Shown here in pieces: positions 1 through 64,000 of a stretch of DNA of 64,000 nt. The stretch comes from Candidatus Omnitrophota bacterium (GTDB taxonomy: Bacteria > Omnitrophota > Gorgyraeia > Gygaellales > JAQTUX01). The position numbers and the translations under genes were made by a program. The DNA is taken from NCBI GenBank assembly GCA_028707125.1, contig JAQTUX010000001.1:608662-672661 (forward strand), given 5' to 3'. A model generated the notes under the pieces. The model did no database searches and was not told the origin of the DNA. It saw only the letters and a list, made by a program, of their open reading frames with translations. Each line of letters starts with the position of its first letter. The first letter of the stretch is position 1.

Positions 1-185
1 TCCGTCCCGGATTCCTCAAGTTTCTTATCGGCAACGACAACTAATCCGCGCGAGCCCTTGATCTTGACATCTGTCAGCCCGGCCGCTATCACATCTACCC
101 CGGCCCTTCTTAACACATCTATCGGGGTCACCGCCTCTATTTCTTCAAAACCTTCCGCGAGTATAACAATGGCTTTTTTTGGCAT
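1..185 (-). CDS. DJ-1/PfpI family protein (N-terminal part; continues beyond window start)
   Basis: Reverse-complement translation from the ATG at 185..183 gives MPKKAIVILAEGFEEIEAVTPIDVLRRAGVDV..., a typical DJ-1/ThiJ N-terminus. An AGGAGG RBS lies just upstream on the minus strand. The plus-strand ORF at 58-261 is antisense to it. Confidence 0.7.
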   Translation of the reverse strand, partial: MPKKAIVILAEGFEEIEAVTPIDVLRRAGVDVIAAGLTDVKIKGSRGLVVVADKKLEESGT

Positions 186-264
186 ATCCGCCTCCTTAAG
201 TATTATTTTAACACCTTATTTCAGAGTTGCAATTTTCTTATATATGGATATAATAGAATAAGCC

Positions 265-807
265 ATGAGGACGATTTTAGCCGTATTTCTAATATCAGGT
301 TTGATGTTCAGCGCTTATGCCGAGGAGGGTGCTTTGGATGAGAAGGTCGCGGTTTTAGAGACAAATCAGGGCGTGATAAAGATAAAGTTGTATCCCGAGG
401 CAGCGCCTAAGGCCTGCGAGAACTTCACGCGGTTGATCGGTGATGGTTATTACAACGGTCTCATATTCCACAGGGTGATCAAGGACTTCATGATTCAGGG
501 CGGAGACCCTACCGGCACAGGCAGGGGAGGGGAGTCAATTTGGGGCGCGCCTTTTGAGGATGAAGTAACCTCACGGATTAAATTTGACAGGCCGGGGATC
601 CTGGCGATGGCGAATGCCGGCCCCAATACCAACGGAAGCCAGTTTTTCATTACGACCGCGGCAACGCCCTGGCTCAATATGAAACATACTATATTCGGCG
701 AGGTGATCTCCGGGTACGAAGCAGTTGAGAAGATAGAGAACGCGCCTGCCGACTCCTCCGACCGTCCGGTTAGCGAACAAAAGATCATAAAGGCATATTT
801 AGAATAA
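265..807 (+). CDS. ppiB: cyclophilin-type peptidyl-prolyl cis-trans isomerase with signal peptide
   Basis: Cyclophilin signature FHRVIKDFMIQGGDPTGTGRGGESIWG and NTNGSQFFIT, 180 aa. Confidence 0.9.
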   Translation: MRTILAVFLISGLMFSAYAEEGALDEKVAVLETNQGVIKIKLYPEAAPKACENFTRLIGDGYYNGLIFHRVIKDFMIQGGDPTGTGRGGESIWGAPFEDEVTSRIKFDRPGILAMANAGPNTNGSQFFITTAATPWLNMKHTIFGEVISGYEAVEKIENAPADSSDRPVSEQKIIKAYLE

Positions 808-810
808 AGC

Positions 811-884
811 GCGCCCATAGCTCAATTGGATAGAGCACTTGCCTACGGAGCAAGTTGTTGCTGGTTCGACTCCAGCTGGGCGCA
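811..884 (+). tRNA. tRNA-Arg (anticodon ACG)
   Basis: Cloverleaf read by eye: acceptor GCGCCCA/TGGGCGC, D arm GCTC..GAGC, anticodon stem CTTGC/GCAAG with loop CTACGGA, T arm GGTTCGACTCC. Confidence 0.85.
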
Positions 885-886
885 TT

Positions 887-924
887 AAAACAGAACTAAG
901 AACTAAGAGTTAAGAACTAAGATC
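887..924 (+). repeat. left arm of a 38-bp inverted repeat; four tandem AACTAAG-type heptamers
   Basis: aaaacagaactaagaactaagagttaagaactaagatc; its reverse complement recurs at 1400-1439. Confidence 0.85.
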
Positions 925-1398
925 GTGAAGCGGAATGATGAGTTTTATATGCGCCTGGCGCTGAAGGAGGCGCTGGCCGCCTCTGAGAAAGACGAGGTGC
1001 CTGTGGGAGCGGTGATAATCCACAAGGGGCAGATGATTGCCAAGGCGCACAATCAGATAGAGTCCCTGAAAGACCCTACCGCCCACGCGGAAATGATAGC
1101 CATAACGCAGGCGGCAAATTACCTGAAAAGCAAGTGGTTGTTGGGCGCGACGATTTATGTTACAATTGAGCCGTGCGCGATGTGCGCCGGCGCTCTGGTG
1201 CTTTCGCGCATAAAGAATATAGTATTCGGGGCAAAGGACCCCAAGACCGGCGCCTGCGGCTCGGTGTTTGACATAGCGCGCCATAAAAAGCTTAACCACA
1301 GGATAAAGGTCTCCGGCGGCGTAATGGAAGCGGATTGCTCTTTATTATTGAAGGAATTCTTTAAGAAAAAGCGGGCAAAGAACGCCGACCTGAGTTGA
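925..1398 (+). CDS. tadA: tRNA-specific adenosine(34) deaminase
   Basis: CDA zinc motifs HAEM(IA) and PCAMCAGAL. Size 157 aa. GTG start directly after the inverted-repeat arm. Lies immediately downstream of its substrate tRNA-Arg(ACG). Confidence 0.85.
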   Translation: MKRNDEFYMRLALKEALAASEKDEVPVGAVIIHKGQMIAKAHNQIESLKDPTAHAEMIAITQAANYLKSKWLLGATIYVTIEPCAMCAGALVLSRIKNIVFGAKDPKTGACGSVFDIARHKKLNHRIKVSGGVMEADCSLLLKEFFKKKRAKNADLS

Positions 1399-1399
1399 T

Positions 1400-1439
1400 T
1401 GATCTTAGTTCTTAGCTCTTAAATCTTAGTTCTGCTTTT
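1400..1439 (+). repeat. right arm of inverted repeat (reverse complement of 887-924, about 34/39 identical)
   Basis: gatcttagttcttagctcttaaatcttagttctgctttt, starting one base after the tadA stop codon. Confidence 0.85.
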
Positions 1440-1441
1440 CT

Positions 1442-1530
1442 GGAGAGGTGGCTGAGCGGTCGAAAGCAACTCACTGCTAATGAGTTGACCTGGGAAACTG
1501 GGTCCCTGGGTTCAAATCCCAGCCTCTCCG
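1442..1530 (+). tRNA. tRNA-Ser (anticodon GCT), long variable arm
   Basis: GGAGAGGTGGCTGAGCGG..., anticodon loop CTGCTAA, long extra arm, T arm GGTTCAAATCC, acceptor 3' CCTCTCC. Confidence 0.85.
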
Positions 1531-1611
1531 TTTTCATTTCCCGATAAGGGAAATGAAAACGGATACTTAACAAATGTAGCCGAGCGGCAAGCGAGGCCAT
1601 TTGTTAAGTAT
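1531..1611 (+). terminator. two consecutive stem-loops after tRNA-Ser
   Basis: ttttcatttccc-gataa-gggaaatgaaaa (12-bp stem), then atacttaacaaatg...catttgttaagtat (14-bp stem). Confidence 0.5.
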
Positions 1612-1733
1612 CTTGAATGAACAGGGCCGTAGCGAGCGTAGTGCCTGACACGATATCATGAAATATTTCGCACTTTAGCGAAAGATTTGGTATAATAGAT
1701 AAAATAGCATTAACCAATTTCAGAGAAAGGACA

Positions 1734-2372
1734 GTGAAGGTGAAAAAAAAGCGTATCGTATTTTTCATGATCGTTTTTCTTTGTTTCTTTATCACCAGCG
1801 CTTTCGCGCGGTTCTCAGGCAAGCCGAGTTTCAGATTGGAAGAGTTATACAGGTTTGATATAAAGACGAGCAAAAGCAACCTGGTCATCACCCGCCTGAA
1901 TGCCGCGTTAAGTTATCTGGGGGCCGGCAAGAAAGAGGCCTTTAAATTAATACCGTATATTGAGGGCCAATGGAATCATAAGTATGACACGTGGATAAGG
2001 CATAAAGTCGGCCTGGAGATAGGCAGGGATATATTCAAGTGGCTATACCTGGGCCAGGGGTTCCATTATGCCGATCTTGATGAGAACGACAGGGATAGGG
2101 AAATATTTCGTAAAGACGATACCGCGGAAGGCCTGACCCGCGTGAAAGTCAGTTTTCCGCTGCCGAAGATGAAGAATAAGCTCAAAGGCTACATAATGAA
2201 CGAATTCACTTATAATTTAGAGGAGAACGAGGGGTACAGAAACGACTCTATCATAGGCGCCGTAATGCCCATAGGCAAGAATGCCGAAGCGAACCTTGAC
2301 TGGCGCCACATAGACAGGATCCATTATTACGACTCTGATACCGTAGAGGTTTCTCTCGCCTTATTGTTTTAA
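1734..2372 (+). CDS. hypothetical secreted protein, possibly a small outer-membrane beta-barrel
   Basis: N-terminal signal peptide (MIVFLCFFITSAFA). C-terminal ...LALLF with terminal Phe. No recognisable motif. Confidence 0.5.
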   Translation: MKVKKKRIVFFMIVFLCFFITSAFARFSGKPSFRLEELYRFDIKTSKSNLVITRLNAALSYLGAGKKEAFKLIPYIEGQWNHKYDTWIRHKVGLEIGRDIFKWLYLGQGFHYADLDENDRDREIFRKDDTAEGLTRVKVSFPLPKMKNKLKGYIMNEFTYNLEENEGYRNDSIIGAVMPIGKNAEANLDWRHIDRIHYYDSDTVEVSLALLF

Positions 2373-2387
2373 AATTTACAGTTTGAT

Positions 2388-3956
2388 ATGTCTTACGTCG
2401 TCTTTGCTAGGAAATGGCGGCCTCAGAAGTTCGACGAGGTAGTAGGCCAGGACCATATCGTCACTACCTTAAAGAACGCCATTCTGAAGGACCGCCTGGC
2501 TTACGCCTATCTTTTTGCCGGTTCAAAAGGCATAGGCAAGACCTCGACCGCGAGGATATTCGCCAAGTCCTTAAACTGCGTTAACGGCCCCACTGTTGAG
2601 CCCTGCCAGAAATGCGCTTCCTGCGTGGAGATAACCGAGGCAAGAAGCATGGATGTTATTGAAATAGACGGCGCCTCCAATACCGGAGTTGACAATATCC
2701 GCGAATTAAGGGAGAACGCCAAATTCTCCCCTGTGAACGGAAGGTACAAGGTATACATCATTGATGAGGTGCATATGCTTTCCGATTCGGCGTTTAACGC
2801 CCTTCTCAAGATCCTTGAGGAGCCGCCGCAGCACGTCAAATTCATTTTCGCCACCACGCACCCGCACAAGATACCCCCTACCATACTTTCGCGCTGCCAG
2901 CGGTTTGATTTTAACCGCATATCTACTTTGGGGATAATAGAGCAGTTGAAGAGGATAGCCGCGGCCGAGAACCTGAATATAGATAAGGAGATATTCTTCG
3001 CGATCGCCCGCGCTTCCGAGGGCTCTATGCGCGACGCCGAATCCATCCTTGACCAGCTGGTATCTTTTTCAAAGGGCAAGGTCAGTATGGATGACGTGAC
3101 TACCGTGCTTGGCTCGGTAGGGGATGACGCCCTTTTTGATATCGCCGATTCCGTTGCCAAAGGCGACTCACCGCGGGCGTTGGCGGCGCTGGACAAGATC
3201 ATCAATGAGGGAAGGGACCTGGCAAATTTCCTTCAGAACCTCATCAGCCATTTCAGGAATCTTATGGTCGCCAAGATAAGCTCGGCTGATAAGGGGCTGC
3301 TTGACCTGCCCGATGAGATCTGCGCGCGCCTGCTTGAACAGAGCAAGGAGTTCTCTCTAAACGAACTCTTTTCCATATTCAACCTCCTGGTGAACACCCA
3401 CGACGTCTCAAAGCGGCTTAATACTCTTAAGATCCCCATAGAGATCGCGCTGGTAAAGTTGGCGTATCCTAAAAAAAAAGTTGAACCCCGAATAAATACT
3501 CCTAAACGCGAAAAAGAGCAGGCAGTTTCCGCGGACGCCCCCAGGCAGGAGCAGAAAAAGCCCCCTTCCGAGGTAAAGGCCGCGCAGGCGCAGCCAGGCC
3601 CGGCAGAGGATACCGTCCACATAGATTGCAGCAGCGTATTATCGGTATGGCAGGAACTTATCATGCGGATGGAAAAGATAAAGATGTCCATAGCCACTTA
3701 CCTGCGGGAGTCAATGCCTGTGGCGGCCAAAGGCAGGCTGGTGACGATAGCGCTGCCTAAGGACCTGGGTTTCCACAAAGAGGTCCTGGAGAAGAAGGAG
3801 AACAGGGCCATAATTGAGAACGGCCTGCAGGATCTATTGAAACATAACGTCCATCTTGATTTTACCCTGGTGGAGCGAAAGCAAAGCGAGCCGGACAAGG
3901 AGTCCGAAGCTCTGATACAGTCCGCCCTTGACACATTCGGCGGGAAAATAGTCTGA
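2388..3956 (+). CDS. dnaX: DNA polymerase III subunit gamma/tau
   Basis: AAA+ clamp-loader motifs GSKGIGKTSTARIFAKSLNC, DEVHML, SRCQRF. Confidence 0.9.
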   Translation: MSYVVFARKWRPQKFDEVVGQDHIVTTLKNAILKDRLAYAYLFAGSKGIGKTSTARIFAKSLNCVNGPTVEPCQKCASCVEITEARSMDVIEIDGASNTGVDNIRELRENAKFSPVNGRYKVYIIDEVHMLSDSAFNALLKILEEPPQHVKFIFATTHPHKIPPTILSRCQRFDFNRISTLGIIEQLKRIAAAENLNIDKEIFFAIARASEGSMRDAESILDQLVSFSKGKVSMDDVTTVLGSVGDDALFDIADSVAKGDSPRALAALDKIINEGRDLANFLQNLISHFRNLMVAKISSADKGLLDLPDEICARLLEQSKEFSLNELFSIFNLLVNTHDVSKRLNTLKIPIEIALVKLAYPKKKVEPRINTPKREKEQAVSADAPRQEQKKPPSEVKAAQAQPGPAEDTVHIDCSSVLSVWQELIMRMEKIKMSIATYLRESMPVAAKGRLVTIALPKDLGFHKEVLEKKENRAIIENGLQDLLKHNVHLDFTLVERKQSEPDKESEALIQSALDTFGGKIV

Positions 3957-3957
3957 T

Positions 3958-4557
3958 ATGGCAGGTTACCCTGAATTAGTAGAAGGCCTGATAGAGCAGT
4001 TAAATAAATTCCCCGGCATAGGAAGAAGGAGCGCCGAGCGGATCGTCTATTATATTCTGCGCAGCCCAACCAGCGAATTAAAGAAGCTGGTCAACGCGAT
4101 CATAAAGGCAAAGGAGGGCATACGCCTGTGCAGGATATGCAACGGCTTTGCCGCCGGTGAGGTCTGTTCCATATGCGGCGATGAGAAGCGCGACAAGGGC
4201 ACGATCTGCGTCGTGGAGGAGCCCAAGGATGTGAACGCGGTTGAACGGGCAGGCGGCTACACCGGGCATTATCATGTCCTGCTTGGTTCTATTGCCCCGC
4301 TTGAGGGCAGGGGGCCGGAGGATCTTAAAGTCAATGAACTGATCCAGCGCATAAAGCAGAACGGGGTGAAAGAGATAATCCTTGCCACCGATTCTGATAC
4401 GGAAGGCGAGGCAACCGCGCTTTATCTTGCCAGGCAGATCAGGCCTTTCGGGGCGAGCATCACGCGCATCGGCATAGGCCTGCCTATGGGCTCTAACCTT
4501 GAATATGCCGATTCCACCACTATTGCCCGCGCGCTTTCTTCCCGCAAACCGGTCTGA
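3958..4557 (+). CDS. recR: recombination protein RecR
   Basis: HhH N-terminus, C4 zinc finger CRICNGFAAGEVCSICGDEKRD, Toprim domain. 199 aa. Classic dnaX-recR linkage. Confidence 0.9.
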   Translation: MAGYPELVEGLIEQLNKFPGIGRRSAERIVYYILRSPTSELKKLVNAIIKAKEGIRLCRICNGFAAGEVCSICGDEKRDKGTICVVEEPKDVNAVERAGGYTGHYHVLLGSIAPLEGRGPEDLKVNELIQRIKQNGVKEIILATDSDTEGEATALYLARQIRPFGASITRIGIGLPMGSNLEYADSTTIARALSSRKPV

Positions 4558-4623
4558 TTTGCCCTATTGACTTATCCCCGATTTAAAGTAAAATAATATT
4601 CTGCTCTTTAAGATAGAATTCAT

Positions 4624-4696
4624 TCCCCTGTAGCTCAGTTGGTAGAGCGGGTGGCTGTTAACCACCATGTCCGAGGTTCGAGTCCTCGCGGGGGAG
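4624..4696 (+). tRNA. tRNA-Asn (anticodon GTT)
   Basis: TCCCCTGTAGCTCAGTTGGTAGAGC...GGCTGTTAACC (anticodon loop)...GGTTCGAGTCCTCGCGGGGGAG. Confidence 0.85.
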
Positions 4697-4705
4697 TAAA
4701 ATTTG

Positions 4706-4735
4706 GCACCGAGCAATCGGTGCCTTTTTTTGCGC
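4706..4735 (+). terminator. rho-independent terminator after tRNA-Asn
   Basis: ggcaccgagcaatcggtgcc followed by TTTTTTT, nested inside an outer aaaatttggc/gccaaatttt inverted repeat. Confidence 0.7.
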
Positions 4736-4794
4736 CAAATTTTACGAGCCCGCGAGGAAGAGGGTTGTTAAGGGGGAGACCGTCCCCCTTAAGC

Positions 4795-5016
4795 ATCCGG
4801 CTGCATTGACGAAAAGGGGTGTCAGCGAGTCCGCCTTTGGCGGACGAGCGTCAAGGGGAAAACCTATGGTTTTCCCCTTGAAGAGGAGCGACCGAAGGGA
4901 GCGACGACCTCGCGGGGGAGCCCCCAGTTAATGTCGCGACAGAGTCAGTGACAAAAATAATTGTGCCATTGTAACTATCTGCGGTATAATAAATAAGGAT
5001 AAGGAGAACCGTCCCC
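4795..5016 (+). repeat. copy A of a tandem direct repeat (about 85% identical to 5697-5867, plus a 50-bp hairpin-rich insert)
   Basis: Shares atccggctgcattgacgRaaaggggtgtcagcga ... cctcgcgggggagccYccagttaatgtYgcgacagagtYagtgacaaaaataattgtg..tataataaataaggRtaaggagaaccgtcccc. Contains the 13-nt tRNA-Asn 3'-end core cctcgcgggggag at 4905-4917. Confidence 0.85.
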
Positions 5017-5039
5017 GGATATATTAAAATCCACGATGC

Positions 5040-5462
5040 TTACGGTGTTTGTCGAACCGTTAATTCTGTGGGTTTTCGACGAATTTCTTTAAATCGCACC
5101 ACAGCTTCGTTAAGCGTAATAACACCGGCTAAGAATTCAGTCTTTATTATGCTGTACTCCCTGGCATTACGATCATGTACTTCTTGACGCTGCTGAAATC
5201 TCAATATAGCATTTAAAAGCGGCAAGGCAATATTAAACGTGGATAACGCTACCATGCTGACAACAAACCAGGTATGCCATGTGGCTTCTTTGCCTAAGTT
5301 AAATTGATAAGTAGCTAGGGCAAGCAGCAAAAACCTCGTAACCCATACTGACCAGTGAACAGTTACATAAAATGCCCTATTAAATCGCTCCCAATGCCAC
5401 TCCCACTCAATCTCACTATCCAGTTCGCCCATAAATGAATCTCTGCTATCCGCCTCAGTCAT
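5040..5462 (-). CDS. hypothetical small membrane protein (about 2 TM helices, acidic Trp-rich tail, basic terminus)
   Basis: 140-aa ORF with two hydrophobic helices (FLLLALATYQF; FVVSMVALSTFNIALPLL). Sits alone between repeat copies A and B. Confidence 0.45.
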   Translation of the reverse strand: MTEADSRDSFMGELDSEIEWEWHWERFNRAFYVTVHWSVWVTRFLLLALATYQFNLGKEATWHTWFVVSMVALSTFNIALPLLNAILRFQQRQEVHDRNAREYSIIKTEFLAGVITLNEAVVRFKEIRRKPTELTVRQTP

Positions 5463-5696
5463 ATTTCCGTTTCCTTATAATTGCTGTTTACCATTTTACC
5501 TGAAAACACCTTACGAGATAAATTTTACTACAAGCACAAATTGTCTGCAACATAAATTGCTATAGATGCTATAGAAAAAAGCTGATACTGGCTCTCCTGT
5601 CTTTTGGCAGTGGGCTTTATTTCGGTTTCGGTTCTGCAATTCGGCAAGTATTTATTTTTTGCTGATTTCTTCCAAGGCCTTCAGGGCTCCCTCATA

Positions 5697-5867
5697 ATCC
5701 GGCTGCATTGACGGAAAGGGGTGTCAGCGACCCGCCGATCTTTTTAGCGGGGAGCGACCCTCGCGGGGGAGCCTCCAGTTAATGTTGCGACAGAGTTAGT
5801 GACAAAAATAATTGTGTTATTGTAACTCTCTGCAGTATAATAAATAAGGGTAAGGAGAACCGTCCCC
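5697..5867 (+). repeat. copy B of the tandem direct repeat
   Basis: See copy A. Contains cctcgcgggggag at 5757-5769. Ends with a TATAAT-like box and AAGGAGAA about 60 bp upstream of the 5929 gene. Confidence 0.85.
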
Positions 5868-5928
5868 GATACTCGCGCATACAACTTAAAATTTGCAGGT
5901 ATGTTAAAGGCTTTGAAAGGCCAAAACG

Positions 5929-6717
5929 ATGAATATTAAGGGTGTAAAGATTGTTCGGAACAATAAAAGCTGGGTTTGTCATGTAGATGACTTTTCGGAT
6001 GATCTCAAAGAGATTATTAGAAAAAATCTTCAAGAAATTTGTTACGGAGCCAAACAAGTATCCGATTTTAAAAAGACATATACATACAAAAATACGTTAA
6101 ATAATTTTCTTGATAGATACTCAAGAAAAACCGATGAACAAAAAAAGGGCATGCTTGGTGAATTGCTAGCTCACGTCCTGCTTGTTAAATCGATGCCAAA
6201 TCTTACAAGGACAAGTATATTTTTCAATCCAGGCGAAAGAAATATTAAGAAAGGATTCGATATTATTTTTTTAGATACTTCAGGAAGAATTCTTTGGTAC
6301 AGTGAAGTTAAATCTGGTGAGAAGCATAAGAAAAGCGTAAACGATTCTAATTCTGAACTTCTAAAGTCCGCTAGAAAAGATGTTAAGACAAAGATTGGCT
6401 CTAAATTAGCGTATTTATGGGATAATGCTATGGTTGATGCACAACTGACAACAGAAAAACAAGTTTTCGAAACGCTCAAGTCTCTACTAGAGCAGGATTG
6501 TTTTTTTGTTAACAAAACTGCCGAATTAAAGGGACACGCCATAATCGTATCAGTTCTTTACGCAAGTATGAGTGAAAAGATTGATGTTGCGAATTTAAAT
6601 AATTTGTATGAAGAGATTGAAAAAAATGGTGATTTTAAAGATCTGATTATTTATTCTATACAAAAAGAAACATTCAAAAAGATTGAAGACTTCTTGACGC
6701 AAGAAAAAGATAAATAA
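5929..6717 (+). CDS. PD-(D/E)xK nuclease-fold protein, putative HamA (DUF1837)-like component of a Hachiman-like system
   Basis: Ordered motif E (GELLAHVLLV) - D (GFDIIFLD) - ExK (YSEVKSG). 262 aa. Stop overlaps the downstream helicase start (6717/6719). AT-rich. Confidence 0.4.
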   Translation: MNIKGVKIVRNNKSWVCHVDDFSDDLKEIIRKNLQEICYGAKQVSDFKKTYTYKNTLNNFLDRYSRKTDEQKKGMLGELLAHVLLVKSMPNLTRTSIFFNPGERNIKKGFDIIFLDTSGRILWYSEVKSGEKHKKSVNDSNSELLKSARKDVKTKIGSKLAYLWDNAMVDAQLTTEKQVFETLKSLLEQDCFFVNKTAELKGHAIIVSVLYASMSEKIDVANLNNLYEEIEKNGDFKDLIIYSIQKETFKKIEDFLTQEKDK

Positions 6718-6718
6718 T

Positions 6719-9223
6719 ATGAAACTGAAAGAAGTAACATTAAATAAGCTCAAGCGACATATTCCCCATACGAAATTTGCTAGAGCATATCAAAAATTAA
6801 TGACTTCAGAGAAAGATAGTTTACTCTCTTTTGAAGATAAGTTTATACTACTGAAGTTAGCAATAATTTTCTGTAACTTCGGAGATAAGCATTTAAAAAA
6901 GTTAGGATATAGGATTATTTTAAGATATTCGAACTTGTCCAATGACTATATCCCTTTATATGATATCGCCATGGCAAATGATCATATTTCTGTGGCAAAG
7001 TTTATTGAAATAAATTATTTGAATAAAGAAAAGATCGAAAACTCCTTTAATTGCATTTTTCTATCTGCTTATAAAGAAAACTTTAAATATGGAGAGATTT
7101 ATCTTTCTGCTGGGCAGAAAGATATTATAGAATTTGCTGAAGAGACCAGTGGAAATTTTGCAATTGTTGCCCCAACTTCTTATGGTAAAACAGACATAAT
7201 AATATCTTTAATTAAGAAAAACATTTCTAAAAAAGTATGCATAGTGGTGCCTACAAAAGCTTTGCTTTCTCAAACTAGGAAACGAATAATGGGAAATGAA
7301 GATTTAGCGAAACAAATTAATAGAATAATTGTTCATCAGGATATGTACAAAGGAAATGAGAAAAATTTTGTTGCCGTTTTGACACAAGAAAGGCTTTTGA
7401 GATTGCTTGAAGAGAATGAGAAATTGGGACTTGATTTGATTCTTGTTGATGAAGCCCATAATTTATTATATGGAGAGGCTAGAGACGTACTCTTGGCGCA
7501 GGTATTAATGCTTTCGAAAAAGAGGAATTCAAGAGTAGAATTTCAATTTTTTACTCCTTTTTTAGTAGATGTAAATAGTTTGAAGATTCCCTACATGAAG
7601 TATGAAATAGAAGAAAAGAAAGTCGAGGAAAATATAAAAGTAGAAAGATACTATTATTGCGAAAAGAAAAACAGATACAGGCTCTATCTATACGATCAAT
7701 TTATTGACGAACCTTTGAACATAGAAGGGCCATTGTTTGATGATGATATTTCTTTTATAATGCACCATAAGGGAGTAAAAAATATCGTATATTTAAACCG
7801 CACAAGAGATTTAGAAACAGCCGCATTAGATTTAGCTTCTCAAAATGGTAGCTTAAATGGAATAAATAAAGAGGTCGAAGAACTATGTAAAGATATTTCG
7901 TCATATCTGCACGAAGACTACAATTTGTTGAAGTGCATTAAAGGGGGAGTCGTATATCATCATGGGTCTATGCCAGACATTATTCGATTATACGCAGAAG
8001 ACATTTTCACTAAAATGCACGAGTTTAAATTTATCGTGACAAGTTCTACTCTGTTAGAAGGAGTAAATATTCCTGCGGAAAAAATGTTTGTACTTAACTG
8101 TTCCATCGGGACAAGATATTTATCGAGTTCACAATTTAGAAATCTTGCAGGTAGGGTTTGTCGTTTTAAAGATGTTTTTAAGGAAAATTTCGGTAACTTA
8201 AAAATGTTAGAACCTGACATATATGTTGTAGGAGGAATTTTCGCCAGAAAAGGAGTAAATATAAAGAATTTCTTGAAACACAGGGTTAAAGACGATAAAA
8301 AAATTAGTGATAAAATCGAGAACGTATTATTACTTGATAAAGAAAAGAATACTGCAATCAATGAAGAAAAAAAAGAGGAAATTGAGAAAGCTTTAGAATA
8401 TTTGGAAAATATCGAGCCTGAGACTACTAAGACTAGTAAAGCTAAATACGCGCAATCAGAGATCGGCAAAGCATGCTTTAAGAATAATGTTACCGAATTT
8501 GATATTATAGAAAAGGAACTCAATTTGCAAAAATTATTTGAAACGATTGATAAAAATACTAAAATTGATGACTTAAATAATCTACTCAGCACTATAGCTA
8601 AATTGTTTATTACCTTAATAGATTTTAATGAAAGCTTAACTAGGGAAAATGTAAGTAACCTGTTGCGTTTGGAGAATCCGAAAGCTCAAAGTTTTTATGC
8701 GATGCTGCTTTCATGGCGCATGAGTGGCAGTCCGTATAAAATGATGATAAGGAAATTTCTAGACCACTGGGATAAAGTTGAAGATAAGATAGTGTATTTT
8801 GGTAAAAAGTGGGGAGAAATAAAACGCAAAGAGAGTGATTTTTCCCCATTGTTCGTAGATATTAGTAGAAAACCTCCGGCTCAACGAGTAAACTTGGCTA
8901 TTGTGCGTATTAAAGAAGAACAAGATTTCATTGATAACGTTCTAATAAAATATATTGAAGTTCTTAACGATCTTGGCTTGCTTGATAAAACTTTTTATGA
9001 AAAAATTAAATATGGTAGTGCAGATCCAGATACGATATGCTTGCTGAAGAATGGGTTCTCAATGGACTTAGCTGGTCGTGTTACTGAAGAGAAATACAAG
9101 CAGTATGTGAGTATTGATGTCGCTGAAGAAAATGTTAAAATTAACCCTGATATCATTTCTGCAATGAAGGAACACGGAGAAAATAAGCTAATTATCTTTG
9201 AGGTTGGTTATCACCTTAGCTAA
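6719..9223 (+). CDS. SF2 DEAH-box helicase with about 350-aa C-terminal extension, putative HamB-like
   Basis: Walker A APTSYGKT, Ia VVPTKALLSQT, II LVDEAHN, III-like FFTPF, V TSSTLLEGVNIP, VI QFRNLAGRVCR. 834 aa. Confidence 0.5.
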   Translation: MKLKEVTLNKLKRHIPHTKFARAYQKLMTSEKDSLLSFEDKFILLKLAIIFCNFGDKHLKKLGYRIILRYSNLSNDYIPLYDIAMANDHISVAKFIEINYLNKEKIENSFNCIFLSAYKENFKYGEIYLSAGQKDIIEFAEETSGNFAIVAPTSYGKTDIIISLIKKNISKKVCIVVPTKALLSQTRKRIMGNEDLAKQINRIIVHQDMYKGNEKNFVAVLTQERLLRLLEENEKLGLDLILVDEAHNLLYGEARDVLLAQVLMLSKKRNSRVEFQFFTPFLVDVNSLKIPYMKYEIEEKKVEENIKVERYYYCEKKNRYRLYLYDQFIDEPLNIEGPLFDDDISFIMHHKGVKNIVYLNRTRDLETAALDLASQNGSLNGINKEVEELCKDISSYLHEDYNLLKCIKGGVVYHHGSMPDIIRLYAEDIFTKMHEFKFIVTSSTLLEGVNIPAEKMFVLNCSIGTRYLSSSQFRNLAGRVCRFKDVFKENFGNLKMLEPDIYVVGGIFARKGVNIKNFLKHRVKDDKKISDKIENVLLLDKEKNTAINEEKKEEIEKALEYLENIEPETTKTSKAKYAQSEIGKACFKNNVTEFDIIEKELNLQKLFETIDKNTKIDDLNNLLSTIAKLFITLIDFNESLTRENVSNLLRLENPKAQSFYAMLLSWRMSGSPYKMMIRKFLDHWDKVEDKIVYFGKKWGEIKRKESDFSPLFVDISRKPPAQRVNLAIVRIKEEQDFIDNVLIKYIEVLNDLGLLDKTFYEKIKYGSADPDTICLLKNGFSMDLAGRVTEEKYKQYVSIDVAEENVKINPDIISAMKEHGENKLIIFEVGYHLS

Positions 9224-9294
9224 AAATGAAATAAGGAGCTTTCTATAATTTTCCCTGAACGGTAAGTTTTGTGTATCGCTAAAAATTAAACAAA

Positions 9295-9921
9295 ATGCGA
9301 ATTATTAAAAGTGAAGAAGAATTGCCTTGGCCTAAAAAAGGCGATAGTATTTTTACGCCTTCTAATAAATGGCAATATAATGCTTGTTTTCATTTTACCC
9401 ATGAAGAGATGCACTTGTATATTGATGGCTATCTCCGTGCGGCAGAAATATTAGTTAACTCGGTTTGCCGTTCTGCAAGAAGAAGTAGTTACATAGACGC
9501 TAAAGTTTATCCGATTTTATTCCTCTACCATCATCATATTGAATTACAGCTAAAAAATATCATATACAAAGGAAACATCCTTCTAAACAAAAATGAAAGA
9601 TTTCCTCAGCATCACAAGATTTATGAATTATGGCTTATTGCCAAAAAGATTATTTGTAAAGTAAATGAGAACAGCAAAGACAGAAGGCCAGTAAATATTG
9701 CTGAGAAGGTTATTAAGGAATTAGCTACGATAAACAATGACGCTGAGGGGTATCGCTATCCATATGATAAAGATGGTAATCTTTTACTCAAGGATATTAA
9801 ACATTTAAACCTTGATACCTTGCGAAAAGTTATGGGAAGAATCACCACATTTCTAGATGCAGTATCTGAACAAATATATGTTTATTTAGATTATAAGCAA
9901 GAGATGGAAAACAATTTTTAA
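9295..9921 (+). CDS. hypothetical protein, third island gene (possible accessory or effector)
   Basis: 208-aa AT-rich ORF, co-oriented with the helicase. No clear motif, only a weak Rx4H-like RFPQHH. Confidence 0.4.
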   Translation: MRIIKSEEELPWPKKGDSIFTPSNKWQYNACFHFTHEEMHLYIDGYLRAAEILVNSVCRSARRSSYIDAKVYPILFLYHHHIELQLKNIIYKGNILLNKNERFPQHHKIYELWLIAKKIICKVNENSKDRRPVNIAEKVIKELATINNDAEGYRYPYDKDGNLLLKDIKHLNLDTLRKVMGRITTFLDAVSEQIYVYLDYKQEMENNF

Positions 9922-10401
9922 TGAGGGGGATAACAGAATTCGGTTTTTTTTGTCTGCAATCTATAGTAGAATTATTTTCCACCCCTCAAAATCCTCTGAA
10001 TTGAAGCTGTTTTCTTATGCAAAAGGGCAAATTTTTCCGCCGCCAAAAATTTGCCCTTTTGCTCGCGCTTCTCAAGCGTCGTTCAGGAGAGGCGCAGTAT
10101 GCCGCACCGCCAGCTTTTACTCGTTAAATGCGGCATAGCGGACACTTTACTGCGTAAAGTGCAAGCACTTTTCTTATTATTAAACGATTGAAAAGTGGAC
10201 GCTGGGGCTGGCGGCGCCGCCACCCGCCGCCAGCCGCACAGAACCGCACACTCACCGACAAATAAGAAACTCCGGAAACTCCAGACGCTTTATGGGCTCC
10301 CCCGCGAGGAAGAGGGTTGTTAAGGGGGAAATATCTCTTGCATAACAAGATATGGGAATTATAATTAAATAAAACATCCGGCACGGCCGTTATTCATTAT
10401 T

Positions 10402-12369
10402 ATGAAGATCCTTTATTGGCAGGGAACTCTGTTTCTGTTGCTTACACTCCTCTTGGTGTGGTTGTCGCGGTCGGCATCACGCCGGCAGGGATTTCTTGCT
10501 TCTGTCGGCATAGCGGCAGGTTCGTTGCTGTGGGGCTGGACAGCGCTGTTTTTCATAAGCGTCTTCTTTATGGAAATTGCAGGTTTAGGCCTTGATGTTG
10601 TAACCGTTAGAAGCATTACCTCCGAATCGGCTCTGGTTGTGTTACCTTTGGCGTTGTTGCCGGTATTTATGCGCAAGGGAGCGGCCGCATTATTAGTGTC
10701 GTTTTTTTCCCTCTTGATCTTTGCAGATATCCTCTACAGGCGTTATTTTGGCATACCTGTTCCGTTTTGGTCGCTGGCAGAAGCACATCAGCTGATAGAA
10801 TGGCGTGAGAGCGTATATGGCATTGTATCTTTGAGGGATATGGTGCTGCTATTTTTTCCCCTGGGAATACTGCTTTTTGTCTTAGGTTACAAGAATTCCA
10901 TAAGATTTCAGCGGCCGCTTGGGGGATTACGCATAATATGCCGGTATATCTTTATCTTTCTGGTCTTCCTGGCGATAGGCCTGCCGAGTATACGCCTATT
11001 ATACAGTAATATGCATGATTACAGTAATAGGGACAGGGTCTGCCGCGAAGGCCTCTTCCTTCAGAGATGGGGAGTGTTGAACAACCATTTATTTGACCTT
11101 TTGCGGCTGATACGGGAAAGTTGCCTGCGCAGCAGGTTGAGTCCTGACGCGGAGCGGAAGTTACGGGCGTTTTTTGAGAAGCGGGCAGAAGGGGCAAAAG
11201 ACGCAGGCACATTTGGCCTGGCCCGCGGCAAGAACTTGCTCTTGATACAGGTTGAGTCACTGGAGCAGTTTGTCATAGGTAAAAAGATCAACGGCCAGGA
11301 GGTCACCCCTTTCTTAAACCGGTTATCTGAGGAGGCGCTGTATTATCCCTATATATTTGACCAGACGGCCGACGGGACAAGTTCCGATGCCGATTTTTGC
11401 GTCTTGAACTCTCTGCATCCCCTCAACCGGGGGGCGGTTGTCTTTCGAAGGCCTTACAACCATTTCGTGGCCCTACCGCGTCTTCTTAAGGACGCCGGCT
11501 ATACAACTTTCTCGGCGCAGGCCATCGTTCGGGATACCTGGAATATGGCCGTTGTGTATCCGCGTTACGGCATTGAGCATTCTCTGTTCCTGGAAGAAAT
11601 GGGGGAGGGAGAACTGTTGGGAAGAAGGTTTGCCGACCATATATTTCTAAGCCGTATGGTCAGGGACCTGGAAAAACTGAGAAGGCCTTTTTTTGCCTTC
11701 CTGGCTACCATTATCTCCCATTACCCGTTCGATAATATACCCGATGAGTATAAGAGTTTAGACTTAGGGAAGATAGAAGGCACCATGCTCGGCGATTACC
11801 TGCATTGCATGTATTATGAAGATAAGTGCATAGGTCAGTTCCTGCGTGATTTAAAAAGCGCGGGATTGCTCAAGGATACTGTTGTAGTTATATACGGGGA
11901 CCACAGGGCTCGTCTGCCTGTTAACGCGGACCTGCTTCAGTTCGCAGTGCCTGACGCAGAGGCGCTTTCGGAACAGATGTTAGAGGCGGGATTAAGCCGC
12001 GTTCCACTCTTTATCAGGATCCCCGGCGACAACCCAAAAGGCATAATGCCGGTTGTAGGGGGCCATGTAGATATCGCTCCGACGTTATTGCATTTGCTGG
12101 GCATTGAACGGCCCAGGTGTTTTATCGGTAATTCTCTGATCGGCACCGGCCCCAAGACGGCCGTTTTATCACAGCCATTGATGTCTAAGGTGTCGGACGG
12201 CCGCGTGCTGATGCCTAATAGAGGCAGATGCCTTGAATTTCCTTCCGGCAAGCCCTTATCGATAAGGGCTTGTGAGGATCTCAGCTTTAGCGCCAGAGAG
12301 GAATTAGATACCTCCAGGGCGGTTATCTTGCATGATCTGGCCAGGGAGATCAAAGGAGGCGGCGATTAG
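10402..12369 (+). CDS. membrane-anchored sulfatase / LtaS-like phosphoglycerol (or phosphoethanolamine) transferase
   Basis: About 5 N-terminal TM helices, then an alkaline-phosphatase-superfamily domain (SSDADFCVLNSLHP, VIYGDHRAR). Confidence 0.6.
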   Translation: MKILYWQGTLFLLLTLLLVWLSRSASRRQGFLASVGIAAGSLLWGWTALFFISVFFMEIAGLGLDVVTVRSITSESALVVLPLALLPVFMRKGAAALLVSFFSLLIFADILYRRYFGIPVPFWSLAEAHQLIEWRESVYGIVSLRDMVLLFFPLGILLFVLGYKNSIRFQRPLGGLRIICRYIFIFLVFLAIGLPSIRLLYSNMHDYSNRDRVCREGLFLQRWGVLNNHLFDLLRLIRESCLRSRLSPDAERKLRAFFEKRAEGAKDAGTFGLARGKNLLLIQVESLEQFVIGKKINGQEVTPFLNRLSEEALYYPYIFDQTADGTSSDADFCVLNSLHPLNRGAVVFRRPYNHFVALPRLLKDAGYTTFSAQAIVRDTWNMAVVYPRYGIEHSLFLEEMGEGELLGRRFADHIFLSRMVRDLEKLRRPFFAFLATIISHYPFDNIPDEYKSLDLGKIEGTMLGDYLHCMYYEDKCIGQFLRDLKSAGLLKDTVVVIYGDHRARLPVNADLLQFAVPDAEALSEQMLEAGLSRVPLFIRIPGDNPKGIMPVVGGHVDIAPTLLHLLGIERPRCFIGNSLIGTGPKTAVLSQPLMSKVSDGRVLMPNRGRCLEFPSGKPLSIRACEDLSFSAREELDTSRAVILHDLAREIKGGGD

Positions 12370-13012
12370 AAACATATTTAAGGCCATTCATATCGCGTAC
12401 GAGGCACGTTATGTTCTTTTGGCGGCGCTGTCGTTTTGCCTGGCCTTCTGTTTGATATTTCCCGACCAGAGGTATATTTTTATCGCGGCCTGCGCATTGC
12501 TTTTATTGTTTTTCAGGGATCCCGCAAGGGACATCCCTGATGACCCTTTCGCCATAGTCGCTCCTGCCGACGGCAGGATCGCCGATATTGATATTGTCAG
12601 GGTGGAAGAGCTTGGGAAAGAATTCCTGCGTATAGGGATCTATCTTTCCATCTTTGATGTGCATGTCCAGCGCCTGCCTTATAACGGCGAGATCGAGAAG
12701 GTGGAATATAAAAAGGGCAGGTTTCATATCGCTTCCGGGCATAAGGCCGCGGTTCACAACGAATCCAACACCGTAGCGATAAAGACAGAGTGCGGGGCGA
12801 TGCTGGTCAAGCAGATATGCGGGAGCATTGTAAGAAGGATTGTCTGCAATGTGGCACCCAGGAAGATGGTAACAAAAGGGGAGAGATTGGGCATGATTAT
12901 GTTTGGTTCGCGCGTTGAGCTTTATATCTCTCCGCGGACAGAGTTGCTTGTGGGGGTTGGAGATAAAGTGGCGGCAGGCCAGACGTTTATGGGCAGGTGC
13001 ATTGTTCCTTAA
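12332..13012 (+). CDS. phosphatidylserine decarboxylase-related (archaetidylserine decarboxylase-like) proenzyme
   Basis: Short PSD-like size (226 aa) with FGSRVELYI resembling the FGSTV pyruvoyl site. Start uncertain (overlaps upstream gene). Confidence 0.5.
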   Translation: MIWPGRSKEAAIRNIFKAIHIAYEARYVLLAALSFCLAFCLIFPDQRYIFIAACALLLLFFRDPARDIPDDPFAIVAPADGRIADIDIVRVEELGKEFLRIGIYLSIFDVHVQRLPYNGEIEKVEYKKGRFHIASGHKAAVHNESNTVAIKTECGAMLVKQICGSIVRRIVCNVAPRKMVTKGERLGMIMFGSRVELYISPRTELLVGVGDKVAAGQTFMGRCIVP

Positions 13013-13235
13013 GGGCGCTTCGGGGATGGCTCGGCAGGGCCCGTTGCCTCTTAGTTCGATTATGCTTGACAAAAGGCATAAAACTCTTTAAAGTAGTCAT
13101 ATAATGTTATAGAATATTCGCGGGTTCAGAAGTAAGGTTGTTTTCTGAAGGTTTTGGATGGTCGGGCCGCCATCTTGCGCGTTAATGCGAGATGGCGGTT
13201 TTGTTTTTCGCGTAACATAATAACTTATAAGGAGG

Positions 13236-14240
13236 TTGTCCATGGAATGGCAAAATGTCCCTACCCCTGATGAAATAATAGACATAGGCAAAAAGAAGTT
13301 TTCTAATTACGGCGGATATGTCACCTGGATAGCATTAGCCCTGATAATTATCGCGGGGCTGAAAAGCGCGGTCTATTCCATAGGCCCGGATGAGGTGGGC
13401 GTGATCCAGAGGTTTGGTAAATATAGCGCCTTAAGTTCGCCCGGGCTGCACGCGAAGATCCCTTTTATTGACAGGGTGACCCCCATCAAGGTGGAGAAGA
13501 TCTTTAAGGAAGAGTTTGGGATAAGGAGTATGGATAAAGGGCCAAGGGCAGGGCGTTATTATGGAGCAGACCTGGAAGAGTCCCTTATGCTTACGGGGGA
13601 CTTAAACATACTTGATGTGCGCTGGATCGTGCAGTTTAAGATCAAAGACCCCATAAAGCTGCTCTTTATTGTGCGTGATCCCCTCAAGATCATAAGGGAC
13701 GTTTCCGAGATAGTCATGCGCAGGTTTGTGGGAGATTACACTGTGGATGAGGTATTAACCATTAAAAGGGAAGAAATAGATCATCTGGCTCAAGTCGAGA
13801 TGCAAAAGATCCTGGATGATTACCAGACGGGAGTGCAGGTCATCACGGTAAAGCTGCTGGATGTAAACCCTCCTGATAAGGTAAAGCCGGCTTTTAACGA
13901 AGTGAATGAGGCAAAGCAGGAAAAGGAAAAAATGATCAATCAGGCCTGGGAGGCATATAATAAAGCCATACCAAAGGCCAGGGGAGAAGCGGAGCGGACT
14001 ATCCGCGAGGCGGAAGGATATTCCCTTGATAAGATAAACAGGGCCAAAGGCGAATCGGATAGATTCTTAATTACTTTAAGCGAATATCAAAAGGCTCCGG
14101 AGATCACCCGCAAGAGGTTGTATCTTGAGACGCTCGCCGAAGTTTTGCCCAAGGCAAAGGAAAAATATGTTATTGACCCAAGGCAATCTTCCATATTGCC
14201 GCTGTTAGATATCGGCAAGAAAGGAGGGACCAAGCAATGA
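13236..14240 (+). CDS. hflK: protease modulator HflK (SPFH/band-7)
   Basis: N-terminal TM helix, SPFH domain, coiled-coil. Overlaps hflC start. Confidence 0.8.
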   Translation: MSMEWQNVPTPDEIIDIGKKKFSNYGGYVTWIALALIIIAGLKSAVYSIGPDEVGVIQRFGKYSALSSPGLHAKIPFIDRVTPIKVEKIFKEEFGIRSMDKGPRAGRYYGADLEESLMLTGDLNILDVRWIVQFKIKDPIKLLFIVRDPLKIIRDVSEIVMRRFVGDYTVDEVLTIKREEIDHLAQVEMQKILDDYQTGVQVITVKLLDVNPPDKVKPAFNEVNEAKQEKEKMINQAWEAYNKAIPKARGEAERTIREAEGYSLDKINRAKGESDRFLITLSEYQKAPEITRKRLYLETLAEVLPKAKEKYVIDPRQSSILPLLDIGKKGGTKQ

Positions 14241-15196
14241 AAGAAGGCAAATTAGGGACTATTGTGGGATTGGTTTTTTCACTGGCTATAATTGTTGTGT
14301 TCGCGTTCGCGAGCGGGGCGTTATTTATAGTGGATGAAACAAAACAAGTAGTGGTCACTCAGTTCGGCAAGCCGGTGGGAGAGCCGATAACATCCGCGGG
14401 CCTGCATTTTAAGACGCCTTTTATTCAACAGGCGCATTATTTTGAGAAGAGGCTTCTGGAATGGGACGGTGAGCCGAATCAGATACCCACAAAAGACAAA
14501 AAATATATATGGGTAGACACAATGGCGCGCTGGAAGATAGTGGACGCGTTGAAGTTCCTGCAGTCCGTAGGCAATGAGTTAAGCGCCGGCAGCCGCCTGA
14601 ATGATATCATCAATTCAGCCACCAGAGACGCCGTTACGGGGAATCTTCTGGTTGAGGCGGTAAGGGACTCAAACCGCATATTGGAGAGCAAAGATCTCGG
14701 GGATGATGCCATTGTCAGCGAGGAGGCTTTGGAGCGCATTGAGACAGGAAGGCAAAAATTAACCCGCGCCATATTGGAGAAGGCAAAGGTCCTCGCTCCG
14801 CAATACGGGATCGAGATCATGGATGTGCGCGTAAAGCGCATAAATTATGTGGAGGAAGTGCGTAATAAGGTGTATGACAGGATGATCGCCGAGAGAAAAC
14901 GCGCCGCCGAGAAATACCGTTCGGAAGGATTTGGAAAATCCGCCGAGATCGAAGGCCAGACCGGTAAAGAGTTGAAATTGATCACCTCTGAGGCCTACCG
15001 GCAGGCGCAGTCGATCGTCGGGAAGGCAGATGCCGAAGCGATTAATATTTACGCCGGCTCTTATGAGCAGAACCCCGAATTTTACTCGCTCCTTAAGACA
15101 TTGGAAACATATAAAGGCACTATCGACGAAAATTCAACGCTGATCCTGACTACCGACAGCGATTACTACAAATACCTTAAGGCCCTGGGTAATTAG
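14237..15196 (+). CDS. hflC: protease modulator HflC (SPFH/band-7)
   Basis: TM plus SPFH domain, paired with hflK. Confidence 0.8.
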   Translation: MKEGKLGTIVGLVFSLAIIVVFAFASGALFIVDETKQVVVTQFGKPVGEPITSAGLHFKTPFIQQAHYFEKRLLEWDGEPNQIPTKDKKYIWVDTMARWKIVDALKFLQSVGNELSAGSRLNDIINSATRDAVTGNLLVEAVRDSNRILESKDLGDDAIVSEEALERIETGRQKLTRAILEKAKVLAPQYGIEIMDVRVKRINYVEEVRNKVYDRMIAERKRAAEKYRSEGFGKSAEIEGQTGKELKLITSEAYRQAQSIVGKADAEAINIYAGSYEQNPEFYSLLKTLETYKGTIDENSTLILTTDSDYYKYLKALGN

Positions 15197-15312
15197 AACA
15201 CAAAATCTCGCGCCGGACCGATACTGGTAAAACGCAGTATAAAGTCCGCCTATCCCGCGCAGACGTTGTTTATGGCCAAACAATAATCTGATATTTCCCG
15301 GGAAAACTTTCA

Positions 15313-16455
15313 GTGAGGAGTCTTGTCATGAAGAAGGTGCTTCTTATTTCATTTGAATACCCCGTCGGTAAGTCATATTGCGGCGGGGTAGGTCAGATCG
15401 TAGAACAGAGCAGGGACAGCCTGTTGGCTATGGGCTACGAAACTTACGTCCTTATAAGCTCTGATTTTGCCAGGAAATACCCGGTTAAACTGCTGTTTCC
15501 GAACGGTTCCATAAAACGCTACCGCAATCTCGGGGCGTTCCTGAGAGAATATGACTGGTGTAAATTTGGCTACATAATCCATCATTTTGTGAACTGGACC
15601 AGCGAGCTTAAGAAAATTAAAATGCAAAAAGGAAGAAAACCTAAGATTATATATCATTTTCACAGCATATTAAGAAGGGAAAAAGAATCCGGATTCCGGA
15701 CGTTAAACCACTTCCTGCGCAATCAGGAGAAGATGATTGAATTGGCGGAAAGGATAATCTGCCCTTCCGCTTATGAATACGATAATTTCATCAGATATTT
15801 CCCTTCTTCCATAGACAAGGTGGTTGTTATTGAGAATACGATCGAGACCTTCAGGGCGGACAGAAAGAGGATCGAAGAGATAAGGGATACGCACAACATA
15901 AAAAGGAACGACATTGTTTCGCTTTATGTGGGCAGGCTTGAGAGGATAAAGGGGGCCCATATTCTGCTTGAGGAAGCGCACAGGATCCTCGAGAGGCGCC
16001 GGCATCTTAAACTCTTTTTTGTAGGGAGGTCGCTGGAGAAAGACCTGTATAAAAGGTTGTTAAAGCTCTGCAGGAGATTCCCAGGCCAGTTCTTTTATAA
16101 AAGGCATCTGGAGAAAAGCGAATTGTTCCAATATTATTATTTAAGCGATATCTATATAAACAGTTCCTTAAGCGAATCGTTTTCTTTGAGCACCCACGAA
16201 GGAGCGTTTTGCGGCAATGCCCTGCTTTTAAACCGGCTTCCGGTTTTGGAGAAGTTCAAGCGCGCCGCGTTATTTTTCGACGCGAATAACGGGGATTTTT
16301 CCGATAAATACGAGGCATTGATAAGAAATCGCGCTTTAAGAAAGAAACTCGCGGGCAGAGCACGGGAAGTTGCCAATAAATTTATCCACGGCAACAGGTT
16401 TAAAAATAATCTTTGCAAACTTATTAATAGCTTTGCGGTTGAGGGTAAAATTTAA
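15313..16455 (+). CDS. glycosyltransferase family 1 (GT4)
   Basis: C-terminal GT-B motif STHEGAFCGNALLL. 380 aa. Confidence 0.7.
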   Translation: MRSLVMKKVLLISFEYPVGKSYCGGVGQIVEQSRDSLLAMGYETYVLISSDFARKYPVKLLFPNGSIKRYRNLGAFLREYDWCKFGYIIHHFVNWTSELKKIKMQKGRKPKIIYHFHSILRREKESGFRTLNHFLRNQEKMIELAERIICPSAYEYDNFIRYFPSSIDKVVVIENTIETFRADRKRIEEIRDTHNIKRNDIVSLYVGRLERIKGAHILLEEAHRILERRRHLKLFFVGRSLEKDLYKRLLKLCRRFPGQFFYKRHLEKSELFQYYYLSDIYINSSLSESFSLSTHEGAFCGNALLLNRLPVLEKFKRAALFFDANNGDFSDKYEALIRNRALRKKLAGRAREVANKFIHGNRFKNNLCKLINSFAVEGKI

Positions 16456-16534
16456 CGGCATATACCCGCTTTGCCCGCATCTTCATACAAATTCCCCTTG
16501 TAGAGTTATAAGGTGGGGGAGTATAATAAGAACC

Positions 16535-17026
16535 ATGATAATTTATGAAGAAGTACTGCGTGAATTTCAGAAGCAAAAGGTAAGGTATGTTTTAGTTGGA
16601 GGCATAGCCTTTAATTTGCTTGGAGGATACAGAAGCACCTTTGATATGGACATCATTGTTGAGATGACCGATACAAACCTGCGCGGGGTCGTCCAGATAT
16701 TAAAAAAGTCAGGTTTTCGCCTCAAACAGCCGATTGATCCGATTAGCATAGCTGATAAGGATATACGCGATGACTTAATCAGGCGCAAACATATAAAGGC
16801 AATCAACTTTTACAAGGACAAGAAGAGCTATGAAGAGATAGACATAATTATCAAATCACCGGTGGATTTCAAGAGAGCTATCAAGAACGCGAAGAGAATT
16901 AAAGTAGGGAGATTGGCGCTTCCGGTTATCGCTCCAGCAGATCTAATAAAGATGAAAAAGGCTATAGGGCGTAGCAGAGATAAAGAGGACATAAAGGAAT
17001 TAAGAACCATTCAGAGGATGAAATGA
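16535..17026 (+). CDS. nucleotidyltransferase-fold protein (minimal Pol-beta type)
   Basis: GG-x10-STFDMDIIV NTase motif. Good RBS AAGGTGGGGGA. The track ORF from 16370 probably over-extends. Confidence 0.5.
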   Translation: MIIYEEVLREFQKQKVRYVLVGGIAFNLLGGYRSTFDMDIIVEMTDTNLRGVVQILKKSGFRLKQPIDPISIADKDIRDDLIRRKHIKAINFYKDKKSYEEIDIIIKSPVDFKRAIKNAKRIKVGRLALPVIAPADLIKMKKAIGRSRDKEDIKELRTIQRMK

Positions 17027-17178
17027 TATCTAAGTGGGAAACTCAGAAGGAGAAGATATTGAGAGGCCTTGAGGTATCGCCCAAGAATAAGCTGGAGGCC
17101 TTGAGGTTAATGAACGAGTTGGCAGACAGGGTTCTCTCGTATCGCCAGAAACTCATACGCCGTAAATTAAGGGCCTGA
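17023..17178 (+). CDS. small basic protein (51 aa) overlapping the NTase stop (ATGA)
   Basis: MISKWETQKEKILRGLEVSPKNKLEALRLMNELADRVLSYRQKLIRRKLRA, helical, start overlapping the upstream stop. Confidence 0.3.
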   Translation: MISKWETQKEKILRGLEVSPKNKLEALRLMNELADRVLSYRQKLIRRKLRA

Positions 17179-17231
17179 GAAACAACCGAGCCAGCCCGCG
17201 CAGTGATATAATCGTAAAAAAGGAGGCAGAG

Positions 17232-17621
17232 ATGGAAAACTCGGTATTCATAGCGAAGATTTTTGGCCTGTGTTATCTGATCCTTGGAGTGGGCTTTATG
17301 TTCAATCGCAAGGCCTTTCAGCAGGTAATGGATGACTTCTGCAAAAATGCCGCCCTCGTATTTTACGGCGGGATGCTGGCGCTTGTTATCGGGGTCGTGA
17401 TCATACTTAACCATAACATATGGGTGGCTGACTGGACTGTGATGATCACAGTCATCGGCTGGCTGGCGCTCATCAAGGGCATATGGATAATTATCCTGCC
17501 GAATACAGTATCTAAATTCATGCAGATCTACAGGGACAACGAATGCCTGCTGGCCGCCCATTCGGCTCTTGTGCTTATATTGGGCGCTGTCTTGACTTAC
17601 TTCGGGTTCTTCGCGGCATAG
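17232..17621 (+). CDS. small integral membrane protein (4 TM)
   Basis: Strong SD AAAGGAGGCAGAGATG. Hydrophobic 129-aa protein. Preferred over the overlapping minus-strand ORF 17043-17696. Confidence 0.6.
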   Translation: MENSVFIAKIFGLCYLILGVGFMFNRKAFQQVMDDFCKNAALVFYGGMLALVIGVVIILNHNIWVADWTVMITVIGWLALIKGIWIIILPNTVSKFMQIYRDNECLLAAHSALVLILGAVLTYFGFFAA

Positions 17622-17637
17622 GTAGAGGAGGGAATAG

Positions 17638-18588
17638 ATGTATAGAGAACAGATCAAGGTGCTGGACTGCACTATCCGCGATGGCGGGCTTATCAATGAT
17701 CATAACTTTGAACGCGAATTTGTGCGCAAGGTATATAAGGCCATCTCGCTGGCGGGCGTTGACTATATGGAGATCGGCTACAAGAATTCCAAAAAACTCT
17801 TTTCCCCCAAAGAGTACGGCCTGTGGAAGTTCTGCGACGACGATGAGATAAAGCGGCTGAAAGAGGGGGTGGAGTCCCGCACAAAGATCTCTGTCATGGT
17901 GGATGTCGGGCGCGTGGACACAGAGGAGATAAATCCTTCTGCCGAGAGCCCCGTTGATATGATACGGGTGGCCTCTTATGTCAAGGAGATAGACAAGGCC
18001 ATACACCTTGTGAATAACTTTGCCGAAAAGGGCTATGAGACCACCATCAACATAATGGCGATATCCCGCGACCAGGGCGCTGAGTTGGACGAGGCGCTTC
18101 ATCAGATAGAGGAAGAGAGCAGGGTAGGCGTGGTCTATATCGTGGACAGCTTCGGCGCGCTTTATCAGGAGCCGGTTGAATGGCTGGTGAAGAGATTTAA
18201 GGGCATATTGAAGACCAGGGAGGTGGGCTTCCACGGCCATAACCATCAGCAGCTGGCCTTCGGCAATACCATTGAGGCGATCATCCACAACGCCAACTAT
18301 CTTGACGCCACGGTCTATGGCATCGGCCGCGCCGCGGGTAACTGCCCGCTGGAGTTGCTGATCGGCTTCCTGAAGAACCCGAAGTTTGACATCAGGCCCA
18401 TACTTGATCTGATATCTCAGGAGTTTGTGCCGTTAAGGGACAAGATAGAATGGGGATATATCATACCTTACGCCATATCCGGCATGATGAATGAGCATCC
18501 CCGCGCGGCGATGGCGCTGCGCAAGAGCAGTAAAAAGGAAAATTACCGCGAGTTTTACGAAGGCCTGATGAACCCGGAGTTGGATTAG
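17638..18588 (+). CDS. HMGL-like (DRE-TIM) aldolase, 4-hydroxy-2-oxovalerate aldolase-like
   Basis: N-terminal DCTIRDGGL motif of the pyruvate carboxyltransferase/HMGL family. Confidence 0.6.
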   Translation: MYREQIKVLDCTIRDGGLINDHNFEREFVRKVYKAISLAGVDYMEIGYKNSKKLFSPKEYGLWKFCDDDEIKRLKEGVESRTKISVMVDVGRVDTEEINPSAESPVDMIRVASYVKEIDKAIHLVNNFAEKGYETTINIMAISRDQGAELDEALHQIEEESRVGVVYIVDSFGALYQEPVEWLVKRFKGILKTREVGFHGHNHQQLAFGNTIEAIIHNANYLDATVYGIGRAAGNCPLELLIGFLKNPKFDIRPILDLISQEFVPLRDKIEWGYIIPYAISGMMNEHPRAAMALRKSSKKENYREFYEGLMNPELD

Positions 18589-18590
18589 GC

Positions 18591-19217
18591 ATGGATGTGG
18601 AGCAGTTCAAGCGGCAGCCGGTCTTAGGCATACTACGCGGGATAGAAGCGGATGTAGTTGAGCCGCTTGTTGAGGCGCTGGCCTCATCCGGCCTCAAGGC
18701 CGTTGAAGTGACGATGAACACATCAGGCGCGCCTGACTTGATCAGGCAGATGGTCAAGTCAGCCAACGGCCGCCTGACAATAGGGGCAGGCACTGTTTTG
18801 GATATGGATGAGCTTCGGCTGGCGCTTGATTCCGGAGCCACATTCATTGTTTCCCCCATATTAGTGCCCGCTGTAGTGAAATATTGCGCCAAAAAGAAGA
18901 TACCCGTATTTCCCGGCGCGCTGACCCCGCGGGAGATATACAATGCCTGGATGGCAGGAGCTACTATGGTGAAGGTGTTCCCTGTCAGCTTTTTCGGCCC
19001 GGAATACATTAAGGAGATAAAAGGGCCTTTTAAGGATATACCGCTGCTTGCCTGCGGCGGCGTGACCCCGGAGAATATCCGCCTGTTTTTTTCCCGCGGC
19101 GCCTCGGCGGTCGCCTTCGGCGGCAGCATATTTAAGAAAGAGTGGTTTGAGCAGAAGAAATTTTCACTTATCACCGAGCGCGTAAAGGCGCTGCTTTCCG
19201 GCATGCGGCCTGTTTAA
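18591..19217 (+). CDS. eda: KDPG / 4-hydroxy-2-oxoglutarate aldolase
   Basis: GAGTVLDMDELRLALDSGATFIVSP, KVFP. 208 aa. Confidence 0.75.
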   Translation: MDVEQFKRQPVLGILRGIEADVVEPLVEALASSGLKAVEVTMNTSGAPDLIRQMVKSANGRLTIGAGTVLDMDELRLALDSGATFIVSPILVPAVVKYCAKKKIPVFPGALTPREIYNAWMAGATMVKVFPVSFFGPEYIKEIKGPFKDIPLLACGGVTPENIRLFFSRGASAVAFGGSIFKKEWFEQKKFSLITERVKALLSGMRPV

Positions 19218-19284
19218 CGCCTCGCGCAGTTTTTTATTGTTTTAATCCCTTAAACAGGTATAATAGCGAAAAGAAGGAGGTGGT

Positions 19285-19410
19285 ATGACCAAGAGGCTTT
19301 GTTATGCCGCGGTGATCGCTATTTTCACGTTTTTTGTTTCGGGTTGCGCATTACTTAATACGGCCTTAGGCGTGGCTGCTGCTTACGCTGTTTATCAGGC
19401 AACTAAATAA
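19285..19410 (+). CDS. small lipoprotein (41 aa, entericidin-like)
   Basis: RBS GAAGGAGG. Signal peptide with lipobox VSGC. Ala/Gly-rich tail. Confidence 0.4.
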   Translation: MTKRLCYAAVIAIFTFFVSGCALLNTALGVAAAYAVYQATK

Positions 19411-19428
19411 CACTAATATCAGGAGGCA

Positions 19429-19851
19429 ATGGAAATGAACAGGATGTTTTATGGCTTGGTTCTCGTGAGTTTGTTTTTTGTTCTTGGCTGCGGGCAGCAA
19501 CCTCAGGAAGAGGCCATTAGCGAGGAAATGGAACCGGCAGACAGCCTTATCCAGGAGGGCGTTGGGGCATCCGTTACCGAGGTAAAACCGCTCGCGCAAA
19601 CGGCGCAACAGCCGGTCGCGGCAGCGGCGCAGCAGGCAACAGAGAGGCCGTCATCCATAAATGAGATACAGCAGGCATTAAAGAACGCCGGGCTTTATCA
19701 GGGCGCGATTGACGGAAAGATGGGGCCGATGACCAGGGAGGCGATAGAAACATTCCAGGCGAACAACGCGCTGGAAGTGGACGGCAAGGTAGGGCCGCGT
19801 ACCTGGGAGAAATTAAAGGCATACCTGAACGCCGCAACCCCATCTGACTAA
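19429..19851 (+). CDS. lipoprotein with C-terminal peptidoglycan-binding (PG_binding_1) domain
   Basis: Signal plus lipobox LGCG. IQQALKNAGLYQGAIDGKMGPMTREAIETFQ. Confidence 0.7.
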   Translation: MEMNRMFYGLVLVSLFFVLGCGQQPQEEAISEEMEPADSLIQEGVGASVTEVKPLAQTAQQPVAAAAQQATERPSSINEIQQALKNAGLYQGAIDGKMGPMTREAIETFQANNALEVDGKVGPRTWEKLKAYLNAATPSD

Positions 19852-19886
19852 GGCATTTTGCCGCTTAAATTTATTGAAGATTTTAG

Positions 19887-19914
19887 TTGACAAACGGCAA
19901 AAGCGGCATATAAT
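19887..19914 (+). promoter_or_regulatory. sigma70-type promoter upstream of cspA
   Basis: TTGACA-16 nt-TATAAT, followed by a 140-nt 5' UTR. Confidence 0.6.
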
Positions 19915-20052
19915 AGCTCAAGCAGTAGATGGTAGTAAATAAAGGAGTAGGAATCTTGGCCCGTAAGGATAAGAAAACACTCTCCTTACGGTTTTTTTGC
20001 AGTTCCGCCATTATTTACTACGCTAAATTAAAAGAAAGGAGGGTAGTAAGTA

Positions 20053-20253
20053 ATGGCAAAAGGTAAAGTGAAGTGGTTCAGCAACCAGAAGGGTTATGGC
20101 TTCATCACCACCGAGTCAGGCACGGATGTATTCGTACATCACAGCGCGATTCAGGGTGACGGCTATAAAACTCTGGAAGAGGGTCAGGAAGTAGAGTTTG
20201 AAGTGGAAAAGGGCCCTAAAGGCGATCAAGCCAAGAACGTAGTCAAGTTGTAA
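20053..20253 (+). CDS. cspA: cold-shock protein
   Basis: [16 protein letters not shown]...VFVHHSAI (RNP1/RNP2 motifs). Confidence 0.95.
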
Positions 20254-20288
20254 ACTGAGAAAATACAGTTGTACAATATAGACGGAAC

Positions 20289-20321
20289 GAGGCACTGAGT
20301 AATCAGTGCCTCGTTTTTTTG
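20289..20321 (+). terminator. rho-independent terminator after cspA
   Basis: cgaggcactgagtaatcagtgcctcg plus TTTTTTT. Confidence 0.8.
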
Positions 20322-20395
20322 ATATACAAATATTTATAAATTGCTATAATATATTAATAATATTATAGATGTCAAAAAATGAAAGGGGATGAGGC

Positions 20396-20557
20396 ATGAT
20401 CGAGAAGAGCGAATTCAAGGGGAAACCGGTTATTATTCTAAAGCGGAATGAAGAAGACAAGTATCCTTTTTCCTTCGGCTTGTCCAAGGCGCGGCTGATA
20501 TTGGAGAACATGGAAGAGATAAAGCGGTTTGTGGAAGAAAACGAGACAAAACAGTAA
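20396..20557 (+). CDS. small hypothetical protein (53 aa) upstream of pilB
   Basis: RBS AAAGGGGA. Not in the provided ORF track because it is under 60 aa. Confidence 0.3.
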   Translation: MIEKSEFKGKPVIILKRNEEDKYPFSFGLSKARLILENMEEIKRFVEENETKQ

Positions 20558-20575
20558 TCTATCCGCGGGTATAAG

Positions 20576-22261
20576 ATGCAGAAGCAGAGAAAATCATTAG
20601 GCGAGAGCCTGGTAGATGAAGGCGTCATAACCGCCGAACAGCTCAATAAGGCCAAAGAGGAAGAGAAGAGGAGCGGCCAGAGGTTAAGAAAGGCCCTGGT
20701 GAAATTAGGCATCATCGCGGAAGAGGACCTGGTCGCCTTCCTGGGTACCAGGCTGGGGCTTCCCCGCGTAGAGCTGGATAACTATCTCATAGACCAGAAG
20801 GTAATTGACCTGGTGCCTGAAGAGTCAGCCAGAAAATACGAGCTCATCCCCGTGCTAAAGATAGGCAACCGCCTTACCTGCGCCATGGTCGACCCGTGGA
20901 ACGTCTTTGCACTGGATGATCTAAGGATGAAGACCGGGCTGATTATTGAGCCGGCGGTGGCGACTACGGATGAAATAAAGAAGGCGCTCAGCCGTTATTA
21001 CGGGGCAAGGGGCGGCATTGAAGAGATAATCAAGGCCATTGACGCCGAAGGCGTGGGCATAGACATAGACAAGTCCGATGACATCAAAAAGATAGAAGAG
21101 ATCGTCGCGGAGCCGGTAATAATAAAGCTGGTGAACTTGATCATTATGAAGGCCGTAAGCGCCAGGGCCAGCGATATCCATATAGAGCCGGAGAAGGAAA
21201 CACTCCGGCTGAGGTTCCGCATAGACGGGATGCTCCAGGAGGAGGCATCTCCCCCCAAACACCTGCAGTCAACCATAATTTCCAGGATCAAGATAATGGC
21301 CAGGCTGGATATCGCGGAAAGAAGGGCGGCCCAGGACGGCAGGTTCAGCGTCAAGATAGAGGGCAGGGATATAGATATCCGAGTTTCCTGCGTTCCCACC
21401 ATATACGGAGAGAATATTGTGCTGCGCATACTGGATGTGTCCAACGCGCTCTTAGGGCTGGACCAGCTGGGTTTCTCCAAAGATATTTTAGGCCGTTACC
21501 ATAAACTTATCATCCGGCCCCACGGGATAATCCTGGTGACCGGCCCCACAGGCAGCGGAAAGACCACCACGCTTTATGCCTCGCTGAATGAGATAAACAA
21601 GGTTGAGAAAAATATCATAACCATAGAGGACCCCGTGGAATACAAGCTGGAAGGCGTCCGGCAGATCCAGGTGAACCCCAATGTAGAGATGACCTTTGCC
21701 GGCGGCTTGCGTTCAATATTGAGGCAGGACCCCGACATCATTATGGTCGGCGAGATACGGGATTTTGAGACCGCGGAGATAGCTGTGCACGCGGCACTGA
21801 CCGGCCACCTTGTTTTCTCTACGCTTCATACCAATGACGCCGCGGGAGCGGTAACCAGAATGCTTGATATGCGGGTTGAGCCGTATCTGCTTTCTTCTTC
21901 TGTTATCGGCGTGCTGGCGCAGCGGCTGGTAAGGACCATATGTAAGGATTGCAAGGAAGAGTATGCGCCCACAGAAGCGGAACTGAAGGGCATCGGTATT
22001 CTTAAAGAGGTAAAATTATATAGAGGAAAGGGCTGCGACAGATGCAGGAACAGCGGATATAAAGGCAGGATAGGCATCTTTGAGCTGATGCCTTTTGACG
22101 ACAATATACGCAACCTCGTTACTGCCAAGGCGGCGCTGGAGGAGATACGCAAACAGGCAGTCGCCTCCGGCATGGTCACTCTGACGCAGGACGGCATTGA
22201 TAAGGTAAAGCAGGGGCTTACCACTACGGAGGAAGTCCTTCGCGTGACGCGGGAGGAATAA
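20576..22261 (+). CDS. pilB: type IV pilus assembly ATPase (GspE/PilB family, N-terminal T2SSE_N domain)
   Basis: Walker A VTGPTGSGKTT. Tetracysteine CKDC...CDRC. 561 aa. Confidence 0.9.
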   Translation: MQKQRKSLGESLVDEGVITAEQLNKAKEEEKRSGQRLRKALVKLGIIAEEDLVAFLGTRLGLPRVELDNYLIDQKVIDLVPEESARKYELIPVLKIGNRLTCAMVDPWNVFALDDLRMKTGLIIEPAVATTDEIKKALSRYYGARGGIEEIIKAIDAEGVGIDIDKSDDIKKIEEIVAEPVIIKLVNLIIMKAVSARASDIHIEPEKETLRLRFRIDGMLQEEASPPKHLQSTIISRIKIMARLDIAERRAAQDGRFSVKIEGRDIDIRVSCVPTIYGENIVLRILDVSNALLGLDQLGFSKDILGRYHKLIIRPHGIILVTGPTGSGKTTTLYASLNEINKVEKNIITIEDPVEYKLEGVRQIQVNPNVEMTFAGGLRSILRQDPDIIMVGEIRDFETAEIAVHAALTGHLVFSTLHTNDAAGAVTRMLDMRVEPYLLSSSVIGVLAQRLVRTICKDCKEEYAPTEAELKGIGILKEVKLYRGKGCDRCRNSGYKGRIGIFELMPFDDNIRNLVTAKAALEEIRKQAVASGMVTLTQDGIDKVKQGLTTTEEVLRVTREE

Positions 22262-23476
22262 GTGGCCGTATATAATTACAGGGCGCGGGATAAGGCCGGC
22301 AGCGCCGTTAAGGGCGCGATGGAGGCGGCGGCAAAAGACGAGGTCGTGGAGCGGCTGCGCAAGATGGGGTATATGGCCACGCAGGTCAGGGAATCCCTGC
22401 CCGGCATTAAGATAGAGTCGTTATTTGAAGGGCTGAAAAGAGTAAGCACGGAAGATATGATCATCTTTAACGTGCAGCTTTCCAATATGATCGGCTCGGG
22501 TATAAGTATATTGACCAGTTTGGATACGATCAGCAGGCAGATCGAAAACAGAAGGTTGAGGCAGATCATAAGCGGCGTTGCCAGAGGCGTTGAGGCAGGG
22601 GAGAGTTTTTCCCAGGCATTGTCCAGGCACCCCGGTGTCTTTCGGCAGTTATTCATAAGTATGGTAAGGGCGGGTGAGTCCAGCGGCAAGCTGGACGTTA
22701 TTTTAGCCAGATATGCCGTATTTGCCGAACAGCAGGAGGATTTAAGGCAGAAAATAAAAGGCGCGCTTTTTTATCCCGCCATACTGTTGGCCGCCGGAAT
22801 AGCAGTCACACTTTTTGTGGTCACGTTTATTATTCCCCAGTTTGCCCAGATCTTCCTGAAGGCGGGCATAACGCTGCCTTTACCCACCTTGATCCTCTAC
22901 AAGATAGGCATGGGGATAAAGCATTTCTGGTATGCTATCATATTATTTATCATTGTATCCGGCCTGGCGCTCAGATACTACGCCGGGACAAAGTCAGGGC
23001 GGCTTAAATGCGACAGGTTGAAGCTGAACCTGCCTGTTTTGGGCCCCCTGCATCGTAAGGCCGCGATATCGGGATTCAGCCGGACGCTGTCCACTCTCAT
23101 AGCCAGCGGCGTTCCGATATTAGAGGCGCTGGCCACGGTCAAAGGCGTCATAGGCAATGAGGTCCTGGAGAACGTGATAGACAATGTGCGCGGCGCGGTA
23201 GAGAAAGGGGAAGGCATAGCAGCCACCTTAAAGGTGAGCAATGAGTTCCCTCCGGATACCGTGCAGATGATCTCTTCGGGCGAGGAAAGCGGCGCGCTGG
23301 ATAAGATGCTGAATAAGGTAGCCGATTTCTACGATATGTCTTTAGGCCACGCGGTCAAGAAAATGACCGCTGTGATCGAGCCTTTATTTTTAGCCGTAAT
23401 GGGCTGCATGGTGGGGTTTATTATGCTGTCAATGCTGCTGCCGATTTTTGATATGATGAAAATACTAAGGAGGTAG
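22262..23476 (+). CDS. pilC: type IV pilus inner-membrane platform protein (GspF/PilC)
   Basis: Duplicated GspF domains, 404 aa, adjacent to pilB. Confidence 0.85.
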   Translation: MAVYNYRARDKAGSAVKGAMEAAAKDEVVERLRKMGYMATQVRESLPGIKIESLFEGLKRVSTEDMIIFNVQLSNMIGSGISILTSLDTISRQIENRRLRQIISGVARGVEAGESFSQALSRHPGVFRQLFISMVRAGESSGKLDVILARYAVFAEQQEDLRQKIKGALFYPAILLAAGIAVTLFVVTFIIPQFAQIFLKAGITLPLPTLILYKIGMGIKHFWYAIILFIIVSGLALRYYAGTKSGRLKCDRLKLNLPVLGPLHRKAAISGFSRTLSTLIASGVPILEALATVKGVIGNEVLENVIDNVRGAVEKGEGIAATLKVSNEFPPDTVQMISSGEESGALDKMLNKVADFYDMSLGHAVKKMTAVIEPLFLAVMGCMVGFIMLSMLLPIFDMMKILRR

Positions 23477-23479
23477 GAG

Positions 23480-23932
23480 ATGAGAAAGGCATTTACATTG
23501 ATCGAACTGTTGATCGTCATCGCGGTGATATCCATTCTGGTAAGCATCGCGCTGCCGCGTTTTAAGGGCATGGTTGACGAGGGCAATATTGCCAAGGCGA
23601 AGGGAGAGCTGCGCACGCTTCAGACGGCGGTTGAGAGTTACTATATTCATAATAATAACGCATATCCTGCCACCGGCTCTGCCGCGCTTCAGACGGCGCT
23701 GTCCACCGCCGTGCCAAATATCATTGATTTTGTGCCCACTGATCCGTTCAGCGCCTCAAGCGCCGATTACGTGTGGGTGAACGGCGGCACAAATAATAAG
23801 TTTTATATAATTTATTCAGTCGGCCCTGCCGGCAACGGCAGCGCCGCGATATCCGGCACCGATACCGTCACGGAAACCAACGGCGCCAGCTGTATATATG
23901 TCTCCAATATCAGCCGCGATACCCAGCCGTGA
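23480..23932 (+). CDS. type IV (pseudo)pilin, probable major pilin
   Basis: Class III signal MRKAFTLIELLIVIAVISIL (Glu5 present, Ala at -1). Confidence 0.8.
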   Translation: MRKAFTLIELLIVIAVISILVSIALPRFKGMVDEGNIAKAKGELRTLQTAVESYYIHNNNAYPATGSAALQTALSTAVPNIIDFVPTDPFSASSADYVWVNGGTNNKFYIIYSVGPAGNGSAAISGTDTVTETNGASCIYVSNISRDTQP

Positions 23933-24447
23933 GAGGTTTCACGCTGCTGGAGGTCCTCATTTCAATTGTTATTATCACATCCGGGATCGTGATATTGCTG
24001 GAGATCATACCGGTGGTTATGCAGGGCTCCGCCAATATTGAAAACCTGGTTACCGCCACAACGCTGTCAAGGGACCTGATGGATGAGATCCTGAGCAAGG
24101 GCTTTGACGACCCCGACACAGGGGCTGCTTTCGGCCTTGAAGAATCAGCGCCCAGAAGCAACTTTGACGATGTTGATGATTATGACGGTTTGAGCGAGGA
24201 CCCGCCGCAGGACGTAAGCGGCGCCGACTATGACGGCACAGGCGCGATGCCGGATTACTCCCGATTTACGCGCGCGGTCACGGTGGAAAACGTCCCGGAA
24301 AATGACTTCAACGCGGCAAGTCCGTCCGCGGACGGGACTACCGATGCCAAAAGGATCATCGTGACAGTGTCCTGGCCTGATAAGGCAGGCACAGCGCAGG
24401 TAGAGTTAAGGTCTGTGGCAAGCGAATATCATCCCGACCCAAGATAA
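23929..24447 (+). CDS. minor pilin / pseudopilin
   Basis: MRGFTLLEVLISIVII prepilin motif. Confidence 0.7.
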   Translation: MRGFTLLEVLISIVIITSGIVILLEIIPVVMQGSANIENLVTATTLSRDLMDEILSKGFDDPDTGAAFGLEESAPRSNFDDVDDYDGLSEDPPQDVSGADYDGTGAMPDYSRFTRAVTVENVPENDFNAASPSADGTTDAKRIIVTVSWPDKAGTAQVELRSVASEYHPDPR

Positions 24448-24453
24448 CGCGCG

Positions 24454-25005
24454 ATGGCTGCGATAACAAGAGAAGGCGGTTTTACGCTGTTAGAGCTTAC
24501 GATAGCTGTCTTGTTGTCTGCCATGCTGTTTGGCACAATAGGGCTTTCCTTTACGGTCATTCTTAGAGAGGCATCAAGCACGTATATGCGCAGCAGTTTA
24601 AGGCAGGACGGCCTGGTCGCGATCGAGCGCCTGACGCGCGAATTAAATGAGGCGAAAGAGATCACCTCGGCAGAGGAAAATTCGCTTTCCTTTTGGTGGC
24701 AGGACACAGACAGCGACGGCCTGCGCGACGCCTCGGAGGTCGCGGCCTTTTCCTGGGACGGGGTTGCCGGTTCATCGCTTGAGCGCGACAGCGTCAGTTT
24801 AGCCTTCAACGTTGAAAGCTTCCAGATCACTTACCGCGACCTGAACAATTCATTGCTTTCGCCCTCGCCGGATCTTTCCCTGGCCGACAGGGACAGTATA
24901 CGCAGGATAGAGGTTGAATTGAACCTGGACCAGGAAGGCGAGAATATAACGCTGGTTACGGCGGTAATACCCAGAAATTTGCGCCAGGTCCGCGGGCCAT
25001 GGTGA
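24454..25005 (+). CDS. minor pilin / pseudopilin (PilW/GspJ-like)
   Basis: GGFTLLELTIAVLL prepilin motif. Confidence 0.7.
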   Translation: MAAITREGGFTLLELTIAVLLSAMLFGTIGLSFTVILREASSTYMRSSLRQDGLVAIERLTRELNEAKEITSAEENSLSFWWQDTDSDGLRDASEVAAFSWDGVAGSSLERDSVSLAFNVESFQITYRDLNNSLLSPSPDLSLADRDSIRRIEVELNLDQEGENITLVTAVIPRNLRQVRGPW

Positions 25006-25012
25006 TGAAAAA

Positions 25013-26545
25013 ATGAATAATAAAGGGATGTCCCTTATCATAGTCGCGTTCCTGGTCCTGATAACGGCCACGGTTATAGTCGTGGCCTACAGCGTTTTGA
25101 TCACTGATGAGACGCTGATGGGAGGCATTGAGTTAAAACAGCAGCAGGCGCTGTATATAGCGGAGGCAGGCATAGAGCGGGCCATGGAATTTCTGGAGGA
25201 CGATACTGACTGGAGCGATAATAACGGCAGCGCTGTTATTGCTGAGAGCTTCGGCGAGGGAAGTTATTCCGTGGACCTGTCCGTGGGCACAAGGACTACC
25301 ATCGTAGTTGACTCTGAGGCCGCGCTTGACAGCGGCAGGCTTCAGGTAAGACGAAAGATCAGGCAGAAGATCCGCCGGCTTCCGGAGGCGTTCAATTACG
25401 CGTTATTTTCAGATACGGCCAATTCCTCGAGTATCCAGGGCACATTGGTGGTTAACGGAGGCGACATTTACGCCAGGGGGGATATTACCGACGGCCCGCT
25501 GAACGTAGCCGACGGCGGCACAGTAGCCACAACAACAGGGGGGCTGGTTTATTCTGAAGGCGCTGTCAGCGCGACCGGAACATATACAGTAGGCACAACA
25601 CCTGTCCATACGCCGCCTAAGCCGGTCCTGGATACCACATATTTTGCGAATATCATTACAGATTTTGACTCGGATATGAATACTTACGATACCAGCGCGG
25701 ATTATCTGGGCTATGCCGGGGTATTTGAGCCGGATCCCAACGGCGTCGTTAATATCGTGCTGTCCGGCAACAGGTATTTCAGTAATTTCAGGGTCAGGGG
25801 CAGCAGCACCATTACCGGCACAGGGGCGATCGTGTCGGACGACCTCATTAGATTGCAGCAGGATACCGTGGTTACCCCCAGCGGAGGGGATATACTATTG
25901 ATAGCGAGAAATAACGCTACGGCTGAGGACCGCTCTATACTGAACGCGAATACGGTATTGTATTCCAGCACAGGATTAGCCAGGGCCATAAACCAGTCCG
26001 TTGTTAATGATTCTACGCTTCTTTCTTCAGGCGGCATAAGGATCTTAAACCAGGCAGAGCTCACCGATTCAACCCTGTATCAATCGGATACAACCGATAC
26101 ATTGCAGGTTAACGGAGGCAACGTGCTGCTGACCTCCTGCACTCTGTTGTCCAGCGGTGGAATGAGGATAGATAATCCCGACATCCTTTCCGGCAGCATA
26201 CTGTATTCTACCGCGACCGCGGACAGGATCGATATCAATGGGGCCAACACGCTGATAGAAGGCAGCGTATTGGCCAACAGCCAGTTCCGGCTGACCAATA
26301 ATGCCGTAATAACCGGGATCGTATATGCCGTTGAGTCGGATATGAGACGGGGCACTATAAACGGCAGCGTTGCCGCCGATAGTTTTTTCAATGATGAAAT
26401 AGTCAACGGCAACAGCACGGTAACCATTAATTATGACCAGAGCTATCTTCCTGAGGCGCCCGCGGGGCTGGGCCTGGATATAGACGCGGACGGCAATGAA
26501 GAAGGTATTATAATCAAGGTGCCGGGCACATGGCGGCAACTATAA
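25013..26545 (+). CDS. GspK/PilX-like large minor pilin, Thr/Ser/Gly-rich beta-rich domain (putative tip protein)
   Basis: N-terminal KGMSLIIVAFLVL segment (no Glu5, GspK-like). 510 aa, repetitive. Confidence 0.55.
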   Translation: MNNKGMSLIIVAFLVLITATVIVVAYSVLITDETLMGGIELKQQQALYIAEAGIERAMEFLEDDTDWSDNNGSAVIAESFGEGSYSVDLSVGTRTTIVVDSEAALDSGRLQVRRKIRQKIRRLPEAFNYALFSDTANSSSIQGTLVVNGGDIYARGDITDGPLNVADGGTVATTTGGLVYSEGAVSATGTYTVGTTPVHTPPKPVLDTTYFANIITDFDSDMNTYDTSADYLGYAGVFEPDPNGVVNIVLSGNRYFSNFRVRGSSTITGTGAIVSDDLIRLQQDTVVTPSGGDILLIARNNATAEDRSILNANTVLYSSTGLARAINQSVVNDSTLLSSGGIRILNQAELTDSTLYQSDTTDTLQVNGGNVLLTSCTLLSSGGMRIDNPDILSGSILYSTATADRIDINGANTLIEGSVLANSQFRLTNNAVITGIVYAVESDMRRGTINGSVAADSFFNDEIVNGNSTVTINYDQSYLPEAPAGLGLDIDADGNEEGIIIKVPGTWRQL

Positions 26546-28083
26546 TGGCTAAGAAAACTATCATCGGGCTTGATATAGGCACAAGTTCAATAAAATCGGC
26601 AAGGTTTGCCAGGAAAGAGGACGGCCTGCATTTGATCAAGGTTGATCTCAGGGAATTTCCCCGCTCTGAAGGCGAAGCCGCGAAGGAAAAAGATGTGTTG
26701 TCCGCGCTCAAAGATATGCTTAAGGGCGTGGACATTAAAAGATCGCGGATCATCCTGAGCATTAACTGCCCCATGACTTCGCTGAAGAAGATAACCGCGC
26801 CTTATATGCCTAAAGCGGAGCTGCGCGGCGCCGTGATCATGGAGGCAAAGAGCCATTTTCCCTTCTCGCTGGAGGAGGCATTCCTGGATTTTGAGGTATT
26901 GAAGGAGGTATCCGAGAACGGCGTAAAGAGATACGAGGTCGCCCTGGCTGTTTCGCCGAAGAAGACGGTCGGCGCTTATCTATCTTTGCTGGATAAGGCA
27001 GGCATATCTCCCGCGGCGTTTATCCCCTGTTCCTACGCCTTCAAGAAGATATCCGAACGTGTTTCCGGAAGCGGCGGCAAGGTCAATTGTTTCCTGGAAA
27101 TGGGCAGCCGTTTTACCGAACTGCTTGTGTTTAAGGGCGGCGATCCGGAGTTTTACCGCAAGATACCGGTATCTGGAAGCGATTTTACCAGGGCATTGAC
27201 AGTCACCCTCGCGTCGGCAGAGGGGAAGGTAGGGCTTTCCGGCGATGAAGCAGAGGAGTTAAAGCGCAGGGAGGGCATACCGCAGGAGGCCGGGCGCGTT
27301 CTTTCCCTGCTTCGCGCCCCGCTTGAGCATTTAGTAAAAGAGATAGAGCGGTGTTTTGATTATTACCGCGAAGAAAGCGGCGGCGCCAAGGTTGATTCGC
27401 TGCTTTTATTCGGCGCGGGCGCCTCTCTTAAAGGGCTGGACAAGTATCTTTCAAAAGAGCTGGGTATGGATGTAAGGCCCGGCAACGCGTTTGAGGGTAT
27501 TACAGTGGATGAGCCGCTTTTAGACAGAGGGGAGGAAGCCGGCAGGTTGTTCGTCCCGGCTATAGGCGCGGCCTTAACCGAGGCAAAGGGCATAAATCTT
27601 CTTCCTCCGGAGATCAAGGATGAGCCAGGGCGCATCGTCAGGCGCAGCGTATCAGAGGGACTGGCAGCCGCCGCCGCGCTCATATTGCTTTTCACATATA
27701 TAGGTATGAGCATACAACTATCTAATTTTCATAAGAGGATATCCGCTGCCGCGATGGAGATCTCAGCGCTGACATCCCAGTTTAAGGAGGCCGAGGCGCA
27801 GATCGCGATAAATAAGATGCTGTTCAATGAGCCGTACTGGGAAGATGTATTTAAAGAGCTTAGCAATATCATGCCTTCAGACATATATCTCAGGGAATGC
27901 AATATGAGAGACAAGGTAATAGGCATACGGGGCACGGCAGTTTCCAAGGAGCCGGAGAGGTCAATATCCGGTTTTATACTCGCGCTGGAAAAGGGCATAT
28001 TCAGCAGTGTAAAGCTGGTCGCTTCCAGAAAGGCGCAGGAGGGCTCATCCAACGAGTTTGAGTTGAAATGCTGGCTGGACTGA
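26530..28083 (+). CDS. PilM-PilN fusion protein
   Basis: Actin-like PilM N-terminus (IIGLDIGTSSIK), TM helix near residue 370, then a PilN-like periplasmic domain. 517 aa. Confidence 0.7.
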   Translation: MAATIMAKKTIIGLDIGTSSIKSARFARKEDGLHLIKVDLREFPRSEGEAAKEKDVLSALKDMLKGVDIKRSRIILSINCPMTSLKKITAPYMPKAELRGAVIMEAKSHFPFSLEEAFLDFEVLKEVSENGVKRYEVALAVSPKKTVGAYLSLLDKAGISPAAFIPCSYAFKKISERVSGSGGKVNCFLEMGSRFTELLVFKGGDPEFYRKIPVSGSDFTRALTVTLASAEGKVGLSGDEAEELKRREGIPQEAGRVLSLLRAPLEHLVKEIERCFDYYREESGGAKVDSLLLFGAGASLKGLDKYLSKELGMDVRPGNAFEGITVDEPLLDRGEEAGRLFVPAIGAALTEAKGINLLPPEIKDEPGRIVRRSVSEGLAAAAALILLFTYIGMSIQLSNFHKRISAAAMEISALTSQFKEAEAQIAINKMLFNEPYWEDVFKELSNIMPSDIYLRECNMRDKVIGIRGTAVSKEPERSISGFILALEKGIFSSVKLVASRKAQEGSSNEFELKCWLD

Positions 28084-28604
28084 CAGGGTTTAAAAATATG
28101 GAGATGACGAAAGAGAGATTGGCAGCGGTTGTATCGGCGTCTTTGGTTATTTTCGGCCTGGGGCTTTATCTTTTTTTATACAGGCCGCTTAAGCTGAAGT
28201 TGAGGGATGCCCGCGTTCAGGCGGCTGCTGTTGAAAAAGACCTGGCAAGGATGCATCGGGCCATAGGATATCTTAAGAAGAACCCTGTCAGAAGGGCGAT
28301 AATAACCGAGGATGGCGTGTCTTTGGCCATGGATGAGCTGACGCAGGAGGCAAAACTAAAAGGCATAAACTTTATTTCTATAACCCCTGCTCAGCCCATA
28401 GAGTCCAGGACAGGCGGCTATAAGATCCTGCCCATAGACATTGAGGCGGAGTCCACCTACGCCGATTTCGGGATATTTCTGGGGGCGTTGGATGAATTTA
28501 AGAACAGCGTAGTCACGGTAGAGGGCTTTAGCCTGTATTCTTACGGAGATGATCCGGCAAACTTAAGGAGCAGGTTGACGTTAGGCATTTATCTGTCGGA
28601 GTAA
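28068..28604 (+). CDS. PilO-like assembly protein
   Basis: Single TM plus coiled-coil plus C-terminal domain. Position in operon. Confidence 0.55.
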   Translation: MLAGLTGFKNMEMTKERLAAVVSASLVIFGLGLYLFLYRPLKLKLRDARVQAAAVEKDLARMHRAIGYLKKNPVRRAIITEDGVSLAMDELTQEAKLKGINFISITPAQPIESRTGGYKILPIDIEAESTYADFGIFLGALDEFKNSVVTVEGFSLYSYGDDPANLRSRLTLGIYLSE

Positions 28605-28605
28605 A

Positions 28606-29010
28606 ATGAGAGATAGAAAACTGATAGCGTTGGTTGTGTTGGGTGTCGCGGCGGTATTCAGTTTGATCTACGGCATAGTTACGCCTTCAAGGGCAAGGCG
28701 CGCGGCAGCGCGGCAGGATAAAGGAGCGGGCAGCGTTGAAGAGATCGAGACCAGGCAGCGCTATAAAAGGACGGCGTTCGCTTCCTGGGGGAGAAATCCG
28801 TTTACGCTGACAAAGGCGCCTGCTCAGGTATACCAGGGCATTGTTTTAAAGGGGATAATCCGGGATGCCCGGGGGTCTCTGGCCGTGATAAACGACGTTA
28901 TCGCCGGAGTAGGCGATAAGGTCGGCGCGAACACGGTGATTGAGATAAAAGAAGACAGGGTGATCTTGGACGGCAGCGCCGGTAAATTTGAGCTTGAATT
29001 AGAGCAATAA
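28606..29010 (+). CDS. PilP-like small pilus assembly protein
   Basis: 134 aa, N-terminal TM/signal, beta-rich C-terminus. Last gene of the operon. Confidence 0.45.
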   Translation: MRDRKLIALVVLGVAAVFSLIYGIVTPSRARRAAARQDKGAGSVEEIETRQRYKRTAFASWGRNPFTLTKAPAQVYQGIVLKGIIRDARGSLAVINDVIAGVGDKVGANTVIEIKEDRVILDGSAGKFELELEQ

Positions 29011-29039
29011 AATATCTTGACAGTAATAAAATCAGTGTT

Positions 29040-29062
29040 ACTATTGTGATAAAGGTGTTATC
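29040..29062 (+). promoter_or_regulatory. putative NikR operator, 6-5-6 palindrome abutting the nikR start codon
   Basis: TGATAA-aggtg-TTATCA directly followed by ATG. TTGACA at 29017. Confidence 0.4.
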
Positions 29063-29464
29063 ATGAAAACTATAAAGCGTTTTGGCGTTTCTTTGGAAGA
29101 GGGGCTGCTTAGCGAGTTGGACGGCCTGGCAAAAAGGCAGAAGTTCCCCAGCAGGAGCCAGGCAATAAGATTCCTCATAAGGAACAATGTAGTAGAAGAT
29201 GCCTGGCAGAGTAATAAAGATGTTGCCGGATGCATCGTCCTGATCTATGACCATCATAAAAGGGACCTGGTAAATAAATCTCTGGATATCCAGCACAAGT
29301 TCGGCCATTTGATCCTTTCCAGCCAGCACGTCCATTTAGACCATCATAGCTGCCTGGAGATGGTTGCCTTGAAAGGTAGTGCCTCCGGGCTTAAGGAGTT
29401 GGCCGATAGTTTAATATCCCTGAAAGGCATAAAGCACGGCAGATTGGTTATGACAGGGGTTTAA
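29063..29464 (+). CDS. nikR: nickel-responsive transcriptional regulator NikR
   Basis: RHH N-terminus. C-terminal nickel-binding His/Cys cluster (HHKRD..HLDHHSCLE). Confidence 0.85.
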   Translation: MKTIKRFGVSLEEGLLSELDGLAKRQKFPSRSQAIRFLIRNNVVEDAWQSNKDVAGCIVLIYDHHKRDLVNKSLDIQHKFGHLILSSQHVHLDHHSCLEMVALKGSASGLKELADSLISLKGIKHGRLVMTGV

Positions 29465-29531
29465 TTTTTTTTCTTTCCTGGTAGCACGATTTTCAAAAAG
29501 GTGATATATATAGGTAAAGAAAGGGGGAAAG

Positions 29532-30881
29532 ATGAGAAAAGGCGCAGTCATTGTTTTATTATTTTGCTTTCTTTGCGGTGTAAATTCTTCCTGGGCAGGG
29601 GAAGGCGTATCCAATGAGGAATTACTGAAGGAAATACAGGCGTTGAAAGAAGCGGCTGCTAAACAGGAGAAGAGAATCGCGGAGCTGGAGCAGCGGCTCG
29701 CGCAGCAGGAATCCGCGCCTAAGGGCGCGCAGCTTAAAGATATGACCATAGAGGATTTTGACAAGCATATAGATTCCCATTTATTGCACAGGATTCCCGG
29801 TTATCAACTGTTTGATGGGCTGCGCATGGGCTTGGGCGCGACATTTATATCGCAGGCAACTTATAACGCAAACGCGGACGCCCTTTCTCGCGAGGGAGAG
29901 GACGCGGCGGATGCTTCTTATTCTGTTGATCTGGAATTTGAAAAGGAGTTTGCTGGATCGGGGAGGGCATTTCTGCATCTTGAGACAGGGGACGGCGCAG
30001 GCGTAGAGGATGAGCTCAAACTGTTTGCCAATGTCAACAGAGACGCGGACGACTCGGACAATGGCATATCCGTGACTGAAATCTGGTATGAATATTATAT
30101 GGACAATATGCCGTTGAGTTGGACGTTCGGCAAGATCGATCCCACTATTTATGTAGACAATAATGAATATGCCAATGATGAGACCACCCAGTTTTTAGGC
30201 AGAATATTCAGGAATTCTCCTACAGTGGAATTCCCCGATAATAGCCCGGGTATCCGCCTGGGATTGGAGCCGACTGAGTTTATGGGCGCTGAGTTGGTGT
30301 TAATGGACGCGGACAGCGACTGGGAAGATATGTTTGACGGCGTGTTCCTCGCAGGCCAGGTTAATCTTAAACCGGCATTATTCGGCAAAGGCGGCAATTA
30401 CCGCCTGCTCGGCTGGTTAAATGACAGGAATCATATCAAGTGGCATGACGCCACAAAAGATAAGGAAGAGGGCTATGGGTTTGGCGTGAGTGTCGACCAG
30501 CAATTCAGCGATAATCTTGGCGCCTTTGCCAGATATGGATGGCAGGACCCGCAACAGCGCCTAAGCGGCTTGGATGACGATTTTTCCCTCGAGCACTCCT
30601 GGAGCGCGGGATTACAATTTAGCGGTGATCTCTGGGGAAGAGATGAAGACGTATTGGCCGTTGCGGTCGGTGAGGCGATCCCCTCGGATGACTACAAAGA
30701 TTCCGGCAGCCTGAATGCCAAAGACGAACGCCATTTAGAAGCGTATTACAGTTTTAAGGCGAACGAACATTTGACCTTAAGCCCGGATGTCCAGATAATA
30801 TGGAATCCTTACGGCGATGACGCGGTAAACGGCAAAGACACTATTGTCGTAGGAGGCATAAGGGGACAAGTAGATTTCTAA
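29532..30881 (+). CDS. outer-membrane porin, OprB/carbohydrate-porin-like with N-terminal coiled coil
   Basis: Signal peptide, coiled coil, aromatic-rich beta-barrel region, C-terminal ...VDF. Confidence 0.55.
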   Translation: MRKGAVIVLLFCFLCGVNSSWAGEGVSNEELLKEIQALKEAAAKQEKRIAELEQRLAQQESAPKGAQLKDMTIEDFDKHIDSHLLHRIPGYQLFDGLRMGLGATFISQATYNANADALSREGEDAADASYSVDLEFEKEFAGSGRAFLHLETGDGAGVEDELKLFANVNRDADDSDNGISVTEIWYEYYMDNMPLSWTFGKIDPTIYVDNNEYANDETTQFLGRIFRNSPTVEFPDNSPGIRLGLEPTEFMGAELVLMDADSDWEDMFDGVFLAGQVNLKPALFGKGGNYRLLGWLNDRNHIKWHDATKDKEEGYGFGVSVDQQFSDNLGAFARYGWQDPQQRLSGLDDDFSLEHSWSAGLQFSGDLWGRDEDVLAVAVGEAIPSDDYKDSGSLNAKDERHLEAYYSFKANEHLTLSPDVQIIWNPYGDDAVNGKDTIVVGGIRGQVDF

Positions 30882-30895
30882 ATACAGAAAGGAGG

Positions 30896-31537
30896 ATGAT
30901 TATGCATATACCGGACGGATTTCTGGCGGTTAATACCTGGGCGCCCGCGTGGTTGATCTCTTTAGGCGGTTTAAGTTTCTGTTTCAAAAGGACTGCCGCT
31001 ACACTGAAAGATAGAATGGTGCCGTTAATGGGTGTCGCGTCCGCCTTTATTTTCGCGGCGCAGATGCTTAATTTTCCCGTAATGGCAGGGACTTCCGGGC
31101 ATCTGTTAGGGGGCGTCCTGGCAGCGGTTTTGCTTGGGCCTTGCGCGGGGGCGATCGTGATCGCCGTAGTCCTTATCGCCCAGTGTTTTATATTTCAAGA
31201 TGGAGGGTTTACTGCCTTGGGCGCCAATATCTTGAACATGTCCTTTATAGGGGCCGGGGCGGGTTATTTTATTTATAACGGTATCAGGACGGTTATAGGC
31301 GGCGATAGAGGGGTGGTTGTCGGCGCGGCTGCCGCGGCCTGGGCCTCTGTGGTTCTGGCTTCCAGCGCCTGCGCCGTTGAACTGGCCATATCCGGCACAT
31401 CGCCTCTGAAGGCAGCGCTTCCCGCGATGGCAGGGGTGCACGCGCTTATAGGCATAGGCGAGGCAATGATCACTTCAGTGGTTATCGGATTTGTATTGAA
31501 GGTAAGGCCGGATCTGATATATAATAAGGAGGCATAA
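30896..31537 (+). CDS. cbiM: ECF nickel/cobalt transporter substrate-capture subunit CbiM/NikM
   Basis: N-terminal MHIPDGFL motif. Polytopic membrane protein. Confidence 0.85.
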   Translation: MIMHIPDGFLAVNTWAPAWLISLGGLSFCFKRTAATLKDRMVPLMGVASAFIFAAQMLNFPVMAGTSGHLLGGVLAAVLLGPCAGAIVIAVVLIAQCFIFQDGGFTALGANILNMSFIGAGAGYFIYNGIRTVIGGDRGVVVGAAAAAWASVVLASSACAVELAISGTSPLKAALPAMAGVHALIGIGEAMITSVVIGFVLKVRPDLIYNKEA

Positions 31538-31539
31538 TT

Positions 31540-31833
31540 ATGGGAAAAAAAGATATATTTTTCAGTTTGATTTTAGCGCTTTTCCTGGCTGGGGCGCTTT
31601 CGCTTTTTGCCTCTTCCTGGCCCGACGGGCTGGAGAAGGTCGCTGAAACAAAAGGGTTCTTGGAAAAAGGAGAGGGCAGGCCTGTTTTTGTTTCTCCTGT
31701 TCCGGATTATGCCTGGCCGGGCATGGAAAATGAGGGGTTGGCTACCGCTGCCGCGGGCATAGCGGGGACGCTGATAGTGTTCGGCGCGGGGTATGGATTA
31801 GCAGCCTTTATCAGGCGGCGTCAAAATGAATGA
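31540..31833 (+). CDS. CbiN/NikL-like small membrane component
   Basis: 97 aa, two TM helices. Lies between cbiM and cbiQ. Confidence 0.55.
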   Translation: MGKKDIFFSLILALFLAGALSLFASSWPDGLEKVAETKGFLEKGEGRPVFVSPVPDYAWPGMENEGLATAAAGIAGTLIVFGAGYGLAAFIRRRQNE

Positions 31834-32477
31834 AACATTTTTATATAGATAAATACAGCGATATAGACAGTCCGTTTCAACGGCTTGACGCGAGGGTAAA
31901 GGTCGTCGGTTTTATCGCCTTTATTTTGTCTATAGCGCTTACCCCCGCGCGTCTATTTATCGCTTTTTTATTCTACGGGCTGCTTATCTGCCGGCTGGCC
32001 CTGTTGTCAAAGGTGCCGCTTTTGTTCATCCTTAAGAGGTCGCTGGTGATCGTCCCTTTTGTATTAATGGTAACGGTCTTTATCCCTTTCTTTAAAAAAG
32101 GCCCCGAAGGCCTGATGATCTTCTGGAATGTCCTGATAAAGTCATCTTTATCCATTTGTTGCGCGGTTCTCCTTACTTCAAGTACCAGGTTTACCTATAT
32201 ATTAAAGGCGCTTCAGGACCTGAGATGCCCGAAACTGCTGACTACAGTGCTTTCTTTTATGTATCGCTATATTTTCGTTGTGCAGGATGAATTGATGGAG
32301 ATGCTTCAGGCAAAAGAGTCCAGGTCAGCCGGCGGCTCAAGATGGTTTAATGTGAAGGCGCTGGCTAATATCGCCGCGGTTTTATTTATTAAGAGTTATG
32401 AAAGGGCGGAGGCCGTGTACCTGGCCATGTGTTCAAGGGGATTCACCGGGCACATACATACAATAAATGACAGATAA
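31830..32477 (+). CDS. cbiQ: ECF transporter transmembrane subunit CbiQ
   Basis: 215-aa polytopic protein in an M-N-Q-O arrangement. Confidence 0.75.
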   Translation: MKHFYIDKYSDIDSPFQRLDARVKVVGFIAFILSIALTPARLFIAFLFYGLLICRLALLSKVPLLFILKRSLVIVPFVLMVTVFIPFFKKGPEGLMIFWNVLIKSSLSICCAVLLTSSTRFTYILKALQDLRCPKLLTTVLSFMYRYIFVVQDELMEMLQAKESRSAGGSRWFNVKALANIAAVLFIKSYERAEAVYLAMCSRGFTGHIHTINDR

Positions 32478-33222
32478 GGCAGTTGAGATCAACGGTTTAA
32501 GTTACAGTTATCCTGATGGCACGGCCGCGCTTGACAATATAGGCCTGGAGATATCAAAAGGCGAATCTTTGGGTATTGTCGGGCCGAACGGAGCGGGGAA
32601 GTCAACGCTGCTCCTGCATCTAAACGGAATATTGAGGCGTAATGGCAGTGTAAAGGTCCTGGGGATGGATGTAAATGATGATAACCTGCCATTGATCAGG
32701 GGCAAGGTAGGCCTGATTTTTCAGGACCCGGACAGCCAGCTTTTTATGCCTACGGTTCGCGAAGACGTATCATTCGGCCCGGTCAATATGATGCTCGCCA
32801 GGGATGAAGTGGATAGGCGCGTCAAGGGGGCGTTGGAAGAAGTGGATATGTCAGGTTTTCTTGACCGTCCTTCTCATCACTTAAGTTTTGGCGAGAAAAG
32901 GAGGGTTTCTATCGCCACTGTTCTTTCTATGAAGCCGGAGATCCTGGCGCTGGATGAGCCCAGCAGCAATTTAGACCCGAAGCACAGGCGCGATCTGATA
33001 AACTTTCTTAAAGGGATAAAACTCACAAAGATAATCGCCACGCATGACCTGGAGCTGGTGCTCGAGGTCTGTTCGCGCGTGGTATTGCTGGATAAGGGGA
33101 GGGTTGTTGCTTGCGGGGATAACAAAGCGATATTGAAAGACAGGGATTTGCTGGATAAGCATAATCTGGAAGTGCCTTATTCATTGAGGCAGGGCAGTAT
33201 TAATATATCAGAAAATACTTGA
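32467..33222 (+). CDS. cbiO: ECF transporter ATPase CbiO
   Basis: Walker A GPNGAGKST, signature LSFGEKRR, Walker B LALDEP. Confidence 0.85.
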   Translation: MTDKAVEINGLSYSYPDGTAALDNIGLEISKGESLGIVGPNGAGKSTLLLHLNGILRRNGSVKVLGMDVNDDNLPLIRGKVGLIFQDPDSQLFMPTVREDVSFGPVNMMLARDEVDRRVKGALEEVDMSGFLDRPSHHLSFGEKRRVSIATVLSMKPEILALDEPSSNLDPKHRRDLINFLKGIKLTKIIATHDLELVLEVCSRVVLLDKGRVVACGDNKAILKDRDLLDKHNLEVPYSLRQGSINISENT

Positions 33223-33275
33223 CAGAAGCCGTAGAGTAAGGTATATTTAGTAATGGAAACCACTTTCATCAAGGA

Positions 33276-33761
33276 GTGATCTTAAAAATGCCAAGAGGTG
33301 AATGCGGTAGAGAGGGGTGGTGGCACGGCAGATTCAGGGGCTGCGGCTACCGGCTTACTACAGGCCGGGAGGCGATCCTTGATGTCCTGTCTAAATCAGA
33401 AGGCCACTTGAGCGCCGAGGATATATACATGAAGGTTCACTTGAAGCACCCTAATACCGGGCTTACCACTATTTACAGGACATTAGACGTGCTGTCCGAT
33501 CTTGGCATGATATATAAGCTTGATTTCGGCGATGGCAGGGCTCGTTATGAATTAGCAGAAGGCCCTAAAGGAGCGCATCATCACCATCATTTAGTCTGTA
33601 CCGGCTGCAAAAGGGTGATCGATTATACGGACTTTATTGATGAAGAAGTGGAGCTGCTCCAGCAAACAGAAAAGGGCCTGGGGAAAAAGTATAATTTTAA
33701 GATCAACAATCACGTTATCCAGTTTTATGGCTTATGCGAAAAATGCGGCGGCAAGAAATAA
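33276..33761 (+). CDS. Fur-family metalloregulator (Zur/Nur-like) with His5 tract
   Basis: Winged-helix TIYRTLDVLSDLGMIYK, HHHHHLVCTGC, C-terminal CEKCGG. The first roughly 10 codons may be an over-extension. Confidence 0.75.
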   Translation: MILKMPRGECGREGWWHGRFRGCGYRLTTGREAILDVLSKSEGHLSAEDIYMKVHLKHPNTGLTTIYRTLDVLSDLGMIYKLDFGDGRARYELAEGPKGAHHHHHLVCTGCKRVIDYTDFIDEEVELLQQTEKGLGKKYNFKINNHVIQFYGLCEKCGGKK

Positions 33762-33816
33762 CCGCTATATTTTTTTTCTTTATTAATGGAAATGGTTTTC
33801 AATAACAGAAAGGAAG

Positions 33817-34209
33817 GTGATAGTTATGCCAGGTTTTGACGGAACAGGGCCGCAGGGAGCAGGCCCTATGACAGGAGGGGGCAGAGGTTATTGCGCCTTT
33901 CCCCTATCGGGCAACAGGCCAATGTATGCCGGCCAAAGATTCTTTGGCAGAGGGGGCGTAAGAGGCCGAAGAAATCGGTATTACGCAACCGGGCTTACCG
34001 GTTGGCAGAGAGCCGCAATGGGGATGCCCTTTGGCTTTGCTAATGGAGGGCCTGCTTTTGGCGGGGCGTATCCTTACACGCCTGCGATTACGCCGAAGCA
34101 AGAAACGGATATCTTAAGAAATGAAGCTGAATTTCTAAGAAAGCAGCTTGAAGATATCCAGGGCCGCATTGATGCTTTAGAGGATGCCCGGCAGGAAAAG
34201 GGCGAATAA
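33817..34209 (+). CDS. DUF5320-family protein (Gly/Arg-rich N-terminus, C-terminal coiled coil)
   Basis: MPGFDGTGPQGAGPMTGGGRGYCA... typical DUF5320 N-terminus. Confidence 0.6.
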   Translation: MIVMPGFDGTGPQGAGPMTGGGRGYCAFPLSGNRPMYAGQRFFGRGGVRGRRNRYYATGLTGWQRAAMGMPFGFANGGPAFGGAYPYTPAITPKQETDILRNEAEFLRKQLEDIQGRIDALEDARQEKGE

Positions 34210-34233
34210 TTATAATTTGAGAAAGGAGCGGTT

Positions 34234-34632
34234 ATGCGCATAGCTATATCCACAGATGGAGAGTTTGTGTCTGCTCATTTCGGCAGATGCCCTTCTTTTA
34301 CTCTTGTTGATATTGAGGATAGCAAGGTAACTAAGAGGGTGGAAGTCGCTAATCCCGGGCATCAGCCGGGAGCAATCCCCGAGTTTTTGCATAAAAAAGG
34401 CGTCAATTGTATCGTCGCCGGAGGCATGGGAATGCGGGCGGTGTCATTTTTTGAGGACTATGGTATTAAGACGATCGTGGGGGTAAGCGGAAAGATCGAT
34501 GACGCAGTAGAGCAGCTTAAAAAAGGCACATTAGAAGGCGGTGAGAGTCTTTGTAAACCCGGAGCGGGTAAGGGTTATGGTTTGGAGAAAGAGGAATGCG
34601 ACCATCCGCACGAGGATGATTGCGGGCATTAA
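34234..34632 (+). CDS. NifX/NifB-C-type (dinitrogenase FeMo-cofactor biosynthesis domain) protein
   Basis: MRIAISTDGEFVSAHFGRCPSFTLVDIE..., PF02579-type fold. C-terminal CDHPHEDDCGH metal site. Confidence 0.7.
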   Translation: MRIAISTDGEFVSAHFGRCPSFTLVDIEDSKVTKRVEVANPGHQPGAIPEFLHKKGVNCIVAGGMGMRAVSFFEDYGIKTIVGVSGKIDDAVEQLKKGTLEGGESLCKPGAGKGYGLEKEECDHPHEDDCGH

Positions 34633-34649
34633 ATCAGGGAGGTAGCAGC

Positions 34650-35027
34650 ATGAAAATTTGCGTAACTTCGCAAGGCAGGGATTTGGGCGCGCAGGTTGAC
34701 CCGCGTTTCGGCAGATGCCAATATTTTATTATTGCCGATACCGATACGTTGGAATTCGAGGCTGTTGAGAATCCCAATATCAAATCTATGGGTGGCGCGG
34801 GGATTCAATCCGCGCAACTGGTTGCTTCTAAGAGAGTTAAGGCGATGCTTACGGGAAACGTCGGGCCCAATGCCTTTCAAACATTGCAGGCGGCAGGGAT
34901 AGAGGTTTTTACCGGCGCATCCGGCACGGTTAAAGAAGCGATTGAGAAGTATAAAAAGGGGGAATTCAAGGCTGTTTCCGGACCAAGCGTCGGTTCTCAT
35001 GCCGGAATGCCGGGCAAGAAAAAATAG
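34650..35027 (+). CDS. second NifX/NifB-C-type protein
   Basis: MKICVTSQGRDLGAQVDPRFGRCQYFIIADTD... Start taken at the ATG at 34650. Confidence 0.7.
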   Translation: MKICVTSQGRDLGAQVDPRFGRCQYFIIADTDTLEFEAVENPNIKSMGGAGIQSAQLVASKRVKAMLTGNVGPNAFQTLQAAGIEVFTGASGTVKEAIEKYKKGEFKAVSGPSVGSHAGMPGKKK

Positions 35028-35038
35028 GAGGTGGGAAG

Positions 35039-35290
35039 ATGCCGTTTTTTGAACCGTTAGAAAAGATGGATCCCAAGCATGTTGATTTAGAAAGAGCAAG
35101 AAAATCGCTGCGCGAAGAACTTGAAGCAGTAGATTTTTATCAGGAACGGATTGACGCGACCAGCGATGAATCATTAAAACATCTTCTCGCGCATAATATG
35201 AATGAAGAGAAGGAACACGCGGCAATGCTTATGGAATGGATCAGGAAGAACGATCCGGTTCAAGATAAGATGTTTAAAGAGCACGATTAA
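35039..35290 (+). CDS. small ferritin-like / rubrerythrin-like helical protein
   Basis: EAVDFYQER and NEEKEHAAML (E..E..H metal motifs). 83 aa. Confidence 0.4.
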   Translation: MPFFEPLEKMDPKHVDLERARKSLREELEAVDFYQERIDATSDESLKHLLAHNMNEEKEHAAMLMEWIRKNDPVQDKMFKEHD

Positions 35291-35379
35291 GCCGTCATTT
35301 GCGCGGCGCTTTAAAGGCGGGAATAAATTAAGGATGACCCGGAAAAATTTTAGCGCGAAGAGGAAGAGGAGGTAAGAAA

Positions 35380-35832
35380 ATGCCTGCAGGGCATGAAAAG
35401 ACCAAGCAAAAGGCTTTCGGTTACGAGCTTCTTCTTGATCTTTATAATTGTAAGAAGGGGGTTTGCGATAATTTACTTCTTTGTTATCGATTTCTCGATG
35501 ATATCGTGATACATCTGGGGATGGAAAAACAATCTCCGCCGAGTATTTTTTTTACGGATGCAAAGCGCTTTCCTGATAAAGCCGGTCTTTCCGGATGGGT
35601 TCCCCTGGTGGAAAGCTCGATTGTAATCCATACTTTAAGCCTTAAGAATTTCATAACCATTGATATCTATTGTTGCCGGGATTTTGATGAGCAGAGTGCA
35701 TTGGATTTTTGTAAGCGGTATTTTTTACCTGACAGGGTGGAAACACAGTTTTTGTATAGAGGTATTGATTATTATGTTAAAAGAAGCGCTCAAGCAAAAC
35801 CGGCCGATCAAGCTTTAATCGGGATTTCTTAA
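35380..35832 (+). CDS. S-adenosylmethionine decarboxylase-like proenzyme (SpeH-type, pyruvoyl)
   Basis: GYELLLDLYNC and VESSIVIHTL...IDIYCC resemble the ES cleavage site and flanking motifs. Confidence 0.5.
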   Translation: MPAGHEKTKQKAFGYELLLDLYNCKKGVCDNLLLCYRFLDDIVIHLGMEKQSPPSIFFTDAKRFPDKAGLSGWVPLVESSIVIHTLSLKNFITIDIYCCRDFDEQSALDFCKRYFLPDRVETQFLYRGIDYYVKRSAQAKPADQALIGIS

Positions 35833-35855
35833 GGCGCTATAAGGAGGCGATTACT

Positions 35856-36056
35856 ATGCCAAGAGGAGATGGAACCGGCCCTATGGGGCAAGGATCGGGA
35901 ATGGGAAGGGGCATGGGTAGAGGCAGAAGAGGCGCGGCAGGCCCGGGAGGAAATTGTGTCTGTCCAGGTTGCGGGGCCAAAGTCACCCATCAGGCAGGCA
36001 CGCCTTGTGCCTCAATGAACTGCCCTAAATGCGGCATAAGGATGGTAAGAGAATAA
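35856..36056 (+). CDS. DUF5320-like protein with C-terminal zinc ribbon
   Basis: MPRGDGTGPMGQGSGMGRG..., CPGCG...CPKCG. Confidence 0.55.
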   Translation: MPRGDGTGPMGQGSGMGRGMGRGRRGAAGPGGNCVCPGCGAKVTHQAGTPCASMNCPKCGIRMVRE

Positions 36057-36066
36057 GGATCGGATT

Positions 36067-36678
36067 TTGGACAAAGAGGTTTTAGAGAATCATAAAAAGT
36101 ATTTAGAAAGAGCCCGCTTTTACCGAAGCTTCGGTTACGATTTAGAAAAGGAAAGAGATTTTATCCTCGATAGATCCCTGCCTATTTCCGGAGAGATACT
36201 TGAGATCGGTACCGGTAAAGGTCATTTTGCGCTTGCCTTGGCAAGGCGCGGCTATAGTTTTATAAGCGTAGATATTTCCAGGCAGGAACAAGAGATCGCT
36301 ATGTTAAACCTGCGGTATTCCGGTCTGGAAAGGCAGGCCATTTTTAAAATTGAGGATGCCGGGCATTTAAGTTTTTCAGACCGAAGCTTTGATACCATAT
36401 TTTCTATCAATGTCTTTCATCATTTAGAAAAACCCGTGGCAGTTTTAAATGAGATGGTCCGTCTTTTGCGCCAGGGCGGCAAAGCGGTCTTAAGCGATTT
36501 TAACGATAAAGGATTGGAGATAATTAACGCCTGTCATAGCGCTGAAGGACGCACGCATGATTATTTTAAACATCGTTTAAGTGAGGCAGGGGAGTATTTC
36601 ATTGTGAAAGGATTTGCTGTCAGGGAGTACCGGAGTGAAGTCCAGAAAGTACTTATAGCCGAACGAACTCAAGGATAA
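36067..36678 (+). CDS. class I SAM-dependent methyltransferase
   Basis: Motif I ILEIGTGKGHF. Confidence 0.7.
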   Translation: MDKEVLENHKKYLERARFYRSFGYDLEKERDFILDRSLPISGEILEIGTGKGHFALALARRGYSFISVDISRQEQEIAMLNLRYSGLERQAIFKIEDAGHLSFSDRSFDTIFSINVFHHLEKPVAVLNEMVRLLRQGGKAVLSDFNDKGLEIINACHSAEGRTHDYFKHRLSEAGEYFIVKGFAVREYRSEVQKVLIAERTQG

Positions 36679-36683
36679 GAAAT

Positions 36684-37538
36684 ATGGTTATTTCAGTGGC
36701 AAGCGGGAAAGGCGGAACAGGGAAGACGACGGTCGCGGTCAACCTGGCTTTATCTATTGATAATGTGCAATTCCTCGATTGCGATGTGGAAGAACCCAAC
36801 GCCCACATTTTTCTTAAACCCCAAATCAAAGAAAAGGAAAAGGCGTATATCCCTGTTCCTGAAATCGATGAATCAAAATGTAATTACTGCGGCAAATGCG
36901 CCCAAGTTTGCGTTTATAACGCTATAGCGATCCTTCCGTCGCAAAATGGGAAAAAGGGCGCTACCCTGGTATTCGCGCAGCTATGCCATGGATGCGGCGC
37001 CTGCAGCGCTCTCTGCCCTCAGGGCGCGATAAAAGAAGTCAATAGGGAGATCGGCGTTGTAGAGATGGGCAATCGCGGCGAAATAGAATTTGTTCATGGA
37101 AAACTTAATATCGGCGAAGCAATGTCTCCGCCGCTTATCCGGCAGGTCAAAGAGCATATAAATCCCGGGAAAACCGTTATTATAGACGTTCCTCCGGGTA
37201 CATCCTGCCCTGTAGTTGCTTCAATCAAAGGCAGTGACTTTTGCGTATTAGTTACTGAGCCGACCCCCTTTGGTTTGAATGACCTGATTTTAGCGGTTGA
37301 GGTATTAAGAAAGCTCAAAACCCCTTTTGGCGTCGTAATTAACCGCGCTGACTTAGGAAATACTGAAACCGAGGAATACTGCAGGAAAGAAAATATCCCT
37401 ATTTTAATGAGGATACCGTTTAAAAAAGAGATAGCCGTGGCTTATTCCACGGGAGAGCCTATGGTTAAGGCATTTCCGGAGTATAAGAAAGATTTTTATG
37501 GTCTTTTTAATACAATAAAAAATGGAAAACTTCGTTAA
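36684..37538 (+). CDS. MinD/Mrp-family P-loop ATPase with inserted 2x[4Fe-4S] ferredoxin domain
   Basis: SGKGGTGKTT. CNYCGKCAQVC and CHGCGACSALCP. Confidence 0.75.
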   Translation: MVISVASGKGGTGKTTVAVNLALSIDNVQFLDCDVEEPNAHIFLKPQIKEKEKAYIPVPEIDESKCNYCGKCAQVCVYNAIAILPSQNGKKGATLVFAQLCHGCGACSALCPQGAIKEVNREIGVVEMGNRGEIEFVHGKLNIGEAMSPPLIRQVKEHINPGKTVIIDVPPGTSCPVVASIKGSDFCVLVTEPTPFGLNDLILAVEVLRKLKTPFGVVINRADLGNTETEEYCRKENIPILMRIPFKKEIAVAYSTGEPMVKAFPEYKKDFYGLFNTIKNGKLR

Positions 37539-37550
37539 AGGAGCGATTCT

Positions 37551-38897
37551 ATGAATAAGAAAGCGGATATTCTTATCATCGGCGCCGGTCCCGCCGGAAT
37601 GGTAACCGCGGTTACAGCCAGGAGGTATTATACGGATAAGAATATTTTGGTGATAAAGGATGTAAATAATGGCTGTATTCCTTGCGGGATCCCGTATATG
37701 TTCTCGAGCCTAAAGAATCCCCAGGATAATATTTTGGGGACAGATGCTTTAGCGAAGAATAACATTAAAGTTGTGGTTGATGAGGCATTTAAGATCAACC
37801 GGGGCAAAAAGAGCGTGGAAACAAAAAAGGGCGATGAATACGCTTATGAAAAGTTGATTTTAGCCGCAGGTTCTTCGCCTATTATTCCAAAAATTCCCGG
37901 TATTGATAAGAAAGGCGTCTATCCCATACATAAAGACATGGATTATCTTAAAGCTTGCGTTGAAGAAATTAAAAAGGCAAAAAGCGTTTTGATTATAGGG
38001 GGAGGTTTTATAGGGGTAGAGTTTGCGGATGAGATTTCGAAACTCCCGGAAATTAGCGTGCATTTGGCAGAGGTTCTTCAGGGATTATTGGCGAATTCTT
38101 TTGATAGGGATTTTTCATCATTGGTTGAAGAAAAACTGAAAAGTAAAGGCGTTAATATTATCTTAAATAGCAAGATTGTTGAGATTTTGGGTAAGGGAAA
38201 GGTAGAAGGCGTACGGTTTGAGAATGGCAAGGATTTAAAGGTGGATAGCATTATTTTAGGGATAGGCGCGCTTCCTAATACAAAGCTTGCAACTGACGCG
38301 GATTTGGACTTAGGCAAGGGAAAGGGGCTGTGGGTGGATGAATATATGCGTACTTCTGATCCCGATATTTTTGCGGTAGGGGATTGCGCGGGCAAAAGAG
38401 ATTTTTATACGCGCAGGGATACTGCGGTTATGCTTGCTTCAACCGCTACTGCTGAAGCAAGGGTCGCGGGAGCGAATCTTTATCAATTAAAGGTTGTGCG
38501 CGAAAATAAAGGGACAATCGCAATCTACTCCACATATGTGGATGGGCTGGTTTTAGGTTCGGCAGGGCTTACGGAAACAAGCGCTAAAAAGGAGGGGTTT
38601 GAAATTATAATAGGAAACACGGAAGGGGTAGACAAGCATCCCAAGAGTTTACCCGGGGCAAATAAGGTTAAAGTGAGATTGATTTTCGCTAAACAGTCCG
38701 GGATATTAATGGGAGGGCAGGTTTTTGGAGGGATATCCGCGGGAGAGATGATTAATATTATCGGCATGGCCATTCAAAAAAGAGTTTCTATTACAGAATT
38801 AGAGACATTGCAGATGGCAACGCATCCATATTTGACAAGCGCGCCTACTATGTATCCGATTGTATTAGCGGCTCAGGATGCTTTGGGCAAGATGTAG
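37551..38897 (+). CDS. FAD-dependent pyridine nucleotide-disulfide oxidoreductase (NADH oxidase / CoA-disulfide reductase-like)
   Basis: ILIIGAGPAGMVTA. Second Rossmann motif LIIGGGFIGVEFA. Confidence 0.75.
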   Translation: MNKKADILIIGAGPAGMVTAVTARRYYTDKNILVIKDVNNGCIPCGIPYMFSSLKNPQDNILGTDALAKNNIKVVVDEAFKINRGKKSVETKKGDEYAYEKLILAAGSSPIIPKIPGIDKKGVYPIHKDMDYLKACVEEIKKAKSVLIIGGGFIGVEFADEISKLPEISVHLAEVLQGLLANSFDRDFSSLVEEKLKSKGVNIILNSKIVEILGKGKVEGVRFENGKDLKVDSIILGIGALPNTKLATDADLDLGKGKGLWVDEYMRTSDPDIFAVGDCAGKRDFYTRRDTAVMLASTATAEARVAGANLYQLKVVRENKGTIAIYSTYVDGLVLGSAGLTETSAKKEGFEIIIGNTEGVDKHPKSLPGANKVKVRLIFAKQSGILMGGQVFGGISAGEMINIIGMAIQKRVSITELETLQMATHPYLTSAPTMYPIVLAAQDALGKM

Positions 38898-38899
38898 TT

Positions 38900-39778
38900 T
38901 TGAGTTTTGGAGCATATATGAAACAGATAGTTATCATTAGCGGAAAGGGCGGTACGGGCAAGACCGTAATTACCGGAGCGTTTGCCGCGTTAGCAAAGAA
39001 TAAGGTCATGGCTGACTGCGATGTTGATGCCGCGGATTTACATTTATTATTGCAGCCAGAGATCAAAGAACGCCATGATTTCAGGAGCGGCCTGAGCGCC
39101 TCGATTGATAAAAAAACCTGCTTGAAGTGCGGACAATGCCTTGCGGCCTGCAGATTCAGCGCGATAAGCGATGATTTCGTGATTGACCCTGTTTCCTGCG
39201 AAGGGTGCGCTTTTTGCAGCCATATTTGTCCGGTTGGCGCTATAAGAATGGAAGAGAATCTTGCAGGTGAATGGTTTATTTCAGAAACGCGATTCGGCCC
39301 TATGGTGCACGCGAAACTCGGCATTGCCGAAGAGAATTCCGGGAAACTTGTTTCTCTGGTAAGGAAGCAGGCAAAAGAACTGGCAGAGAAGCGTAATTGC
39401 GATTGGGTGATCATTGACGGGGCCCCGGGCATAGGATGCCCTGTTATCGCGTCTCTTTCCGGCATTGATTACGCGGTAGTGGTCACAGAGCCCACCCTTT
39501 CCGGGCTTCACGACGCGGACAGGGTTATAGGTGTGGCCAGGCATTTCGGCATCGCAAGCAAGTTGATAATAAACAAATATGATATTAACGTTGATATGAC
39601 AGGGAAAATAGAGGGGTATTGCAGGAATAATAATCTTGATTTGATCGGGAAGGTCCCCTTTGATAAATCTATAGTAGAGGCGATGGTCGAAGGTAAGACC
39701 ATAATAGAATATGGCATCGGCAAGGCCGGGCATGAAATTATGCGTGCCTGGCAGGCAATACAGGATAGCCTGAAATAA
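38900..39778 (+). CDS. second MinD/Mrp-family ATPase with 4Fe-4S ferredoxin domain
   Basis: SGKGGTGKTV. CLKCGQCLAAC and CEGCAFCSHICP. Confidence 0.75.
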   Translation: MSFGAYMKQIVIISGKGGTGKTVITGAFAALAKNKVMADCDVDAADLHLLLQPEIKERHDFRSGLSASIDKKTCLKCGQCLAACRFSAISDDFVIDPVSCEGCAFCSHICPVGAIRMEENLAGEWFISETRFGPMVHAKLGIAEENSGKLVSLVRKQAKELAEKRNCDWVIIDGAPGIGCPVIASLSGIDYAVVVTEPTLSGLHDADRVIGVARHFGIASKLIINKYDINVDMTGKIEGYCRNNNLDLIGKVPFDKSIVEAMVEGKTIIEYGIGKAGHEIMRAWQAIQDSLK

Positions 39779-39800
39779 CCTGTTCAAGAGGGAGGATGAA

Positions 39801-40406
39801 ATGGAAAATATTCATCAAAGGTTTTCTGATAAGTTCGGGAGCCATTGGATTAAGGTGAAATTTTACCGGGAGAAACCGGAGTGCGAAGCTAAACGATTAA
39901 AGGGGGTAAGATTTTGCGAGGCAACAAAAGAGGCGATTTTATACCCCGTTTTGCTGGATAAGGAGAGCGTTATATGCTCCGGCGCGCAGCATGCCTTTGG
40001 CTGGAACGCTCTTTCCCAAGACATGCTTTTGCAGGGCTGCGGCGATAAGAGAGGCGCGCAGGCGGATACCCTGGAATCTATACTGTCACGATCGCCTCGC
40101 TTACAAGACGCCTTCGAGCATATAGGGCTGAATACCGAAGATGCCCCTGACCTTGTTATGTCGTATATGCCGCCCCAGCAGGTTATGGAATTGATAAAGG
40201 TCTATCATAATAAAAAAGGCAGCAGCCTGGATGTTTCTCTGTGTACAATGATGGCTGTTTGCGGGGGGATAGCGGTAAGGACATATTTAGAGGAAAAGAT
40301 AAGTTTTTCCTTTGGTTGTGATGATTCACGCAGGTTAGCCGACATGCGAAGGGATAAATTGGCGGTCGGTATCCCGAGAAGGATGTTCGACCTATTCGTG
40401 GATTAA
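39801..40406 (+). CDS. hypothetical protein (possibly DUF169-like)
   Basis: 201 aa, several Cys. No confident motif. Confidence 0.35.
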   Translation: MENIHQRFSDKFGSHWIKVKFYREKPECEAKRLKGVRFCEATKEAILYPVLLDKESVICSGAQHAFGWNALSQDMLLQGCGDKRGAQADTLESILSRSPRLQDAFEHIGLNTEDAPDLVMSYMPPQQVMELIKVYHNKKGSSLDVSLCTMMAVCGGIAVRTYLEEKISFSFGCDDSRRLADMRRDKLAVGIPRRMFDLFVD

Positions 40407-40419
40407 ATATAAGGTTTGA

Positions 40420-41199
40420 ATGAGTAGTAAAACTTATAAATATATTTATGGGCCTGTGCCTTCCTGGCGGCTGGGCAGTTCACTGGGGATAGACCCTCTT
40501 TCGCAGGGCGCAAAGGTATGCACATTTAACTGCATTTACTGCCAATTGGGCACAGGCGGGATTTTTACCGGTGAACGAAAGGCGCTGGTTCCGGCGGCAG
40601 AGATAATGGATGAATTGGATTCGCTGCCGCCGTTGACTATAGATTATATAACCTTTTCCGGCACCGGTGAGCCTACCTTAGCCGGCAACTTAGGACAAAT
40701 GATAAAGGCCGTAAAAAAAATAAGGAACGAAAAGGTCGCGGTGCTGACAAATTCTTCGTTGATACACAGAGAAGACGTTCAAAAGGACATATTTTGCGCG
40801 GATTTTGTTGTTGCCAAATTAGACGCTGTTTCGCAAAAGGTATTTGAGCTGGTTAACCAACCGATGAAAGATATTAAGGTCGATACTATTATCCAGGCAA
40901 TAAAAGATTTTAAAAGCCGTTATTTGGGAAAATTGGCATTGCAGATTATGTTTATAGAGCAAAATAAAAATCATGCTCCGGAGATCGCGAAGATCGCAAA
41001 AGAGATAAATCCTGATGAAGTCCAGCTTAATACGCCTCTTAGGCCGTGCAGAGTAAAGCCTCTGTCCAGGCAAGAATTGGATGAAATAAAAAGATATTTT
41101 GAAGGTTTAAAGGTAATATCTGTTTATGAAGCCGGGATAAAAAAGGTTAAGCCCGTAAGCGATGAAGACACATTGAAAAGAAGGGGCAAGGTTAAATAA
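40420..41199 (+). CDS. radical SAM protein
   Basis: CTFNCIYCQ (CxxxCxxC). FSGTGEP SAM-binding motif. Confidence 0.8.
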   Translation: MSSKTYKYIYGPVPSWRLGSSLGIDPLSQGAKVCTFNCIYCQLGTGGIFTGERKALVPAAEIMDELDSLPPLTIDYITFSGTGEPTLAGNLGQMIKAVKKIRNEKVAVLTNSSLIHREDVQKDIFCADFVVAKLDAVSQKVFELVNQPMKDIKVDTIIQAIKDFKSRYLGKLALQIMFIEQNKNHAPEIAKIAKEINPDEVQLNTPLRPCRVKPLSRQELDEIKRYFEGLKVISVYEAGIKKVKPVSDEDTLKRRGKVK

Positions 41200-41270
41200 T
41201 GCAATGCCGGTCAGGCGCAGATATCCAGGCCCAGGATAATTGTGTTAGACGATAAGAATAGGATAAAAGC

Positions 41271-42170
41271 ATGAAGACCTATTTAGATTGCGTCCCTTGC
41301 TTCTTCCGCCAGGCGCTGGAGGGCGCGCGAATCGTTCAGGCATCGCCAAAACAACAAAAGCAGATTATAGACGCATTTGCCAGGAAGATACCGGAGATTT
41401 CGCTTGAAGCCAGCCCTCCCGAAATAGCCGGGTTTGGATACGCCCTTTTAAAAAGAATAAGCCCCAACGGCGATCCTTATAAACAAATAAAGCAAAGAAG
41501 CAATCGTATTGCTTTACGGCTATTAGGTAAATTAAGGAATAAAATTGATCATTCCCGGGACCGAATCTTGGCAGCGTTAGAGCTGGCAATTGCCGGCAAT
41601 ATTATAGATTTTGGCGTTAAAAATAATTTAAATGTAAAAGCGGAATTGAAGAGGATACTCGCGCAAGAACGTAAGAGCATTCATAGAAAATCCATATTTC
41701 ATTATTCAGAATTCAGGCGGGCATTAAAAGGGGCGGTAGATATTTTATATCTGGCTGATAATGCCGGAGAGGTTGTCTTCGACCGGGTTTTAATTGAAGA
41801 AATGAAAAAAGAGTATCCGGATAAGAATATTTATTACGCTGTTAAGGCAAGGCCTATTATAAATGACGCCTTGCTAGAAGACGCAAAGGCCTGCGGAATT
41901 GATAAAGAGGCAAGGGTGATCTCTAACGGTACTGAAGCCCCGGGCACGATACTTTCCTTATGCTCAAAAGAATTTAAGCGGATTTATAAGAGCGCTGATT
42001 TAGTAATCAGCAAGGGCCAGGGAAATTTCGAATCTTTATCACAAGAAAAAAGGCCTATTTTTTTCTTGTTTATGGTCAAATGCCCGGTGGTGGCAAAGGA
42101 AACCGGCTGTAAAATGGGGAATATAGTATTACTCTATAATTTAAAGAAAAATGGAACCCTTAAAAATTAA
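41271..42170 (+). CDS. DUF89 / ARMT1-like damage-control phosphatase family protein
   Basis: N-terminal CVPC motif and overall size typical of DUF89. Confidence 0.55.
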   Translation: MKTYLDCVPCFFRQALEGARIVQASPKQQKQIIDAFARKIPEISLEASPPEIAGFGYALLKRISPNGDPYKQIKQRSNRIALRLLGKLRNKIDHSRDRILAALELAIAGNIIDFGVKNNLNVKAELKRILAQERKSIHRKSIFHYSEFRRALKGAVDILYLADNAGEVVFDRVLIEEMKKEYPDKNIYYAVKARPIINDALLEDAKACGIDKEARVISNGTEAPGTILSLCSKEFKRIYKSADLVISKGQGNFESLSQEKRPIFFLFMVKCPVVAKETGCKMGNIVLLYNLKKNGTLKN

Positions 42171-42651
42171 GAAATACCCCGATAGCGTTTTACGGAACAA
42201 ATCTCTGGATGTAAAAGAAATTACCGATAAAGAAACCAGGCTTTTTGAGGAGATGTTCTTTACTATGCGTCATTTTGCCGGTATTGGTTTAGCGGCCCCG
42301 CAAATCGGGATTTTAAAAAGATTGATAGTTGTGGATATAGGTGAAGGCCCGATAAGATTGGCCGACCCGGTAATCTTAAATACAAAAGGATCGGATAAAA
42401 TGGAGGAGGGATGCCTGAGTATTCCCGGCATAGGTGTTATTATAGACAGGCCGAATGAAATTATTGTAAGCGGTTTGAATGAGTCAGGGATGGCAGTTGA
42501 ATTCAAGGCGCAGGGGCTTTTGGCAAGGGTGCTCCAGCATGAGATAGATCACTTAAGCGGAAGATTAATCATAGATTATTTGGGCCTGTTAGAAAAGTTC
42601 AAATTAAGGCTGCATACAAGAAGGAGGGGCAGGAAATATGCCGATTTATGA
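42151..42651 (+). CDS. def: peptide deformylase
   Basis: GIGLAAPQIG, EGCLSIPG, QHEIDHL. Confidence 0.9.
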   Translation: MEPLKIKKYPDSVLRNKSLDVKEITDKETRLFEEMFFTMRHFAGIGLAAPQIGILKRLIVVDIGEGPIRLADPVILNTKGSDKMEEGCLSIPGIGVIIDRPNEIIVSGLNESGMAVEFKAQGLLARVLQHEIDHLSGRLIIDYLGLLEKFKLRLHTRRRGRKYADL

Positions 42652-42886
42652 ATATAAATGCAGGGATTGCGGTAAAGTGAGCGAGTTTTTGATCGGAGTT
42701 ACTAATGACGCCGTTGAAATCAGGTGTAGTTTCTGCAACAGCGGTAATTTAGATAAAATATTTTCCTCGAGTTTCGTGTCTAAAGGCGGCCGCATAATTG
42801 GCTCTCAGGGAGGGCAAACCTGCTGCGGCAGGACGGAAAGGTGCGATACGCCGCCTTGTTCAGGAGACGGGGTTTGTAAAAGATGA
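42638..42886 (+). CDS. FmdB-family zinc-ribbon protein
   Basis: MPIYEYKCRDCG...CSFCNS. Confidence 0.75.
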   Translation: MPIYEYKCRDCGKVSEFLIGVTNDAVEIRCSFCNSGNLDKIFSSSFVSKGGRIIGSQGGQTCCGRTERCDTPPCSGDGVCKR

Positions 42887-42941
42887 AATCAGCCTGATCG
42901 CCATTAGCGATGCAATGATCGGGAAGCGGCAAGGGGGGTGA

Positions 42942-43586
42942 ATGTTGAAACAAATCTCTCAAGAATTAAAAAGACACACTCCTTTTACTATCTTTGGAGC
43001 AATAACAGGTATTGTAATAATGCTCATTTTCCAAAGATTTCCATCAAAGGCAGCCTACAATATTTTTTACATCTTACATCCTATCCACGTGGTTTTAAGC
43101 GCGCTTGTTACCTCCGCTATATATAAACTGCATTCTTGTCCTCCCGGCAGGCATATAAAAGGCAAATGTAACCTCTGGATGTTATTTATAATTGGTTATA
43201 TAGGCTCTGTAGGCATTGCCACGATCAGCGATTCCATTATTCCCTACTTAGGAGAAGTATTGCTTAAAATGCCAAAAAGAGAAATACATTTAGGTTTTAT
43301 TGAGAAATGGTGGCTGATTAATCCGCTGGCAATATCAGGCATTATCATCGCGTATTTTAAGCCGACAACCAAGTTCCCTCACGCAGGGCATGTTTTAATC
43401 AGCACCTGGGCATCGCTCTTTCATATCATTATGGCGACAGGCCAAGAATTAAATTTAGTTTCTTATATCGTCGTACTTTTATTTTTGTTTCTTGCTGTCT
43501 GGCTTCCCTGTTGCGTAAGTGATTTTATATTTCCTTTACTTTTTGTTAAGGAAGCAAAGATGACATTTCAAAAGAAAGGGGGATGA
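42942..43586 (+). CDS. hypothetical polytopic membrane protein
   Basis: 214 aa, 5-6 TM helices. Confidence 0.5.
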   Translation: MLKQISQELKRHTPFTIFGAITGIVIMLIFQRFPSKAAYNIFYILHPIHVVLSALVTSAIYKLHSCPPGRHIKGKCNLWMLFIIGYIGSVGIATISDSIIPYLGEVLLKMPKREIHLGFIEKWWLINPLAISGIIIAYFKPTTKFPHAGHVLISTWASLFHIIMATGQELNLVSYIVVLLFLFLAVWLPCCVSDFIFPLLFVKEAKMTFQKKGG

Positions 43587-43668
43587 GAAATGGAAATTAA
43601 TGTAAATGACAAGAATCTTAAACAAGAGGTATTGGAATCAAATACCTCTTTAATTAGAGCGTATTCAG

Positions 43669-43995
43669 GTGAAGACGATGGCAGATTTTAAGCAGATTGA
43701 TGAAGCGAGGAAATTATTAGGATTAGGGGAATACGCAAGTTTGGAGGAAATAAAAGACGCTTACCGCGATCTTAGCCTGAAGTATCATCCTGATCGATGT
43801 AAAGAGGCGGACAAAAAGCGCTGCGAGGAGGCGTTCAAAAAGATAAACCATGCGATGGATATTATCGGCAGCTACTGCGCAAATTACCGCTATTCTTTTA
43901 ATGAGAAAGAGGTCAGGAAAAACAGCATGTCGAAAGAGGAATATGAACACCTTAAGAGGTTTTTCGACGGCCTGTTTGGAGATCTGGATTTATGA
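43669..43995 (+). CDS. J-domain protein
   Basis: YRDLSLKYHPDR (HPD motif). Confidence 0.75.
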   Translation: MKTMADFKQIDEARKLLGLGEYASLEEIKDAYRDLSLKYHPDRCKEADKKRCEEAFKKINHAMDIIGSYCANYRYSFNEKEVRKNSMSKEEYEHLKRFFDGLFGDLDL

Positions 43996-44612
43996 CTCAT
44001 GTTTTCGATAGATATTATAAGAAATATGATGCCTGGTATGACAGGCATAGATTCGCGTTTTTATCGGAACTGGAGGCCATAAAAAAGGTGCTGCCGCGAG
44101 ATGGAAAAGGGCTGGAAATTGGCGTAGGCACAGGCAGGTTTGCCGCTGCTTTAGGCATTACAACGGGGATAGACCCTTCGCGTAATATGCTTGAGATCGC
44201 TCAGGAGAGAGGCGTGAATGTCCGTTTTGGTTTCGGTGAAGACGTCCCTTTTTTAAACGATACCTTTGATCGCGTGGCGATTATTATTACTTTATGTTTT
44301 GTAAAAGACCCTCAAAAAGTTCTTAAAGAAGCCAAAAGGGTCTTGAAAAAAAGCGGCAGGATTATTATCGGCATCATAGATAAGGATAGTTTCTTAGGTA
44401 AATTCTATCAGAGAAAGAAAAGTATTTTTTATAAGCGGGCAAGGTTTTTCAGCGTTAAAGAGGCCGCGCGGTTGCTCAAAGAGGCAGGGTTTATTAATCT
44501 CTCTTATTATCAGACATTATTCAGGACTCCGGATAAGGTGGATTCAATTGAGAAACCCAAAAGAGGTTTTGGTAAGGGCGGTTTTGTGGCGATATCGGGA
44601 GAAAAGAGATGA
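43992..44612 (+). CDS. class I SAM-dependent methyltransferase
   Basis: LEIGVGTGRF motif I. Confidence 0.7.
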   Translation: MTHVFDRYYKKYDAWYDRHRFAFLSELEAIKKVLPRDGKGLEIGVGTGRFAAALGITTGIDPSRNMLEIAQERGVNVRFGFGEDVPFLNDTFDRVAIIITLCFVKDPQKVLKEAKRVLKKSGRIIIGIIDKDSFLGKFYQRKKSIFYKRARFFSVKEAARLLKEAGFINLSYYQTLFRTPDKVDSIEKPKRGFGKGGFVAISGEKR

Positions 44613-44636
44613 GAGGTACTAACAGGTTTAACTCAA

Positions 44637-45347
44637 ATGCAAATAAAAGTTATTTTTGATAAGAATGTTTCAAGCAGTGACATTTGCGCGGGTTGGGGCC
44701 TTTCGTTCTTGATAGACAACAGGGTCCTTTTTGACACCGGGCCCAGGGAAAGCTGTTTTCTCAGTAATATAGAGGCTTTGGGGGTAGATATTGATGAGTT
44801 AGAGGCAGTAGTAATATCCCATGAACACTGGGACCATGAGGGCGGATTGCCGGCAGTGCTGAAACGTAACAATAGGCTTAAGGTTTATGCCTGCCCCGGC
44901 TTTAGCAGGGAGTTCAAGCGAAGAGTAAGATCTTACGGAGCAGAATTAGTCGAAGCGGACAAGGTTGTTTCGATATGTAAAGATGTATGGAGCACAGGGG
45001 AGTTGCCCGGATTATATATCTTTCGCTATCTGCCCGAACAGTCGTTGGTCTTGAAAACGCAAAAGGGCCTGACTATAATGACCGGCTGCGCGCATCCGGG
45101 GATCGTAAAGATCATAGAGTATGTTAAACAAAATATTCCGGGGAATATCCATCTTGTATTGGGTGGTTATCATTTGATGGATAGGCCTAAAATGGTGATC
45201 GCGAGCATAGTGAGGAAGTTCAAGCGGCTGGGTGTTGAAAGGGCAGCGCCCTCTCATTGCTCCGGACAGAATGCCATAATGTTGTTTCGTAGAGAATACG
45301 GCAGTAATTTTTCCGAGGTAAAAGTAGGGGGGATTATAGAGATATAA
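44637..45347 (+). CDS. MBL-fold metallo-hydrolase
   Basis: HEHWDHEGG (HxHxDH). Confidence 0.75.
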   Translation: MQIKVIFDKNVSSSDICAGWGLSFLIDNRVLFDTGPRESCFLSNIEALGVDIDELEAVVISHEHWDHEGGLPAVLKRNNRLKVYACPGFSREFKRRVRSYGAELVEADKVVSICKDVWSTGELPGLYIFRYLPEQSLVLKTQKGLTIMTGCAHPGIVKIIEYVKQNIPGNIHLVLGGYHLMDRPKMVIASIVRKFKRLGVERAAPSHCSGQNAIMLFRREYGSNFSEVKVGGIIEI

Positions 45348-45431
45348 CTATAATATTGACATAGCGCGCGCCGCGTGTTTTAATAAATAAACCTCTATGG
45401 CTGCATAGGGGTAGTTTATTAAAGGAGGCAT

Positions 45432-46205
45432 ATGAAGTTAGACGACATTAAGATATCGCGGGCGATCATAGAAGCGTATTTTGAGAAACTGAAGGCGGCC
45501 TTAGAGGTGGATGTGGCAGTTGTGGGGGCCGGGCCCGCGGGCCTGACCTGCGCTTATTATCTGGCCAAGGCCGGAAAGAAGGCGGCTATCTTTGAAAGAA
45601 AGCTGTCTGTCGGCGGCGGGATGTGGGGCGGCGGCATAATGTTCAATGAGATCGTGGTGCAGAAGGATGCCAGGGCGGTCCTTGATGAGTTCGGCGTAAG
45701 GACGAAGGCCAACAGGGATGGTTATTATCTGGCGGATTCCATTGAGTGCGTTTCTACCTTATGTTCAAAGGCGGTAAAGGCAGGGGCGAAGATATTTAAC
45801 CTTATCAGCGCCGAAGACGTAATGGTCAGGCAGAAGCGCGTACGCGGCCTGGTCCTGAATTGGACAGCGGTTGAGATGGCCCATCTTCATGTTGACCCGA
45901 TCACTATGGCGGCTAAATTTGTGGTAGACGCCACGGGCCACGCCGCCGAGGTGGCGCGTATCGTGGAGAGAAAATCCGGCATACGGCTGAATACGAAGAC
46001 AGGAAAGATCATGGGCGAACAGTCAATGTGGGCGGATAAGGCGGAAGAAACCATTGTAAAGAATTCAAAAGAGGTCTGCCCGGGCCTCTATGTGTGCGGT
46101 ATGTGCGCCAATGCCGTATTCGGAGCGCCCAGAATGGGGCCTATCTTCGGGGGCATGCTTTTGTCGGGCAGGAAGGTCGCCCGGGACCTGCTGAAAAGAT
46201 TGTAA
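45432..46205 (+). CDS. thi4: Thi4-family thiazole synthase (archaeal/eukaryotic type), paralog 1
   Basis: [21 protein letters not shown]...GGGMWGGG. C-terminal [15 protein letters not shown]. Confidence 0.8.
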
Positions 46206-46261
46206 CGCGCGTTTTGTATTGACAGAACGCGGTGATCGTGGTTTAATGTGAACGGATTTAA

Positions 46262-46395
46262 AAACGGGGAGGCCGTAATGCGGCCTGAGAGTTCTGCAGA
46301 GTGAGCAGATTACCCGAAGAACCTGATCTGGATAATGCCAGCGTAGGGAAGGAAGAAGAAATGTGACCCTTATGCATCCGGCATAAGGGTTTTTT
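46262..46395 (+). ncRNA. TPP (THI-box) riboswitch with intrinsic terminator expression platform
   Basis: CTGAGAG...ACCTGATCTGGATAATGCCAGCGTAGGGAA core. Terminator gacccttatgc-atcc-ggcataaggg plus TTTTTT. Promoter TTGACA-17-TTTAAT at 46219-46247. Confidence 0.85.
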
Positions 46396-46414
46396 ATTAA
46401 CAAAGGAGGGCGGG

Positions 46415-47236
46415 ATGTTTGAGAAGGTGACCGAAGCGCAGATCAGCAGGGCCATCGTGGGAGAGTTCAACAAGTGGTTTCAGGATTACATCGTTTCGGA
46501 TGTGGTTATCGTGGGAGCGGGGCCCAGCGGCCTTGTGGCGGCGAGAGGCCTGGCGTCATCCGGGTTTAAGACGCTGATAATTGAAAGCAACAATTACATA
46601 GGAGGGGGGTTCTGGGTCGGAGGATACTTTATGAATACCCTGACATTCAGAAAACCGGCAGATGAGATCTTGGATGAGTTGAAGATACCCTATAAAGAAG
46701 TTGAAGCAGGGTTATTCATATCTGACGGGCCAAATGCCTGCTCCAAACTGATCTCCGCGGCCTGCGATGCCGGGGCAAAGATCCTTAACCTGACCAAATT
46801 TGACGACGTGGTTTACAGGAATAAGCGCGTGGAAGGCGTGGTGATCAATTGGGCGGCGGTCGCGGCCCTGCCGCGGCAGATCACCTGCGTTGACCCTATA
46901 GCCCTTGAGTCAAAGCTGGTCATTGACGCCACAGGCCACGATGCCTGGGTAGCAAAGAGTTTGGAGAGAAGGGGGATGCTGAAACTGCGGGATTTCGGGC
47001 CGATGGATGTCGCCACTTCTGAAGATTTAGTGGTAGAGAAAACAGGCCAGATACATCCGGGCCTGATCGTCTGCGGTATGGCAGCAGCTACTGTTTATGG
47101 GCTGCCTCGCATGGGCCCGACCTTCGCGGGCATGCTCTTTTCCGGAAAGAAGGCAGCTCAGGAGGCAGCAAAAATTCTTACCGGCAAAGAAAATAAAGTG
47201 TATTCCAACTCAAGAGAGGAAGCGGCAGTAGCTTAA
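46415..47236 (+). CDS. thi4: Thi4-family thiazole synthase, paralog 2 (riboswitch-controlled)
   Basis: VVIVGAGPSGLVAARGLA...GGGFWVGG. GMAAATVYGLPRMGP. Confidence 0.8.
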   Translation: MFEKVTEAQISRAIVGEFNKWFQDYIVSDVVIVGAGPSGLVAARGLASSGFKTLIIESNNYIGGGFWVGGYFMNTLTFRKPADEILDELKIPYKEVEAGLFISDGPNACSKLISAACDAGAKILNLTKFDDVVYRNKRVEGVVINWAAVAALPRQITCVDPIALESKLVIDATGHDAWVAKSLERRGMLKLRDFGPMDVATSEDLVVEKTGQIHPGLIVCGMAAATVYGLPRMGPTFAGMLFSGKKAAQEAAKILTGKENKVYSNSREEAAVA

Positions 47237-47374
47237 GCGCTTATAGTGTCAGGTAAGATGGGGCGCATCCTTCAAGGGTGCGCCCTTGATTTTTTCAAAA
47301 AATACTTGACAGAGCCCTTTTCTTATGTATACTTATATTATCAACTAAGTAGTGTATTGAAGGAGTGATTTATT

Positions 47375-47806
47375 ATGAGGTTGTCTGCTAAAGCTGATTA
47401 CGCCTGCAGGGCGGTGGTAGAGCTGGCGCTGCGTTATAACGGGGATGCGCCTGTCCGGTTAAGCGTAATTTCACAGAGCCAGAGGATCCCCAGGAATTTT
47501 CTCACGCAGCTGCTCATACGCCTGAAAAATGCCGGTATCGTGAACAGCGCGAGAGGCATATCAGGAGGGTATTCTTTGGCAAGGCATCCATCCCTGATAA
47601 CCCTTTTGGATGTCCTTAAGGCAATTGACAGCAGCATAGTTGATCGCCCTAAGCCGGGGAAGCCGTCGGCGAGGATCGACTCGCGCAAGATCATCTCGGA
47701 TATAATGGATGAGATAAGCGCCGGAGCGGTAAAGCGCTTACAGGGGATAACGCTTGAGGCCGTGGCCGCTAAACTTAAGAACGAGCAGCCGACCTACTAT
47801 ATTTAA
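47375..47806 (+). CDS. Rrf2-family transcriptional regulator
   Basis: MRLSAKADYACRAVVELA wHTH. TTGACA promoter upstream. Confidence 0.8.
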   Translation: MRLSAKADYACRAVVELALRYNGDAPVRLSVISQSQRIPRNFLTQLLIRLKNAGIVNSARGISGGYSLARHPSLITLLDVLKAIDSSIVDRPKPGKPSARIDSRKIISDIMDEISAGAVKRLQGITLEAVAAKLKNEQPTYYI

Positions 47807-47892
47807 GGTAAGTGAGAGTCAGCCATTAAGCTGACATTATTTTGTCATATAAACATTACTAACTTGATTATGATTATAAGGTAAATGACGGC

Positions 47893-48114
47893 ATGGAAGA
47901 TCATAAGCGTAGTATCGCTAAAGCAGTAAGTTGGCGGTTATTGGGGTTTTGTTTTACCGCTCTTATCGTCTATATCGTAAGCAGGGACATGAAAAAGACC
48001 CTTATAATCGCCGGCAGCGCAGACGCGGTCAAGATAATCTTATATTATTTTCATGAGAGGTTATGGAACAAGGTTAACTTTGGCAGGCAAAAGCCGCCGG
48101 AATATCAGATCTAA
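47893..48114 (+). CDS. DUF2061-like small membrane protein
   Basis: 73 aa, two TM helices. Confidence 0.45.
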   Translation: MEDHKRSIAKAVSWRLLGFCFTALIVYIVSRDMKKTLIIAGSADAVKIILYYFHERLWNKVNFGRQKPPEYQI

Positions 48115-48128
48115 ACAAAGGAGGAGAA

Positions 48129-48836
48129 ATGAGCCTGTTGCGAAACAAGGATGACTTAAGGTCATTGGTCGAAACACTTAATTTCAAGGAAAAGGTTGAA
48201 AGATCCAAACAGCTTATAAGGGAGGCATACGAGGTATACGGTGATTCGTTAGTCGTGGCCAACAGTTTAGGCAAGGATTCTGTCGCTGTATGGGATCTGG
48301 CCAAGAAGGTCAACCCCAAAATACGCGGTTTTATCGTTACTACCAGATTTAAGCCGCCTGAGACAATAAAGTTTATGAATGAAGTAGCCGCTGATTATCC
48401 CGAGCTTAAGATCTATAAGAGCGACGCGAAAATAGAGAACGGGCTTTACGGGAAGAATCCTGATCTGTGCTGTGATATCCTGAAGGTCGAGCCGGTGAAG
48501 CGCGCCGTAGAAGAGATGGGCGTAAAATGCTGGGTAACCGGCCTGCGCTGCACCGAAGGCAGGACGCGCACGGATTTTAAAGAGATAGAAGAAAGGGATG
48601 AGGGGCTGATCAAGCTCAACCCGATCCTGATCTGGAAGGAAAGGGAGGTGTGGCAATATCTGGCATTATACGGCGTTAAGGTCAATCCTTTATATGCTGA
48701 AGGATACAGGTCATTAGGCTGCGCCCCCTGCACCAGGATAACGAATGAAGACAATGAACGAGCGGGCCGCTGGATAGGCACTAGCAAATGCGGAGGAGAA
48801 TGCGGTATCCACACAAGGCCGTTGAAATCCAAATAA
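48129..48836 (+). CDS. cysH: phosphoadenosine phosphosulfate / adenylylsulfate reductase (CysH family, Fe-S type)
   Basis: PAPS-reductase fold. CC...C and C-terminal KCGGECGIH cysteines. Confidence 0.75.
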   Translation: MSLLRNKDDLRSLVETLNFKEKVERSKQLIREAYEVYGDSLVVANSLGKDSVAVWDLAKKVNPKIRGFIVTTRFKPPETIKFMNEVAADYPELKIYKSDAKIENGLYGKNPDLCCDILKVEPVKRAVEEMGVKCWVTGLRCTEGRTRTDFKEIEERDEGLIKLNPILIWKEREVWQYLALYGVKVNPLYAEGYRSLGCAPCTRITNEDNERAGRWIGTSKCGGECGIHTRPLKSK

Positions 48837-48837
48837 T

Positions 48838-49314
48838 ATGAAAAGATATTATGCCATATGTGTTGATTTGGAAGACAAGCCTGCCGTTGTTGTGGGCGGA
48901 GGCAGGGTTGCCGAGCGCAAGGCAAGGGCGCTGCTTAAGACCGGGGCGGATGTCAGTGTCGTATCTCCGGTTTTGACCAAAGGCCTGGCGCGCCATGTTA
49001 AAGCAGGGCGGCTTAAGTGGACGCCGCGGCCAGTAAGATCAAACGACCTGAGGAGCGCCTGCATTGTCATTGCCGCGACATCCGACAGCGGCATTAATAA
49101 AAAGGTAAGCGCCTGGGCAAGGAAGCGCAAGGCGCTGGTTAATGTGGTGGATGCTCCGCGGATAAGCAGCTATATTTCGCCTGCCTTGATAGCAGTAAAG
49201 GGCGTGAAGGTCGCGGTTTATACTGACGGCAGGGACCCGGTATTAAGCAGGGATTTAAAGAATTTCTTAAAGGAGCGCTGGGATGTATTTTTATCTTATA
49301 GGAATAGATCATAA
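48838..49314 (+). CDS. sirC: precorrin-2 dehydrogenase / sirohydrochlorin ferrochelatase (siroheme synthase N-terminal domain)
   Basis: VVGGGRVAERKARALLKTGADVSVVSP Rossmann. Confidence 0.75.
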   Translation: MKRYYAICVDLEDKPAVVVGGGRVAERKARALLKTGADVSVVSPVLTKGLARHVKAGRLKWTPRPVRSNDLRSACIVIAATSDSGINKKVSAWARKRKALVNVVDAPRISSYISPALIAVKGVKVAVYTDGRDPVLSRDLKNFLKERWDVFLSYRNRS

Positions 49315-50191
49315 GACGGCCGACGTAAGTATCCGTAGCGCGCTATACCGCGGGCGTAAGGAGATAGAGGATTTTTGGGGGCGCGTAGCGTACGGAGGGA
49401 CGGCCTTGCTTTTTACCTGCAACCGTATAGAGATATACGGAGTGGTTAAGGAGGCCGAAGACGTCTTTTATTATTTTGATGAGTTCGGCAGGCAATTTCC
49501 GGATTTCTTGAGGCGGGCGTATATCAAATATGGCCGACGGGATATTCTTTCTCACGCCTCGCGCCTGGCATCGGGCCTGGAATCTCAGCTTAAGGGAGAG
49601 CGCCAGATACTGAACCAGCTTGATTCCTGGTTGTCTAATGAGGGTTTTCCTTCCGCGCTTAAGGAGCTATGGCAGGAGGCGCTGCTGTTGTCTGAGGGCG
49701 CGCGCCTGAGCTCAGGGACAGGCAATTCTTCCCACAACATAGCCGGTGTGGTCTTTGACGACATAGGCCGCAGCATAAGATCAGGCCGGGCCCTTGAGAT
49801 AACGGTCGTAGGCACTGGCAAAATAGCGGAGATCATTTCCCAATATCCCGTTAAGCCGGCGCGTATCAACTTTGCCGCGCATAAAAATTTCAGGAAGGCG
49901 GTGCTGCTGGCAAAGGGGTCGGGCGGTGAGGCGGTCAATCTCGCGGAGCTGCCGCGGTTACTGGCCGCGACAGATGTGTTGATCAGCGCGACGTTAAGCC
50001 CGCATTACGTTATCAAGGCAAAGGATGTTTCAGCGGCTGCTGTCGGACGCGCGGCCCCTCTTTACATTTACGATCTGGCTATGCCGCTTGATGTAGAGCC
50101 GGACGTAAGCGGGATCAAGGGGATAATCCTGAAAAATACAGATGATCTAAAGGACGCTTTTGAACGACATAATAACTTGATAGATGCGTAA
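49283..50191 (+). CDS. hemA: glutamyl-tRNA reductase (short form, no C-terminal dimerisation domain)
   Basis: LIGIDHKTADVSIRSAL, TCNRIEIYG, VVGTGKIAEI. Confidence 0.75.
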   Translation: MYFYLIGIDHKTADVSIRSALYRGRKEIEDFWGRVAYGGTALLFTCNRIEIYGVVKEAEDVFYYFDEFGRQFPDFLRRAYIKYGRRDILSHASRLASGLESQLKGERQILNQLDSWLSNEGFPSALKELWQEALLLSEGARLSSGTGNSSHNIAGVVFDDIGRSIRSGRALEITVVGTGKIAEIISQYPVKPARINFAAHKNFRKAVLLAKGSGGEAVNLAELPRLLAATDVLISATLSPHYVIKAKDVSAAAVGRAAPLYIYDLAMPLDVEPDVSGIKGIILKNTDDLKDAFERHNNLIDA

Positions 50192-50846
50192 ATTAAGGAC
50201 AGGCACGCGGCCGAGCCGGCTGGCGTTAAAACAGGTTGAAGAGATAGAAAGATTATTCCCCGGAATAAGATTCAAGGCAGTAACTTATCAGACCCCGGGG
50301 GACAGGGATAAACTAACTCCTATTTCCGAGATCGAGGGCTCTGATTTTTTCACCAGGGACATTGACCGGGCGCTTTTGAGGGGAGAGATAGATCTGGCAG
50401 TGCACAGCAGCAAGGACTTACCGCAGAGTTTGACGCCGGGTTTGGCGGTCGCCTTTGAGGCCGCGGCCTTAAGCCCCTTTGACGCCTTTATCTCAAAGGA
50501 CGGGCTGGCATTAAAGAGATTGCCGGTGAAAAGCAGAGTGGGGACCAGCAGTAACAGGAGGAAAAGCCAGATCAAGGTTCTCAGGCCCGACCTTCAAATA
50601 GTCGATATCCGCGGCACCATTGAAGAAAGGATATCTCTCATCGCCTCCGGGAAAATAGACGGCCTTATTGTCGCTCACGCGGCTTTGATCCGGCTGGGTT
50701 TAGAGAAAGAAATATCGGAGGTATTTCCGCTGAACGTATTTCAGACGCATCCAAAGCAGGGCAGTTTATCAATAGTAACAAGAGAGGATATATGCGCAAA
50801 GCTAAGGTCTATCTTATTGGCGCCGGCCCGGGTGACTGGGAGCTGA
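50184..50846 (+). CDS. hemC: hydroxymethylbilane synthase (porphobilinogen deaminase), apparently lacking domain 3
   Basis: RPSRLALKQVEEI, DLAVHSSKDLP, GTIEERI. Ends near the position equivalent to E. coli residue 225. Confidence 0.65.
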   Translation: MRKLRTGTRPSRLALKQVEEIERLFPGIRFKAVTYQTPGDRDKLTPISEIEGSDFFTRDIDRALLRGEIDLAVHSSKDLPQSLTPGLAVAFEAAALSPFDAFISKDGLALKRLPVKSRVGTSSNRRKSQIKVLRPDLQIVDIRGTIEERISLIASGKIDGLIVAHAALIRLGLEKEISEVFPLNVFQTHPKQGSLSIVTREDICAKLRSILLAPARVTGS

Positions 50847-51529
50847 TCAGCGTCAAAGGCCTGAAGCGGCTGAGGCAGGCCGACGTCATATTGTATGATT
50901 TCCTGGCTTCAAAAGACCTTCTATGGTTTGCCAAAAAAGGCGCGGAGATAATCTGCGTGGGCAAAAAAGACGGGCTGCATCTATTAGAGCAGAGGCAGAT
51001 CAATAAATTGCTTTATCAAAAGGCCGCGGAGAATAAGATCATCGCCCGCTTAAAAGGCGGCGACCCGTTCGTCTTCAGCCGCGGCATAGAAGAGGCGTTG
51101 TATCTAAAGAGGAAAGGCATTGATTTTGAGGTCATTCCCGGAGTTACTTCGGCCTTTGCCGCCGCGGAAAGTTTCGGCATCCCTTTGACCAAAAGAAAGG
51201 AATTTTCTTCCGTAGCGGTTTTGACCGGAAGAAAAAGCGGCGGCGGCCCCATTGACGCCCCTGCTTGCGATACCCTGGTTTATCTTATGGCGGTAGGGAA
51301 TATAAACAACGTGGTTAATGCTGTGTTGAGATCGGGAATGGCCAAAAATACGCCTTGCGCGTTTATAGAGCAGGGGACGACCGACAGGCAAAGGATCACC
51401 GTAGGCACATTAGCGGATATCGCTTATAAGGCGCGTAAATACGCGGTCAGGCCGCCGGCGGTATTTATCGTGGGAGAGATCATAAAATATGGGGAAAAAA
51501 TTTACGGACATGAATTTAAGGACCGCTGA
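50792..51529 (+). CDS. cobA: uroporphyrinogen-III C-methyltransferase
   Basis: KVYLIGAGPGDWELISVKG, VVRLKGGDP-type motifs. Confidence 0.85.
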   Translation: MRKAKVYLIGAGPGDWELISVKGLKRLRQADVILYDFLASKDLLWFAKKGAEIICVGKKDGLHLLEQRQINKLLYQKAAENKIIARLKGGDPFVFSRGIEEALYLKRKGIDFEVIPGVTSAFAAAESFGIPLTKRKEFSSVAVLTGRKSGGGPIDAPACDTLVYLMAVGNINNVVNAVLRSGMAKNTPCAFIEQGTTDRQRITVGTLADIAYKARKYAVRPPAVFIVGEIIKYGEKIYGHEFKDR

Positions 51530-52445
51530 CTTCATTTATCCCTATTTTGTGACTGGCGGAAAGAACAAGAAAGAGGAGATCAATTCCTTTCCCGGCATAT
51601 TCCGTTTTTCCCTTGACCGGCTGCTCAGTGATATAGGGGAAAGCAGAAAATTGGGACTGAATAAAATACTCTTGTTCGGCATCCCCGATACCAAAGACGC
51701 GAGGGGAACCACGGCTTATAAAGAAGACAACATTGTTTCTCTGGCAGTGGAGGGAATAAAGAAAAGATTCCCGGCTTTAATTGTGATGACCGATGTCTGC
51801 CTTTGCGCCTATACAACACACGGGCACTGTGGAATCTTGAAAGCGAAAAGCGCAAAGCGAAAAGCGCAAAACGGCGTTAACATTGATAACAAAAATACAT
51901 TAGAAACCCTGTCTAATGTCGCCATTTCGCATGCTGAAGCCGGGGCTGACTGGGTCGCGCCCTCTGCAATGGCAAGGGGCCAGGTAAGAGCCATAAGAAG
52001 CGCGTTGGATAAAAACGGCTATAATAAGGTAAAGATCATGGGTTATTCCGCGAAATTCGCCTCAAATTTTTACGGGCCGTTCAGGCAGGCGGCCAATTCA
52101 GCGCCCGCTTTCGGCGACAGGAAAGGATATCAACTTGATTACAATGACGCGGAGGCGGCGATTAAAAGGATAGGCGATGATATCAGAGAAGGGGCGGGCG
52201 CGGTGATGGTTAAGCCGGCCCTGGCATATCTTGATGTGGTTAAGCAGGCCAAATTAAGATTTAAGCATCCGCTCGCGGCATATAATGTCAGCGGGGAATA
52301 TTCTATGGTTAAATACGGCGCAAAGTCAGGCCTTTGGGATGAGAGAAAGATGGTGTTTGAGACCATAGGGTCGATCAAGCGAGCAGGCGCGGATCTTATC
52401 ATTACGTATCATGCGAAGGACATAGCGAGATGGCTCAGGGAGTGA
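51489..52445 (+). CDS. hemB: porphobilinogen synthase (ALA dehydratase)
   Basis: MTDVCLCAYTTHGHCG metal site. Active-site Lys regions. Confidence 0.85.
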   Translation: MGKKFTDMNLRTADFIYPYFVTGGKNKKEEINSFPGIFRFSLDRLLSDIGESRKLGLNKILLFGIPDTKDARGTTAYKEDNIVSLAVEGIKKRFPALIVMTDVCLCAYTTHGHCGILKAKSAKRKAQNGVNIDNKNTLETLSNVAISHAEAGADWVAPSAMARGQVRAIRSALDKNGYNKVKIMGYSAKFASNFYGPFRQAANSAPAFGDRKGYQLDYNDAEAAIKRIGDDIREGAGAVMVKPALAYLDVVKQAKLRFKHPLAAYNVSGEYSMVKYGAKSGLWDERKMVFETIGSIKRAGADLIITYHAKDIARWLRE

Positions 52446-53677
52446 CGAAAAACCTGTTAAATAGGGCACAACGGCATCTTGTCGGCGGGGTGAACAGCCC
52501 TGTGCGGGCGTTTAATTATGTCGGCGAAGAGCCGTTGTTGATCAAGAGAGGCAGGGGATGCCGTGTTTATGACTATGACGGTAAAGAATACATTGATTAT
52601 GTGCTTTCCTGGGGAAGTTTAATTCTCGGCCATGCCTTTCCTTCCGTGATAAATGCCGTCAGTAAGGCGGCGCGATCCGGCTTGAGTTTCGGAGCTACCA
52701 ATCAGCGGGAAATAGAGTTGGCAGAGATGATAAAGACGGCTGTTCCCTTTGTGGATAAGCTGCGCTTTGTCAGTTCCGGCACCGAGGCGGTTATGGGGGC
52801 GATACGGCTGGCGCGTGGCTGCACAGGCAGGGATAAAATACTCAAGTTCAATAATTCATACCATGGCCACGCGGACTATCTTCTTGCCTCGGCCGGTTCA
52901 GGCCTGGCTACTTTCGGCATTCCGCAGAGCAAAGGCGTGCCGCTTGACTTTATCCGGCATACATTGATCTCGCCTTACGGCGATATTGAAAGATTAGAGA
53001 GGGTTTTCAGGAAATACGGCAAGGATATTGCCGCGGTTATAGTTGAGCCGGCAGGCGCAAACTACGGGGTCGTTGTCCCGGATATCGCTTTTCTGAAGAG
53101 CGCGAGATCGCTGACCCGTAAATACGGGGTATTGCTGATCTTTGACGAGGTGATCACAGGGTTTCGTTTCCATTTCGGGGCGCTTGCCTCTATTTCAGGC
53201 CTGACCCCTGATCTGGTCTGTTTAGGCAAGATCATCGGCGGCGGCTTACCCGTAGGCGCGTATGGGGGCGGCCGGAGGATAATGCGGAATCTCGCTCCGG
53301 AGGGCAGGGTTTATCAGGCATCCACCTTTGCCGGCAATCCTGTTGTGATGGCTGCCGGTATAGCAACGCTTAAAACACTTTCAGCATTAAGGCGCGGGTA
53401 TAAGGGGCTGGAGCTCCTGACAGCGCGTCTTACGGATGGGATAAAAAGAGAGGGGGTTTCCCGCGACATAGATTTCGAGATAAGCCGCTTTGGCGCGATG
53501 TTCAGTTTTAAATTCAAGCGCAAAGGCGATTTTGAGAAATTTTATGGCGCCATGCGGAAACTTGGCGTATTTTTCGCGCCTTCTGAATTTGAGGCAAACT
53601 TTTTATCTTTTTCCCACACAAGAAAAGATGTCGATAAAACGCTGGCTAAGGCAAGAGAGGCATTATGGAAAATATAG
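52430..53677 (+). CDS. hemL: glutamate-1-semialdehyde 2,1-aminomutase
   Basis: Class III aminotransferase, LIFDEVITGFR, PLP Lys in GKIIGGG. Confidence 0.85.
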   Translation: MAQGVTKNLLNRAQRHLVGGVNSPVRAFNYVGEEPLLIKRGRGCRVYDYDGKEYIDYVLSWGSLILGHAFPSVINAVSKAARSGLSFGATNQREIELAEMIKTAVPFVDKLRFVSSGTEAVMGAIRLARGCTGRDKILKFNNSYHGHADYLLASAGSGLATFGIPQSKGVPLDFIRHTLISPYGDIERLERVFRKYGKDIAAVIVEPAGANYGVVVPDIAFLKSARSLTRKYGVLLIFDEVITGFRFHFGALASISGLTPDLVCLGKIIGGGLPVGAYGGGRRIMRNLAPEGRVYQASTFAGNPVVMAAGIATLKTLSALRRGYKGLELLTARLTDGIKREGVSRDIDFEISRFGAMFSFKFKRKGDFEKFYGAMRKLGVFFAPSEFEANFLSFSHTRKDVDKTLAKAREALWKI

Positions 53678-54381
53678 ATTATGACGCGCTGAAGCAGCGC
53701 GGATTCTTGAGGCAAAAACAGGAAGGTTTTTTTGTATTAAGGACGCGTATGAGCAGGGGCATATACAGTAAAGAGCAGCTGGATAAGTTCAGCGAAATCG
53801 CCTCAAAATACGGCAGGGGCTTTATCCATGCCACCACAAGGCAGGGGTTAGAGGTGCCGTTTATCCGGTTTGAAGACATAGACAGGGTAGAGCAGGAGCT
53901 TAAGTCCGCTGGCATACTTACCGGCACATCGGGGCCGCGCCTTAGGACCACTACCTGCTGCCCGGGAAATAATTGGTGCAAGTCAGGGCTGGTCAATACT
54001 TTTTCGCTTGCCGAGAGAATAGAAAAAGAGCTGGGGATAGCGTGCGGATTGAATCTGCCCCATAAGTTCAAGATAGCCATATCCGGCTGCCCCAATGCCT
54101 GTGTGCGGCCTCAAACTTCAGAGATAGGGCTGCACGGCGCGGTCGATGCCTCGGATCCGAAGAATCCCCGATTTGGATTCGTCGTATATCTGGGAGGCTG
54201 CGGCGGCAGGACGCCCAGGAACGCCTTTAAGCTGGATAAGGTCCTCAGCGAAGATGAGGTCCTGCCTTTAATTGGGAAAGTGGTCAAGTTCCATAAGGAG
54301 CACGCTAAGCCCAGGCAGCGCCTGGCATTGCTGATAGAGGAGTTCGGAAGGGATAATTTCCTAAAAGAAATTGCAGTTTAG
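53665..54381 (+). CDS. nitrite/sulfite reductase-type siroheme-[4Fe-4S] module protein
   Basis: TTCCPGNNWC and ISGCPNACVRP cysteine motifs. 238 aa. Confidence 0.6.
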   Translation: MENIDYDALKQRGFLRQKQEGFFVLRTRMSRGIYSKEQLDKFSEIASKYGRGFIHATTRQGLEVPFIRFEDIDRVEQELKSAGILTGTSGPRLRTTTCCPGNNWCKSGLVNTFSLAERIEKELGIACGLNLPHKFKIAISGCPNACVRPQTSEIGLHGAVDASDPKNPRFGFVVYLGGCGGRTPRNAFKLDKVLSEDEVLPLIGKVVKFHKEHAKPRQRLALLIEEFGRDNFLKEIAV

Positions 54382-54398
54382 ATGCGCTGTGATATATT

Positions 54399-55703
54399 AT
54401 GCTTATGATAAATGGAGGGCTGCATAAAATGATAAGGCAGGTTGTGTCCGTATTCTTGATTTGTATTTTATTGTTCAGTTGTGCCTCTGTTTATGCGCAA
54501 GAGGGGCTTCGCCTTGAGCCGCTTATAGAAGTGGCGTTAAAGAATAACCCCGAAATCCTGGCGGCGAAAAAACGCTGGGAGGCGTCGCTGGCAAGGGTGC
54601 CTCAGGCAAAATCCCTGGATAATCCCAGTATCGGCTTCTCCTTTGAGAAAATGCCGGGCGGCACATTGAAGCTGGATAAGACCATGTCCTCAGACAGGAT
54701 GCTTAACATATCCCAGATGTTCCCCTGGTTCGGCAAGCTGGCGCTTAAGGGAAAGATCGCGATCGTGGAATCACAGATGATGGCCGCGGATTATAAGGAT
54801 AAAGAGCTGGAAGTCATAAGCATGCTGAAAAAAGAGTATTATGAGCTATTCATGAATTATAAGGAAGACGAATTAAGCCGGGCAGGACTGGCCATGCTGC
54901 AGGATATATCCAGGATCGCGGAGGCGAGATACGCGGTGGGTGAGATACCGCAGGAGATGGTATTCAAATTGAATCTGGAAATAGCGCGTTTAGACAATCG
55001 CATCCAGAATCTTAAAGAAGAAAGGTCTGCCTCCGGGACGCGGGTCAACACTATATTGAATTTTAGCCCGGAGGCGCCTTTGGGCGTTCCTGAGCCGCGT
55101 CAGGACCTGTATTTCAAGGCCGATATAGAGGAGTTATACAGATTGGCTCTGGGTAACCAGCCGGCGCTTGCCGTGTTTTCTTACGCCATAGAAAGGAACA
55201 GGCAGGCAAAGGCCCTGGCCAAGCGCAGTATCTTTCCCGATGTTATGGCGCAGATAGGGCTCAGAGGTTTTACCGGAGGCGGCATAGGGCCGTGGGATCT
55301 GATGCTGGCGTTCAGCGCTCCGCTCTGGTTCTGGACAAAGCAGCGCTATGAGATAAAAGAGGCGGTCATAAACCTTGAAGAGGCGGAGGCGGTGTACGCG
55401 GCAATGAGGAATAAGGCAATGTCGGAGACCAAAGAGTTGTTTTCCAGGGTCAATATCGCCGCTAACAAGGTCCGGCTTTACAGGGACAATCTGATACCCG
55501 TATTGGAAAGTTCGATTTCTTCATCGCTTGCCGCTTTCCGTTCGGGAGACGGGGATTTGATGATGATCATTGATAACGAACGAATGCTTATTGACCTTAA
55601 AATGGATCACTATAAGTCAATAGTGGAATACAATATGAGCCTGGCTGACCTGGAGAGGGCTACAGGCGTACGTTTGACGGAGGCGAAAGATGAAAAAGAA
55701 TAG
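54399..55703 (+). CDS. TolC-family outer-membrane efflux protein (CusC/CzcC-like)
   Basis: Signal peptide, two coiled-coil/beta repeats. 434 aa. Confidence 0.75.
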   Translation: MLMINGGLHKMIRQVVSVFLICILLFSCASVYAQEGLRLEPLIEVALKNNPEILAAKKRWEASLARVPQAKSLDNPSIGFSFEKMPGGTLKLDKTMSSDRMLNISQMFPWFGKLALKGKIAIVESQMMAADYKDKELEVISMLKKEYYELFMNYKEDELSRAGLAMLQDISRIAEARYAVGEIPQEMVFKLNLEIARLDNRIQNLKEERSASGTRVNTILNFSPEAPLGVPEPRQDLYFKADIEELYRLALGNQPALAVFSYAIERNRQAKALAKRSIFPDVMAQIGLRGFTGGGIGPWDLMLAFSAPLWFWTKQRYEIKEAVINLEEAEAVYAAMRNKAMSETKELFSRVNIAANKVRLYRDNLIPVLESSISSSLAAFRSGDGDLMMIIDNERMLIDLKMDHYKSIVEYNMSLADLERATGVRLTEAKDEKE

Positions 55704-56793
55704 AATTATTATAGCCATTTTGCTGATGGCGTTATCAGGGGGGATCTCTGTTTTTGTATTCTTGAATAGAGTTAAATCTTCCGATAAGAAGGGGCAGATA
55801 GCCGGCTTAAGATCCGGACAAGATGAAAAGGATGTCAAATATTGGACCTGTTCCATGCATCCTCAGGTGAGGAGCGATTCTGCCGGCAAGTGCCCCATAT
55901 GCGGGATGGAATTGATCCCCATATATAAGGAAGACGCCGGTAAGATCGTCCTGGAGAAATCAGTGGCAGATAAGATCGGTATAAGGAGCGAGCCGGTCCA
56001 ATACAGGCATCTTATAAAGGAGATCCGGCTGCCTGGCAAGGTCAGCCATGACAAAGAGCTTTATGTGCTTCAGCAGGAATATTTAAGTATTCTGGCAAGT
56101 TACAGGCGCCTGTCGCAGACCGCTTCAGAGGATATCATAAGCAGGGAGAGGTCTCTTCTGGAAGCCACCGAGCTGCGGCTTAAGCTCCTGGGGTTTAAGG
56201 ATGAACAGATCAAAGAGTTCAGCGGGATGTCTTCTCCCGATGAGAGCCTGATTTATCCGGCTAAAGGCAGGGCCTGGATACACGCCGATGTGTATGAGCA
56301 GGATTTAAATCTGGTAAGGTCAGGGCAAAAAGTGAAAGCGGCGATAAAGGGCTATGAAGGCGGGGAGTTTAGCGGGGAGATCAAGGCCATAGAAGAGGTC
56401 TTGAGCCCTCAGACCCGTTCTGCCAAAGCGCGCATAGAAGTGCCCGACCAGGATAATAAACTGAAACATGAACTTTATGCCGATCTAACGGCAGAAATAG
56501 ATCTGGGCAGGCGTTTAGGCGTTCCGGTTAACAGCCTCATTGATACCGGGGTGCGCAAGGTGGTATATGTAGACCTGGGGGGCGGCCGCTATCAGATGAG
56601 GCAGGTAAAGACAGGCGTCATCGCCGGAGCTTATACAGAGGCGGTCGAGGGGCTTAAAGAGGGCGATAAGGTTGTAACGGATGGTAATTTCTTCCTGGAT
56701 TCCCAGAGCACCTTAAGCGGCGGGCAGTCGCTTTTGTATGGGGCAGCGGAAGAGGTTGAGGCAGGCGCAGCGCCTCCTCAGCACAAACATTAA
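55690..56793 (+). CDS. RND efflux periplasmic adaptor (CusB-like) with N-terminal metal-binding Cys domain
   Basis: YWTCSMHPQV...CPICGMEL. Confidence 0.75.
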   Translation: MKKNRIIIAILLMALSGGISVFVFLNRVKSSDKKGQIAGLRSGQDEKDVKYWTCSMHPQVRSDSAGKCPICGMELIPIYKEDAGKIVLEKSVADKIGIRSEPVQYRHLIKEIRLPGKVSHDKELYVLQQEYLSILASYRRLSQTASEDIISRERSLLEATELRLKLLGFKDEQIKEFSGMSSPDESLIYPAKGRAWIHADVYEQDLNLVRSGQKVKAAIKGYEGGEFSGEIKAIEEVLSPQTRSAKARIEVPDQDNKLKHELYADLTAEIDLGRRLGVPVNSLIDTGVRKVVYVDLGGGRYQMRQVKTGVIAGAYTEAVEGLKEGDKVVTDGNFFLDSQSTLSGGQSLLYGAAEEVEAGAAPPQHKH

Positions 56794-56798
56794 CGCTT

Positions 56799-59700
56799 AT
56801 GATAAACCGATTGATCGAATATTGTTTGAAGAACCGGTTTGTGACCATAGTGTTCTTCCTGACCATCGCCGTATGGGGCATATACGCGGTAGGCAGGATA
56901 CCTGTTGATGCGATCCCCGATATAGGAGAGAATCAGCAGGTTGTCTTCACGGACTGGCCGGGCAGGGACGCCAAGACCATAGAGGATCAGGTTACCTATC
57001 CTTTGACCACCCGGCTGTTCGGATTGCCCGGAGTAAAGTCCATCCGCGGCTCTTCCGCCTTCGGGTTCTCGATGGTATATGTAGTGTTTGACGACTGGGT
57101 TGATTTCTACTGGGGCAGGTCGCGTATATTGGAAAAGCTGCAGCAGGCATTCATATTTTTACCCAAAGGGGTGCTTCCTGTGTTGGGCCCTGATGCCACG
57201 GGTTTAGGCCAGGTGCTCTGGTATACGATCGAAGGCGGAGGGCTTAACCCCGCCGAGTTAAGGACGCTGCAGGACTGGTATATCCGCTATCAATTAAGTT
57301 CGGTGGAGGGGGTTTCGGAGGTCGCCTCGGTCGGCGGGTTTATAAAACAGTACCAGATAGATGTCGACCCCAATAAGCTCTCCGTTTATAACATACGCCT
57401 CGGCGACATATTTAACGCCGTGCGCACATCAAATATTGATGTGGGGGCAAAGGTCTTTGAGCAGGGCGGGATGGAATTCATAATCAGAGGGGTCGGTTTC
57501 ATAAAGACGCTGGAAGATGTTGAGAATATAGTCGTAGGCCTGGATAAGGGCACGCCGGTTTACCTGAAGAGCATAGCCGATGTCAAATTAGGGCCGGAGT
57601 TCCGCAGGGGCGCTTTGGATAAAGGCGGCAGAGAGGCCGTCGGCGGCGTGGTTATTGTGCGTTACGGAGAGAACCCGCTGGAAGTTATCAAGAGAGTAAA
57701 GCAACGCCTTGAAGAGATAAAGATCGGCCTTCCGCAGGGGGTAAAAATAGTCCCCTTCTACGACCGGACAGACCTGATCAAGCGCACGATCAATACTTTG
57801 AGAGACACGCTCATTCTTGAGCTGATCCTGACCATCGCCGTAATATTCTTATTTTTGGGGCATCTGCGTTCCAGCTTAATAGTATCGCTGACCCTGCCGC
57901 TGGCGGTACTGGTATCTTTTGTCGTAATGTATTATCTTAAGGTGGACGCCAATATCATGTCTCTCTCCGGCATAGCCATTGCCATAGGCACCCTGGTGGA
58001 TATGGGCATAATTATGACGGAGAACGCCTACCGCCGCCTGGCGATGGATACAAGCGGCAGGCCGCGCCTCCAGATAATCTTTGAGGCGGCATCTGAGGTG
58101 GGTTCGGCGGTAATAACCGCCATACTCACTACCGTGGTATCCTTCTTTCCTGTATTCGCCCTGGTATCGCAGGAAGGAAAGCTCTTTAAGCCCCTGGCAT
58201 ATACCAAGACATTCGCCTTATTGTCTTCGGTATTTATCGCGCTTACACTGGTGCCTGTGCTGGCTTATTTCTTTCTGAAAGGCAAGCTAAAACCCATAGA
58301 AGAGAATGCGTTCGGCAGGAATCTGGTCGCTGTTTATGAAAGGATCCTGAGATGGGTCCTTGGCCACAGGAAGGCGTTTTTATCAATACCGCTTGCCATA
58401 CTTATATCGGCGGTGCTGCTGGGAAGAAATATAGGAAGAGAGTTTATGCCTGCCTTTGACGAGGGCGCCATACTTTTTATGCCTGTTGTCAGCCCGTCTG
58501 TGTCGCTCACCGAGGCAATTGAGATCATGCGCAAGCAGGATGAAATAATCAAGGGTTTTCCCGAAGTAGAGACGGTGGTCGGCAAGGCAGGCAGGGCGGA
58601 TACGGCTACGGACCCGGCGCCCATAGAAATGTTTGAGACGATAATAAACCTTAAGCCGAAAGAACACTGGCGTAAAGGAATGACTAAAGAGAAGATCATT
58701 CATGAGATGGACGCGGCCTTAAAATTTCCCGGCGTGGCGAATATCTGGACACAGCCGATCGTAAACCGCGTAGATATGCTTGCCACCGGAATACGCACAT
58801 CCGTGGGTGTTAAGATATTCGGCTCCGAGATAAAGGAGTTAGAAAGGATAGCGGAAGAAATAAAGTCGATCGTCCAGAATGTAAAGGGCGCCGAGGACCT
58901 GTACGCGGAGAAGATCAGCGGCAAGCCGTACCTGGAGATTATCCCTGACAGGGTAGAGATCGCCCGCTATGGGCTGACCATACAGGACGTGCAGGACGTT
59001 ATTGAGTTAGGCATAGGCGGAGAGAACCTGACCACGACCATAGAAGGCAGGGAGCGTTACCCGGTGCGCGTGCGTTTCTCAAGAGAGTTGCGGGATTCCC
59101 CTCAGGAGATAGGGAGGGTACTCGTACCCACGCCCTCAGGAAATTACATACCGTTAAATCAAGTCGCCAAAATAAATCTTACGGAAGGCCCGGCAATGAT
59201 CAATTCTGAGAACGGGATGCTTCGGGCGTACGTCCTGATGAATGTGAGGGGAAGGGATATGGTGGGGTTTGTGGAGGAGGCATCGCGGCTGGTGGCCGAG
59301 AAGATGGCCGGACGCCTTCCCAGCGGCTATTCTATCCAGTGGTCAGGCCAGTTTGAAAACCAGGTAAGGAGCGGCAAGGTGCTGTCTCTGCTCATACCGT
59401 TGAGCTTATTCGTAAACTTTATGATACTTTTCATGAACTTCAAGTCCTTCCCCAGGGTATTTATGATCTTTACGGCCATACCCGTAACCCTGGCAGGAGG
59501 GGTTCTGCTTCTTGCGCTTTACGGATTTAATTTTTCCGTGGCGGTCTGGGTGGGTTTTATAGCGCTCTTCGGCATAGCCGTTGATGACGGCGTATTGATG
59601 ACCACGTATTTAGACCAGCTGTTTGAATCACGCAAGCCCAAAACCAGGCAAGAGGTGATCGAGGCGACCGTAGAGGCGGGCAAGGCGCGCATAAGGCCGG

Positions 59701-59903
59701 CGTTTATGACCACTGTGACCACAATATTGGCTTTGCTTCCCATATTCATTTTCGGCGGCACCGGTAAGGAGGTAATGCGTCCGATGGCCATCCCTACTTT
59801 CGGAGGCATGATCATAGAGACAATCACCTGGTTTATTATACCCACGCTTTATTCCTGGTATAAGGAGCGCGGGCTGGCAAAACAAGAAGGAGGCGCACTG
59901 TGA
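56799..59903 (+). CDS. heavy-metal efflux RND transporter (CusA/CzcA family)
   Basis: 1034 aa, 12 TM helices, two large periplasmic loops. Confidence 0.85.
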
Positions 59904-60457
59904 AAAATACAATCATGGCAATAACAACAGTTGTGTTTTTGGCTCTCACGCTTGTTGCTTACGGAGAGGATATGCAGGCAGGCCACCATCATATGATGGG
60001 CGAGATGGAGCATTCTATGGAAACAGGCATGATGCACGATGAAGATATGGGAATCTGTCCGGTTATGCACAACAAGGCGAGCAAAGAATATTCTTATACA
60101 TATGAAGGCAAGACCTACTACTTTTGCTGCCCGATGTGCATAGAAGAGTTCAAGAAAGACCCTGAGAAGTATATTTCCAGAATTAAAGAGGTAGATCTGG
60201 AGGCGTTTCAGTTCGGATTTTCTCCCGATATGATAACAGTCAAGAAAGGCGACATCGTAAAGATATACGCAACGTCGCGCGATGTGGCCCACGGATTTTC
60301 CATCAAGGAATACGATATCAACGTGCCGCTGGAAAAAGGGAAGGCGGAAAAAATAGAATTCCTGGCGGATAAGGCAGGTGAGTTTGATATCGTCTGTTCT
60401 GTGTATTGCGGCGCAGGCCACGGCAATATGAAGGCAAAGCTGATAGTGGAGGAATAG
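59900..60457 (+). CDS. YHS-domain plus cupredoxin (CuA-type) fusion protein
   Basis: [17 protein letters not shown] (YHS). C-terminal [12 protein letters not shown] (CuA-like Cx3CGx2Hx2M). Confidence 0.6.
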
Positions 60458-60463
60458 CGCCTG

Positions 60464-60832
60464 GTGAGAGCGAAGATCGCGTATTTTATTTTACGGACGG
60501 GCCTGGGAGTTGTCTTTTTGATTTTCGGCATCGGTAAATTCAGGGGCGACATATGGGCTCAGACAATGGTGGCTATGGACTTTTTTCGCAATCTGCCCTG
60601 GAGCGCAGCGGTATCGGTAACCGCTGTAGGCGCGTTGGAGACCGTGACGGGAATATGCCTGATTATCGGCTTGTTTACCCGTTTTTTCGCCCTGCTGGCA
60701 GCGTTGCAGCTTACAGCCATCCTTATTTTGTTAAAATTTCAGGAGATAAGGGATGTAGGATTACTGGGAGCGGCTTTGTATATAATGATGGTTAAGGCAA
60801 GGGAAGTAACTTATGTCTCGAAATCCGAATAA
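60464..60832 (+). CDS. DoxX-family membrane protein
   Basis: 122 aa, three TM helices. Confidence 0.55.
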   Translation: MRAKIAYFILRTGLGVVFLIFGIGKFRGDIWAQTMVAMDFFRNLPWSAAVSVTAVGALETVTGICLIIGLFTRFFALLAALQLTAILILLKFQEIRDVGLLGAALYIMMVKAREVTYVSKSE

Positions 60833-61811
60833 GACCTTGATTGTTGCCGCGATTTTAGTATCGTCGGCGCTCTTATCCTATTTATTTGAATTTCTTGTGC
60901 CTTTCAGGCAGACGCTGTGGCTGTATTTTAAGACCATATGGTGGGCTGTCGCGCTGGGACTGTTTTTGGGCGGCGTAATTGAACATTACATACCGCGGGA
61001 ATATATCTCGCATGCATTATCCAAACCCAGAAAGCGCACGATCTTTTACGCGGTTCTGCTGGGATTCCTTATGAGCACCTGCTCTCACGGGATACTCGCA
61101 CTCTCCATTCAATTGCATAAAAAAGGCGCGTCCAACCCGGCGGTAGTGGCGTTTTTGCTTGCCTCGCCATGGGCAAATATAGCTATTACGATCATGTTGA
61201 TAGGCTTCTTCGGCCTAAAGGCGTTGTTCATTATATTATCCGCCATTGTCGTGGCATTGACTACCGGCCTTGTCTTTCAGTTCCTGGACGCGAAGGGATT
61301 GATAGAGAGAAATAAGAATATCGCGCAGACAGGGGAAGATTTTTCCATAACGGCCGATATTAAGAAGAGGATGGGGGCGTATCAATTTTCCCTCAATACA
61401 TTAAAGTCGGACATCAAGGGCATATATAAAGGGATGATCTCTCTGGGCAATATGGTGCTGTGGTGGATCATGATAGGCATGGCTATTGCCAGCGCTGCCG
61501 GCGCCTATGTGCCTATGGGCATATTTAATAATTTTATGGGCCCGACCATGTTCGGGCTTGTAATAACGCTTATAGTGGCTACCGTGATAGAGGTGTGTTC
61601 AGAGGGTTCCTCGCCGATGGCGTTTGAGATCTTCCGCCAGACAGGCGCCCTGGGTAACAGCTTTGTCTTCTTGATGGCAGGCGTAGTTACCGACTATACG
61701 GAGATAGGGTTGCTTTGGCACAACGTCGGCAAAAAGACCGCCATATGGCTTCCTATCGTCGCGGTCCCGCAGGTAATAGTCCTCGGTATTATCGCCAACG
61801 CGCTGTTCTAA
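60813..61811 (+). CDS. DUF318/YraQ-family predicted permease
   Basis: Two-repeat polytopic membrane protein, 332 aa. Confidence 0.55.
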   Translation: MSRNPNKTLIVAAILVSSALLSYLFEFLVPFRQTLWLYFKTIWWAVALGLFLGGVIEHYIPREYISHALSKPRKRTIFYAVLLGFLMSTCSHGILALSIQLHKKGASNPAVVAFLLASPWANIAITIMLIGFFGLKALFIILSAIVVALTTGLVFQFLDAKGLIERNKNIAQTGEDFSITADIKKRMGAYQFSLNTLKSDIKGIYKGMISLGNMVLWWIMIGMAIASAAGAYVPMGIFNNFMGPTMFGLVITLIVATVIEVCSEGSSPMAFEIFRQTGALGNSFVFLMAGVVTDYTEIGLLWHNVGKKTAIWLPIVAVPQVIVLGIIANALF

Positions 61812-61898
61812 AATAATGGATATTTTTTTCTTGACAGGGTATTTTTTATTTGCTATAGTTTGTGACAATTGGCACAGAGTTTGTGACTATTATTACGA

Positions 61899-62531
61899 AT
61901 GACACAGGCAAAAAGGGTACCCGAAGGCACAATATCCCGCCTTTTTATTTATCTCAGGGAAATTACCGAGTTAGCAAGGTTGAATATCCGCACGGTATCC
62001 TCCGCTGAGTTGGGCGAACGGGTTAATCTAAGCGATGCCCAGGTGAGGAAGGATTTAGGGCATTTCGGCCAGTTCGGCGTAAGCGGCTCGGGCTACGATA
62101 CGGCGGAATTGAAGGCCGCGCTTGAGAAGATATTAGGCAAGGACAAGAGTTGGAACGTGGCCATTGTAGGCGCCGGCCATCTGGGTTCCGCGCTTATGAC
62201 CTATCCCGGATTTAAGGAGCGCGGCCTGAACATTGTGGCCGCTTTTGATATAGACGCAAAGAAGGTCGGAAAGCAGATAAAGGACATAACGATCCAGTTC
62301 ATAGAGGACTTGCCTAAAGTAATCGCGGAGAAGAAAGTGTCCATAGGCATTATCGCTGTCCCGGCAAAAGAGGGGCAGGAAGCGGCGGATAGATTAGTGA
62401 AGTCAGGGGTCGCCTGCATATTGAATTTCGCGCCTGTCACCTTAACGGTGCCCGATAATATAAAGGTAAAGGACGTGGACTTATCAAGAGAGCTGGAAAC
62501 GCTCTCTTATTTTTTGGCCAATAGAAAATAA
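61899..62531 (+). CDS. rex: redox-sensing transcriptional repressor Rex
   Basis: Winged-helix N-terminus plus Rossmann VAIVGAGHLGSAL. 210 aa. Confidence 0.85.
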   Translation: MTQAKRVPEGTISRLFIYLREITELARLNIRTVSSAELGERVNLSDAQVRKDLGHFGQFGVSGSGYDTAELKAALEKILGKDKSWNVAIVGAGHLGSALMTYPGFKERGLNIVAAFDIDAKKVGKQIKDITIQFIEDLPKVIAEKKVSIGIIAVPAKEGQEAADRLVKSGVACILNFAPVTLTVPDNIKVKDVDLSRELETLSYFLANRK

Positions 62532-62532
62532 G

Positions 62533-63558
62533 ATGCGCGCGTATATTTCAGAAAGTGATCTATTTAAATTGTTAGGCAGGTTAAAGCCGGGTTACGATGT
62601 TTTTATCCCCGTCAAGAAGGGCCAACAGCGCTTCTATAAGCGTTATGACGCCCCCGAAGACGGCATCGTGATAGGAGAGGTCAGGCCGTTTGAGCCGCTT
62701 AAGGCCTTTTTTAGTAAGGCAAGGCAGGTGGTTGCTGAGGGTTTTCAGGACACCGCGCCCTCTGCGGGCAAGCCCTGTTGCATTGTAGGGGTCAAGGCAT
62801 GCGACCTCAAAGGGTTCAAGGTCCAGGACTTCGTATTTAAGGACCACGATTATCAGGACCCGTTTTATCTTGCTGCCCGCGCGGATAATCTTATTATATC
62901 CTCTGACTGCACCTGCGCGATAGAGACCTGTTTTTGCCTGGCTTTAGGCATTAAGCCATACCCTCAAGAGGACTTTGATATCAATCTTTCTCAGATAAGC
63001 GGCGGATTTGTCGTGTTGAGCGGTTCCACTAAAGGCGAAGACCTTATAAAGAATAATCCGGATCTGTTCAAGGCCCCGCCCGGCGGAGCAGACAGACAGG
63101 TTGAGGATGTAAGGATGCGGGTCTCAAAAGAGGTTGATAAGAATATCAGGGATAATAATATACCACATCAGGATGCCTTGAAAGGCGCTATGGAGCGCCA
63201 GTATAAGTCGGATATATGGGAGGATGAGGCAAAGACCTGCGTTGAGTGCGGCGCCTGCAATACCATATGTCCTACCTGCCATTGTTTTCTGCTGTATGAT
63301 CAGAAGGACGCCGGCCGGATGGAGCGTTTCCGTATCTGGGATTCCTGCCTGGTAAAGGATTTTGCCAAAGTAGCGGGAGGCGCCAATCCCCGCCCTAAAC
63401 TCTGGATGCGCCTGAGGAACAGGTTTGAAAAGAAATTTGATTTTTTTCCCAAGGTAGCAGGCGTGTACGCGTGCACGGGATGCGGCCGCTGTATTTCGGC
63501 CTGCCCGGCAAAGATAGATATAAGGAAGGTCTTAAGGAGATTGGCAGGCAATGCGTAA
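62533..63558 (+). CDS. AsrA-like / sulfhydrogenase-beta-like 4Fe-4S protein
   Basis: CVECGACNTICPTCHC and CTGCGRCISACP ferredoxin motifs. 341 aa. Confidence 0.55.
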   Translation: MRAYISESDLFKLLGRLKPGYDVFIPVKKGQQRFYKRYDAPEDGIVIGEVRPFEPLKAFFSKARQVVAEGFQDTAPSAGKPCCIVGVKACDLKGFKVQDFVFKDHDYQDPFYLAARADNLIISSDCTCAIETCFCLALGIKPYPQEDFDINLSQISGGFVVLSGSTKGEDLIKNNPDLFKAPPGGADRQVEDVRMRVSKEVDKNIRDNNIPHQDALKGAMERQYKSDIWEDEAKTCVECGACNTICPTCHCFLLYDQKDAGRMERFRIWDSCLVKDFAKVAGGANPRPKLWMRLRNRFEKKFDFFPKVAGVYACTGCGRCISACPAKIDIRKVLRRLAGNA

Positions 63559-64000
63559 TCTAAACCCATACAGGCCGATCAAGGCGGATGTCTTAGACGT
63601 CATAACGGAAACGCCCTCCATAAAGACGATAAGGTTTAAACCGGCGGAGCCGATAAGTTTTAAGACCGGGCAGTTTGTGGAGATCACCATACCGGGAGTG
63701 GGAGAGGCGCCGTTCACTCCTTCATCAAAGCCGTCGGTAAAAGACATAATGGAAGTAAGCGTGATGAAGGTGGGCAAGGTCACCGAAAAGATCCATGGGC
63801 TTGGCAAGGGGGACGTGATCGGCGTAAGAGGGCCGTTCGGCAAGGGCTACCCCGTAGATGACTTCAGGGATAAAGAAGTGCTGATCGTCGGCGGAGGATG
63901 CGGTTTTGCCCCTTTAAGGAGCTTAATGTATGAATTTTTTGAACGCAGCGGACAGTTTAAGAAATTATTTTTCAGGGGAGGGTGCCGTTCGCCAAAGGAG
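63551..64000 (+). CDS. AsrB-like FAD/NAD(P)-binding oxidoreductase subunit (N-terminal 150 aa; runs off window end)
   Basis: FAD-binding barrel GQFVEI...PFTPSS. LIVGGGCGFAPL. Start overlaps the upstream stop. Confidence 0.55.
   Translation, partial: MRNLNPYRPIKADVLDVITETPSIKTIRFKPAEPISFKTGQFVEITIPGVGEAPFTPSSKPSVKDIMEVSVMKVGKVTEKIHGLGKGDVIGVRGPFGKGYPVDDFRDKEVLIVGGGCGFAPLRSLMYEFFERSGQFKKLFFRGGCRSPKE

Follow-up and report, generated by a model that had tools for sequence, protein, structure and literature searches.

The locus at 33276-42170 of the window (the whole 64-kb stretch of DNA analysed) appears, with a probability that we put at roughly 0.6, to be an Omnitrophota form of the ORP (orange protein) system, a system specific to anaerobes, here arranged as one co-directional string under a dedicated Fur-family repressor and with a proposed mechanism for metal-sulfide handling. 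Judged from sequence, its most likely function is to store or transfer inorganic Fe-S clusters at the expense of ATP and under Fur control. All 14 genes of the original prediction were confirmed on the + strand at these coordinates, separated by 2-89 bp or overlapping, and their family assignments hold in HMM tests, with the short DUF5320 protein falling below threshold but supported by its motifs. The families had been described as lacking an assigned pathway, however the core is already known as the ORP cluster of Desulfovibrio (PMC6345978, PMC8359166), with a match to structure 2WFB.

Conservation was assessed across 80 loci from other species in many bacterial and archaeal phyla, with the MinD pair present in 75, a NifX-like gene in 74, and DUF5320 in 44, and with DUF89, radical SAM, MBL hydrolase, and FmdB zinc-ribbon genes found in about 15-31. 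Clustering is above chance for the core and several accessory genes. The predicted conserved anaerobe neighbourhood with a metal-sulfur link stands for the core, which is syntenic across phyla, but not for the 14 genes as one conserved pathway, with several being lineage-limited (EncFtn-like and AdoMetDC-like genes in 0/80 loci, DUF169 in 3/80) and the slots variable. In close relatives the accessory slots are filled by a small ferredoxin, NifU_N, Mrp, DsrE, or Prismane. The cluster is linked to iron and sulfur by genes that relatives carry within or beside it: a NifU_N scaffold, Mrp, DsrE, CoA_binding together with a CoADR-like gene, thioredoxin, Rrf2, hybrid-cluster protein, FeoAB, and DtxR-type repressors.

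The two MinD-type ATPases each contain an inserted 2x[4Fe-4S] ferredoxin domain. ATPase 1 (36684..37538, +; CbiA 4.2e-16, ParA 2.1e-16) is Orp3/Orp4-like, with an AF2 model showing a MinD/ParA/NifH-class fold; all 83 orthologues share the signature/Walker A lysines K9 and K14, the eight ferredoxin cysteines, and C175, and 82 of them have C33 as well. ATPase 2 (38900..39778, +, likely start ATG 38918; CbiA 2e-13, ParA 2e-10) shares 36% identity with ATPase 1 in a MAFFT alignment, and its gene occurs in 75/80 loci, in 58 of them directly downstream of ATPase 1. Each paralogue has an invariant extra cysteine, with a second, nearly invariant one in paralogue 1. The pair may act as an ATP-dependent dimer switch that moves electrons or clusters in order to load, unload, or hand on material, in the way that the related ATPases NifH, Nbp35/ApbC, CooC, and HypB serve other metal centres.

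The candidate carriers of this material are two NifX-like proteins. Carrier A (34234..34632, +; Pfam Nitro_FeMo-Co 3.9e-22) resembles TM1290/PH0822 as well as the Di-Nase domain found in Mrp-NifX fusions, with PDB matches to 1t3v, 1o13, and 2yx6, and shares 37% identity with the NifX domain of the L056 Mrp-NifX fusion. Carrier B (34620/34650-35027, +; Pfam Nitro_FeMo-Co 2.4e-26) is a basic protein (pI 9.4) of the orange-protein (Orp8)/MTH1175 type, with full-length PDB matches to D. gigas ORP (2wfb, 8.2e-22) and MTH1175 (1eo1, 9e-23), and has a homologue in 68/80 loci. These domains would hold inorganic, anionic metal-sulfide species non-covalently, most likely Fe-S (a cluster or a thioferrate-like species), with a thiometalate possible, as in the Mo-Cu orange protein.

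The DUF5320 proteins accompany these carriers in two forms. The long form (33817/33826-34209, +; Pfam 4.9e-17) comprises a MPGFDGTGPxGxGPMTGxGRGYC motif, a Gly/Arg/aromatic-rich region, and a C-terminal coiled coil, with residues 1-95 containing 24% G, 11% R/K, 15% aromatic residues, and only 1% D/E. The short form (35856..36056, +) scores 20.9 bits for the DUF5320 N-terminal motif, under the Pfam cut-off of 27, with its assignment supported by the MPRGDGTGP motif, by the Cys-rich zinc ribbon that follows a Gly/Arg-rich linker, and by retention of the motif in 24 orthologues; its gene is found in 33/80 loci. In L005 the short form is fused to a NifX domain, and L005, L008, and L056 all have orange-protein-type NifX domains fused to Gly/Arg-rich segments and DUF5320 parts. 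Such fusions are rare, with none among the best 150 of the 1660 representatives (at 50% identity) of the DUF5320 family. By analogy with the IssA tail, the cationic segments may neutralise and stabilise the metal-sulfide species, though nucleic-acid binding is a possible alternative role for Gly/Arg-rich segments.

The Fur-family regulator (33288..33761, +; Pfam FUR 1.9e-31) likely starts at ATG 33288 (MPRGE...), with the ORF list giving GTG 33276, and is closer to solved Fur structures (9ire, 108 bits) than to PerR (75 bits). Its supposed His5 tract is not tag-like but corresponds to the HHxH metal-site region typical of Fur proteins, with CxxC after it. An N-terminal extension, WWHGrFRGCGYR, is kept in orthologues linked to the ORP-type cluster, and all three orthologues chosen from the regulator side lie directly upstream of the same cluster. 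The gene is a genuine, dedicated regulator. It is preceded by a sigma-70-like promoter (TTGACA-17-TATATT, 33219..33247, +) that agrees with the consensus at 11/12 positions, and L002, L005, L006, L030, L060, L081, and L083 have TTGACA and a TATA-type hexamer in the corresponding position.

New in this analysis is a 21-bp palindrome, TAATGGAAAnnnnTTTCAnTA, which is conserved in relatives and of which one copy lies at the fur promoter and another ahead of the first DUF5320 gene. Predicted operator 1 (TAATGGAAACCACTTTCATCA, 33251..33271, PWM 24.0 bits) directly follows the -10 hexamer, and predicted operator 2 (TAATGGAAATGGTTTTCAATA, 33784..33804, PWM 30.5 bits), found upstream of 33817 where a search for a Fur or Zur box had been suggested, lies 21 nt before the DUF5320 start codon; both are given without strand. 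In 64 kb no other site reaches a PWM score of 12 bits, and shuffles average 0.23 such hits. An equivalent of operator 1 is present in ten related loci, and the position of operator 2 is filled in L002, L006, L060, L081, and L083, and also in L084 and L086, neither of which contributed to the matrix. Both copies occupy equivalent positions in eight related loci, L084 and L086 included, with L005 and L030 having one copy each. Operator 1 makes autoregulation of the fur-family gene probable, and the promoter and operator at 33219-33271 probably mark the start of the unit. The mode of action of operator 2 is uncertain, as no clear sigma-70 promoter was found between fur and the DUF5320 gene.

Metal-bound Fur would turn the system off, and if Fur is a classical iron co-repressor the genes would be induced under iron shortage, as is SUF. 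This weighs against storage as the role, with storage usually going with induction at high iron, the opposite of classical Fur repression. Of the Fe-S or Ni-Fe cofactor handling originally suggested, the metal-sulfur link is retained and the Ni-Fe part has no direct support: the Ni/Co ECF transporter adjoining the cluster has its own NikR gene and no copy of the Fur-type operator, and is a separate NikR unit. Nitrogenase genes, including the structural genes already noted as missing, were not found in the 64-kb window.

Downstream of the 14 genes, synteny suggests that the unit probably continues to about 45347. The added genes encode an FmdB-type zinc-ribbon protein (42638..42886, +; Pfam Zn_ribbon_8 2.1e-12), a frequent companion of the core (31/80 loci), followed at 42942..45347 (+) by a 214-aa membrane protein that matched no known family, a J-domain (DnaJ) protein, a second methyltransferase, and an MBL-fold hydrolase (15-16/80 loci), with the last four in the same order in Omnitrophota loci L081, L083, and L084.

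The EncFtn-like, AdoMetDC-like, DUF169, and oxidoreductase genes are accessories mainly of Omnitrophota. The stand-alone EncFtn-like mini-ferritin (35039..35290, +; Pfam 6.3e-32) aligns with only the first 80 positions of the 114-position TIGR04535 encapsulin-ferritin profile and is 95-97% identical in L083 and L086; the scanned ORFs of the window include no encapsulin shell gene. In the AdoMetDC-like pyruvoyl proenzyme (35380..35832, +; Pfam AdoMet_dc 2.1e-16) the Glu-Ser self-cleavage site, IHT histidine, and YxC cysteine align with solved AdoMetDCs, with a 74% identical protein in the same slot of L084 and a 28%-identical homologue at a different position in the L081 cluster. The CoA-disulfide reductase/NADH oxidase-like flavoprotein (37551..38897, +; Pyr_redox_2 2.2e-60), with best NCBIfam matches to CoA-disulfide reductase (CoADR, top) and NADH oxidase, lies between the two ATPase genes and occupies the same slot in L084 and L085 (86% identity), in L087 (68%), and in the Pirellulales locus L067 (69%). 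In L084-L086 a CoA_binding gene follows closely after the first MinD gene, and in L084 and L085 it stands directly before the flavoprotein gene. Pyr_redox homologues are on the same strand in 7/80 loci, and between both MinD genes in only one. The gene at 39801..40406 (+), previously a hypothetical protein, is real but does have a family, DUF169 (Pfam 9.2e-25); relatives have NifU_N, DUF2099, or Mrp in its slot.

The class I SAM methyltransferase (36067..36678, +; Pfam Methyltransf_11 6.3e-21) is consistently part of the Omnitrophota module: in L081-L086, L088, and L089 it fills the slot just ahead of the first MinD gene. The small radical SAM enzyme (40420..41199, +; Pfam Radical_SAM 3.5e-14) is encoded in 13-15/80 loci and in L081, L084, and L086; a PDB sequence search gave no match and all NCBIfam subfamily matches were far under cut-offs, and with a single cluster motif (CX3CX2C) and no family at cut-off a NifB-like assignment was rejected. 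The DUF89/ARMT1-like metal-dependent phosphatase (41271..42170, +; Pfam 8.9e-71) occurs in 16/80 loci across phyla and is 82-83% identical in Omnitrophota relatives. The accessories, from the EncFtn-like ferroxidase, CoADR-like flavoprotein, and AdoMetDC-like protein to the methyltransferase, DUF169, radical SAM, and DUF89 proteins, may be interchangeable and in this lineage may contribute sulfur, reductant, or SAM chemistry. The role of the ORP complex is "still unclear" to its authors, who lean towards a connection with cell division (PMC8359166), however the dedicated Fur-family repressor and extra enzymes found here point to Fe-S handling rather than cell division.

In the Desulfovibrio ORP complex, Orp3 and Orp4 are MinD-like proteins with two [4Fe-4S] motifs, Orp8 is the orange protein, and MrpORP passes Fe-S to Orp3-Orp4-Orp8 in vitro (PMC6345978). 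The present locus shares the core of two MinD-ferredoxins and a NifX-like carrier of the orange-protein type, but the 64-kb window lacks MrpORP, which belongs to the Desulfovibrio system. The proposed cargo also differs, with the orange protein of D. gigas holding a Mo-Cu-S cluster and not the Fe-S proposed here. Fe-S handling has a parallel in IssA, an iron-sulfur store with a published tail composition (PMC5524996) that is matched by the DUF5320 composition here, and, as in IssA, NifX domains are joined to DUF5320-like Gly/Arg-rich tails in relatives of this locus. Proteins of the IssA clade increase in Methanococcus voltae on FeS2 (PMC9431491).

The 14 co-oriented genes at 33276-42170 form part of an unbroken plus-strand gene run (29063-45347) in which neighbours are 2-89 bp apart or overlap slightly. 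Each family that the original prediction named for them is borne out by Pfam and NCBIfam scans. A Fur-family regulator (33276/33288-33761; Pfam FUR, 1.9e-31) is followed by a DUF5320 protein (33817/33826-34209), two Nitro_FeMo-Co proteins, NifX-like A (34234-34632) and NifX-like B (34650-35027), an 83-residue EncFtn-like protein (35039-35290), an AdoMet_dc protein (35380-35832), a short DUF5320-type protein with a zinc ribbon (35856-36056), a methyltransferase (36067-36678), and two MinD/CbiA ATPases with two 4Fe-4S motifs apiece (36684-37538 and 38900-39778), between which lies a Pyr_redox_2 protein nearest to CoA-disulfide reductase and NADH oxidase (37551-38897). A DUF169 protein (39801-40406), previously labelled hypothetical, a radical SAM protein (40420-41199), and a DUF89/ARMT1-like protein (41271-42170) complete the string. 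The "His5 tract" earlier ascribed to the regulator proves to be the ordinary HHxH region of Fur, followed by CxxC. As had been stated, no nitrogenase structural genes were found among the scanned window ORFs, with NifB-type radical SAM, NifEN, NifH, and NifDK likewise not found in the window.

In the best-supported reading, the region encodes a Fur-controlled system of the orange protein complex (ORP) type that handles inorganic metal-sulfide species, a ligand that we infer to be most likely Fe-S. The NifX-like domains would carry these species, with the DUF5320 proteins as cationic partners and the paired MinD-ferredoxins as a putative ATP- and redox-driven transfer device, and lineage-specific accessories may provide sulfur, reductant, and SAM chemistry. 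NCBIfam matches for the NifX-like and MinD proteins pointed to "MrpORP", NifX-like B aligns over its full length with the D. gigas ORP structure 2WFB (8.2e-22) and also matches MTH1175 (9e-23), and NifX-like A matches TM1290 and PH0822 and shares 37% identity with the NifX domain of a fusion to Mrp in the related locus L056. Most of the families had been described as lacking an assigned pathway, but the 2WFB match and the MinD-ferredoxin pair identify the core as the published ORP cluster. The cluster of D. vulgaris Hildenborough is arranged as orp3-orp4-orp5/orpR/orp7-orp8-orp9 in two divergent operons, with Orp3 and Orp4 being MinD-like proteins of two [4Fe-4S] motifs each, Orp5 also in the set, and Orp9 (MrpORP) consisting of an Mrp/NBP35 domain fused to a NifX-like (Di-Nase) domain (PMC6345978; PMC8359166). 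Orp8, the orange protein, is NifX-like, with a Mo-Cu-S cluster as its ligand (PMC6345978). The orp genes are under the sigma-54 activator OrpR, and the role of the complex, for which a cell-division hypothesis is on record, was called "still unclear" by its discoverers in 2021 (PMC8359166); no newer ORP work was found in the literature beyond these two papers. Neither MrpORP, nor any Mrp-type ORF, nor DUF134 is present in the 64-kb window, where the Di-Nase-like protein exists only in stand-alone form (34234-34632), and Mrp-NifX fusions are found in the relatives L056 and L069.

A scan of species-representative genomes yielded 80 loci with 50-73% identical MinD-ferredoxins, drawn from Omnitrophota, Planctomycetota, Dehalococcoidia, Clostridia, Desulfobacterota, WOR-3, Acidobacteriota, Ignavibacteria, and Armatimonadota among the Bacteria, and from Methanosarcina, Methanocellaceae, Bathyarchaeia, Altiarchaeota, Thermoplasmatota, and Methanophagales among the Archaea. 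In same-strand counts from a BLASTP comparison of the window proteins with every ORF in these loci, a second MinD gene accompanies the first in 75/80 loci (immediately adjacent in 58), any NifX-like protein in 74, any DUF5320 protein in 44, and an FmdB zinc ribbon in 31, followed by DUF89 (16/80), the MBL hydrolase (15-16/80), Fur (9/80), and Pyr_redox (5-7/80). Neighbourhood conservation, proposed earlier as the check on the cluster, thus holds for the core, which is syntenic in relatives, but four of the 14 genes are scattered. An alternative in line with the original prediction would make all 14 genes one FeMo-co-like metallocofactor pathway, with a NifB-like radical SAM enzyme, NifX carriers, and NifH-like MinD-ferredoxins yielding perhaps a Ni-Fe or heterometal cluster. 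Whilst the presence of NifX-like proteins, a SIMIBI-class Fe-S ATPase, a radical SAM protein, and a methyltransferase formally resembles the Nif machinery, and the Mo-Cu cluster of the orange protein is heterometallic (PMC6345978), the majority of the 14 genes lack a conserved partnership with the core, with the EncFtn-like and AdoMetDC-like genes each seen in 0/80 loci, DUF169 in 3, the methyltransferase in 6 (a second type of methyltransferase in 8 more), and the radical SAM gene in 13-15. One relative, L089, is reduced to Fur, two NifX-like, methyltransferase, and two MinD genes, after which unrelated genes follow. Moreover, the radical SAM protein has a single CX3CX2C cluster motif and no NifB-like cysteines, scores below the cut-off of every NCBIfam family that it matches, and has no sequence match in the PDB, and the cluster genes include no candidate target enzyme. 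A single pathway of this kind is therefore, in our view, unlikely.

The nickel part of that proposal draws on the genes directly 5' of fur (29063-33222), where NikR (29063-29464), an OprB-type porin, CbiM, a PDGLE protein, CbiQ, and CbiO form a complete, self-contained, NikR-controlled nickel/cobalt uptake unit, and on a HypA gene near the related cluster L083. The unit lies upstream of the cluster in the relative L084 but at its other, downstream end in L083, CbiMNQO homologues occur near the core in 0/80 loci, and the matrix scan places no further copy of the Fur-type operator upstream of nikR, the porin gene, cbiM, or any other window gene, so that the unit appears to be under separate regulation. 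Of the complex Fe-S or Ni-Fe cofactor role suggested originally, the handling of metal-sulfide species survives as the best-supported inference, and the Ni-Fe part is disfavoured by the unit's own NikR and missing operator.

The closer Omnitrophota relatives share a backbone that begins Fur, DUF5320, NifX, NifX, slot 1, zinc-ribbon DUF5320, methyltransferase, MinD, and continues with slot 2, MinD, slot 3, radical SAM, and DUF89, with MBL hydrolase, membrane protein, thioredoxin, DnaJ, and second methyltransferase genes further on. In these relatives slot 1 holds a 56-residue ferredoxin, EncFtn, or AdoMet_dc; slot 2 holds CoA_binding with a CoADR-like flavoprotein, or CoA_binding with a BioB/HydG-like radical SAM protein, DsrE, and an ABC transporter; and slot 3 holds DUF169, NifU_N, DUF2099, or Mrp. 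Families that recur near the core in other loci and are missing from the window include DUF134 (15 loci), OrpR-like EBPs (11/80), receiver domains (11), DUF364/DUF4213 (9), CGGC (7), DUF1847 (6), DtxR-type repressors (4), pyruvoyl arginine decarboxylase (PvlArgDC; 4, represented by the Pirellulales locus L068), and FeoAB (3). That slots 2 and 3 are filled differently from relative to relative, together with a peptide deformylase gene within the run, could indicate that a core of five to six genes sits by chance in a long co-directional run and that the rest is functionally unlinked. Nor does our promoter and terminator scan set any operon limits, since promoter-like sites are no commoner than in shuffled sequence, and only the conservation-backed fur promoter is used here; no strong terminator-like site was found inside the run. 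Against such a chance assembly, the genes for DUF89, the radical SAM protein, the MBL hydrolase, and the zinc ribbon accompany the core in distant phyla (about 15-31 of 80 loci). L084 keeps 22 window genes in unchanged order, the NikR-porin-Cbi unit included, with FeoAB at the end, and the occupants of the variable slots are for the most part Fe-S and sulfur genes, not a random assortment. We consider a chance mosaic highly improbable.

Several of the accessory proteins depart from their families. The EncFtn-like protein matches only positions 1-80 of the 114-position encapsulin-cargo profile, scores under the cut-off, and is missing the C-terminal third, with no encapsulin shell gene found among the scanned window ORFs. 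It is 95-97% identical between the window and the relatives L083 and L086, in which neighbouring genes are only 50-87% identical, suggesting unusually strong constraint or recent exchange. The AdoMetDC-like protein (49.7 against TIGR03330, cut-off 75.65) keeps the Glu-Ser self-cleavage site, the IHT histidine, and the YxC cysteine, with ESH changed to ESS and the PE motif lost. Two unrelated families of pyruvoyl-dependent decarboxylase are found beside ORP-type cores, PvlArgDC and, in Omnitrophota (the window, L081, and L084), the AdoMetDC-like protein, and may reflect a link to polyamines or other amines.

After DUF89 the run continues with a peptide deformylase, an FmdB-type zinc ribbon, a 214-residue membrane protein, a J-domain protein, a second methyltransferase, and the MBL hydrolase, past which lie two Thi4 genes, then Rrf2, PAPS reductase, and siroheme/tetrapyrrole genes; a type IV pilus/T2SS block lies upstream of NikR. 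The peptide deformylase gene (42151-42651) follows or closely trails DUF89 in several Omnitrophota clusters (L003, L081, and L086), and in the window and L081 the two genes overlap at the 3' end of DUF89. The 214-residue protein (42942-43586) is multi-pass, rich in His and Cys, and without Pfam or NCBIfam match, and is kept within the cluster at 55-68% identity in the Omnitrophota loci L001, L003, L081, and L083, and also in L077. Rfam detects no RNA elements within the cluster. Elsewhere in the window, a TPP riboswitch (46255-46366; 64.8 bits) separates the tandem Thi4-family genes (45432-46205 and 46415-47236) and precedes the second copy alone, and an nhaA-I RNA motif (13122-13175; 47.3 bits) is followed by two Band_7/SPFH genes (13236-15196). 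A low-GC island at 6000-10000 (GC 0.31-0.33, compared with ~0.49 elsewhere) encodes an 834-residue ResIII/DEAD helicase-like protein and is probably acquired defence or restriction DNA. Some Omnitrophota are magnetotactic, and a magnetosome role was considered for this reason and dropped, the region being without Mam-type families.

The two MinD-ferredoxins are paralogues (36% identical), both with a deviant Walker A motif and two CxxCxxCxxxC motifs whose eight cysteines are invariant in 83 orthologues of paralogue 1 and 75 of paralogue 2. The window comes from a Candidatus Omnitrophota bacterium, and paralogue 1 is 100% identical to a protein that NCBI lists for a MAG, encoded on a 1.26-Mb contig. 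The signature and Walker A lysines, checked for paralogue 1, are invariant or nearly so in its 83 orthologues, an extra cysteine in the PGxxCP segment is invariant in both (C175 in paralogue 1, C180 in paralogue 2), and C33 of paralogue 1 is kept in 82/83. An AlphaFold model (pLDDT 77.8) finds its best fold matches in MinD, FlhG, ParA, and FleN, and also matches HypB, CooC1, BchL, and NifH, placing these proteins, on the strength of the model, in the dimer-switch ATPase class. This class includes many metal-centre insertases, and the fold alone is thus not decisive between a positioning and a metal-centre role. The hypothesis published for Desulfovibrio, that the MinD-like ATPases act in cell division or spatial positioning and that the metal centres are only regulatory or redox sensors, accords with these best matches, and also with the morphological defects that follow loss of OrpR in D. 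vulgaris and the location of MrpORP at a cell pole (PMC8359166; PMC6345978). The MinD fold is nonetheless common to the metal-centre ATPases HypB, CooC, BchL, and NifH, and the neighbours of the core, here and in relatives, are iron, sulfur, and Fe-S genes (Fur, DtxR, FeoAB, NifU_N, Mrp, DsrE, and thioredoxin), with no MinC/MinE, Fts, or Par partners seen in the window or the neighbourhoods of its relatives. The cluster is also present in many archaea, whose division systems differ. We consider a division or positioning role improbable.

Evidence for Fur-type control comes from the fur promoter, a strong sigma-70-like site (TTGACA-17-TATATT; 33219-33247) directly followed by operator 1, TAATGGAAACCACTTTCATCA (33251-33271). 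The near-identical operator 2, TAATGGAAATGGTTTTCAATA, lies between the fur stop and DUF5320 start codons; a Fur-type box had been proposed as a target for search upstream of 33817, and this one, at 33784-33804, is conserved in relatives. Both operator positions are filled in the related loci L002, L006, L060, L081, and L083, with one filled in L005 (Clostridia) and one in L030, and paired sites are seen in eight related loci in all, L084 and L086 among them. A matrix built from the 14 sites of the window, L002, L006, L060, L081, L083, L005, and L030 scores only two sites in the 64-kb window at 12 bits or more, operators 1 and 2 (shuffled sequences, mean 0.23), and L084 and L086, which lie outside the training set, have two sites each at the expected places, at 28.6-30.8 bits. 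The symmetrised consensus, TAATGAAAATCATTTTCATTA, has the core TGAAAAT-n-ATTTTCA, a 7-1-7 repeat. The classical Fur half-site is TGATAAT, from which the consensus half-site differs at one position (position 4), and Fur-family boxes follow the 7-1-7 model. The regulator is probably autoregulated, and we infer a repressing direction of control for the cluster. Matches to a sigma-54 promoter pattern are below chance expectation, with none in the promoter region, and no EBP gene is present.

Alignments of the regulator show AHHHHHLVCTGC and LCEKC, corresponding to the HHxH region and the structural CxxC pairs, and three of three Fur orthologues picked from the regulator side lie directly upstream of the same cluster. 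A conserved N-terminal extension (33288-33340), MPRGxC..GWWHGrFRGCGYRLT, extends beyond the match to solved Fur structures and is common to the cluster-adjoining orthologues of Omnitrophota, WOR-3, and Clostridia; its cysteines are candidates for an additional sensing site. All NCBIfam equivalog scores of the regulator fall under the cut-off. PerR (2fe3) is a significant match, which could be taken to mean that a PerR-like peroxide sensor controls an oxidative-stress or repair regulon protecting or mending O2-damaged Fe-S proteins by way of the EncFtn ferroxidase, the NADH-oxidase-like flavoprotein, thioredoxin, the J-protein, and the MBL hydrolase, several of these accessory genes being typical of PerR regulons in anaerobes. 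However, Fur outscores PerR both with models (134.7 against 83.7 bits) and with structures (108 against 75 bits), Zur also scoring lower, and the recognition helix TIYRTL carries an Arg as in Fur. The operator core starts with TG, as Fur boxes do, PerR boxes beginning with TT. The stress-type genes are, furthermore, variable and outside the core. Finally, the orp operons of D. vulgaris are switched off, not on, at rising redox potential (PMC8359166). A stress regulon appears improbable, to much the same degree as a division role. The variable gene content, the Fe/S-dominated accessories, and the Fur-like regulator with its operator together argue against the single-pathway, division, and PerR alternatives.

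The long form of DUF5320 has four parts, the motif MPGGDGTGPxGxGPMTGRAAGYC, GRG/aromatic repeats, a YATGLxGWxR motif, and a coiled coil, with residues 1-95 of the window protein comprising 24% Gly, 11% Arg/Lys, 15% aromatic, 11% Pro, and 1% acidic residues. The short DUF5320-type protein falls under the Pfam cut-off, and its assignment is backed by an MPRGDGTGP motif that 24 orthologues also carry. [quoted passage not shown] No IssA-type tail is present on the window NifX-like proteins, both short-tailed, the Gly/Arg-rich segment being carried by the separate DUF5320 proteins. In three related loci, however, an orange-protein-type NifX domain is fused to DUF5320-like parts, namely to a Gly/Arg-rich segment and the DUF5320 coiled coil (L008), to the DUF5320 zinc ribbon (L005), and to a Gly/Arg-rich segment, coiled coil, and ferredoxin (L056). 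Such fusions are rare. Among the best 150 of 1,660 DUF5320 representatives no NifX-DUF5320 fusions were found, the longer representatives being tandem repeats of the N-terminal motif, and literature searches on DUF5320, COG1149, and DUF169 found nothing relevant. In another ORP-type neighbourhood, L011, the representative DUF134 protein (2916-3434) has a zinc ribbon and an Arg/Gly-rich tail at its C-terminal end, and such segments therefore sit on several neighbourhood modules: DUF5320, DUF134, and the NifX fusions.

A more specific and tentative proposal, which we judge rather unlikely as it stands, is that DUF5320 and the orange-protein-type NifX protein constitute a "split IssA", and that ORP-type clusters are widespread metal-regulated systems for storing and mobilising iron and sulfide in anoxic microbes, as an inorganic Fe-S polymer or cluster pool that the MinD-ferredoxins would load and unload. 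Were this the case, the ORP system would be an anaerobic counterpart of ferritin and the ORP complex would gain a function. Should the broader storage or trafficking reading be true, it would bear on iron and sulfide buffering and on the supply of the very large Fe-S proteomes found in strict anaerobes. The ORP system itself is already known, and the useful new points are the regulator-operator pair and the link between DUF5320 and IssA. The ORP cluster is among the most widely shared anaerobe-specific gene sets of Bacteria and Archaea, and in the variant described here a Fur-family regulator of its own, with an operator that is well defined and conserved, links the system to metal status, the dominance of Fe-S and sulfur trafficking in its accessory pool arguing against a purely cell-division role. 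DUF5320, with ~1,660 sequence clusters, is further connected by fusions and composition with IssA and its cationic tail.

Among known systems, Nif cofactor maturation likewise has a NifX-type carrier, a SIMIBI-class Fe-S ATPase, and a radical SAM protein in the same neighbourhood, but unlike nitrogenase NifH, the window ATPases have an inserted ferredoxin domain rather than a bridging cluster. As in Fur, PerR, and Zur regulons, a Fur-family protein with an HHxH region and two CxxC pairs lies beside its target genes, with a 7-1-7 operator right after the -10 hexamer, although the conserved WWHGrFRGCGYR extension lies outside the match to solved Fur structures. With IssA the region shares the globular domain (IPR003731/Nitro_FeMo-Co), a cationic, unstructured partner segment rich in Gly, Arg, and aromatic residues, and ties to iron and sulfide supply; unlike in IssA, the window segment is a protein of its own, DUF5320, with a conserved N-terminal motif and a coiled coil, fused to NifX only in some relatives, and IssA is not known to require MinD-type ATPases. 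The closest correspondence is with the ORP cluster of Desulfovibrio, which shares two paralogous MinD-like ATPases with two [4Fe-4S] ferredoxin motifs apiece, a single-domain orange-protein-type NifX-like protein together with a second NifX-like domain, and the standing of an anaerobe-specific cluster common to Bacteria and Archaea. In contrast to the two divergent operons of Desulfovibrio, controlled by OrpR, sigma-54, and IHF, the window has a single co-directional string with a putative Fur-family repressor, a palindromic operator, and a sigma-70-like promoter, and adds DUF5320, methyltransferase, EncFtn-like, AdoMetDC-like, CoADR-like, DUF169, radical SAM, and DUF89 genes.
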